The notes beneath the pieces were generated by a model that saw only the letters and a program-made list of their open reading frames with translations, was not told the origin of the DNA and made no database searches. A stretch of DNA of 63,447 nucleotides from Proteromonas lacertae (taxonomy: Eukaryota): the NCBI GenBank assembly GCA_002245135.1, contig NGBS01000605.1:62001-125447 (forward strand). The letters are read 5' to 3'. The position numbers and the translations under genes were made by a program. Shown one piece after another: positions 1 through 63,447 of the stretch. Within the stretch, counting starts at the first letter, position 1, and every line of letters begins with the position of its first letter.

Positions 1-3000
1 AACCAATCAAGATTAACATCATAATTATTGTCATCTAAATACAATTTATTCAAATATTTTAACACTGAAAGATGATTGGACAGAGAAATAACACCTTTAT
101 TGGAAATATTATTTGATGAAAAATCTAATGTCTTCAAATTTGGTGTATATTTCAACTGTTCTGATAAAAACTCTATTCCGTTACTTATCATATTCCCAGA
201 CATATTCAATATCTTCAAATTGTACAAACTTGACATAAATTTTGAAAATTCAATCACTCCATAATCGCCAATATTGTCGTTATAACAATATAAATTCTCT
301 AAGTTGCCTATATATTGACAATTGTGACTAAATTCAGCAAATCCATTGTTATCAATTGGATTTTGCTGAATAAAAAGTGTATTCAAATGAGGTAAAAACT
401 TGAAAGATTCTGAAAAGTATTTCATTCCTACACTAGTCATATTAATATCTATACAATAATAAATTCAATAATAATAATCAAAATATACCATCGATATATA
501 TTTTTATAAGATTTCTAACTGCTGATAACTCTTTACTTAAAGATATAATTCCTTCATCATCGATCTTATTACTTGACAATAGCAATGATGTTAATAACGA
601 CAAATGAGATATATTTTTTGCCATTTCTGTTATACCTTTACTACTAATATTGTTATATGAAAGATTTAATTCATTCAAATAGTTTAATCTACTGAAATTC
701 TGACTGAAAGCAATTAATGAAGCATCATCACATTCAGCATCTATACAATATTATATATGATGATGATGATAATTAAAATACTGTTCAAATCTATAGTGTG
801 TAGAAGAGAAAGCAAACCTATATTTTCATAGAATTTTTTGGTATTGTTTGAAAAATTATTATTACCTATTCTTAGTATTGCTATGTGACTTAAATGGCTA
901 AAATAACTTGATAATTCATCCATCTTCTCACCATCATCTAATCTACAATTTGATATGTTTAAATCTTTCAATCTTGTTATATAAACTAAATTTATAATAA
1001 TATCATGCACATATTCATTTGATTTTATATTCAATGTACTATGCGACAAATCAAATGTATTTAAATTCTTTAAATCAGAAAAATGATTTGATATTTTACT
1101 TAATCCATAACATGTAATTTTGTTATTTTTGATTGATAATTCTTCTAAATTTGATATATATTTGAAACTATTTAATAACATTATAATGCCATTATCTTTT
1201 AATGAATTGGACGCAAGATTAAGATATTGAAGATGAGGAATATAATGCAATGTATAGCTAAATTCAATTAATGTTGATAAATTATTCATCTTAACATTCT
1301 CTAAATTCAATTTCTGAAGATTACATAGATTATGAAAATTTGTAAAACAATACAACATATTCATATCATTTCCAACAAATCCAATTGTTTTTAGATACTT
1401 ACAATTACGAAATATGTTGTTGCTCATTGACATAATAAAACCAACATAAGATGTGTCTATTTTATTACCATTTACATTTAGATGAATGATATTCTTATGA
1501 TTTGATAATGTTTTTATATCATTCAAAAATGTAAATGGATCAGATGCCTTTTTACTACTTTCCCACTGAATAATTTGCAACCGATTTATTTCACTTAAGC
1601 CTATTGAATTAATAGAATTCTTTGATAAATTAAAATGATTTAGTTTCTTTAGTTTATATACTAAACCCATTAAATCATATCTACAATCTTTAGATATTTG
1701 ATTATTCTCCAGATTTAATGATTCTAAGTTAGTTAAATTTATTGCGCTTTTGCAAAACACTTTAATTCCTATCTTACCAATACGATTATTAGAAATATTT
1801 AGGTGTTTTAAATTCGATATATTACTAATGCTATTACATAATGCACTTATTGAATCACCGCCATTTAACATAGTTTCTGCAATATTCAATCTTTCTAAGT
1901 GTGTTATAAATTTCAAATTTCTAGAAAAAACGATCATTCCTTTCAATGAAAATGAATTACTTCTTAATAACAACACTTTAAGATTTGTTATGAATGAAAA
2001 TGAATTTGATAATGATATTAAACCTTCATCATTATAATAATCAACTATTTATTATTTAAATATAACAATAAAAAATATACAGTTTAGGTTAAGATATTGT
2101 ATTTCTGGTGTATATTTAAAGTTATCAGCTATATACTTTATTCCTTTATTTCCTATTTCGGTACCAGCTAATTTCAGTTTTTCTAATTTAGTAATATACT
2201 TCATATTTTCACCAAATAATCTGTAACTTTCTTCATTCAATGGATTAGCACTGAAATTGAAACATTTTAGATTTGTAATACAACTAAAATTAGATACTAA
2301 ACACCTAAAACTATTTTCATTAAAGAAGTTCCATTCTAATGTAAGCGTTTCTAAAAGAGGTAAATGTAATAAACTATTGGATAATGATTGTAATGACATA
2401 TTATCAATATAACAATTCTTTAATTTCAAATATACTAGATTTGTACAGTGTGTAAATGATTGATATAATATCTCATAATTATTTCCTATTAGTGAATCTG
2501 AGAGATTCAAATATTTCAATGTTTTTATTTGTTTTATTATATCTGCAAGTAGAGTGATGTGTGTTGATGTTATATCTGTATCTATAGATTATTATAATGA
2601 TTATATGCATTATATACTTGATAAATCTAAATATTCCAAATTAGTAAGACAGCTAACAACTTTGTTAAATTCTGTTAAGGAGATAATACTGACAAAATTG
2701 GATCTTATATGTAAACTCCTGAGATTTGTATTGAATGAAAGATTTTTAAAAATTAATGAAGCAGAATAATCATCAATTGAATTATCTAAATATATAATAT
2801 GAATTAATAATATTAATGTATTAAATACTGTTTAAATTCAATTTATGTAAATTATGTAAAAAACGAATATTTTTACTGAAACAATTGATAGATTCATATG
2901 ACAATTGATTTCCATAATTATAATTAATCTCTTTGTCAATATCTCTCTCTATTTCATCTATCAATTACAATATAATAAACTATATATATATATATATATA

Positions 3001-4046
3001 CATTCAAAACTCAATATTTGAAGTGTTGAGATATATGAAAAAACATTACTTATATACTTCAATGTGTGATTATTAATACAATTCAATAACTGCAATTCTA
3101 TAAGCGAATTATAATATTTTAATTCACTGGATAAATGTGTAATAGATGGTACAAAATGGCATGTATTACTATTACAATTGTGAGGAGGATAAGTTGGACA
3201 ATGAGAAATACATATTTTAGGTAATTCTGAGTTTATAATTATTGACTTATTGTTTGAGTAAATTGGTACTTTGATATATTTGTTTATTATTTCACATATT
3301 TCACTAACAGATGGTCTTAGCTGTGGGTGTGGTTGGAAGATTTTTTTCAATAATTCATTGATTTCTCCATTATATAATAATTTCAAATTGTTATATTCAT
3401 AATTACATCTCAATATACTTCTATAAAGAGACTTTACATCTTTTTTATTGAATGGTTCAATTCCTGTTAAAATTTCAAAAATTACACAACCTAAACCCCA
3501 CACATCTGATTCTATAGATTTTTCATTCAGACAATTGCTCTTTAATATCTCTGGAGATAAATTCTGAATAGAATGGTAATAATAAGATTGTAAATCAATT
3601 TCTTTTGGTAGTAACAAATATTGAAAGGGATCTACTAAATATACATTAAAAGTATTAATATCTATCATTATATTGTTTATAGAGATATTACCATGAACAG
3701 CTTGATTAGAGTGTAAATACTCTACTGAACTACATATATCAAATGATAATTTAATTGGGTCAATATAATTACATAATTGATATAGTTTTAATGGCGTTAA
3801 ACAATTTCTACTGATTATTAAGTTTGAATTATTCACTACACTCACTGAGAATAATAGATTAGGATGATATAGTAATTTATAACTCATGTATTTTGATAAT
3901 AATATTTTATCAATCAATAAAATATTGTACATCTTGATTAGCTGATTTGATTTATTAACCCCACTTTTAAGCAGATATACAGTTTTATTTATTGATTTGC
4001 TAATTATTAAACAACTTTTTGTATCTAAATTAATCACTTCTGTCAT
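1..4046 (-). CDS. Pseudokinase fused to a long RNI-like leucine-rich-repeat array (6 introns; 3' end outside window)
   Basis: ORF 2961-4046 has a kinase fold with HGN in place of HRD, DPF in place of DFG, plus SPE and DVWGLG. It splices through GT-AG introns (e.g. 2958-3001) into LxxLxLxxNxIxxxG repeats (ORFs 2052-2519, 741-1976, 478-678) that continue to the window edge. Confidence 0.85.
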
Positions 4047-4345
4047 TATATATTGAAAGACTTTAGAATACGTTATTTCTTTCCTTTTAAAAATTGTTGT
4101 TTAATACAATAAATTCAAATAAAGTATATATGTAGACAAATACTTTAAATATAACTCAAAATCAGCAAAATTAAATATGCGGTTTGAACAGATCACAAAC
4201 AATATCCGTTTCAATAATTGTTTATTCGATTTTTGCATAAACTAAATCGCTGGGTATTGCAATAGTATGTTTATATGATTATATTTGATCAAATTTATTT
4301 TAGTATTCATTTTTAAAATAAAAAAAAACACGTATTCATATTAAA

Positions 4346-6066
4346 TTAATTCACTATATGTAATATAATTTCTTTTTTAATATCTTCTATATCTTTTATA
4401 TGCATTCTAATAATATATTTCATTTCTATATCAGAAGTCTCATCCATCAACTTAACAGCATTTGGCAATCCTCTCAAGCTTTGCTTTACATATTCTTTAA
4501 TTCCAAGAGGTTTACAAGTACATTCTTCAACACTATTACATCCAAAACAGCTAGGAAACTGACTATCAATAAATACAAACTGTTTTCCTTCTTTTTGTAT
4601 TTTTCTTTTCATAATTATTTCACTATAACCAATTGAAGGTAAATGGCATAAACCATGAGAGTTATGTGGAATTTTTAATTTAGATATTGATTCATTGGAT
4701 GTTCCATATTTTACTCCTAATTTTACTACTTTTACTTTTCCGTTAATATTGTAGTGTTTTGATTTCATATCTACATCTAAGTAAATATCATTAATTGATT
4801 GAATTAATTCTCTCTTTTCATTTTCTGATTTATCCTTCAGTGATTTTACTATTGAAACAACCATTTCATCAATAAATAAATCTCTTAAAGTTGGATTTTC
4901 CTATTCAATATAATAACAAAATAGTATTATACTCTACTCTTATATCTAATACTTTCATCTACATCAATCTGTTGAAATGTAGTTGTATCTGTTATATTTA
5001 TTTGTTGACTTTCATTTGAATGTAAAATTGAATTTGATTTATTTAAAACACCATATACAATATCATTTGAATCTGGCTGATTGTTATTTTCAGTATTATA
5101 ATTGTGAATTATTGAATGTGTATTAGCTGTTGTATTTCTTGGTAATAAATTTTTGTTTGGATTAATAGATGATTCTGTGAATGAGTTTGGATTTGTATTT
5201 AATGAATTATTCATTGTACTACTAAACAGTCTATTTGCATCAACACTATGTGTATCAACTTGATTCAAAAATGATGAATTATTGTTATTGTTGTTACTTT
5301 TCATTGAGTGATTTTGGAAGGTTGAATTATGCTGAATAGAACAATTTGGACATATAGTACTATATATATATATAGAAAATACTTTGAAATATGTGAAACT
5401 GAATGAATAGAATCACTACTATTCTGTATATCTGTCAAAATACTTTGAGTGTCATTCAACGCCTGTTTTATTTTAGATTCAGGTGGTAGTTTTATTGATA
5501 AGTTACTTCCTTCATGTATTTCATCAATATAACTCTTCAGATTCTTCAACTTAGTAGGTGGTTTCTTTGATGTATTTAATTGTTGTGATGATTTTTCAAA
5601 TATTCTACTCATTGCGTCTTTTGTCCATTTTAAACCAGAATCAGAACCGTTATATGATTGTGTTAATCTAGAATCATCCATTGACATAACTATTGGTGCT
5701 GCTAATATATCTGAATAGAATGGTTGATCCAAAAATCTATCTCTTAATGTAAGTTGAAAATTCACCTACGATTCAATCTATAATATCTATTCATTATACA
5801 TCGTTTTTATTAGAGTATCTATCCATAGCTATATCGTTATAATTACCTCTATATTCACATCCATCCATCTCATACATTTTATTTAACACTGATGGTCTTA
5901 CCTATACTTTATATAATTCAAATAATACAATATCTTTTTTAGAAGACAGAAGTGATATTCTGGATTTGTGATTCCTATTGTGAACATCGTTATACTTATT
6001 CTTCTCGACATATCTAGAGATCTTTTTGGGTCTATGAGGTGTTCTTTCTCTTACATCATCCTCCAT
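4346..6066 (-). CDS. Hypothetical multi-exon protein with Asn/Ser-rich middle and a C-terminal Cys cluster
   Basis: ATG at 6066 (MEDDVRERTP). Short GT-AG introns join it to ORF 5301-5765; ORFs 4927-5304 and 4346-4864 follow on the same strand with intron-like gaps. C-terminal CFGCNSVEECTC. Confidence 0.6.
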
Positions 6067-6221
6067 TCGCAAAAATAGAAATGTTAACGGCTAGTTTGAG
6101 ATATATTTTTTCATTTTACTCATCCAACAATACAATTTCAACAATAAAAACATAAATTAACGTAATAAATAAAACTGTACAAGTTATTTGGAAAAACTGA
6201 TGAAGATTATAATGTGATTGT

Positions 6222-7833
6222 TCAATATGAACTATCTCTATTACTACCATTAGGCAGAGTAGGAATGTTATTATCACAATAAATAGGATTTATCGAAGAT
6301 AGAGTTGTAGGGTCAGCTAATTTAGATTCATTAATTGTATCATGAAAGGTTCTATCACTATAATTATCATTCAACTTCTGTTCCTGTACTGGAGTATCAG
6401 GGGAACAAGACTCATAAGACCTTCTCTGTCTAAATCTACTTGATGGAATAATATCTGTTGGTTTAGGGAATGGAGGAGGTGACGGTTTTGTTATAGCACT
6501 ACCACTGATTGTATTAGCACCACCTCCATACACTGAAGCAGGTACAGGAGTCGAGACTTGACAATCATTTGCAGATTCTGTTCTATACCTCTGTTTCTTT
6601 ACATATATACCAGGAGACTGTACTGTATTATTAGTATAAATACTATTATTACTATTAGGACGAGTATTTCTCACACTATGTTGATATGGCGGAGGATTTC
6701 CACTAATTACTCCATTATTCACAGCAGGAGTATTGCTTCTAGTAGAATCATAATCATTCTCAGGTCGCATCTTATATTTATTCATAAAAGGATGGTGGAA
6801 CAACTCCCTAGCCGATGATCTCTCTTCTGGCCTTCTTTGGAAACATGTATTCAGAAATGATACTAACTCTATACTAATATCTTGAGGTATCATTGGTGGC
6901 TGTTTTCCATTAGCAATATGATATAATAATGTCGCAATTGTTCCACATTGTAATTCCTTCCAAGGAGGATATCCTGTGATCATTTCATATACTGTACAAC
7001 CCAAACTCCATATATCACTAGCAAATGAATACTTACGATCTACAATTACTTCTGGTGCGATATAGTATGGTGTTCCTTTCAAGCTTTCTTCAAACGTCTC
7101 AACGTTGACATCTCGCAGTTGTTTTGATGCACCAAAATCTGCTAGTTTGATTGTACCTTTATCACTTACTAAGACATTAGCTGGTTTAATATCACGATGA
7201 AGTACATTATTTTCATGTAAATATAGTAAACCACTTAATATTTGACTAGTATATGCGTGTATAATTTGTTCGGTGAATTTGCCGAATTTTGAGATTAATG
7301 ATTTTATTGAACCTCCAGGAACCCATTCTGTTAGAATATATAAGTAATTATTAATCTGTGAGGTGCCTAAATATTGTGTAATATTTGGATGATCCAATTT
7401 CTTCATGATTTCTATCTCATCTCTCAGTGATTTGATTTCTTTCATTGAGGATTGATCAAATCGTATTTCTTTTACTGCCATTAATATTCCAGTATCTAAA
7501 TCTAAGCCCATATATACAGTACCAAAGGAGCCATGACCTAGCACTTCACCTTTACGCCAATGTATCTCACAAGGTGTTCCTGAATCAGATGACATGTGCG
7601 CCTGTGTAGTCATATCTCCTACTGGAACTTGTGATGGTAATAAAGGATGTTGATCATTTTGTACTTTCATTGTGTTAAATTCGGGGTTAACTTTTCTAAT
7701 AGTTTGTGCAACTCGGATTGTCGAAGGTGAAGGAGGTTCTTCTGGAGGTTTAAACTCTATATAATTTGATTAATAAAAAAATACGCTCAACTGTATTATC
7801 AGTTTTAATTTCTTTTGATGTTTGACATCCCAT
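6222..7833 (-). CDS. MAP kinase kinase kinase (STE11/NPK1-like) with N-terminal MGC acylation motif
   Basis: GEVLGHGSFGTV, AVKE, EWVPGGS, HRDIKPAN, DFG, GTPYYIAPE, DIWSLG. Exon 1 MGCQTSKEIK from ATG 7833 joins ORF 6222-7670 through one short GT-AG intron. Confidence 0.92.
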
Positions 7834-7961
7834 AAAAACTAATTTATATACAGAGGAAACTGTTTAAAATAGTGTTTAGATCGAAAGGATTGATAAGAAA
7901 CAGTCTTAGAAAAAAACTTGGCTTGAACAATATTCAAAATAAATTTGTTTTGATCGATTTT

Positions 7962-8320
7962 ATGGAAGCCAGTCCTGATGTATAACTCTGCTACTATTAT
8001 TTCCTTTTTTAGGTTGAACTACTGGATCTTTTGAACAGGTTTTCTAACTCAATAAATCAAGTATTTTTGATTTGTAATAGTGAATAGATTGATTCTACTG
8101 TTGTAGATTTAGATGCATTGGTTCTAAAAATTAATGATAAATTACAACAATTAGAGAAGAATATGGTATAGTCTTTCGTAATTAGTCTAATAGGTAAGCT
8201 TATCTTATCCAATTCAATCATCAGTTTATGATTATGTTGTAAATCATGTATATATAAATATATCATTTATAGCCAAATTCCTCATCAATCGTTGAAACTA
8301 ATGCTCCCTCATTTTCATAA
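7962..8320 (+). CDS. Small (~81 aa) coiled-coil protein, 5 exons, absent from the ORF track
   Basis: Four phase-0 GTAT...TAG introns give an open frame: MEASPD|VELLDLLNRFSNSINQ|IDSTVVDLDALVLKINDKLQQLEKNM|VSLSYPIQSSVYDYVVNH|PNSSSIVETNAPSFS*. Confidence 0.75.
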
Positions 8321-8564
8321 TTAATTTAATTGTCTGTATAATGATGTTTTTTGATGTTTTTTGAAGAATTGAATGGTATGATCAGAATATGCAATTTGAA
8401 TTTGTTTTGTTTTTGTGTGTTTTATCGCATTTAATATCAAAATACCATCTGATTTGAATAAATAGACAAAACTGTAAAACCTCACTTAACAAATAGTGTT
8501 TTGATTTTTTCAGTTTTTAAAAATCCTACTCATTCGTTAATACTAATAGATATTATAAATAATT

Positions 8565-10757
8565 ATGGGATGCACTACTTCAAAGGAATTAGAATTTACT
8601 TCGGCTTTAGATCGAAGAGAATCAGAAGATCAAGTGGATGAAGCAGCTCAAGCTATGTTTTGTGATTTTCATATGTCATCAAGAGTGGATGTATCGTATT
8701 TATTTTTATTAGTTAGGTAACTGTTTACTGTAGTCATCTTCCTCAACTGGACGCTTTATCTAAATCTGATCCAATGGTTATTGTTTATCAAAAATCTAAA
8801 GAAGGTAGATGGTATGAATTAGGAAGAAGTGAAGTGTTAGTTGATGAAGATAAGTATATATTAATAATTATTATAAATAGTCCGCATTTTCAGAAACATT
8901 TCCCTATGACATTTATGTTTGAAGAAGAACAAATCATCAAATTCGATGTTTATGATGTTGATCAATTTGATGTTGATCCTCTACTAATATCCTTTTTCTA
9001 ATGTATAAATAATTGAATAATAGTGATATTCTTAATTATATTTAATTGAATTTAGCTAAACAAGACTTTATTGGTTCAGTAGAAACACCTTTAGCAACAA
9101 TAGCAGCAAGTCAATCAAAAATGAAAACTTTTCGACTTATTAATAATTCAGATAGAAAGAGACAATGGGGTACAATAACAATACAAGTAGAAGAATTATC
9201 CAATCAGAATGCAGATGTTATGTTAGAATTTGCAGTTCAAAGTATAATATTATATAATTATCTAATATTTTCTTTATTTTTTAGATTTTAATAAAAGTGG
9301 TTCTTATTTCTTACGAGTCTCTAGATTACGTGAAGCTGGTCAAAATGATGTTTGTTATCGAACAGAACTTACAAAATCAAACAATAGAGTATTACACTGG
9401 AAATGTGTTAAATTGAACATTCAACCACTTTGTAATGGAGATATTTATCGTCCATTAATTATTGAACTATTTCAATTTGGATCAAATGGTACACATTCAT
9501 TGGTTGGTTCTATTACAACATCATTGGAGAAGATACAGAGTGTACAATCAGTTCAATTAAAAGCACCAAATTTGTATTTATTTTAATCTTTTTTTTAATT
9601 CTATTTATAGAGTTGAATTACCGTATTCATTACAATTCATTTGTTGTCAAGTAAAGCCGAAGTTCACATTCTTGGACTACATTCGTGGTGGATGTGAATT
9701 AAACTTCATGGTAGCAATCGATTTCACAGGTAGTAATGGAAATCCAGCACAACCAGGTACTTTACATTATGTAGATCCAACGGGAAATCCAAATCAATAT
9801 GAAAAAGCAATTACAGCTGTTGGTAATATCTTAGAATATTATGATTCAGATAGAATGTTTCCTACATTTGGTTTTGGTGGAATTTATAATAATAATGTCT
9901 CCCATTGTTTCCCTTTAAATTTCAATGAACAAAATCCTGAAGTGAGAGGAGTTGATGGTATTTTAACTTCCTATAAAACAGCGATAAGAAGATGTGGTTT
10001 ATCTGGTCCAACGATATTTACGCCTGTTATTAGCACTGCTATTAGTTATGCATCACAATATCAAGCTTCTGGAGAGCAGAAATATTTAATTTTATTGATT
10101 ATTACAGATGGTTGTATAAATGATATGGATGATACAATTGCAGCAATTGTTACAATATCATTTTTTTTATTTTATTATTTTTATTTTCTTTAATGCATAT
10201 GTAAGCTACTGATTATCCAATATCTATATTGATTGTTGGAGTAGGAAATGCTGATTTTACTAATATGAATGTATTTATTAATCATATTATATATATATAT
10301 ATATATCATTAAATAGATATTAGATGGTGATGAAATAAGATTACAATCAAATGGTCGTGTAGCTTCTCGTGATATTGTACAATTCGTTCCAATGAATCAA
10401 TTCGTCAATCAAGCACAATATGTATTAACAAGTGAATTACTAGCAGAAATACCAAAACAATTATTAGACTATATGGAATCAAGAAATATAACACCCAAAA
10501 GATATTCTACTTCCCCTCATAGATCTGGTACTATGTCTAGTGTTAGTAGTTACTCAATTACTGATCAAATGAAGGATAGAAGCAATAGTACAGTTGGAGT
10601 TCCATTAGCTAGTCATTATGCTCAACCACCACAACCTATTAATATACCTTCTCCACCATATACTGGTGATGATAATAGTAATGTTAATCAACAATATCCA
10701 CCTGGACCACTTCCACCTGCTACTAGTATATATAATTTTGATTTTTATGAGCAATAG
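8565..10757 (+). CDS. Copine (C2A-C2B-vWA), N-terminal MGCTTSK, two AT-AA introns
   Basis: SKSDPMV, FDVYDVD, QDFIG, FLDYIRGG, AIDFTGSNG, LIITDG, SILIVGVG and RDIVQFVP copine motifs reassemble after splicing. Confidence 0.95.
8987..9045 (+). other. U12-like (minor spliceosome) intron with AT-AA termini, 59 nt
   Basis: Starts ATATCCTTTTT, has branch-like TTCTTAAT at 9029-9036, ends TTTAA. Removal joins DVDPLL to LNLAKQDFIG in frame; I found no GT-AG pair that restores the frame. Confidence 0.85.
10155..10204 (+). other. U12-like intron with AT-AA termini, 50 nt
   Basis: Starts ATATCATTTT, has branch-like TTCTTTAAT at 10186-10194, ends TGTAA. Removal gives the conserved copine segment DTIAAIVT|ATDYPISILIVGVG. 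Confidence 0.85.
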
Positions 10758-11092
10758 ATTTTTATCCAGTTTAAATGGTAAATATAGGATTGTATAGAAA
10801 TGATTCATGTTGTGTATAATACTTAAAACTAGCAAGTGTAGTTAATACTTTTTCTTTTTTAATTATGATGAAAATATACTAAATGTTGTTTCTTTTCTTT
10901 AATTTTGTTTAAAATATCATAAATATCACCTTCATACAGGTAATAAAAAAAATGTCGCTTAATGATTTTTGTTAAAACATCTTGTGTACATATTCTACTT
11001 GATGACATACATGTATAGAAGAGTAATGTTTGAGATTAAAGGCTTAATGGTTTCATTTTTGTGTCTAACATTTCGTAACGAATTTTTTTTTA

Positions 11093-14000
11093 ATGACTCA
11101 TCTTCTCAATTTATTCAAGCATAAGTATCTAATAGTATGGGTTTTGAAGATCATTATGTGCTATGTCATAATGTGGTTGTATCCTGCTATATTCGCTTGT
11201 TCATGGCAAAGTATTAAAACTGTTTCTTATATAATGATGTCTATCGTTCATACTGTATTTATGTTGTATTTAACATCTAGATTCTATTTATTATATTTTT
11301 TTCAGAACAGATTCTGTATCGAAAATTCAAAAGAGCTAATATAAAGTATGAAGATGACACATCTGAAATTAATTTAATCCCTTATGGATATAGAACAAAG
11401 AGAGGTTTCATTATATCCAGTCTAATAAGCTTTTTGGCAGCATTTCCTTGGCCAATAATATGTGAATTGAATGAATCAACAGATTTTAGAATAGTAGCGT
11501 TCATTCCATTATTTTTATATTTATTCAACCTTTTTCCTACATATTCAATATCTATTGATTATGCCGTCCACCACAAATTATTACAGCTTATTTTTATTCC
11601 TAGAATTATACTGTTATTTGCGGCATTTGTTACAGCAATGCACATTTGGGCATGTATATTTTTGTGGACATCTCTCAATACAACCTTAGGAATGGAAGGA
11701 GGTTGGGTAATATTGGATAATGTAGCTAAATTTGATGATAATAATAATTTAATCCTACCACATGGGATATTTAGAGCATATCTAAGAGCTTTATACACTA
11801 CATCCACAAACATGGTACCAGCAGGTTTTGGAGATATAGTACCACAAAATATCAAAGAAACAGTTGTATTTATCCTATTTGTATATACAGGATATTACTT
11901 CCAAGTTATTGTCTTATCAAATATCAAAAATTTTGTAGCAGAAATGACATCTGATTCTATGAACCATGAACAGGAGTTAGATAATATCACACAGTATTTA
12001 AAATACAGAAGTATTCCACACGATCTACAGAAGAGAGTGAGAGCTTTTTATGATTATATGTTTCACTTATTAGAAGGTTTAGATGAAGAAAGTTTTATTG
12101 ATGAATTGCCACCTTCATTAAAATCGCAAGTGGCAGGTGAAATATCAGGTACTTTGGTAAGAAAAATCCCATTCTTAAGATCTTTAGATCCTACTGTAGT
12201 AAATGCAATAGTTATTAAATTAAAGAATAATGTTTATAGTCCTGGAGATTTGATTGTTCCACGAGGTAAAACCATGAAAACTGCCTTGTTATTTTCAAGA
12301 GGAGAAATTGATATTTATGATAGAAGTGGTAAAGTAAAGCAAACAAAAAACTGTGATCAAGGACATATTGAATATGAAACATCTTGTATAACTCCAGTAG
12401 AAGCTACAGATGATATAAGAGCGAAGAGTTATTGCGAAGTATATGAATTAGATCAAGATGAATTATTGAAAATAATAAAGAATTATATTCCTGATGAGTT
12501 AGAGAAGATAAAAAGTTCAGCTGAAAATAGTGCAAAATCAAGACAAAAGGCGATGAAAATGTTAGGTAATAGTGAAGATGAAAATAAAAAATCATATACA
12601 GGATGGAGAACTATTTTTTTACCAAATTCAACATTTAGATTATATTGGGGATGTATATTAGCATTTTGTACCACTTATGTTATATTGGTTGTACCATATT
12701 CATTCAGTTATTATTACTGGAAAAGTACTTCATTTTATATAGCAATAATTGTGATGAATTGTATTGCAGATTTGTTTTTTATAGTTGATGTGTTTTTAAG
12801 AATGAAATATTTTGCATATTCTGATAATGGTATTGCCGTTTGTAATAAAATACAAATATGGCAACATTATAAGAATCAACATCCTGTTATTGATATATTA
12901 GCTGGTATTCCATTTGAATATTTGTTATGTATTTATGATGTCAATTCATTCAATTTTGCTAGAGTATTTAAGTTATTAAGATGTGTATATTATGGTCGTC
13001 AAATTGGTGCTGTTATGGAGTTATTAAGAAATCATGGAATTCATATGTCTATATTAGTTAGTGAATTATTTAAATGGTTATTTGCTGTATATGTTGTAGC
13101 ACATTATCTCGGAACAATCTTCTATTTAGTTGGATTGTATAGAATGCATAATTATTCACCATTACCATTTACAGATGATTGGATAACGAGTGATAATATG
13201 GATGACACATTGAATGTACATCATGATAAATGGAATGGTTGGGCTGGTTATTTGCGATGTGTTTATTGGGCAATTGTTTCTACTACTTCTATTGGTTATG
13301 GTGATATTAAACCCAAGCATACAAGTGTCATTGAAACAATCTACGTATCAATTGCTGTGGTATTAGGTGGAATTGGATATCCTGTTTTACTAGGTTCTTT
13401 AGCATCTGTATTACAACAATTTGGACAGAAAGTGAGAGATTTTAAACAACATATGACTGATTTGAGATTATACTTTGAACAAAATAAAATTGATAAAAAG
13501 ATTAGTGATAGATCAATTGAATATTGTGATTATATATGGAGTAGACAACATGGTATTGATGAAAATGGAATTTTAAGTTCATTACCTTTACCATTAAGAA
13601 CACAAATAGCAGATCATATCTTACATCAACATGTAAATGATATTCCCTTTTTACAATTCATTGAACCACAAGTAATGCATGAATTATATGGTATATTTGA
13701 ACCAATGATATTCTTGCCTAATGATACTATTATATTACCTGGTACTGTCGGCAGTGGTATGTTTATGATTGAAAGAGGTGTTGTAAGATTAACAGCAGAA
13801 GATGGAACTGCATTAGCATTCTTATCTTCACCTCAATTTGTAGGTAGTGGTGCTTTAATTAATAAAAAGACAAAATTTGGTTATTATGCTGAAGGTTATT
13901 GTGATGGATTTTTATTACCTCGAAATGGTACTTTAGATATTTTAGATGATTTTCCAGAAGCTTCTCAACAGTTAAAAGCTGATATTTTAGAGTATGAAAC

Positions 14001-17000
14001 ATCCAATGATAGGTTTTACAACAATATCACTGAGAATTTAAAGACTAAAAGTAAATTGAATAAAGCAACAGGTGGTAAATTAGAGAGTAATGTAAAAGTG
14101 ATTAGTTTAAAGTCAATTCGTCATCCAGATTCAACAGCAAGAAGAGTTTGGTATATTATTGTGTATATTTGTATGTTATATTTGATGATTATTGATCCAT
14201 TAAGAGTTGTAGTCACTTTAAATGAGATGGTTCAATTCTTTTTACCTGATTGGATTTGCTATGTTATATTATTGGTAGATTTTTATTTACATTTAAATTA
14301 CTTTGGTTTTATGTATGAAGGTTCAATTCATTGTGATAAAATGGAAATTAGAAAACATTACACTCATTCATTCCCTTTTTATATTCATCTAATAGCTACA
14401 ATTCCTTGGGAAGTATTTGCTTATTTTGCATTTCTGAATCATTCTCAAGATGATGCATTACAAATAATATCTTATGTTAGAATAGTTAAAGTATTGTATT
14501 GTCTTATATATAGTGATTATTATGCATCATTAACACGTTTCTTAGAAGATTATCCATCCATTTCAAAGAATATTCCAAGAGCTTTTAGTTTACTTATTAC
14601 CATTTTATTAACTTCACACTTTTATGGTGCTGTATATTTATATTTAGGAAGGTATAATAATGATGGTGAATATCCAGTTAAAAAGTGTGAAAAATTATAT
14701 GATAAATATAATACAACAATAGTTAAACTTGGTATGAATGATTATGGAAGATGTTTGTTTGATAATACATGGATACAGAAACAAATAGAATGGAATTTAT
14801 TACCCAAAAATGGAGGTAGAGAATTTTCACAATATATGAGAGCCATTTATTTCTGTTCAACCACTCTATTAACTGCAGATATTGGAGATGGAATACCAAT
14901 CACAGATATAGAGACTGTATTTACAATAGTACTTATGATTGGAGGTATTTTGATTAGTTCTATAATTATTGGTGAAATTGCAGATATGGCTGTAAGTACT
15001 GCTGATGGTGATATTAAGACTAAAATGTATTATTTATACCAATATTTTGCTGTACAAAAAGTACCTTATGAATTAACCATTTTAGCACAAAATTTTGTTT
15101 ATAATTTCTTAGAAAATCGTAAAGGTACTGGTGAAGAACCATTGATAAGTGATTTGCCTGAAACTTTAAAACATGAAATATCAATGCATTATAAAAGAGA
15201 TTTTATTGTGAATTGTTGTTTATTTGAAAACATAGAAACTGATATTCAAGAAGAAATAGCTACTGCATTGAAATATAGAATATATAACCCAGAAGATGTT
15301 ATTTATAGAAGTGATAATCCAACAAGTGAATTGTATTTCATTAAATCTGGTAGTGTTAGATTATATCATGATAAATTTGAGAGTATGGCATCTTTGGTAG
15401 TTACATTAAGTGATAATCAATTCTTCAATGAATTTGCATTCTTTTATGATCATGTTGCTCATGAAAATGCAAAATCTTTGACTTTTGTTGATTTATTATA
15501 TTTGACAAGGAGTAATTTATCAAAAATAGTAGTAAAAAGACAAATTAATCCAAATGTTTTCTTTGAAAATACTCAAACACTTGACACATTTGAAGATCCA
15601 ACAAATGTTAGTAAAATTGATAGAACTTGTGCAAATCAAGCTCTTGGAGGTGGTGATACAAAGAATAAGATGTATTTATCTGATGTTAATCCACAAACAA
15701 CAAATTATTTGTATTTTCCACCAACATCAAAGTTTGTTATTTTATGGAAATCTGTAGGATCTTTTATGTTATTATATTACTTATTTACACTTCCATTTCT
15801 ATTAGCATTTTTTGTAGAAAGATTTTTAGATACAGATAAATATTACATCTCATTTGTCGTAGTTGATGCAATTGTTTATACATATTTTCTACTGGATAGT
15901 ATTCTCAATGCAAAATACTTTGCGTTTATGTGGGAAGGTGTATTAGTTACATCACAGAAAGACATATGGAAGCATTATAAGAAAACACGATTAGTTTATG
16001 ATATAATCACATTGTTGCCATTAGGAATTGTTGGTTGGTTTAGTCGTCCAATGTTTCCTTATATGAGATTAATCCATTATTTGAGATTATATGATTTACC
16101 ATCTTATACGAAAGTATTGACACATTTAATTGCTAATATTACAGGAATATCTGATGGTTTAATGCGAATGATTTCTATTTTGTTAATACATATCGCTGTA
16201 TCACATTATGGATCTTGCATTTGGTTCTTTATACATAGATATATTGAAAGATCAGTTGAATTGACTTGGGCAAATGTTGATAAATTAGCAACGTATGATC
16301 CTGTAGCTGGAGAGCATAATGTATTAGATGAAGAAATCTCATTGTTTTATGTTTACGTTAGAGGTATTCATTTTGTTCTAAGTGTAATATCTTCAGTTGG
16401 TATTGGTGATATTAGACCATATAATGATTTAGAAGTGTTTTGGAGTATTGTTATTTCGATTATTTGCTCTTATCTTGTCGCTATTAATACTGGTGCTGTT
16501 TGTGGTTATTTTATGATGGTTGATGCTCAAGGTGAACAAGCATTTTTAAAGAAAATGAGTATAATAAAGAAGTATATGGTAAAAAAACATTTTAGTGAGA
16601 ATCTACAGGAATCAATTAATAATTATTTTGAAGCATCTTGGAATAATATGAAAGGTGTTTTATTCCCTGATATAATTAAAGAATTCCCTATTAGTTTACA
16701 AGAAAAGATAGCTTATCATACATATAAAGATACAATATCCAAAATAGACTTACTAAAAGATTTACCTGAAGAAATAAAACACAGAATTTCTTTGTATTTA
16801 AAAGTATATACTGTTCATGAGAATGAATTTGTATATCGTGAAGGAGAAATAAGAAATGAAATTTACTTTATAGTAAATGGAAGTTTAGTAAAAACAGGTG
16901 TTGATGGTTATAAGAATGAAATGTATGCTGGTGAATCATTTGGTTGTTTTATTAGTGATATGAAGAATATATTCCACAAATACAGTGTAAGAGCATTACA

Positions 17001-17883
17001 ACAATCCAAATTATTGACAATCGATTTAACAGATTTAGAAACAATTAGAAAAAGAAATTCAGATGCTGATACTTTTGATTTATTTAGTAACATTTCTCCA
17101 CCAAGAAAGAGATTTTCATCCAATGCAATTCCTGCCAATTCCACTGGTAAATCAATGATGGGTCAATCAATGTTAAGAAAGAGTAGTGCTGGTTCATTAA
17201 CCCAAATGTTTTATTCAAATGCTAATAATACATTTACAGTATCAATGGATCCTTTCTTCAATTTCTGTTTTAAAAGAGATGCGAAATTGAAAGGAGATAA
17301 TGTGAAACATTTGGAAGATTTGAAAGAAGAAGATGATGAAGAAGAGAAAAGTCAAGATAATAATAATAATAATAACAATAAGAATGATAAGAATAACAGT
17401 AGTAATGAAATTAAAGATTTCAATAATAAAGTGAAAATGTCATTAGATGAATTAGATGGAGATACAGTTGAAGAAATAATTAAAGGAAAAGGATATTTGA
17501 AAGAAAATAATAATGAAGGATTATATACACAATCATTAGCATTCATATCTGATAAAGAAGAAACAAATGATGATATTAGAAGATCAGTTTCTTTACAAGT
17601 TACAAAGAATACGAAATTACCAACTAAAACATGTAAAAGAAGTTCTCAAGAAGATGTTTTGGTTACTCCTCCACAGATAAATAGTAGAATAATTAATACG
17701 AATGTAAATAATAATAACAATGATAATAATCTTAATACTCCGATGATATTAACACCAACAGTTTTACAACAACAGCAACAGCTAATACAACAGCAAATTA
17801 CATCGAAAAGTAATAGAAGTAGTGTATCATCTCATACAGCAGATATACCAGGTTATATTCCTGATTCGGAAGATTCTAGTTAA
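11093..17883 (+). CDS. Four-repeat (4 x 6TM-pore-C-linker-CNBD-like) cation channel, CNGK/tetraKCNG-like architecture
   Basis: ORF 11093 joins the 11434 frame through intron 11255-11280. Four pore loops (PAGFGDIVP, SIGYGDIKP, TADIGDGIP, SVGIGDIRP), each followed by a C-linker (ELPPSLK, SLPLPLR, DLPETLK, EFPISLQ) and a CNBD-like domain. Confidence 0.92.
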
Positions 17884-17989
17884 TAATTGTTATGAATAAT
17901 TATTTTTTCTTTAATTGTTTAGATAATAAATTAAAATTTTATTAGTTTTAATGTTAAAAATTGTTTCTTTTAGAAATAATAATAAATAA

Positions 17990-18651
17990 TTATTTATTAA
18001 TTAGATTAAGAATTGATTTTCTCTTATTAACTTCATTCTTCTTTTTCAAATTCATTATTTTTTGAGCTATTGTTTCATTATTAGGTGATTTATTCTCTTT
18101 ATCTACTTTTTGTTGAGATTCATCAACAATTAAACCAAATTTTACACATTCATCTTCAAATGGACTTACTTTTTCTTGATTTATCATTTTTGAATGTATT
18201 GCAGGTGTTGATGGAGATCTTCTTATATGATTGTGTGGTGATCGAAATTTGTCTTGTCTTTGTGATGAAATTAGAGGAGAATCTGTTATTGATAAACACT
18301 AATTTCATAATATCAATAATATACTGGTGATTGTGGGGAAAAATTAAATCCAAACTCTTCACATTTCTTTGCAAAATCTGATGCAATTGATTTTGGAGGA
18401 TTTGAGTAATCAAAATTGAAATCTGTTGATTGAGGTGATGGAGTCTAGATATTATTATGGAATATATACCAAAAGGCCTAATCTTCGCTTGGATGATGAT
18501 CTATTTATTGTTTTCATTTCTAAAATAAGTAATTCTTTATCTATTAATATGTAATCATTACAACCATACTATGTATTGGAGAGAGCTCTTTTAGTTTGAT
18601 AGTCGACATTCTTTTATTCCCAATCAAAGGTGAATCACTTATTTCATTCAT
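17990..18651 (-). CDS. Hypothetical Ser/Pro-rich protein (3 introns)
   Basis: ATG 18651 (MNEISDSPLIG). Short GT-AG introns give an open frame into ORF 17990-18187. A short motif occurs twice (DFAKKCEEFGF / PFEDECVKFGL). Confidence 0.6.
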
Positions 18652-18981
18652 TTTTTGAAAATTCAAAAACTAACGACTATATTTTGTAACGAGTATTTAT
18701 TTTGAAACAACGAATAGAAGATAGAATCGATATAATATAAAGTAAAAATAAAATTTATGTTATTCAAAGAGACTTAGGCAATTTGAGAACATTTTAAAAC
18801 GAAAAGAGAAGAATGATTAATATTCTGTTATACTACGTAATCGTACTAATCTGGTATTATTAAAGAATTGTGATGTATATTTTGAATTAATGGTTATTGA
18901 GTAATCAGAAAAAACAATAAAAAGCTTGACTTGAGGTAAACGTAAATAATAATATTTTTTAAATATCATTATTGAAGTTAT

Positions 18982-20134
18982 ATGAAGACAATATCTTTAT
19001 TTTGCCTGTTTTTAGTGATATACGGTGGAACATGTCCCAATTTATGTAGTGGTCATGGTACTTGCACTCGATCTGGAACATGCAACTGTTATCCAGGATG
19101 GATTAGAGGAGATTGCTCTCAGAGTATTAGTTATATTTTTATACAGCGTAGGAACATGCCCATACGATCATCCATACAATGATCCAACAGCAAATACAAA
19201 TCCAAGTGCTAGAATAGATTTGGAGTGCTCAGGTCAAGGAATGTGTAATAGAGAATCAGGATTATGTGAATGTTATCCTGGCTATGAAGGTACTGCTTGT
19301 CAAAGAACATCTTGTCCAAATATGTGTAGTGGTCATGGTGTATGTACTGCAGTTGATAATTTAGTATTAAACGAACAAAATCATGAAAATATATACTATG
19401 AAAAAGATATTGAAGCAAAATATAAGCATTGGGATGATGATCAAAGTTATGCTTGTGTGTGTGATAAAGAATACACTGGATATGATTGTTCTAAGAGTAT
19501 ATATATAATTGTTGATTTATTATTATTAGAGAGATGTCCAGTTGGTTATATTCCATCTAGTGATTGTGATGCTCCTTCACAGACTGTTGAAACAATTACA
19601 TTTAATTCTGCACTTACTAATCCTACATTTGCTTATGCTAAATATACAGACACATTTGGTAGAGTATGGTATACATCAGCATTTAATTTATTTAATAATG
19701 ATGAATTTGAAAAAGCATTAAATAAATTACCATCTGGAACAATTGATATTGAATCAGTCCATTTTAGAGATAGTAAGAAAGTTATAGAAATTACATTTGG
19801 TAAATCACAAACTGGTAGACAAGAATTAATTGAATTAATGGGTTTAAAGAATGTTGTTGCAGATGCTCCAGGTATTAATGGATTAAGTCAAGAAGATTTA
19901 AAAAGTAAAGCTAGTGAAAATAATATATTATGTAATGGAAATGGAAATGGAGTAAATAATATTGAATATACAGATGAAAAATGTGAAGGTAATGTTGTTT
20001 CTTATGAATTTAATGACAGTATTCCACCATTACCCTGTAGTAGAAATGGAATATGTGATGGAAACACAGGTTTATGTGTATGTTTTACAGGATTCTATGG
20101 ATTAGCATGTACAGAACAAGCTGCACTTATATAA
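18982..20134 (+). CDS. Secreted EGF-like Cys-rich protein, Sig1/Ocm1 tubular-mastigoneme family
   Basis: Signal peptide [66 protein letters not shown] and C-terminal [32 protein letters not shown]. Introns 19124-19151 and probably 19497-19529. Confidence 0.8.
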
Positions 20135-20277
20135 ATATTATTATATATTATATTATTATTATAAGTATGTATTTATTTAATAAAAACCCCATATAAAAAC
20201 AAAATGAAAATAATTCTGAGAATAAAAAGCATTTGTATATAGACGATTTTAAAAAATATATATTGAAACTGTTTAGT

Positions 20278-20877
20278 TTAACATTTTTCGCTTCTCATAC
20301 CATCATTGAAGAAGTGGAAGGTTGGAATTGAACCATCAATCCATCTTAAAACAACAATTTGTTCTTGTAATGGTTTTACTGTTTCTGGATCACCTCCAGC
20401 TTCTTTACATTCTTGTTTCATTGCTTCTAATTTATGTTCTTGCACATCATAATCGATTTGACCGTGATAGAATTCACAATTTCCAAAATCTTTTAATATT
20501 TCACCAATGTATGCTTGAGCTTCAGCTTGGAATGGCTTAACACGATCTGGATTTGTTTTTTCTAATTCTTTCTTTAATTGCACTAAATATCTTTTAATCA
20601 TAGCAGTGAATGTTTTCTTATCAATGGCTGTATCTCTATCGTATTTAATTAAGCTAATTAAAAATATAAAGATGAGGTTGTATACAGATGGTCTTGTACA
20701 ATATCCCATTCAGTTTCTCCATCTTCACCATCTTCCTTTGGTACTTTTTCACCTACAACTGTAACTCTATAATTTAAAATCAAAATAAACAATATACAAA
20801 GTATCAGTTACTTTCATACTGCTGTATACATCTGATAACAATTCAGCTTCTGTAAAAATATCGTAATAGACACGCAT
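20278..20877 (-). CDS. TCTP: Translationally controlled tumour protein (TCTP) homolog
   Basis: MRVYYDIFTEAELLSDVY start, IDKKTFTAMIKRY, PDRVKPFQ, and C-terminal PTFHFFNDGMRSEKC; two introns. Confidence 0.9.
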
Positions 20878-21094
20878 GCTGTTTTATTCTTTGAAATGCA
20901 AATGCAAATTAGGTTTGAATGAGATTTGTGTGTTTTTCAGTTTTTATCATTTTTCTCATCATCTAATTGCATTCACTATATATTAATTTGTTTATTATAT
21001 TAATTATGCAATTTATGTTTTTTTAAAATTGGAATTCAAACACAAATACAGTGAATATGAAAATAACAAAATAAAATGTCTTCTATTATTACAA

Positions 21095-22955
21095 TTATAA
21101 TTCAGATTTTAATTTCACAATCGTTTCATCATTGTTTTTAATATTTTCAATAATTGATTTAATGTTGTTATTTTTAATCACATCATTATACACTTCCACT
21201 TTATTTTCATCAGTATATATTTTCTTAATTTCACTCACTACTTTCAATAAATTCATTATTCTCAAAGTCTCATTCTTTTCAAATGAATTTTCCATCAATT
21301 CTTTCACATTTTTAACAAACTCAGATTCACTTATATTTGCATTTAAATACTTACTTAACTGTGTTATAATAACAGTTACAATTGTATTGAAACTCTCTAA
21401 ACTAATCAAAACACTCAAAAACTCTTTTGATTGTATTAAATTGAAATATTCTTTATTAATTTCACCATTTAATGGATCTTTCTCCAATATCATCAATATT
21501 TCATTTGTATTTTTACTATTCTCTTCATTTATAGAAGATATTAAACCACATAACGACTTATTTTCTAATAATAACTTTCTAGTGAATGGTAAAATAGCGA
21601 TAAACTTCAAAATTAATAAACTGAAAATGTAATATTTACTATCTTTAGAAGATTCAATTAATTTATCAACAAACTTGTCATTTTTATTAATAATATTTTG
21701 AATATCTTTATCTTCAAGTATTTTCTTAAAATAACTTTCACATGTAAACAATTTAAACAATATAAATAAAGCTTGACTGTTCGAGTCATTTACATAATTA
21801 TCAATAAAAATAGACAATAATTCTGAAGTAATTAATGCAATTACTTCTTTCATATCAATAGACTCATCAGATAACAACAAAGATAACACTTTAATTCCAT
21901 TACAATTATCATTTGGAATGACTTTTATAATATTATTATAGCATTTGAATTTGATAATTATTTTTGATAATGTATTTGGTTTACAAGTTAATAAACATTC
22001 TAAAGATTGAGGAATTAATTCAGTTTTGTTTAAATCACAAAGTGCTTGTTGATAAATACTATTTTAATAATAATAATAATATATATATATATATATATAT
22101 ATATTATACAATTCCTCTGGTTCTAAATCTCTTTTATTTGTCAATATAATCTGTAACAAAACAGTCAATAATGAATGTCCTTCTTTACAATCTTTCATAT
22201 TATATAATCCAATAATTAAACCATCATAATTTATAATATCAATACTTCTAGTTACATCGTTAGAAAGTATAATTGATAGTGATTTAATAGCGATTAATCT
22301 TTGCTTATCTGTTCTATTATTCATCATATTATAACATAAGAATTCTATGAATGATTTATCACGAATGTAATTTTGTATTAAATTCCAATCGTTTAATAAT
22401 AATCCATATACTACAGATAATATGTTGTTTTCTATATTATTATTCTCATTACTTCTATTTGTGGAGGAGATTTTTACTAATAAAGAAAACCAGTTGATTG
22501 ATGTTGATGAGAATAAATACTTTACTTTTGGAATATCATTGATATAGGAGAATAATTTTAAACAGGTTGTTATTTCTTCCATATTTGACAGGTTTGACTC
22601 AACATGGTTGTATAATGAAGATAAAAATGTGGAATCTAAGAGGAGATGAATACATTCAGATGATATTTCACAATGGTTTATAATCCAACTAAATAAACTA
22701 TATTGATCTTCAGTATAGTGTTTTACCAACTTTTTCATATTCTCTTGGTCATCTATGACAATCTTTTCATTACCTATATTCCATATAATTCAATAAACAA
22801 ATATATACGATTTATCAACTCTTTAAGAATACTTTCTGAAGTAGATTTTATGATTTGAGCTATTTTCGTTCAATAAATCAGGTAATAACTTTTCTATCTC
22901 TGGACTATAAATAAATAAATCAGAAAGTATGCATTTTAAACAGTTTTAAACTCAT
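21095..22955 (-). CDS. Helical-repeat (ARM/HEAT-like) protein; N-terminal exons uncertain
   Basis: Leu/Ile-rich amphipathic helical ORFs 22064-22738 and 21095-21889 separated by a TA-repeat intron. I could not resolve the start exon cleanly. Confidence 0.55.
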
Positions 22956-23179
22956 TATTCTCTTTTAATGATTATATGGTGTATGAAAAATTAACGAAAT
23001 AATTTCCCCTATAATTTTAAAAACTATTTTTCTCGTTATAGTTATTCATATACCCAACAAAAACCATTTATACTACTCAATTACAACATTTCTAATTACT
23101 TAATATCATAGGTTCATACTGTAGATATTGAATAGGAGAATTTGTTAGATATAACTAAAATTGATACAATACATAAATT

Positions 23180-23998
23180 TCATATATTACCATTGGCAAT
23201 TAATTTTACATAATTTCTACAGAATGAACAATTCTTCCTTAAATCAAAATCATTTTCTTTGTTTATATACATATACATACACAACTTCTTAATCTTTTTA
23301 CATCTTCCACACTTCAAGTACTTTCTACCTGGTTCTCTATCATAAACTACATCAGAATCATATAACTTGTCAGCATCTGATTGTTTGATACAATTAAGAC
23401 AAAATCTTTCTCTAGATACTTTCACTGAATCTTTTAAAGGTTTAGGTAATGCTATTTTTCCTTTGTTTGCAGAACTTTGTTTCACACACCTTTTGCAAAC
23501 AAACGATGGTGATGAATATTCCAAAAAATCATTTACATCTGCTTCAACATGATGAAAATGCAGTATAAAACATGTTCCACAGATAAATTTACCTGGCTCA
23601 AGAATGTCTTGGTTTTGTTGTTCTGTATATAAGCAATATAACTTAAACAATTGCTTATTACATATACAGCACACACTATCATCGTTAATTTGTTTACATT
23701 CGAAATTTACTATAGAAATGTCACATGTTTCCTTCTTTACTGGTTGTGTTGGTAATAAGCGTTGTGGAATAGGTGATATTATATTATTTAACTCCTGATC
23801 TGTAAGGATTGTTTTTTGTGTACGCGTTTGGTAAGGCTGTGTCCGATTCGTATTGGGCATGTCTTTTGATTTCCTACTCCTTACATTTTCATGCTCACTA
23901 ATGTTGGACGTGTTTTGAGAAATGGTTTTGTCCTGGTAGGTATTCAATGCACACTCAATTAAAATATCGAGATCAGAATAACCAGCAAATGTACACAT
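23180..23998 (-). CDS. Cys-rich putative zinc-finger protein (PHD/RING-like plus further CxxC pairs)
   Basis: CCIC...CGTCFILH...CKRC, then CLNC...CGRC...CSFC in a 272 aa ORF. Confidence 0.6.
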   Translation of the reverse strand: MCTFAGYSDLDILIECALNTYQDKTISQNTSNISEHENVRSRKSKDMPNTNRTQPYQTRTQKTILTDQELNNIISPIPQRLLPTQPVKKETCDISIVNFECKQINDDSVCCICNKQLFKLYCLYTEQQNQDILEPGKFICGTCFILHFHHVEADVNDFLEYSSPSFVCKRCVKQSSANKGKIALPKPLKDSVKVSRERFCLNCIKQSDADKLYDSDVVYDREPGRKYLKCGRCKKIKKLCMYMYINKENDFDLRKNCSFCRNYVKLIANGNI

Positions 23999-24158
23999 GA
24001 TTCTGAATCTATATGGAGATGCAAAAATAAAAAATCAGATTAGTTTTCTCGAGCCGAGTTTGTACAATACTTTCAGAGCATTTTTCTCCTGTTATAATAC
24101 ATACTTTTACTTGTAACCTGCAAAGTAGCAAAATATAAAATATAATAAACATAATTTT

Positions 24159-25107
24159 TTAATGATGATGTCTACTATGTTCCCTATCCCGATCTCTCCT
24201 GTCTCTACTCCTTGATCTATGTCGTCTTTCATCTCTATCTCTTCTATCACTTCTGTCACTTCTACCATCTCTGCTTCTATATTCATCTCTTCTGTCCCTA
24301 TTATGTCTACTTCTGCTTCTGCTTCGACTTCTACTCTTGCTGTGTCTATAACTCCTTCTACCGCCATCTCTACTATGACTTCTTCTTCTTCTATCTTTCT
24401 TAGCTCTTGTTGCTCGACTTGTACTTTTACCTCCTCCTAATCGAAGTGGTAACCATCCTTTCACTGTCCTTCCTCTTTCTACATCTACAGCGATCCTTTT
24501 ACCATCAATTTTTACACCATTTGCACATTCATAGGCTTTTTTAAACTCTTCTTCGCTTGAAAATTCAACAAAAGCATAACCTTTTGGTTTATTTTCTTTA
24601 TCTTTTACTACTACAACTGAAACAACAGTTCCATATTTTGTAAAAACTTCCTTTAATTTATCTTCATCTGTTTTATAACTTAATCTATATATAAATAGGG
24701 TTTTATATGCATCACTTTTGAATGGTTGTTCTTTGGGTTTATAATTCTCAATTAGTTTTGCTAATTCTTCTTTATGTGCTTCTGCTTTTTCTCTAGCTAA
24801 TCTGTCTTTCTTCTGTTGAGTTGTTTCACCTAATATTCTATCTGGAGGTGATGTTTTCTCAAACTATGTGTATAAATAAATAAGTGATAATTATACTTCA
24901 GTAATAAAATCTGCTAAACCTGTATATGGAGGGAGTGGATGATGTTCTGGTGGTGGCATTGCATCTGGAGCTGGTCTAGATTGAAATAATACTCTTAAAT
25001 CTAATAACAATTATTATAACATAATAAATACAGGGTGGTAGAAAAATTAATGCTGGACCAGGTTCAGTTTTTCTAGTAGTATCTCTTGGACCTTTTTTGC
25101 TTAACAT
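24159..25107 (-). CDS. SNRNP70: U1 snRNP 70 kDa protein
   Basis: FLPP|.LRVLFQSRP N-terminus, AYKTLFIYRLSYKTDE, KPKGYAFVEF (RNP1), VDVERGRTVKGWLPLRLGGG, and an RS/RD tail. Confidence 0.95.
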
Positions 25108-25270
25108 GTTACCTATAATAAAGCATAGTAGATGATTATAATACAATTCTATATATCTTAATTTCAATTTTGAAATGTCAAACAAGCCAAGTTTCTTTTT
25201 AAATTCTATTTTGAATAAAACAAAAAAACAAGGTTTATAAGCTATTAAATAAATATGTATGCATAATAAT

Positions 25271-25902
25271 TTAATTATTAGGATGCTGAACAGGTAAATT
25301 TACTGATTGAGATAAAGCAGAATTCTTTTGCAAGTCTGATTTCATTGAACTCCATATATTCTTTCTCAATTTAGCAAAAGCTCTACGATTATCGCCTTTC
25401 ATACTTGATGACAAATCCATACACTTGATTCGAGTTTCATAATCTGAATTCTTGGTTAAATCATCCACTAGCCTTCTATCTACAGGTGGAGTTTTAATCT
25501 GTAGTAATTTATGCATATCACTTTCTCTTTCACTATCTTCATTCAGCAATTCTTTACAACTTTCATTAATTATCACACTGTCAGATTGAGATATAGGTTG
25601 TAGATCATCTACTAAAGCAGCAGTAGGCGAAGGAGAAGGTGATATTTCATAACTCACATTCACTTTAATCTCCTCTTCTTTAATTGGTTGAATAGGTGGA
25701 ATTGATTCAGTATTATTATCTTCACTGTTATTCTGGTTTATTTTACTTTCTATTAATTCAACATTATCATCTTCATTTATTCCTGACATTATACTAATCG
25801 TATTTCTTCTACTACTATTTCTCCTCATTCTTGTTGATGGATTTCTTAGTAGATTATAAGGAGATTCATTGGTAATTATTCCATCACTACATATTATCTT
25901 GA

Positions 25903-25935
<33 letters not shown>

Positions 25936-28192
25936 TGGTAGTTAACATTGGTAAATCATTCTCACTACTTGAATGGTTGATTTTCAATGACAATAACTGT
26001 TTATTGACAGTTTTACTATTATTATTATTTTCTTTATCTTTTTCATCACCACCATTTACACTATTAAAATTACTTCCATTATTTGAATTGAAATTACTAT
26101 CAGGAGTCTTTAATTCAGAGATAATATCCAATAAATGACTATTATTTACATTTACATTTACATTACTATTATTGCTGAAATGATCACTTAATAAATCTTC
26201 ATCATTAATACTCTGACTTCTATTTTTAATTACTAACTTCAATGATGATTTTCTCTTATCTTTATCAGTATTTCCTATATAATACAAATCCAATGTATTT
26301 ATATCAAAATCAACAGCATGCCATCCTATACTATTTCTTGTTAAAGTCATTGCACCATTTGAACTAGAAGATGAAGATCTCATTCTACCATTTACTTGTA
26401 ATAATTTTTCATCAAAAAATGGAAATTGATTTAAAGTCTTTGTTTTTATTGAAAGTGGTGGTTGGAGTAGTGATAATGTATTTGATGTTGATTGCGGTGG
26501 TGTTGGAATATTTAATTTATGTTTTCCTTTTTTCTCTTTCTCTTTCTCTTTATTATTACAATTATTAATATCTTCAATATACTTTTGATTAATAATCACT
26601 GGTTCTTGAATTGAATCACACAATATTTTTACTACTGGATCTATCTTGTGTTTATTATTATTATATGCTTTCAAACCAAATATGAATAGTTGTAATGAAG
26701 GATCATTATCAATATAATCCTGTAGAAATGATTGAAACATTTGCGTTTCTAAGAAAGATTTCATAAAATTAATAAATTCTTTTGGTATTTTATTCAATAT
26801 TCCTTTTTCCACTAATATCTCTGGATCTGCTGTTTGAACTTCGTTTATCATTGGCATTATAGGTGATAATAGTGGATAAAAACCACTTTGTGATACAATT
26901 CTTATATTATTAATCCAATTAATAGTGGTTGGATCATTTGTTCTATTCTGACCTGTAACTAACATTTCATTCTTATATAACATTGTATTGAATTGATTGA
27001 TGAAATAAGATTCTATTGATGATGGTAGTTTAATCATTCCTGTTGTTGAATTATCTTCATTTATTGATATTGGAGAGATTACTGTGTTTCTATCTAAATT
27101 CACCACCACTCGGCTTGACATAATTTGAGCACAAATTGGACTTGATAAAGCATCAGTACAAATACCTAACAATGATGGTAATGGTATATTCAAATAATCC
27201 AATGAAATGAGTGGCACAATTGGGATATATACGTGTTGCCAGTAAAATGGATATAATAATGATATTAAAGCTTCACAACAAAATTCAATTGTACTTACGT
27301 TTGATGAATAGAATAATATTTTCTGCTCTTGTATCATATAGGATAACAACTGCACAATATTATTGATATCTAATGAAAAAAATAAAGTGTAAAAACATAT
27401 TGGATCTGTATAAGGTAGTTGATTTAAAGATGTTTTTAATGTGATTGAATATTCAAAACCTGGTAGTTTTACTATGGTTGGATCATTGTCTTTTTTTACT
27501 ATATTATTCATAAATATTTGAGATAATGTTGATTCTAATTTTAAATTATTACTATTATTGGTTGGTGAAACTAACGGTAAGGAGATTAAGTCTGGAATAG
27601 CCCAATATTTCTTCTTTATATCAATAATTACATTCTTTTCTTTATAAACATAAAATATATAACTTAGAATGGATTTAAATAAGGAGAAAAATGGATTGTG
27701 AGTGACTATACAGATAGCAAATCTTATTGGCTATTTAATAGATATAAGAACAAAAGGAATTAATACTTTTCTATCTGAATTAAGAGTCTTTGGATCTAAA
27801 AATGATATGTATATACAGTATGAATGAGATCCACCATTACCTGTCATTGTCTAATTAAAAACATTAGTGAATAAAAGAATACAAAAACAGAAAACCTAGT
27901 ATCTGTCGAATTAGGTGCAGGAACTGTACATTGATATTCTGGAGGTATTTCATCATACAAACAAAACTATATATCAATACTTGTTCATAAACTATACCAT
28001 TGAAATACATGGAGGTAATGGAAAACTTTCATAATCTTCTTGAGGCCATCTACAAAGTACATTTGAATTTCCTTCGCCATAGACTTCTTTTCCTTCTACT
28101 TATAATAAAAATTGGTGTGTTATACTTGAATCGAAGTTAGAAACGACACAATAATAGTCAAATAGTCTCGACTCCTCCTTTATTGATGCCAT
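25271..28192 (-). CDS. DENN-domain Rab GEF with low-complexity tail
   Basis: RLFDYYCVV, RWPQEDYESFPLP..FCL, EQKILF, LLYPFYWQHVYIP, FLETQMFQSF. ATG at 28192 with several short introns. Confidence 0.9.
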
Positions 28193-28283
28193 TTCTCACT
28201 TTGATTATCGCTTTTAAAAATGATGTTTCAAAAATTACAAGCTTAAAAGCTTGAGATGGTTGTTTGTTTTTTTAAAATCTAAA

Positions 28284-29228
28284 ATGCATAGGAATAAGAG
28301 CAAATTATTGAAAAGTAAATACATTTTTATTGTTATACACTATATTATCTATAGAAAATCCAGACTTGTTAGATTTAAAAGACATAATAATTGAATCAAT
28401 CACAAAAGAACAACCGCCTTACATTGCAGAAATTAAACAATCCATATCTTTGTTGTGTGAACTTTTCACAACAGAGTTTAGAAGAATAGATGGTGAAATA
28501 ACAGAATTAAGAAATCCTATTACAACAGTAGGAGTGCCTGGTGATTTACGTCCTTTATTAGCAAAAATAAATCAACTTGAATCAAAAGTGATAGACTCTA
28601 CACAAACAATTCAGCAAATGCAGTTATGGATGTCAAAACACAAGGATATAATTGAGAAGTTATATGAAGTAGATCAAAGGTTTTTAAATACTCATACTCA
28701 TATTGAAGCAATGGCTGAAGCTTTAGATACAAAATTAGAAAGACTTTCAGAGACTTTGAAGAATCAAAGAGATAAAGATACTGCAGTTATTACTGTATAT
28801 AATATATATTTGTTTATGATTTAATGTCATAGCATGAATATGAATCAAAATTTAACGAAATGATGGCTCAGTATGACCAACAGATAGCTACACTGCAAGA
28901 GTCAATAAATCATGAAAGAAATCAAAGAATAGAGCATATTAAAAACTTACAAAAATGGACAGATAAACATGTATAAGTGTATTTTATTCATAAATAGTAT
29001 TTGAAAGAAATAAAGTATGCTCCACCTCCAGCAGGAGAACAACCAGTAGAAACGCAATATAATATAGAACAATTGACACAGTTAGGATCTATTCATAACA
29101 GTAAAATATCAGAACTATCATCAGCTGTGTCACAATTACAAGTAGAATTTAACAGAAGACTTAACTCAATTTGTAAAGCTATTCAGGTTATTTCTGATTA
29201 TATTGAACCAAACAAAGGTAGTAGTTAA
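28284..29228 (+). CDS. Coiled-coil hypothetical protein (3 introns)
   Basis: ATG 28284; GT-AG introns join ORFs 28330-28824 and 29001-29228; heptad-rich. Confidence 0.7.
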
Positions 29229-29470
29229 TTTATTTACATCTTTTTATGTTATTTAATTAATATTTTAACAGTACCTGTTGAATTTTTTATTTATATTCTT
29301 GTAACATTATATAAATTAATATGAAAAATTCGATATTCATATCGTTGTAATGATAAAGACACTGTAGCAGTTGAAAAATAAAGAATGATTTAAACAGCCG
29401 AAAACCAACAACCGATTTGCTCAAATCATTTTTTTCAGAATTAATCTGTATTTAAGCTTTATTAATCAAA

Positions 29471-30446
29471 ATGCCACAACAAAACAAGTATATAATTATA
29501 TAAATTACGATTTTAACTATTATATGTGCATTTAATGCAATGTAACGACAATATAGAAAACACTTATTATATATTATTTTATTTTAAATAGAAAAGGTAA
29601 TTCCAACAAAAATCAAAAGAAACAAGCAGAAAAACAACAAACAACAAGCAGTATATGAAAACATTCTTATTTTCATAGCTACAAACAGTCAGAATGAAAT
29701 ATACAAAAAAGCTGAAGAAATGGGATTTACAAGAGATCAAGTAAACAAAGCAGTTGATGAAATGTTTACTCATGGAATGAACTATGATAGTCCAGACGAT
29801 GTTATTTTATATTTATCAGGAGTATAGATTATTTAAAGTAATTTTTAAATAGGCTTTAACACCAAATGATAAAAAGTCTGAAGAAAAACCAGAACCAGCC
29901 AAGGAACAACCAAAACCAACTCCAGCACCAGCACCTGCTTTAGCTAAACAACCTGTTGTTCCACCAAAACAAGAATTTACTTCAGTTAGAGTAAATACAC
30001 CTCCGAAACAACCACCACCACCATTACCACAAAAAAATGAGCATTCAGAGTTATTATGCAAAGTATCTAAATCCAAAGATTTGAAATTAGCCTTAGAAGG
30101 TTTGACAAAATGGTTTGAATCAATCAATCCTAATCAACATTTCATATTCTATGAAAGTGATGCGTTTTACTATCTAATTAAAAATCTATACGAACATTTA
30201 ACTACTTTTAACAATGACTTGTTATTATCTCATTTCTTAACCGTTTCTTTCAGTATTTCAAACGAATTATCTATTAAAATAACCACTTTATTAAGATCAT
30301 TATTAATGAATATACAGAATGCAAGTAATCAAGATACAAATAGACTTTTGGAAGAAGTGAAGAATATGTTGACACAGTTTTTCTATTTACATTATACATC
30401 TATGAATTACAATCATAATTTACATCAAGAAAGTATATATTATATA

Positions 30447-30479
<33 letters not shown>

Positions 30480-31716
30480 GATATATTATCCAATGATATT
30501 ATGCAGAAATTCAATAATGATATTAGAGATCAATTTAAAGAGAGAGATTTGAATAGTGAATATTTATCAATATTATGTATTAAATATTATTATTATTATT
30601 ATAAATATAGTTTCCCAATTGAATTTATTATTAAGTGCCAATATCCAACATATCAATGAACCAGATGTTAGTATAATCAAAGAAGATAAAACAACCAACG
30701 AAGCAAAATCACTCCAGAATAAATTCGCAGAGAAATTCAATTTATTAAATAAAGAAAAACAATCGAAATTAGATTTGGTGCAAAAATGTTTGGATGACCA
30801 AACCCAATTGAAATTGGAGAAAATAAAGAGAAAAGAAGAATTAGAGAATCAATTGACAATATTAAACAAAGAAATTAACCAAATCAATAAAACTTTAGAA
30901 ATGCAACAGAAGGAGAGACAAACTATCGAAAATGACTATGCCAAAAAGACTGACGAATTGAACTTAGAATCCAAAGGAATTGTCAATATGATCCGTATGT
31001 CTGAAGCAACAAGTCAATTGAAGAATAATTATAAAGACTTATATCAGATGTTAAAGAATAATATTCAAATTACTCCACTCAATGATAATGAGATTAGTGA
31101 CAAAAAGATTAATCTATTGACACAAACTGTTAGATATATGACAAAAGAAGTAAAATGCGTAAACTTTATTAAAAATCGATTAAATGAAAATATTAAGAGA
31201 TGTAAAGATTTGGAAGAAAATAACAATAGTGATAAGAAAGCTATTGATGAGTGTAAAAACTATATTAATTCTGATAATGAAACATTAAACGCATTATTGA
31301 GTAAAGTAAATGAATCTGTTGAGATTATAAACTCTCAAATTATTCATACTAAATTAGTTGAGACTCAAGGTCCTTACCTTCAGAAATTGTTAAGTTTATA
31401 CCATTCAATTGGACAAGATGTGAGTTTTGAAGGTGTTCCAACTCCATCATTTACTGCATTAACACCTGAAGGTTTGACTACTACTGTACCAGGTACTGAG
31501 ATGATGAGAAGTACACCTGTTAAACAGAATGTTGTTAATAGTAATAATAATAATAGCAAATCTAATTCATCTGTGAAAAAAGTTGTCAAGACTCCAGCTA
31601 AAAATATGAATTCACCAATGCCGAAACTTACTTGGGCTTCTTCACCTGCTCCTGCTGTTCCAGCTCCATCTTTGAATGATATTTTGAAAGAACAAGAACA
31701 AACTGGTAAGAAGTAA
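29471..31716 (+). CDS. Protein with N-terminal UBA-like motif, Pro-rich linker and coiled coil
   Basis: MPQQNK|KGNSN..., EEMGFTRDQVNKAV (UBA-like MGF loop). Five introns connect to ORFs 30081 and 30556-31716. Confidence 0.7.
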
Positions 31717-31839
31717 ATATAGGTTTAAGAACATTAAAAAAGAAATATTAATTATTATTATTCATCATTTCAATTGTCTTGTTTTAATAAACTGTAAATT
31801 TCACTTCAAACAAGTTTGACTTTTGTTTTATTTATTTTC

Positions 31840-32560
31840 ATGTCAATCCCGTTAGAGAACAGAATTATTAACCATGAAAGTGAAGTATTTATTATTTATT
31901 TATTATCCATCCTAATAGATTTTTCAAATATATGAGGATAGAATTTATGTAGGAACTAGAGGGACTTTATCAACTTTTATATCAACACCACAGGATTTTC
32001 AAGCAATTGATCATTGGGTGAAAGATACAGCCTTCATTGTATTTATTTATTGTTGATTTCCATAACTAGAAAGTCTTACCAGATTCAGGATGTATGAGTG
32101 TAGCTGAATATGATCAATTTCAAAGGGAAATATATTATTGGGATAGATATACTAAAGTTTTACAACAGATTTTATTTTATCTAGGTTTTAAGTTTATAAA
32201 TACTGAGTATAGAATTATTTTTCATTATATTTATATTATAGTAAAGGCGCAGCTATAAAAGAACACAATTTTTGTGATACTCATTTTCAATTCTTATTGA
32301 ACAATCAAAATTACTCTATATTTCTTGGATTAATTTCAAAAGTACTTAGTTCAATGGGAAATTTTACTGCATTATGTTATGCTAGAGATTCTTTGTTAGA
32401 TTCTTTGTTTTGTAGTGTCAGAGATAGAAAAGGACTTGCTAAATATATGACTGATCCAATAAAATGGTTTGCTCAAACATTCTTGAATATGTGTTCACCT
32501 CAAGCAAAAGATTTCTATATGAATACACTTTATACACTCAATCCAAGTATGTTCAAATAA
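31840..32560 (+). CDS. Small hypothetical protein (3 introns), weak resemblance to a cullin N-terminal helix
   Basis: Open frame after splicing: MSIPLENRIINHESE|IFQIY...YWDRYTKVLQQILFYLG..., joining ORF 32297-32560. Confidence 0.6.
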
Positions 32561-32759
32561 ATTAATAATTGATATATATCTAAAATTCTTATTATATATT
32601 ATGTTTACATTTTTATATTTGTTTTGAAGATAAAAAATGAAAAACAAAATCAAAATGCTTGATTCTTGTTTGTTCAAAAATATTTCGTTTATTTTGTCTT
32701 TCTTCATCTAATATAATAATATTAATTTAAACTAATAAATCACAATAAAAAAGTCACAA

Positions 32760-35700
32760 TGAATTCCATAAAAGAGAGAATGCAAGCAAAAGAGAAGGCA
32801 ATTGCCAGGAAGTTGAAAGCAAAAGTATATAATATATTTTAATAATTCCAATTTTAGATGTGTTGGGGTAAAATAAGAGCAGCGATTAAAACCAAGTCAA
32901 TAGACAGAATGATTCAAAATAAATATAATAGCATGATTCAAGAAGCTCTATTTTTAGTTTCAACAAGTCAAGTATTAGTAGAAGTAGAAGATCCAGCTAA
33001 AGTACCAATATGGAAACAAGGTAATTTAGAATTCTATACTCCAGAAAATATAAGAAGACGTAGAAATCTACAATTTGATCCTGGTGTTTCAGCTGTATTG
33101 AATCTATTTTGGAGAGTCGGTGGCTTTCATAAAGAAACAATGGAGAAAATCACAGAAGAAGAATACAAAGACTTTATGATGAGAGTTTATAAAGTTGTAC
33201 TATATGATTTTACACCAACTCAAGCAAAAGAAGCAATAGATATCGATTGGGAGAAAGATTCGAAAGGATTGGGATATCTAACAGAAAAGATGTTAAGAGA
33301 TGCATTATTTGAATTAGCAGACACATGGTGTTTAGATATAGATGGTAGAGAATACGAAGAATTTCTATTTAAAATATACAAAAATGTAACAGTTGGTTCA
33401 CCACCAATGTTTAAGCCAATTGAAGATATTAAGTTTGATGGAAGTGTATTAGATGGTAGTAAAGGCCATCATGAATATGTAGATGAAGAAGAAGAAAAGA
33501 GAAAGAAGAAAGCTGAAGAAGAAGAACGAGAAAGGAAAGAAAGAGAGAAGAAAATGGCAATGCCAATTCCAGTACATAAGAAGTCATTAGTCAATAATGA
33601 TGATGAAAATGTGAAGAAAGTGAAAATACCAAAAGTAAGAAGAAGTACAGTGAAAGATGAGAAAAAGAATGAAGATGAGAATAAAGATAATAAAAATGAT
33701 AATTTACCAATACAATCAGAAGTGAAAGAAGAAGAGAAGAAAGATGAAAATGAGAATGATAATCAGAATAATAATGATGAAAATAAAGATAATAATGAGA
33801 TTAAGACTATGTTTGTACCATTGAAATTAGCTGCTCCAAAGATTGATCAATCATCGAAGAAGTTTAAGAATGTGAAAATAGGGAATTTGAATAAAGATAA
33901 TAATAATAGTGGTAATAATGGAGATAATAATAATGCAAATGGAAATGATGGAAGTAATGGTAATGGTGCAAATGGAAGTAATTATTTGAATAATGATTTG
34001 TATAATAATCTTTTATCTGGTAATACATCAAACAATAATGATGGAAATAACAATGAAAGTAATAATAATGGAAATGGAAGTGAAGGAAATAATGGTGAGA
34101 AGGGAGAAGAGAATGGAGGTGAGAATGGAAATAATGGTGAAGAAAACGGTGAGAATGGAGAAAATGGTGAAGGAGGTGAAGGAAATGAAAGCGAAGGTAA
34201 TGATGAATTTAATGAGAATGGTGGTATTAGTGGAAGTGGTGATAATAATAATGCTATTGGGAATAGTAAAAAATTTAAGAATATAATAGGAAAACCAACT
34301 GGTGGAAAAAGAGGTAAAAGTAAAAGTGGAAAAAGTATTATCAGATCAGGATCACCCAATCATAAGAAGAGTATGACTGGAAAAAGTATTTCACCCAATA
34401 GAAAATCATCACCAAATGGTAGAAAAAGTTCACCAAATGGAAGGAAATCATCTCCTAATAATGGTAGAAAGAAATCTATTAAACCTGGTAGTGGTAGTAG
34501 TGGTAGTAATCATTATAATAATTTAATAGGAGGTGGAGGAGAAGGAGAAGGAGGAAATGGTAGTGGTAGTTACAATAATAGTGGAAATGGTTCAAGTAGT
34601 GGTGGTGGTAGTGGTGTAAGTAGTTATACTGATAGTAATAGTAATAGAATAGATGGTGGGAATTACAATGGTGTTAAAGATAAAGATGGAAATTATATTA
34701 ATAGAGGTAATGGAGGATTATCCACTAATGGATCAAATAATTATGGCAATAATTCATCTATTACTCCAAATACAAATTATAACGATAAAGAATACAATGA
34801 AGATTGGAAACCAAGTGGTGTATTTGATAAACATCATGATAAATATGATACTGAGCATTTACCTATTAATAATACTGGTGTTAATAGTGGTCATGTTGAA
34901 GGAGAAGCATGGAAATCAGTAAGTGGTAAATTGACTGATAAGAATGTAGAATATATTCCTCCACAGAATGGATCTTCTAATCCAAGTGATAGAGATGGTA
35001 GTACAGGAATGAAGACATCATTGGATGGATCAAATAATAAATTTCAACCATCTATCACAGGTGGAAACAATAATGGCAATGATAATAGAAAATCAAAAAG
35101 AGTGAGTAAAAGAATATCTAATTCTGTCAATAGACTATCTCAAATCAACAAACATGATAATACTCCAACTAATTATGGTACTTATGATGATACAGTATCT
35201 ACTGAAGCTTGGTTACCTGTAGGAAAAATTAAAAAACACAATGATATTTATATCACAGATCCAACAAAAGTAGATCAAAAATTAGGTGATGAATATGGAG
35301 GAATTAAAGAGTATAATGGTAATTGGAGACCTGCTGGAGCTGGTGGTGCTGGTTTAGAGGAATCTCAAGATATTTATATAACCTCTGAACCATTTATTGA
35401 TCAAAATGGAGTATTTCATGATCCAAATGGTAGTGTAAGTAGTAGTAGAAGAACAAGTATGTGGATTCCTGCAGGTTTAGTTGAACAGAAATATGTACCG
35501 AATAGTACAAATGGTGAGAAATATGTTAATCCAACAGATAATTCATGGAAAAGAGAGAGTAAGTGTGATATTGTTGTTACAAAGTATGCTGATTATTCAA
35601 CTGGATATGAACCAAGTGGATTAAATACTGCTCCTTATGCTGATGTATATATTAATTATAATTATCTATTATTAAATAGCCAAAAGACAATCCTTTAACA

Positions 35701-35991
35701 AGGAAAATAGTATCAGATGGTCCATCAGTACCCAAATTTGGTAAAGGTCCTGATAATTACATTCCAAGTATATTCTCATCAGAACCACCACCAAATGATG
35801 GTGATAAAAGGAAATCAAGAATTAGTAATCAGGATTTCAGTAGAAGAGCATCTTCAATTAGTGGTAATGGAAGGAGAAGTTCATTGGCAAATAAAAGAGT
35901 ATCTTCAATAAGTCCAAATACCGTATGTATTGATATATTTATTATAATAGTTGAAAAAAACAGCTTCTGCTGGTAAGTTAAATAATCCTCC

Positions 35992-36028
<37 letters not shown>

Positions 36029-38629
36029 GACACTACAACCACAAAAGAGTAATAGACATCCAACACTCTCAAGACAAGGAAGCAGTCTTAGTAATAGAAG
36101 TAACAGAAGTCCACCATTATCTAAACAGGGAAGTGGATATTTATTAAATAGACAGAATAGCAATAAAACATTTCAATATTCTGAGGCATTACAACAAAAG
36201 ATTGCTATGTTGAAAGAGAATCTCAAAACACCAATAAATAGTCCAATTCATAGTGGTAATACTGAAACAGTTCCAGATTATTATGCAATGGAGAATGAGA
36301 AATTCAAACAATTAGAATATGAGCATCAAATGCAATATATTGAACAATTGAAACGTCAAGAAGAAATGGAATATAAAAAACAATGGAAATATCAACAGAA
36401 ACTTAAAGCAATGGGAAGTGGTGATGGTAATACTCAAAATGTAATGGCTATTCCAGAAGAAAAAGAGGGAGAAGAACAACAACAACAAGATGGTAAAGGA
36501 GAACAAGCGAATCAAAATGAGGGAGAAGGTGAGAGAGAAGAAGAAAAAGTTGAAGAGAAAGTTGAAGAAGAAGAAAGACCAAAAACACCAGAAATTGAAT
36601 CAGTAATAGCTACAGCTTCACAAAGATGGAATAAAGCACAAAGAACACCAATGGAATTTGCCAAAAGAATAGATATTTCATCTGAAGCAGATGTACAAGC
36701 ACCAGTAACAATACCAGCAGATAGACCAACCATGGAATTCACATTTACTAGTGAAGTAGCTGAAAAACGAAAAAGTGAGTTAAGAAAGAAGATATATGTA
36801 GGAAGTAAACACAATGTCAGATTATTAGCTCCACCTGGAATGATATCTTATAGATCTGTCAGTCCATCTTCCGCAAGTACATCAAGATCAAGATCATCTA
36901 TGTTTTCAACAGCTTCTTCTGAAGATGGTAGTGATTTACCTGAACATAATTTAACAAGAACTAGTATTAGAACACTATACAATAGACCCGCTAGTGGAGA
37001 AATAACAGAGAGTGATACTAATACATATACAGTGGATATAATACCAGGTTCATCTCAAGAAATTCCAATACATAAGAAACAAAGGGAAAGATCAAATTCA
37101 CCACCTCAACAACAGCAACAACAGTTATTAAGACCACCATCATCACATGGTCCATCTCCACTTAGACCCCAAACAGCTGATTCACAATTATCACAATTCA
37201 AATTAGATGATAGTATGAGTGATAGAAATTCAAGAGTTACAATAACAAGAGAATATGAAAATGTTACACCATTACCTGATAATATTATACCAATTTCAGC
37301 TGATAAGGTATATTATGATTCTAAAGGTGCTAATAATAAGAATTTATCTTTAGGTAAATCACAAATACCAGTTTTAGCTTCGTTAATATCAGGTAATCAA
37401 AATGCAGCAGCAACAAAGATAATAATCAAACCAAAAGTGAATAAAGTGGAGAATTTGAACAAACAATATGCAGAGGAATTGTCTGGTGAAGCTTATAGAA
37501 AGAAATCGAAGATATTCAACAGAATCTCCAGAATAGAAGAAACTCCACAAGAAAATGAAACTGTGAATGAAGTGAATAGTAAAACATTAGATGTTATACA
37601 AAAGAGAAATAATAATAGCAACGATGATGAAGAAAATGAAGAAAAGAAAATAAACAATGATACATTGAAACTAGATCCAATTAATACAACAACAACAAAT
37701 AAAGCTCTATTCTCACCAATAAAAGATTTGAAGAATATCAAATCAAAACTAATGGAACCTACTGTATCATCCTTAGCATCAACACATCCAAAGATAGTAA
37801 AAGAAGAGAAGAAGTATGAAATGAAACCAATCAGACCATTATCTCCATTATTACCAAATACATTCTTAGTAATGGATGGAGTATTAACATCCAAATTACC
37901 TCCAAATGAAATTAATATGTGTGTTGTTCCACCAAAAGTATATTATATATTAATTAATTATATTAATATTTTTTATAGAATAGTAAACAAATTCAACAGA
38001 TAGAACAATATTCAAAACAACAACAACAACAACATAATCATTATGAAAAGACTCTTATACCTCACCATCATAATAACAATGAAGAAGAAGATGATGATGA
38101 TATGTTTAATGAATTAAATGATGATGATGGAGTAGAGAACAGTTTTAATAATTTAAGTAATAGTAATAATTTCTATAAAACAAAAACTACAATTTCTTCA
38201 TCTCCATTATCTTATAATAATAATAATAACACAGTAAAAGAAGAAAAAAGTGAAGGATCTCTAATTTCAGTAAGACCATGTACAACTGTACCACAATCAA
38301 GGAAATCAGAATTAATTACACCAATCAGAAAGACTGTATCAAGTCAAGGAAAAAGAACAAATAAACACAATAACAAAAACAATAATAATGAAAAGAAAGT
38401 AGATTATTATAAATATACCAATGTGAATAATAATAACAATAAAGATGACTTCTTTGAATTACCACCATTGAAAACTTCTCAATATGAATTGTCTAAGAGT
38501 ATTAACACATTTTTACCAACATTTTCGCAAAGACCTTCAGAATTGAGTTTTAAACCAGTTGGTGAGTTTGAATATCCTATTCAGAAGTTTTCAAGAAGTG
38601 CTCCTTTGTATGTAGATGATATTGTGTAA
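32760..38629 (+). CDS. Large protein: N-terminal EF-hand-like helical domain followed by long N/G/E/S-rich disordered regions
   Basis: ATG 32760 splices into ORF 32858 (ITEEEYKDFM...DWEKD...LFELADTW). Introns near 35645, 35924 and 37938 link to ORFs 36207 and 38102. One apparent frameshift at the CAA run near 35990. Confidence 0.65.
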
Positions 38630-38752
38630 TAAACTGTCATTTTATAAATTATAAATTAATTATATACATTTTTTTTTGATTATGTTATTAATACGCAAAT
38701 ATACGAAAATTAATAATATAAAAATTTTAATATAATTTTAATTACAAATATT

Positions 38753-39397
38753 TTAGAAAAGATCGTTTAAGTCTACATTATCATCAGTTCCACCTGCACT
38801 TGGTTCATAATCCATAATATCTTGTGACAATGTTCTTTCTGTTCTGGACTGTTGTTGATTCATTAAATCTTCATTAAATATGTCTACTTGTGTTTTTGGT
38901 TTAGGTGCTGGTGGTTTAGCAGGAGCAGCCTTTGGTGCTAATCTTGGAGATTGTTTTGGTGAAGCTTTTGGTGATGCTTTAGGAGCAGCTGCTGGTACAG
39001 GTTTAGGAGATGCTTTTGGAGCAGCTTTGGGTGATGCTGCAGGTGGAGCAACTGGTGCTGCTGCATATGCAGCAGCTAGCCCACATTCTTCTCTTGTTGC
39101 TTTCAGTACGATTGATCCATCATAAGGTGGAATTATCATACTATTATCGTTTACATCATACCAAACTATGGTTAAATATTATATTTTCTGATTATACCAA
39201 AATTGCTTCTTCCCATCTGTTTCTTATGTCTAAAATGATATGTACCACTTAATGGAAATTTCTAATTATTATATTTTGAATTATACGGCTAGTATATCCT
39301 TCAAACAGACTTCATCAACATTAGTATTAATTTTAAACATGTTTGGACATTCATCATCATCTCCATCTCCATATACTGTGTAAAAAACAGCTGTCAT
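38753..39397 (-). CDS. DIX-domain protein with Ala/Pro/Lys-rich tail
   Basis: MTAVFYTVYG...VCLKDILA|KFPLSGTYHFRHK...|WYDVNDNSMIIPPYDGSIVLKA fits the DIX pattern; two introns. Confidence 0.8.
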
Positions 39398-39816
39398 TTT
39401 ATTATTATTAGCCAAAATCAAAAAGATATTATAAACCAATAATCAATAAGATTTTTTGAACCGACTCTATTTTCACTTAATTCTTAATTATGGTTTTTAA
39501 GAGTTTTTAAAGGTTGAATTTTTAAAGTAGTGTGATTAAATAGATTATATGAAGATGAATAAAGGAATAAGCAATAATATTGTGTGAATGTTTGTTTAGT
39601 TTGTTCTTGGAAGTATATAGTCATCTAAAGTATTTTCTAATAGACTTATCATACACATTCCTGATAGATTCTCTTATTTAGTTTGTTATTGTTTTTATTA
39701 TCAAAATATCTATAAATAGTTTTTGTTTATTTTTGTGTATTTCATTGAAATATGGTTAATATGGTTTGATTAACAACATATTAAGTTAAAATAATAAAAA
39801 GAAAGATTATTGAATA

Positions 39817-40740
39817 GATTTTTGGTTGAGTTTTTGCATTCAAGCAAGATTATTATTATATATGCAATTTACAATGAACCTTTATCATTTAGTAAATTTG
39901 GTAGAGTAGTTAAGTAATTTATGTCTTGTTCTTCATCTAGACATTTTGTAGATTGCTCAGAGAAAAAACTGTCTTCAGAGGGATTTTACAATGCATTATA
40001 CAACATTTGTGAAGAATGGACTACTAATGGTATGAAAATATTGTAATTCCTGTTAGAACATGATTTAATTGCTTGTACTGCAAACATTAGCTCCATTATA
40101 TACCAATCATACATGTATATTATTTTTTAAACCAGTAGTTCCTACAAAGGTGCAAATTGTGTAAATTGGGTTGGTTTTTATTTTGTATATAACTTATTTC
40201 TATAAAGTTAAACTAGGTTAAACCAAAATTGAGCAATAGAACTGAATCAGAATTAGTAAAATTGTTAATATATAATAAGAGTAGGTGCTAGGTCCATTTC
40301 AAGGTAAAGCTGCTGTGGTAAGGATTGATTTTAAAAATGGTGTATGTGGTGCTGCAGTCAGAGAGAATAAAACTCAAGTATTAACAAAAATAGATATATT
40401 GTAGTTGGTAAAAGATGTTCATTCATTCCCGGGTCATATAGCATGTGATAGCAATTCTAATTCTGAAGTATATTACAATTATGTCAAATTAATTAGATTG
40501 TAATTCCAATAAGAAAGACTGATATAGTTGCTGTACTTGATATGGATTCTCCCACTTTAAATTTTTTCACAGAAGTATGGATAGATATTTGTATTATTAT
40601 GATTTTAGGAAGATCAAGCAGGATTAGAAAGAATATGTCAATTGTTGGAAAATGTATTATTATATAAATGATTATATGTTGTTTTATAGAATGTTAATTG
40701 GATGAGTTTGAGATGTGAAAGTAGTATTATAAATTATTAA
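39817..40740 (+). CDS. msrC: Free methionine-R-sulfoxide reductase (GAF fold, fRMsr/MsrC-like), 9 introns, start uncertain
   Basis: Spliced NWVGFYF, LVLGPFQGK, GVCGAA, VKDVHSFPGHIACDSNSNSEIVIP, VLDMDSP. Absent from the ORF track because the exons are tiny. Confidence 0.9.
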
Positions 40741-40899
40741 AAATGTACAACTATTTATATTTTATTTATCGTATTGTATGAAGGAATTATGTTTGATTAG
40801 ATATATTTTGAACATGAATCGATTAAAAAATAATACTATGAAATGACTAAATTTTAATCGAGCCAAATCCCAACCGAAATCTTTCTAAAGTCAATTTTA

Positions 40900-43787
40900 A
40901 TGGCCACTAAGGCAATATCATATCTTTTTAACATTTTTAAAACACTTTCGATAACTTAATTACCTTAGGGCTGATATAAAGTCACAGAAAAACTCAATCT
41001 ATTGTGAAAGAAGAGAAACGTCATCTTCAGTAATATCAGTATGGCATAATCAGTATAATATTATAGGTGCAAAGTGATTCAATTAGAGATTCATTTCTAC
41101 TACCCTTTACAACAATAGTATTTTTTTTATGTTCTTATGAAATCATAGTATGAAGTTAATTCCATAACAGAGGAAAATTTTACGACATGTTTCAAGAATA
41201 TTAAACTGAAGCTGAAAGACTATGAAGAATGTCTTTCTTGTTATATAGTACAATAATATTTTTTATAAATAATAATATTTAGAATGATTTAAAATCCATA
41301 TCAGATGATATTAGTATAAATGAACAGTATAATACATACAAATCAATCACATCAAAATATCAAGATAGATTAATGTCATGCAATACATGTACTTCTAGTT
41401 CTAGTTTAGATAATTATAAATGTAGTTCACCATTAATTAGTCCAGTTACAGATCCTTTATATGAATTAAGAAAGGATTTAAATAACAAACATCTTAAGTT
41501 ATTAGATGAGTATTTATTAGAGAATGAGAAAGAGAATAAGAAAAGAAATGAAGAGATGAGAAATATACATAAAGAGAATATAAAATTACTTTCAAAACTA
41601 CAAGATCTTAAAGGGAATATATTAGTTTATACTCGAGTAAGACCATTGTTAAAAAATGAAAATAAAACTGTAATAGATAATCCAAATGTAATAGAAATAT
41701 TTAACAATAGTACAATATCAATAATTGATTCAAAGGAAGTAAAGTATTCATATAATAATATTATAATGGAAGGACCAAAAACATTTGAATATGATCGTTG
41801 TTATAATACAGAATCAACTCAAGAAGAAATATATGAAGATTTTAGACCTTTAGTTGGATCATTATTGAATGGATATAATGTTAGTATTATTGCTTATGGT
41901 CAAACAGGTTCAGGTAAAACTTACACAATGTTTGGAACAGATGAGAATAAAGGATTGAATTATCGATTATTGAATGAATTATTTGAAAATATTAATAATA
42001 ATAATAATAGTGAAATGACAGATTATGAAATACAAGTATCAATGGTAGAGATATATAATGAAAAGATCATAGATTTATTAAATACATCAACTCCATGTTT
42101 ATCTCCCAAGAGTAATAACAATATAAAGAATTTAGAAACTGATGTAAAGAAACAAACCATATTAGAGTTGAATGATTTACAGAAATTAATAAAAATGGGA
42201 AGTAAATTAAGATCGACTGCTTCTACTGAAGTAAATACTCATTCCAGTAGAAGTCACTGTATAATAACAATATACATTAAACAAACTGAAAATAGTGGTA
42301 ATATAATAAATAGTAAATTATATTTAGTAGATTTAGCTGGTAGTGAAAGAGTTAGTAAAAGTGGTGTTGAAGGAGAAAGACTAAAAGAAGCACAGAATAT
42401 CAATAAGTCACTAAGTGCATTAGGAGATGTAATATCTGCTTTAGATAATAAACAACAACATATTCCTTATCGTAATAGTAAATTGACCATGATATTGAAA
42501 GATAGTTTAAGTATAAATTCAAAAACAGTTTTATTGTTTAATATTACACCCACTTTAAATTCTTTAGGTGAGACTTTTAGCACTTTAAATTTTGCTTCAA
42601 GAGTAAAACGTATAGAATTTGGTACAATACAAAAGCAAATACAAATTCATAATAACGAAAAAGAAATTAAAGAAATAAAGAAAATTAATATTCAACTAAA
42701 GAGTCAGAATGATAAATTGATGGAGGAAATAAAGAATATGAAAAATCAAATCAAAGAATGTAACAATTCAAAGGATGATGCAAATTACAAATTATTGAAT
42801 GAATTGAATGATAAAAATGATGTTTTAATAGCATATAAAAAGAAGTTAAAGTTATTAAATGGTAATTGTATTAAGTATAAAAATGGATATGATGAAATAA
42901 TGAAGGAGAAATTGAAATTAGAACATGAAAATGATAATCAAACGAAACTAATCAAAACTCTTCAACAATGTAAAAATGAGAATGAAGTATTATATAAACA
43001 AAATGCAGAATTGAAAAAGAAATTATCCTCATTAAATAATGACAATAAATCAGAAATGAACATAAAAAGAATTATCAACAAGAAAAACAATAGTAATTTA
43101 AAATCCAAAAACAATTCATCTTCTATTCCATTACGTTCAACATCAAAGGATAATAAAACTATTAAAGCAACAACTGATAAACATAATAATCCACATGTTT
43201 TTACTTTTGATTCTACAACTACAACTAATAATATAAAATCTCCCTCATTATCACCAAACCCCACTTTTTCGAAATATTCTCCTACCGAACTGTTAAGAAG
43301 AACAGCTGTACCATCACCATCATCTCTTAGTAGAATTCAACCACCAACTCAATCAAAATTACAATCATCACAATCATTAACAGCCACAAATTATATAACA
43401 ACTGATAATATGTCAAATACTTTACCAACAACAAAAAGTGATTATTATGATATAAATAGTGACTATAAATATAGATTTGGTCAATCTTTGTTGTTTAGAA
43501 AGATTAAACCAAATAATAAAGCTCCAACTCCTTTATTTAATGATGAGAATGTGGTAAAGATTAACAACAGAAGAATTCCACCAAAATTGCCAACAAAAGA
43601 TAATAAGTCAGTTATTTTAAATGAAATTAAGAGTGATGAAAAACTGAAGTTTCATTTTGGAAATAATAAGTTCAATAAGACAGTATCACACTCATCTTTG
43701 ATGAATAAACAAAAAGCGAAATTTGAATATTTGAAAAAAGGAAGTAAAACACCACCAGTTATAATCAAGAAAATACTTAATAATTAG
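40900..43787 (+). CDS. Kinesin-14 family motor with N- and C-terminal coiled coils
   Basis: Neck LQDLKGNILVYTRVRP, GQTGSGKT, SSRSH, DLAGSER, HIPYRNSKLT. Upstream exons are traceable to ATG 40900. Confidence 0.9.
40920..40968 (+). other. Candidate U12-like intron with AT-AG termini, 49 nt
   Basis: ATATCTTTTT...AACTTAAT-TACCTTAG. Removal joins MATKAIS to ADIKSQK in frame; there is no GT between the ATG and this acceptor. Confidence 0.65.
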
Positions 43788-43880
43788 GATAGTTTTCAAA
43801 TTTTTTATAATACATGTAAATGACAAAATTGACATTTAGGCTTGTTTAAGGTTTGAAAGTCAAAATATTTTTTGTACAAC

Positions 43881-46800
43881 ATGATCATGTTGTTATTGAT
43901 GATGATTGGAGGTATTTTACGGTTATATATTTTGTATAGTACTATCTACTCCATGTACTAAGTTTGATAAAGTAATGAACCTAATTGTTGGAAAAGAAGT
44001 ACAAATATGCTCTCCCTTAGGTTTCAATCACTCATGTACCTTAGATAATGCTTTACCAGATGGTTTACATCTTCAAAATAATTGTAGAATTACTGGTTTT
44101 ACTAAATCACCATTTAAGGAAGATGTCTTTACTATTATCTTTCATTCAAATGATGAAATAGTAAAAGAAATTTCTTTCTCACTTGGTATTTATGAAAGAA
44201 TAGAAAGTTGTAGTTATGGAGTTAGTTCAGATGTTATTGTATTTCCTGAGGATGTCACATCATCATTAGTTGGTCCTAGATGTAATATTGCTGTAGATAA
44301 GTGTATTACACCCAACACATTACCAAAATTCATAATTCTTGAAGAAGATGGTTCAATCAGTGTTTCAAGAGGTATAAAATCCAATATTGACATTGATATA
44401 ATTTGTTATAATGCAGTTAGTGAATTTTCAATGAAGTTAAAGGTTATAATTTCAGGATCTTCCAAGAACATAGCTGTACAATACTTAAATTACCCATCTG
44501 AGTATGTGAAAATGAATGATGAGAATGAAATATATTTAAAACCATCATATTTAGGGAATGTAACTCAGTAGTCAATTCAACCCAAACCATCAGAATGTAT
44601 AAGATTTATAAATGGAACTATATATGTAAAGTGTATGAAGATAACAAAATCTGAAAGATTTAGAATAACAGCATCAAATGATAGAAGTGAATCATCAACT
44701 GAATTTACATATCCGAAGAAAGAGAATGAAATTAGAAATCTTCAAGAAAATTTACTAGAAGAAGTAAAATCACTTGAATATTATCATAACTATTATAATC
44801 TAACAGTTGGAATAAAATATACAATAAAACCCAAAACGAAAGGATTTTGTTCATCAATTGAGAATTTAGAAATACCAAGTGATAATGGTTTTGAAATGAA
44901 AAATGGAGAATTGATAATCAAATTAAAAAAACCAATAGATGAATTTGTTGAAGTAAAATTTCAATGTGGAATTGATGGATCTACTACAACATTGAGATTT
45001 TTGAGTAATGATGGTTATATGTTATATTCTAATTCAAAGATAAATGAAATTAGAAGTGTTTTGTATAATGATGAAGTGAAAAGTTGTGAAATATCTCCAT
45101 CATTACCATTTGGAGTTTATTTTAACCCAAATTATTGTATAATCAATGGATATTTATCCAATGTTGTAAGTGAAATGAAAGAATATAGAATAAGATATCT
45201 AGTGAAAGAAGGAGAAAGAGCTATAGAAGATGAAATACTGTTATTAGGAATTAGTTCGAATTTGATAGAATGTTCTTATGGAGTTGATGATATAATTGTT
45301 ATTCCTTCATCACAACCATTTAAAATAAACAAAGCACATTGTAATGTTCCAATTCAAAGTTGTCGATTAAAGAATGGAATATTATTTGATAATTTGATAT
45401 TGAATGAAAAGAATGGTGAATTATCAACAACAGGAATAACAAAAATTGAAAGTGAGAGAGAATTAATAATCGAATTTAGTAATTTGAGACAAACAATAGA
45501 AACAAAAATAAAAATAAAAGTTGATATTGTATGGAATCCTTATTCTAATCCAATCCAATTCTTTCACTATCCATCAAATGAGATAATGATAATAAGTGGA
45601 GTATATATTGATGAAATAAAACCTTCATTTGAAGGTAGATTAGATAGTTGTGAAATAAGTAATGGTTATGTTTTACCAAGTGGAATTGTATTAAATCCAT
45701 ATAGATGTATAATTAATGGAATATTAAATAATAAACCAGAATTTGACTATCAAACATTAATAATTAGTGGAAAAGATAGTCATAGTAAATCCTCATTTAC
45801 ACTAACAATAAGATATTATGAATCTGATGCAAGTAAAGCAAATGAAGGGTTTAGAGGATATTATTATAAAGATTATTTTGATGATACAAGATGTTGTCAG
45901 CATCATGAAATAACCAATAAAGCCATATTGAAATATGTGATGATAAAAGATCAAATCGATTATGAAGATAATTCTTATTTATGGCCTGATTTGAGTTACA
46001 ATTTCGAACAACAACATTCTTTGAATTTTTCATATATATCAAATGGTTTTGATAAAAGATTACAATGGAATGTCAGTGGTAGTTTTTGGTATAAATCACC
46101 TACTGTAGATGTAAAATCCAATTCACAATTATGTAATAGTGATTGTAGTTATAATGGAGTATATACTGCAAATCATGATACTTATGGATATGGATTTATG
46201 TATTTTGGAAGACCAAAAACATCTTCAATATTTCGAGCTGTATTTAGACATGAAGATAATAGTTATTTTAATAATACAATATATCATATTCCAATTGGAT
46301 TGTTAGAATATAATTTTACATATGCGATTTATCCATTAAATGCTCCAATTCCAATAAATATTCCAATATTCCATAAATCAACAGAATCAAGTAAATATAT
46401 ATCATTTTCAATATATCCAACATTACCAGAAGGTATATTATTTAATGATTTGAATGGTGAAATAAGTGGAAATCCATTAATTGAATCACCTTTAACATCC
46501 TATTACATAACAGCAAATTCAAAATCAGTTGATAAACTCACAACCAAAATCGAGATAGGAGTAGAAAGATATGATGATGATAAATCCTCTTTTACTTGTT
46601 TAAGTAAATCTGAATATATAGTTGGTGAAGAAATAATGATATATTGTGAAAGAATAAGTCAATCTAAATTTACATCAAATTCATTACCAAATAGTTTATT
46701 ATTAAACAAAGATGATGGAATAATTTCAGGCAAATCATTCGAACCATTAACAAATTACAAAATAAAAATATATAGATATGGCTTAAATGGAATATGTTCA

Positions 46801-49800
46801 ACTGAAATTACATTAAATATAAAATGTTCAAATTACTATTTTAGATTAGAATATAACTATATGGGTGATAAAGAAGTGACAATAAAACGTAATGAAGATA
46901 ATCATGAAATAATAGCGATGGTGTATGATAATCCAAATTTACATGTTGTAGAATATGTTGTTAATGAGAATGAAGGAAATGGAAATTATAAAATGAGTTT
47001 TAAACATTCTGGAAAATATATAATCTACAATTCAAAACATGATATATTATTTGCGAAAGAAATAGATTTAGAATCTGCTGAAATATCATTTTCTGTTGTT
47101 GGTGAAGGAAATCCAATTCTAGAATATAAGAATAATGAAATTTCATTGACTTTTGGTATAGATTTTTATATAGGTCCAAAAATAGTGAATGGATGTAACT
47201 ACTTCGAAATCGATAAAATACCGAATGGAATATCATTCAATTCATATACAGGAGTAATATATGGTTCAATTATGAATGATTTTAAAGAAGGTAATGTGAA
47301 TATAAAATGTAGAAATGAAAATGGTTATTCAAATACATTTGCATTGAAATTAAAAGCAGAAAAATGTGAAGGAATTGTTTTACTATTAACAATAAGTTTT
47401 GTTGATGAAAGAAATAATAATCTAGTAAAACTAGAATCATTAGATGGAAGTAAGATATTATTTGATAAAACAAATGTAGGTTCAACAACAGTAAGATTTT
47501 GTACTAATGAAGGAATATATAATTTATATACAAGATTCTTCAATTCAAGATCTTATGTTCGAGTGGATGTAATAGAAAGTAAATCATTTGTTGAAATAAT
47601 ATCTGGAAATAGTAAAACATCGATAATAGCCTATAGATTATATAATGAAAATAATAAATGGTATTACACTGACAATATTCAATCTGGAAATGATTGGATT
47701 ACATCTAGTGATAAAAATGGTTGGAATGAAAGAATATCCGAATCATTTGGAGATAAAAGTGAATCTTTAATAACAAGATATTACAAGAATATATTCAGTT
47801 TTACAAAATCATCAGAATTAGAAAAATATTTCAAAATCAAATTTGAATATGAAGGTGGAATAATAATATATTTAAATGGAAAAGAAATTTACAGAAATAA
47901 TATATTAGAAGAAGAATCAATAGATGGTAAAACATATGCAATAAATGATATTGGATTAAAAATGATAGATTTACCACTTCCATTATCATTATTATTATCA
48001 TCATCACCAAATATAATATCAATCGAAGTTCATAAACTGCTAAATGATAGAAGAAGGAAAGACAATTTTAGAATTGATTATCAATTTATCCAAATAAATG
48101 AATGTGTAAGTAAGCCACAATTAAAAGTAGAATCAATAAAAGCCTTTGGTAATGTGAATGGTAGAATTGGAGATTATTTATTAGAATCTGAAGAAATATC
48201 TAAATTAATAGATGATGATACATCAACTAAATTGAGTTTTAATATGAGAGAGAATAATTATATTCTGAATACTTGGATAGAAATAAGCTTCAAAGAAAAG
48301 ATATTATTTAATAATTATATTCTATCAGCTCCAAGTAGAGGATTATTAAATGGATTTCCAATCGATTGGGAATTATATGGGAAAGAAAACGAGAATGAAG
48401 AATGGATATTACTTCATAAAATAGTGAATAATGTTGAGCCAAAATATAATGAAAAATTATCATTTTATATTCCTAATAATGAAAAAGAATATAAGATATA
48501 TTTATTTAATTTTACTCGTCGAGGTGTATCTGGTGATAATTTATGTCCCGAATTTACAATTGCTGATTTTATACCTGAATTATGTAATTATGAAAAATAC
48601 TGTAAAAATACGAATATTCCAATGGGTAAAACTATAATATCAACATGTGAAGCAGGAAAAGAATCTGATTTAAAAACTGATATATCAGAGCCAGCTCGAA
48701 TTTATACAAGTTGTATAAATGATATAGGAAATGCGGTTGTTGATATACCAACAGGAACAAGTTGTTCATTAAAAAGATATTGGTTTGGCTGTTCATCTGA
48801 TTTAATCGAATTGAAAATTGATGAAGAAATTAATAAGCAAGTATGTTTTATTATAATAAATGGTGAATTTACACTTTCATCTCAACCAAAATTACCAGAA
48901 AGATTAAGAATTGATAAAAATGGAAATCTGAATGGTATTGCAAAAGTTATTGAAAAGAATCAGTATTTAATTACACTTAAATCAACTAATAACTATGCTT
49001 CAAATAGTATTACTAAAAAATCATCACTAGATATAAAAATATCAGGGTTTTGTAAAAAAGAAAATGGTTGGTTAGAAACTGAAGTTGGTCATGAAGCAAT
49101 ATTAAATTGTGATATTGGAAATGAAAATGAATTGATGAGAAGAAAATGTTTATATGATGTAGAGAATAAAATTGCAAAATGGTCAGATTATATAGATAAA
49201 TCTGATTGTTATATTGAAGATATATATTTATCTACATATCCAAATATAATAAAAACATATGAATTTGAGAAGGAAATATTATCAATTTCACCTGAATCAG
49301 AATATATAACCATAAATGATAGACTACTTACAATTAATAGTAGTAATGTAATAGTTAAAAAATATAAAGTTCAATTAAGTGATTCAATAATACATGATGT
49401 ATATGTGAGTGTAATAAGAGATGTAGGTAAATGTAGTTATGGTGTTGATTATATAAGAATATATCCAATTGAAATAGATTTAGAATTAAGATGTGATAAC
49501 AAACCATCCTATTTATTAGTAGAAAATCTACCAAGTGGATTGAATGTAAATAAAGATGGTCGAATTATTGGAATGATAGAAGAACCAACTGAATATGAAG
49601 AATATAAAACAATAATAACCTATATAATCGATAAGAAATATCGATTAGAATTAAATTGGTATAAAAAGACAAGAGAAATGTCAAACGGTTTAGAGTTTAT
49701 AAATTTTGCTGAATCTAATCAAGATGGAATGAGTGATTATGGTTATACATTTTACAATATTAAATTGAAAAATATTTGGACAAGGTTTGAAAATAAAACA

Positions 49801-52800
49801 TATAAAATACAAGAGAAGCAGATAATTACATCATCAAATATTACAATATCAAATGGATATTCTTCATGTTTAACTAATTGGTGGAATCCTTGTCAATATG
49901 GAATAGCTAGAATGAGAGGATATATAAAAATAGATGAAGATGGAGAATATACATTTTCAGGTATATCCAATGATAGACAAAAATTTACATTAATTAATTT
50001 TGAAGATGAATTATATAATACAAAAAACTATCATGATATTGGAACTTATAGAGTTACATTGAAAAAAGGATATTATCCAATTGGTTATTTAACATATTAT
50101 GGTTCAGGTGATAATGATTTTCAAGCTTTTATTCAAAAGACAGGAGAAATAAAAACCAAATTAGATGATAAAATATATAACGGTGGTTTTCTACTCACAC
50201 ATTTATCATATGGAGATAGAACATTCTTTTATGAATATAGAATTAATCGAACAATAATTCCAACATATATAGGATATCCATCTGAATGGGAAATGATTCC
50301 TCAAATAGCTGGATTATCAATTCGATTAGATGGAGCAATAGTAGGAGTTCCAACAGAATGTGATAATCAATTCCAATCAATTGAAATCAAATCAAATGGC
50401 TTAATCGATATATCAAAATATTCATTCCAAATAATATGTATTACAAATGATAATATGAATAAAGATAATGGTTTGATAGTGAAATATTATTATTTACAGA
50501 ATGTTGACATAAACAATCCAATTGATATATCATCACTTAATAAAGAAAATTTAATAATAGAAAGAATTGAAGAAAATATATATCATGATGAAAATGAAGA
50601 AATATGGAATGATTTACCAGTTGAATTAGATTATTCATTTATAGCTGAATATAATGGATATATTCATATTGATTCTTCACTGAGTGGAAATGTGAGAATA
50701 TCATTAGAATGTTATGATTCATGTAAATTGAGATTATTAGATATGACAATAGACTGTATTGGTTCTGGTTATCACAAACAATCCACAAATGTAAATTTGA
50801 ATGAAGGTAATTATGAAATAGAAATAATATATGTAAAAGGTAATAATGATAAAACGAAACTATTAAAAGTGTATTATTCTAAAGAAGGTTTAAATGATAT
50901 GATAATAGCTGAATCATTATATTTCTTTAATCCAAAATATCCGTTGTTATATAATCCAATGAAAAGCAAATATTATGAAAAGAGTGAAATATTAATTAAT
51001 TCTCCAATGAAATCTACAACATTCAATAAAGATATAACGAATTGTCGATATTCCATAACTCCTTCTCTTCCTATTGGTTTATTATTAAATGATAATGATG
51101 GATCAATAAGTGGCAGTTCTGAAATGATTGATGATAATCGAAATTATACAATAAGATTAGAATTAAATGATGGAAGTCATTATTATTCTTCATTATCATT
51201 ATCATTTTTAGCTAAAAATGAACCAATGATTGAATATTCTAGTTATTCAATAGTGAGTGAAATAGGTGAATATATCAATATATCTTCAACCAAAATGAAA
51301 TGTGATTATATAAATGCGATTGGTTTACCAAATGGTATAATCATGAATGAAGATGGAATAATTAGTGGAATATCTATAAATGAATTTGAGAAGGATATTG
51401 AAATTGATTGTTATACATATAAAAAGAAGAGTATAACTATTCATATGAATATAAATAATTGTGAGAATGGGAAAGGATATTTCGAATTTCGATATTTGAT
51501 ATATTCCAATCCTGATTTAATCAGTTTCAAAATCAGTTCAATAAATAATGAAGAAAATATAATATTTGAAAATCCAAATGATACATTATTAGATATTGAT
51601 AAAGAATATTCATACTATAAATGTGTTGAATATGGAAAATATAAACTAGATGTGAAAACCGAATCATTGAAAGGTGGTTTATATAAAATCTTATATGAAA
51701 ATGGAAATCTATATGAAATGAGAGAATTTCAATTTGATATTTCAACAGAATTTGTAATAAAAGAGAAATATGACAAACCAATAATTCATTATGGAGATGA
51801 TAATATATTAAAATTTAATGAGTATGAAAAATCCATATATGCAGATAATATAGAAAATGGTTTTAATATGATAAACATAATTGATGGAAATTTACCAAAT
51901 ACAATTCATTTAGATATTAAAACAGGAATATTTTCAGGAAGTTTATCATCTGATTTTGTTGAAATGAATTTGAGACTAGAAATAAGAAATACCTTTAATA
52001 TAGAAAGTAATGAGATTGATATAATTTTAAGATATGAAAAATGTGAAATGGAAGTAAATATGACACTCTATATTTATGAATATGAAATATTTAATAATAT
52101 CTTATGCGAGTTTTATAAAGATCATTATAAATATGAATTATTTCCATCAATAAAGAATGGAATTCAATCTAAATCAATGTGTTTAGAAGAAGGAAACTAT
52201 ATAGTAAAATTGGGAAGAAATGATGGAAGTAGAAATGTATGGCAATTTAGTGAATTTGTAATAAATGTAATTGATGGTGGTGATATATTTCGAGATTATT
52301 ATCGAGGAGGAGATGTAAGTGTGAATGTGGTGAATATAAATTTGAAGAATTATTTTAAGAATAATGATGAATTTAAATACAGTGATGACAATCCTTTGAA
52401 TTGTGATTGGTTAAAAGGCAAATCATTAGAAAACTGGAAAGATGTAGATGATTCAATAAAATCCTTATCTGGAATAACCAAAAGATATTATTTAAAGAAA
52501 TTCGAATTTAGAGAATCAACATTAGATTTAACCTCATTTTATATAAGAATGAAATATTTTGGAAAAGTAGTGATGTATATGAATGGAATAGAATTCTATG
52601 AAACAAATGAAAATTATGCAAGTCCATTATCAATAGAAGAAGTAGAATACTATAAGATAAGTGGTTCAATCAGTTTATTAGAAAGAAACAGTCCAAACTA
52701 TTTAGGAATAATATTAGAAAATGTTAAAAATTACAATGGTAATGACATAATGGAATTAAAAGATATGATATTAATATCTGGAATAAATTCTTGTAGTTAT

Positions 52801-55800
52801 TCGATATATGAAGATTATAAAGATGACTATGTTTATGAAAATATTCCCAGTCTTGATGATGGTGAGTGGTATGAAAGAATATATAATGTTTTTAAACATT
52901 TACGAGATGGATCAAAAGCTACATGGTTATATTATAATGAAAATCAATTAATTGAATTTGGAATGAAATTTTCAAATTTTGAATCAAAATGGTTTAATGG
53001 AATATTAATTAAAACAGGTACACAATATGGCCGTTATGCAATAGATTGGAAATTAAATGGAAGAATAGATTCAACCAATTTAAGAACATTAATTGATAGA
53101 AATGGAGATAATCAAGATACATTTCCTTATCAATATAACTCATTATTATTTTCATCTGAGAATAATAATGATGAATATATGAGTTATAATGGAATAGAAT
53201 TAAGTATAAGTAAACATGGAAATTTTGGTTTTGAAACAACACAAATATCTCCATTGATTTGTCAAAATTCTTGTTTCAAAGATGGGGAATGGAATTCAGC
53301 TCCAAAAGGAGAGATTAGTTATTTTTTATGTGAAAGAAACCAAGCTGGTTTAAGAACAAGAAGATGTGGTTATAATTTAGAGTGGGAAAATGAAGTTAAT
53401 GAATGTAAAGATGCTTTATTGAATTTAGAGTCTGAATGGGATTATTCCAATAATATTCTTTCTTCCATTTGGACTGATTTAAATTACTATGATGATGATA
53501 TGAAATGGTATAAATATAAAGTAAATGAATTTCCAATAAAAACATCAATAACAACATATTACAAAAATAATTTTATAATTGATAATGATTTAAATAAAGT
53601 TGGTAATCCTGAAATATATACAATATATAAAAACGGAATAATAATCTATATAAATGATAAAGAAATTTATCGAAATAATATGCCTAATGGTACTGTAAAT
53701 GGAGAGACATATGGATTAGATTCATTTGATAAGATAATATATGAAAGAATGTTAATACCATTAAAAGTAATTCAAAGTGGTTTAAATACAATAAAAGTCG
53801 AAATTCACAAATCGAAGAATAGTACCAAAAATCAAATAGATTCTTTTATATTAACAATATCAAAAACTAAGCCAAGTATGTCGATAACAATTTGTCCAAG
53901 TAAATTATCATTTCGATCAATGTTTGAAGGAGGTGAATATTATGAAAATTGTGAAGGAAATAGAATTGGTAGAAAAGTCTCAATCTGTCAAAGTAATGGT
54001 GAATGGAGTGAGTTTAATACTGACAATTGTAAAGAATCGTTGATAAATATGAATAGTTTATGGGAATATTCGAATAACAATGAAGAAGAAAATAATTGGA
54101 ATAATGAATTTAAGAATAAATGGTTAGAATATAAATTCAAAGAATTTCCAATAAAAACAAGTATAACAACATATTACCGAAAGATATTTACAATATCTGA
54201 ATCAATGAGTGATATTGGTAATGTTGAATTAAGAATCAGATACAAAGATGGAATAATAATATATATAAATGGAAAAGAAATATTCAAACGAAATATGAGA
54301 GATGGTAATATTTTATATAATACAAAAGCAATAAAATCCTTTGAAGGATTAGTTGAAGAAAGAATCTCAATTTCTATGAAATTAATAATAAAAGGAATGA
54401 ATTATATAGGAATAGAAATTCATAAATCTAAGAATAGTTTATCATCTCAAAAAGATACATTTTATGTATCGTTAATCAAAACAGAAAAATTATCATCAAG
54501 TGTATTAATAACTGCCAAAGATGATTATGATTATATATTACAACCAAATGATCCAGAAACTTTTATATATGAGATTGGAAAAGAATTTGAAAATATAAAT
54601 ATTATTACATCTTTTTATAATGATTTCAATTTCAGTAGTGTATTTCCTTTATCAATAATATTTACATTTAAGAATCATGAATCAAGATATTTCAATGAAT
54701 TTAAGATAAGTGGATGTAGTCTTAATATTAATTCTCATCCAAAACACATTCGAATCTATGGATCAACAGATAGTGATAATCCAAATTGGGAATTATTATA
54801 TGAAAATTTCGATTTAGGATTAACAGAGTATGATATTGATTTAAATAGTTGTAGAACAATCTTTTCATATCCATTACAAGTTATAAAATCATATGAATCA
54901 ATAAAATTTGAAATAATTGAAACAAATAGTTGGAACAATATGATTGAATTCAGATTACTGTCGTTTAATTATAATCCTAATATTGAAATATATATAAACA
55001 ATAGATGGGAATATTCTGATATTAAACCCAAAATGAATAACTGGTATTTGAATTTCGAAGATAAAGAAAATTGGATAGAAAGTAATACATTTCCATCAAA
55101 ATCAGTAATAACAAGATATTATCGAAATATTTTCGAAATATTAAAACTAGAAGATAATGGTCCTCCATTAATTTCGATGAGATATAATGATGGAATAATA
55201 ATATATATAAATGGCAAAGAAATATTTAGAAGAAATCTTGCTCATGATGAAATATCATCAAGTACAACAGCTATAAAAAATGAAATAAGAACTGAAGAAA
55301 TATCAATTCCTTTAACAGTAATTCAAGAAGGTGTTAATTATATAGGAATAGAAATTCATTGTTATTCATCAAATCCTTCTTCCAATGAAATAGATTTATT
55401 TTCATTTTTCTTATATTCAACTACTGCAATTACCAATTCTACTCAAATATCTAAATATGATAATGTTGATGTATATATGGAAGTTCCTGGAATTGACAGA
55501 CCAACTATCAATAGAGGTAGTACATATAATGATACAAATGGTTTGAGACATATGTTTGAGTTTTATGATGATAGAATAGGGATTTATTTATCACCAAAAG
55601 GTTTGCAATCATATTGGTTTCCATTCAATTTTATTTTTTCATTTAAAGATAGAAAACCTCGTTATTTCAATGAAATAGATTTTGCTGGTTGTACAAATCA
55701 ACCTAAATGTCATCCGAAATCAATAAAAATATATGGATCTATCGACAATAAAAATATAGATTGGGAAGAATTATATTCAAATGAGGATATAGGTTTTTAT

Positions 55801-58800
55801 CAAAAATGTGAAGATAATTTAAATGGAAATATAGAATCATTAGATTCATGTTGTAATGACAGATTAAAATTGTTTATCCCTAATCAAAAAGCATATGAAA
55901 GTTATAGATTAGAAATATTGAAAGTGTATGATTTTGATTATGATTTTGGTGAATTTATTCAATTTCGATTATTTGTGTTAAATGTGAAACCATTACAAAT
56001 ATGTGATAAAAATGGAATTGCTCCAACAATGTTTGAAGGAGCTATGTACAAAAGAGATTGTTTAAATAGTGGATATGAATTAATGATGTGTAATGATAAA
56101 GGAGAATGGATAGTTACCGAATCTAAATCATGTGAAGAGAAAATATATTATCTATCAACATATCCATATTCAACAAAGAGTATAACATTCGAAAGTAATA
56201 TAAAATCATTATCTCAATATTTTCAATATTTAAGTTATTCAAATAAAACTTTGACTTTGAGAAGTAATAATTCTGAAGAATTCATAAAGAAAATAATTAT
56301 TACATTAGATAATGATGAAAAATACTTGATATTAGTTAGCATATTAAGAGATAAAGTAAAATGTTCATTTGGTTTTGATGAAATATATTTATTTGAAATG
56401 GAATATCATTTAGTTCTAAAATGTAATATAGAGCCATTTGATGTAGAAATGAAAAATTTACCCGATGGATTATCATATAGTGGAAATGAAATAAATGGTA
56501 TGATAAATGGAAGAATATATTCTGATATTACATCTACTATACATTTCAAAGCAGATAAAGAATATGAAATAGAAATGAAATGGAAATTAGGTGAAAAACT
56601 AAAGAATGGATTAGAGTTTATAAATTTTGCTGAATCTAATCAAGATGGGTTTTATGATGAAGGAACTAATTTTCACAATATTAAATTGAAAAATATTTGG
56701 ACCAAATTTGAAAATGGAACATATAAAATTCAAGAGAAGCAGATAATTACATCATCACATATTACAATATCAAATAGATATTCTTCATGTTTAACTAATT
56801 GGTGGAATCCTTGTCAATTTGGAATAGCTAGAATGAGAGGATATATAAAAATAGATGAAGATGGAGAATATACATTCTCAGGTCAATCTGATGATTATCA
56901 AAAGTTTGCCTTGAAAAACTTTGAAGAAGAATTATATAATACAAAAAACTATCATGATATTGGAACTTATAGAGTTACATTGAAAAAAGGATATTATCCA
57001 ATTGGTTATTTAACATATTATGGTTCAGGTGATAATGATTTTCAAGCTTTTATTCAAAAGACAGGAGAAATAAAAACCAAATTAGATGATAAAATATATA
57101 ACGGTGGTTTTCTACTCACACATTTATCATATGGAGATAGAACATTCTTTTATGAATATAGAATTAGTCGAACAATAATTCCAACATATATAGGATATCC
57201 ATCTGAATGGGAAATGATTCCTCAAATAGCTGGATTATCAATTCGATTAGATGGAGCAATAGCAGGAGTTCCAACAGAATGTGATAATCAATTCCAATCA
57301 ATTGAAATCAAATCAAATGGCTTAATCGATATATCAAAATATTCATTCCAAATAATATGTATTACAAATGATAATATGAATAAAGATAATGGTTTGATAG
57401 TGAAATATTATTATTTACAGAATGTTGACATAAACAATCCAATTGATATATCATCACTTAATAAAGAAAATTTAATAATAGAAAGAATTGAAGAAAATAT
57501 ATATCATGATGAAAATGAAGAAATATGGAATGATTTACCAGTTGAATTAGATTATTCATTTATAGCTGAATATAATGGATATATTCATATTGATTCTTCA
57601 CTGAGTGGAAATGTGAGAATATCATTAGAATGTTATGATTCATGTAAATTGAGATTATTAGATATGACAATAGACTGTATTGGTTCTGGTTATCACAAAC
57701 AATCCACAAATGTAAATTTGAATGAAGGTAATTATGAAATAGAAATAATATATGTAAAAGGTAATAATGATAAAACGAAACTATTAAAAGTGTATTATTC
57801 TAAAGAAGGTTTAAATGATATGATAATAGCTGAATCATTATATTTCTTTAATCCAAAATATCCGTTGTTATATAATCCAATGAAAAGCAAATATTATGAA
57901 AAGAGTGAAATATTAATTAATTCTCCAATGAAATCTACAACATTCAATAAAGATATAACGAATTGTCGATATTCCATAACTCCTTCTCTTCCTATTGGTT
58001 TATTATTAAATGATAATGATGGATCAATAAGTGGTAATTCTGAAATGATTGATGATAATCGAAATTATACAATAAGATTAGAATTAAATGATGGAAGTCA
58101 TTATTATTCTTCATTATCATTATCATTTTTAGCTAAAAATGAACCAATGATTGAATATTCTAGTTATTCAATAGTGAGTGAAATAGGTGAATATATCAAT
58201 ATATCTCCAACCAAAATGAAATGTGATTATATAAATGCGATTGGTTTACCAAATGGTTTTATCATAGATAAAAATGGAATAATTAGTGGAATATCTATAA
58301 ATGAATTTGAGAAGGATATTGAAATTGATTGTTATACATATAAAAAGAAGAGTATAACTATTCATATGAATATAAATAATTGTGAGAATGGGAAAGGATA
58401 TTTCGAATTTCGATATTTGATATATTCCAATCCTGATTTAATCAGTTTCAAAATCAGTTCAATAAATAATGAAGAAAATATAATATTTGAAAATCCAAAT
58501 GATACATTATTAGATATTGATAAAGAATATTCATACTATAAATGTGTTGAATATGGAAAATATAAACTAGATGTGAAGACCGAATCATTGAAAGGTGGTT
58601 TATATAAAATCTTATATGAAAATGGAAATCTATATGAAATGAGAGAATTTCAATTTGATATTTCAACAGAATTTGTAATAAAAGAGAAATATGACAAACC
58701 AATAATTCATTATGGAGATGATAATATATTAAAATTTAATGAGTATGAAAAATCCATATATGCAGATAATATAGAAAATGGTTTTAATATGATAAACATA

Positions 58801-61800
58801 ATTGATGGAAATTTACCAAATACAATTCATTTAGATATTAAAACAGGAATATTTTCAGGAAGTTTATCATCTGATTTTGTTGAAATGAATTTGAGACTAG
58901 AAATAAGAAATACCTTTAATATAGAAAGTAATGAGATTGATATAATTTTAAGATATGAAAAATGTAGTGGAATAGAAGTGAATATGTCACTTTTAGCCAG
59001 TAATTTTTATGGAGATAGAATAGATAATATTTTATGTGAGTTTTATAAAGATCATTATAAATATGAATTATTTCCATCAATAAAGAATGGAATTCAATCT
59101 AAATCAATGTGTTTAGAAGAAGGAAACTATATAGTAAAATTGGGAAGAAACGGTTATTATAACAGAAATGTATGGCAATTTAGTGAATTTGTAATAAATG
59201 TAATTGATGGTGGTGATATATTTCGAGATTATTATCGAGGAGGAGATGTAAGTGTGAATGTGGTGAATATAAATTTGAAGAATTATTTTAAGAATAATGA
59301 TGAATTTAAATACAGTGATGACAATCCTTTGAATTGTGATTGGTTAAAAGGCAAATCATTAGAAAACTGGAAAGATGTAGATGATTCAATAAAATCCTTA
59401 TCTGGAATAACCAAAAGATATTATTTAAAGAAATTCGAATTTAGAGAATCAACATTAGATTTAACCTCATTTTATATAAGAATGAAATATTTTGGAAAAG
59501 TAGTGATGTATATGAATGGAATAGAATTCTATGAAACAAATGAAAATTATGCAAGTCCATTATCAATAGAAGAAGTAGAATACTATAAGATAAGTGGTTC
59601 AATCAGTTTATTAGAAAGAAACAGTCCAAACTATTTAGGAATAATATTAGAAAATGTTAAAAATTACAATGGTAATGACATAATGGAATTAAAAGATATG
59701 ATATTAATATCTGGAATAAATTCTTGTAGTTATTCGATATATGAAGATTATAAAGATGACTATGTTTATGAAAATATTCCCAGTCTTGATGATGGTGAGT
59801 GGTATGAAAGAATATATAATGTTTTTAAACATTTACGAGATGGATCAAAAGCTACATGGTTATATTATAATGAAAATCAATTAATTGAATTTGGAATGAA
59901 ATTTTCAAATTTTGAATCAAAATGGTTTAATGGAATATTAATTAAAACAGGTACACAATATGGCCGTTATGCAATAGATTGGAAATTAAATGGAAGAATA
60001 GATTCAACCAATTTAAGAACATTAATTGATAGAAATGGAGATAATCAAGATACATTTCCTTATCAATATAACTCATTATTATTTTCATCTGAGAATAATA
60101 ATGAAGAATATGTGAGTTATAATGGAATAGAATTAAGTATAAGTAAACACGGAAATTTTGGTTTTGAAACAACACAAATATCTCCATTGATTTGTCAAAA
60201 TTCTTGTTTCAAAGAAGGAGAATGGAATTCAGTTCCAAAAGGTGAATTTGGTAAATTGAACTGTGGTATTGGTACAGATGCTTATAAAACAAGAAGATGT
60301 GGTTATAATTTAGAATGGGAAAATGAAGTTAATGAATGTAAAGATGCTTTATTGAATTTAGAGTCTGAATGGGATTATTCCAATAATATTCTTTCTTCCA
60401 TTTGGACTGATTTAAATTACTATGATGATGATATGAAATGGTATAAATATAAAGTAAATGAATTTCCAATAAAAACATCAATAACAACATATTACAAAAA
60501 TAATTTTATAATTGATAATGATTTAAATAAAGTTGGTAATCCTGAAATATATACAATATATAAAAACGGAATAATAATCTATATAAATGATAAAGAAATT
60601 TATCGAAATAATATGCCTAATGGTACTGTAAATGGAGAGACATATGGATTAGATTCATTTGATAAGATAATATATGAAAGAATGTTAATACCATTAAAAG
60701 TAATTCAAAGTGGTTTAAATACAATAAAAGTCGAAATTCACAAATCGAAGAATAGTACCAAAAATCAAATAGATTCTTTTATATTAACAATATCAAAAAC
60801 TAAGCCAAGTATGTCGATAACAATTTGTCCAAGTAAATTATCATTTCGATCAATGTTTGAAGGAGGTGAATATTATGAAAATTGTGAAGGAAATAGAATT
60901 GGTAGAAAAGTCTCAATCTGTCAAAGTAATGGTGAATGGAGTGAGTTTAATACTGACAATTGTAAAGAATCGTTGATAAATATGAATAGTTTATGGGAAT
61001 ATTCGAATAACAATGAAGAAGAAAATAATTGGAATAATGAATTTAAGAATAAATGGTTAGAATATAAATTCAAAGAATTTCCAATAAAAACAAGTATAAC
61101 AACATATTACCGAAAGATATTTACAATATCTGAATCAATGAGTGATATTGGTAATGTTGAATTAAGAATCAGATACAAAGATGGAATAATAATATATATA
61201 AATGGAAAAGAAATATTCAAACGAAATATGAGAGATGGTAATATTTTATATAATACAAAAGCAATAAAATCCTTTGAAGTGTTAATTGAAGAAAGAATCT
61301 CAATTTCTATGAAATTAATAATGAAAGGAATGAATTATATAGGAATAGAAATTCATAAATCTGAGAATAGTTTATCATCTCAAAAAGATACATTTTATGT
61401 ATCGTTAATCAAAACAGAAAAATTATCATCAAGTGTATTAATAACTGCCAAAGATGATTTTGATTATATATTACAACCAAATGATCCAAAAATTGTAGTT
61501 ATAGAAGAAGAAGGAATAAAAGACTTCGATAATATTGATAGTATAGTAAAATATAGATATTATGGTTATAATTTAAACATATTTCCATTCTCTATAATAT
61601 TTACATTTAAGAATCATGAAGCAAGGTATTTTAATGAATTTAGTATTAGTGGATGTACAAATGATGATTATTCTCACCCCAAAACACATTCGAATCTATG
61701 GATCAACAGATAGTGATAATCCAAATTGGGAATTATTATATGAAAATTTCGATTTAGGATTAACAGAGTATGATATTGATTTAAATAGTTGTAGAACAAT

Positions 61801-63447
61801 CTTTTCATATCCATTACAAGTTATAAAATCATATGAATCAATAAAATTTGAAATAGTCGAAACTAATTATGTTGGAGGTTGGATTCAATTTAGATTATTA
61901 ACGTTTAATTATAATCCTGATTATAGTATTTTAATATATAATGAATTGAACTATACTGATTATAAAAGAATTACTGATTGGTATTTGAATTTCGAAGATA
62001 AAGAAAATTGGATAGAAAGTAATACATTTCCATCAAAATCAGTAATAACAAGATATTATCGAAATATTTTCGAAATATTAAAACTAGAAGATAATGGTCC
62101 TCCATTAATTTCGATTGGTTTTGGTGGTGGAATAATAATATATATAAATGGCAAAGAAATATTTAGAAGAAATCTTGCTCATGATGAAATATCATCAAGT
62201 ACAACAGCTATAAAGAATGAAATAAGAAATGAAGAAATATCAATTCCTTTAACAGTAATTCAAGAAGGAATAAATTATTTAGGAATAGAAATTCATTCTT
62301 ATTCATCAAATCCATCCAATGAAATAGATTTATTTTCATTTTTCTTATATTCAACTACTGCAATTACCAATTCTACTCAAATCTCATTTAATAATACTGT
62401 TGTTTGCGATTATTCAACTCCCTCTGGTAGAAGAGTAAAAAAGTATAAGCGGTATAGAAAATACATTTTCAATTGATAATGGTTATGTTCAGTATTATTT
62501 AGGCTGAAATAGTTAATAACATATCTGAATTGGTTTCCATTTAATATAACATATAAATTTAAAAGACAATAAAGCCAAATACTATAATCAATTTTAGTAT
62601 TAGTGGATGTTCAAATGACTATTATTCTCACCCCAAACACATTCGAATCTATGGATCAACAGATAGTGATAATCCAAACTGGGAATTATTATATGAAAAT
62701 GAAGATTTAAGATTAATTGAATATGGTTGTAATATAAAATCTTCTTATCCATTACCAGTTGAAAAATCATATGAAATATATAAACTAGAAATAGTAACAA
62801 TGAATAATTTCAATGATAGATTGAGTGTTTTTATTCAATTCAAATTATTTGTTGTAAATGTAAACCATATACCAATATGTAAGAAAGATAATAATGAATA
62901 TCCATCTGTATATGCTGGAGGTACATCTATATTAAAATGTGGTTCAGGAATAACATCTCGAAGATGTAATGAAAATGGAGAATGGGAAGAAAGTGAAGAG
63001 TGTTCAACAGTAAAATCACTTGAATATTATCATAACTATTATAATCTAACAGTTGGAATAAAATATACAATAAAACCCAAAACGAAAGGATTTTGTTCAT
63101 CAATTGAGAATTTAGAAATACCAAGTGATAATGGTTTTGAAATGAAAAATGGAGAATTGATAATCAAATTAAAAAAACCAATAGATGAATTTGTTGAAGT
63201 AAAATTTCAATGTGGAATTGATGGATCTACTACAACATTGAGATTTTTGAGTAATGATGGTTATATGTTATATTCTAATTCAAAGATAAATGAAATTAGA
63301 AGTGTTTTGTATAATGATGAAGTGAAAAGTTGTGAAATATCTCCATCATTACCATTTGGAGTTTATTTTAACCCAAATTATTGTATAATCAATGGATATT
63401 TATCCAATGTTGTAAGTGAAATGAAAGAATATAGAATAAGATATCTA
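43881..63447 (+). CDS. Giant secreted multidomain repeat protein (putative-Ig/He_PIG-like, PA14-like, galactose-binding/F5-8-like and Cys modules), >6000 aa, continues beyond window
   Basis: Signal exon MIMLLLMMIG plus intron 43912-43939; LPxGLxxxxxxGxIxG motifs, GYIKIDEDGEYTF, and repeated DGIIIYINGKEIFRRN...IGIEIH. In-frame TAG at 44569-44571, frameshifts near 61681 and 62430-62600. Confidence 0.85.
49690..55448 (+). repeat. Internal direct repeat, copy A (~5.8 kb)
   Basis: Near-identical to 56611-62382 (offset about 6921-6934). Confidence 0.95.
56611..62382 (+). repeat. Internal direct repeat, copy B
   Basis: Starts TTAGAGTTTATAAATTTTGCTGAATCTAATCAAGATGG, as at 49690. Confidence 0.95.
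63010..63447 (+). repeat. Apparently exact copy of 44764-45201, truncated by the window end
   Basis: GTAAAATCACTTGAATATTATCAT...AAGATATCTA matches by eye at offset 18246. Confidence 0.95.

Follow-up and report, generated by a model that had tools for sequence, protein, structure and literature searches.

Two likely U12-type AT-AA introns in a copine gene of an AT-rich, probably Blastocystis-like genome

Minor (U12-type) introns are generally regarded as ancient, and gains of them as rare. The usual direction of conversion is from U12 to U2, a change from U2 to U12 being held highly unlikely, and the optimal distance between the branch point and the 3' end of U12-type introns is given as 11-13 nt (PMC3584512). 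In Blastocystis ST1, 346 U12 introns have been described together with all four minor snRNAs and seven specific proteins (Gentekaki et al. 2017, PMC5608401), and minor snRNAs and minor-specific proteins are present in ST1 and ST7 (PMC5608401); the initial annotation of the locus described below likewise noted that U12 introns are on record in Blastocystis. The ST1 minor introns are longer than the major ones and 49% of them lie in phase 0. The published text on Blastocystis stresses AT-AC ends (77%) and leaves open whether its minor introns reflect gain or loss (Larue and Roy 2023, PMC10639083).

The intron list of ST1 (PMC5608401, S11 Data) has 339 introns that start with ATATC: 336 with ATATCC, three with ATATCT, and none with ATATCA. 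The ends of 150 of the 336 ATATCC introns were tallied by eye (rows 1-120 and 307-336), and 95 end in AC, 45 in AG, seven in AA, and three in AT, giving 55 of 150 that are not AC. Among the initial 30 introns counted, the branch A lies at -7 in 18, at -8 in 11, and at -9 in one. TCTTAAT and TTTTAAT branches occur in the list, several ST1 genes hold two or three minor introns, and six AT..AG introns of 30-31 nt lack a U12 donor. No ATATCC intron is listed in the ST4 intron sheet. Public Blastocystis data thus already show relaxed ends, branches shifted towards AT, and introns that annotation has missed, and AT-AA ends alone are no surprise. The initial annotation had proposed relaxed 3' ends and an AT-shifted branch site for the present genome; the proposal agrees with what we infer below, but these are not new traits, given the 55 non-AC ends, the seven AA ends, and the TCTTAAT branches of ST1. 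A search of the openly accessible literature gave no account of minor introns in Proteromonas or in Blastocystis of low GC content, although supplements may contain some, and the main text of PMC10690189 does not mention U12 or minor introns.

The DNA considered here, called the window, is the whole stretch of 63,447 nt that was analysed; its GC content is 26.6%. It carries a copine gene at 8565..10757 (+) with two C2 regions, a vWA/copine domain, and a Pro-rich tail, modelled as 634 aa with seven introns. The frame is open from 8565 to 10757 once introns A and B and five GT-AG introns are excised, the Pfam domains C2 and Copine are found on the exon frames, and the exons are intact and ~70% identical to the nearest relatives in a homologue alignment. 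The major introns of the gene span 26-46 nt, and most have counterparts in copine loci from gut metagenomes, seven of which, of Blastocystis type, were modelled. The intron at 8691..8716 (+; 26 nt, phase 0 after aa 42) lies at the same position in all seven. That at 8854..8880 (+; 27 nt, phase 2 at aa 87), placed by homologue alignment, in frame and stop-free, is also present in 7/7 and is absent from the plant-type loci that cover the position. The intron at 9242..9284 (+; 43 nt, phase 1) is based on the open spliced model and a gene-finding script. For the one at 9574..9610 (+; 37 nt, phase 2), five of the seven loci have a phase-2 intron at aa 283-289, and the one at 10271..10316 (+; 46 nt, phase 0 after aa 488) is common to Blastocystis-type and plant-type loci. 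The first of these introns has a GTATCG donor; a GT-AG minor intron was considered at 8691 and rejected, since it is 26 nt long, has no branch motif, and is major-type in relatives.

The two remaining introns are of another kind. Intron A (8987..9045, +; 59 nt, phase 0 after aa 123) starts with ATATCCTTT and ends with TAA, and its predicted branch motif, TTCTTAAT, lies at 9029..9036 (+) with the A at 9035 (-11). Intron B (10155..10204, +; 50 nt, phase 0 after aa 466) starts with ATATCATTT, has a non-consensus A at +6, and also ends with TAA; its predicted branch motif, TTCTTTAAT, lies at 10186..10194 (+) with the A at 10193 (-12). Ten nucleotides follow the last branch-motif A in intron A and 11 in intron B. 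An in-frame stop results if either intron stays (at 8999-9001 in the case of A). The initial annotation is borne out on all these points: the coordinates, lengths, phase, starts, and TAA ends of both introns, a last branch A followed by 10-11 nt, and the need to remove both stretches to obtain a copine. With their removal needed and their junction defined by homology and reading frame, A and B count as real introns. Their sequence, the need to excise them, the length of B, and the homologous junction of A are shown directly; their exact ends, the branch nucleotide, and the machinery that removes them are predictions.

A gene-finding script, a codon model that permits AT donors and uses no homology, chose the same boundaries for A and B, and its log score rose from 243 to 296 once AT donors were permitted; its AT-donor rule, and a branch bonus used in one run, were written after the two introns were known. 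Among 1519 stop-free in-frame junctions within 60 nt, no GT-AG or GC-AG alternative exists for intron A. The proposed junction has the top profile score among those with recognisable ends and ranks 50th of 353 overall; the intron sits in a variable loop, and therefore the homologue profile cannot fix its junction. An AT-AC option for A (8987-9066) was rejected because it removes LNLAKQD and loses 11 bits, and AT ends at ST1-like branch spacing were rejected because, as read from the sequence, they give frameshifts or a stop.

We estimate the probability that A and B are U12-type AT-AA introns excised by the minor spliceosome at roughly 0.8. To compare them with the major introns of the window, 64 introns were predicted, eight doubtful ones dropped, and one added, leaving 57. 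All 57 are GTA..TAG introns, as the scoring used to predict them favoured; they measure 23-51 nt (median 32), and 55 of them are below 49 nt. The initial annotation had called A and B longer than major introns of ~28 nt, and the difference holds, but the major introns are on the whole longer than that. A C at +5 is found in one of the 57 and in A, B, and the third candidate described below, and a CTT+AAY branch motif in 2/57 against 2/2 (A and B; Fisher p 0.0035). The donor of intron A fits RTATCCTT fully (ATATCCTT), and that of intron B, ATATCATT, mismatches at +6. The branch motifs are C-to-T variants of CCTTAAC, and the same variants appear in ST1 rows; the branch-to-3' distances of A (-11) and B (-12) are as expected of U12-type introns, and AT-AA is a known AT-AN variant (7/150 in ST1). 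The C at +5, branch motif, spacing, and length relative to the majors thus point to the U12-type identity that was first proposed for these introns.

The strongest competing reading, although an unlikely one, keeps the junctions and has A and B as U2-type introns, removed by the major spliceosome, each with its initial and its final G changed to A (GTAT..TAG to ATAT..TAA). Since the majors are GTA(T)..TAG in 57/57, a consensus partly built into the scoring, A and B would differ from them only at the two terminal bases; moreover, position 123/0 holds a U2 intron in relatives, the donor of B breaks the U12 consensus, and the ST1 list has its six short AT..AG introns without a U12 donor. Also counting against U12, ATATCA starts none of the 339 ATATC-starting ST1 introns, and a donor and branch combination arises by chance ~1.6 times per window. 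Yet +5 C (1/57) and CTT+AAY at fixed spacing (2/57), rare in majors, recur in A, B, and the third candidate; all six U2-like AT introns of ST1 end in AG and are major-sized; and the two introns, at 59 and 50 nt, fit the ST1 pattern of minor introns longer than major ones. In +5 C, fixed branch motif, and length of 50-59 nt, A and B depart from the 57 majors in ways that a mere change of termini to A..A does not cover.

Considered alone, the motifs do not exceed chance in the window. ATATCCTT occurs 10 times against 6.5 in shuffled sequence; a strict donor and branch pattern occurs four times against 0.66 expected (maximum 4 in 50 shuffles), and a looser one three times against 1.57, with 36 of 200 shuffles reaching three. 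The case therefore rests on the motifs sitting exactly where the protein needs introns. Further motif hits, at 27808, 13643, and 36846 (-), were discarded as fortuitous matches in coding or antisense sequence. GTATCC is depleted across the window (2 against 15.4 in local shuffles) and ATATCC is not (63 against 55.6), which may reflect codon usage or a tendency to avoid minor donors of GT type. An Rfam search of the 63-kb window, which covered the minor snRNAs, gave no hits, either at the gathering threshold or at E<=1, and neither minor-specific proteins nor rRNA are found in the window. An RRM gene at 24159-25107 (-) was considered as U11/U12-35K and rejected, being nearer to U1-70K (E 1e-35 vs 3e-21); this U1-70K gene carries two GT-AG introns.

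That intron B ends elsewhere, leaving just one AT-AA intron in the gene, is very unlikely. With B removed, the protein aligns to homologues without any gap, and the spacer from ITDG to PxS is 18 aa in 240 of the 243 copine homologues that have the motif (266 examined, 23 without it). This conservation fixes the length of B at 50 nt, but not its register. An AT-AC intron at 10160-10209 ties with the proposed junction (665.8 vs 665.7 on a general copine profile of 94 homologues), but it starts with ATTTTTTT, which is no U12 donor, the ST1 list having only two ATT-starting introns, neither of which ends in AC; it also puts the branch A at -17. It would give Ile-Ser; of the 240 homologues, 216 have Ala and one has Ile as the first of these residues, the second is Ser in 202 and Thr in 7, and residue frequencies in this plant-heavy set favour the proposed junction by ~7:1. 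A GT-AG intron at 10114-10205 starts with GTATAAAT, a good major donor such as a gene finder would take, but deletes 14-15 conserved residues at a cost of ~50 bits; counting the option from 10111 as well, the GT-AG alternatives to 10205 lose 49-53 bits and delete a conserved helix. Assembly error or a dead gene, with ends that are really AC or AG or with decayed splice sites in an unspliced gene, is highly improbable: the window does have frame breaks at (CAA)n near 35990 and near 61650 and 62476 and an in-frame TAG at 44569, and a single missing G after 10205 would turn B into an AT-AG intron, but errors would have to have struck independently at precisely the final base of both introns, the window has unbroken frames of 2200 and 5713 codons, the ~70% identical copine exons are intact, and AT-AA ends occur in the RNA-seq-curated ST1 list.

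If A and B are U12-type introns, U11/U12 would recognise an ATATC(C/A)TT donor and a TCTT(T)AAT branch. Even with its C-to-T changes, the motif could still pair with an unchanged U12 via G-U wobbles, the pairing sequence considered being the canonical one of U12. The branch A would attack the 5' A of the intron, and distance would be the main determinant of the 3' end, which would fall at an A-N dinucleotide 10-11 nt downstream of the branch A. Introns that start with A tolerate AC, AG, AA, and AT, so the last base can drift to A in introns of ~85% A+T. The A at +6 of intron B is predicted to mismatch U11/U6atac, and B may accordingly be weakly spliced or be read by altered snRNAs.

A candidate third minor-type intron lies near the start of a kinesin gene (40920..40968, +; 49 nt, phase 2), with uncertain boundaries. 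It has the form ATATCTTTT...CTTAAT...TAG, that is, AT..AG ends with the branch A at -10, and an alternative donor is present at 40915; no single GT-AG intron links an upstream ATG of the kinesin with the next exon. The minor share in the window is 2/59 (CI 0.4-11.7%), or 3/60 (1.0-13.9%) with the candidate, and 1/53 outside copine. These figures overlap the 1% of ST1, and it was the two firm cases themselves that prompted the finding; the suggestion in the initial annotation of a common class of minor introns is not supported by them.

A and B resemble the U12 introns of ST1 in their ATATC start, their YYTNAY-type branch including TCTTAAT, their greater length than the majors, and phase 0, and also in having AT-AA among the ends (7/150 read), several minor introns in one gene, and a tendency to be missed in annotation. 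They also differ from them. At +6, intron A has C, intron B has A, and the third candidate has T, whereas 336/339 ST1 introns have C; the branch A lies at -10 to -12 rather than at -7 to -9; the ends are TAA, TAA, and TAG, with no AT-AC, which makes up 63% in ST1; and the length is 49-59 nt as against about 37-43. In animals and plants, AT-AA is the commonest non-canonical minor end and the branch spacing is near 11-13 nt, as here, but all non-canonical ends together account for ~4% of conserved minor introns there, compared with 2/2 firm cases in the window (PMC10639083; PMC1557818), and the window introns are very short and AT-rich. In Physarum polycephalum, +6 is likewise relaxed (TATCYTT), the branch A lies 9-12 nt from the end, AT-AA makes up 27% of the non-canonical ends, and recent gains have been inferred. 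Unlike the window, Physarum has more than 20,000 such introns, a TTTGA branch with compensating U12 changes, and a transposon signature (bioRxiv 10.1101/2020.10.12.336362). The window evidence consists of three introns at most, read from DNA; expansion and snRNA change are shown for Physarum.

Comparison with orthologous copines bears out intron A in part: its 3' junction coincides with that of an intron in relatives, but that intron is GT-AG, and the position of B is empty. In six of the seven Blastocystis-type loci, a GT-AG intron of 29-31 nt ends just before an L-x-L-x-x-Q-D motif, as intron A does; locus L017 has no GT-AG intron at this position, and the aligner set that of L007 two residues off. 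Annotated ST1 or ST4 introns correspond to three of these six, and the 3' exon of A begins at the same residue as the exons after the annotated GT-AG introns OAO14110_3, OAO12122_3, and KNB42441_3 of ST1 and ST4. Position 123/0 is hence U12-like in the window copine and U2 in relatives. In two plant-type copines (L020 and L022), a GT-AG intron in phase 0 sits one codon upstream of where A lies. At 466/0, the position of B, 34 of 34 covering loci have no intron (39 fetched, many of them near-duplicates, three intronless). The nearest Logan copine proteins read through both the 466 and the 488 sites, and, the 488 intron being old, intron loss is possible in them.

Human-gut Blastocystis copines have a U12-type intron of their own at aa 201, phase 1, a position shared with neither A nor B. 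Its inferred ends are AA in the ST4-matching locus (L007:4593-4632), AC in L012:4634-4670 and L001:4636-4675, and AG in L017:4668-4704. The ST1 annotation buries this ATATCC..CTTAAC..AC intron in a 133-nt GT-AG intron, OAO14110_4, and the ST4 model KNB42441 gives only three introns, all before it. The expectation that gene finders miss such introns is supported by OAO14110_4 and by the ST4 sheet with no ATATCC entry, and the same error is thus visible in public copine models of both subtypes. Unless gene models for AT-rich, Blastocystis-like genomes admit introns with ATATC donors and any A-N end, genes in these genomes will come out truncated or wrongly spliced.

In a copine tree of 31 rows, a hand-picked subset of homologues, the window gene groups with the Logan proteins (99/97), outside a clade of Blastoise (tortoise) and human-gut Blastocystis copines. 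The joint support of the window copine with those of Blastocystis is weak (85/83), and the affinity therefore rests mainly on shared intron positions, namely 42/0, 87/2, 123/0, and 488/0. The host is likely an AT-rich Blastocystis or a close relative. Eight exon frames of the window had no exact match in the protein collection searched, a search of representative proteins gave nothing closer than 70%, and a scan of prokaryote genomes and viral contigs showed no relative. The relatives of a DENN gene at 25271-28192 (-) form a Logan cluster with 10 members, at an identity of 74% overall that rises to 95% in the core; they represent a sister lineage, for which reads are public.

Because the window copine lies outside the clade of its relatives, one change on either branch explains the U12/U2 difference at 123/0. 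The copine family has minor introns at three positions, none of them common to the window lineage and the human-gut subtypes and one of them major in relatives; these positions make a concrete test of gain versus loss and hint at gain or U2/U12 switching. What is new here is a looser start signal, a longer branch spacing, and minor-type introns at sites that in relatives are either occupied by an ordinary intron or intronless. A wider reading, tentative and rather doubtful at present, is that minor splicing has loosened in this lineage (an ATATC-any-TT donor, ends in TAN, loss of AT-AC as the predominant form, and probably altered U11/U6atac) and that minor introns are still being gained, B by gain and A by conversion from U2 to U12. 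Given the frequencies in ST1, finding AA ends in two of three introns has p ~0.006 and finding a base other than C at +6 in two of three has p ~0.0002, both values being post hoc, from a window picked as odd and with one of the three introns only a candidate. If this wider reading is true, Blastocystis and its kin would join Physarum as the second tractable system in which minor introns are still being gained.

The window has several other features. The stretch 43902-63447 (+) encodes a giant protein that contains putative-Ig (He_PIG) and PA14 repeats, with an open frame of 5713 codons and an internal repeat of ~6.9 kb; the in-frame TAG at 44569 and the breaks near 61650 and 62476 indicate a pseudogene or assembly error. 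At 11093-17883 (+), a channel of ~2200 aa has two ion-transport and four cyclic-nucleotide-binding domains. Nucleotide cyclases have reportedly been lost in Blastocystis (PMC10690189), and the channel may be informative about the taxon. A frame break from poly-Thr to poly-Gln at (CAA)n in 35951-36040 (+) is likely a one-base assembly slip, or else an unmodelled intron. Finally, a 193-aa gene at 39921-40740 (+) contains eight introns of 21-36 nt, and its product presumably resembles a GAF-domain free methionine sulfoxide reductase.
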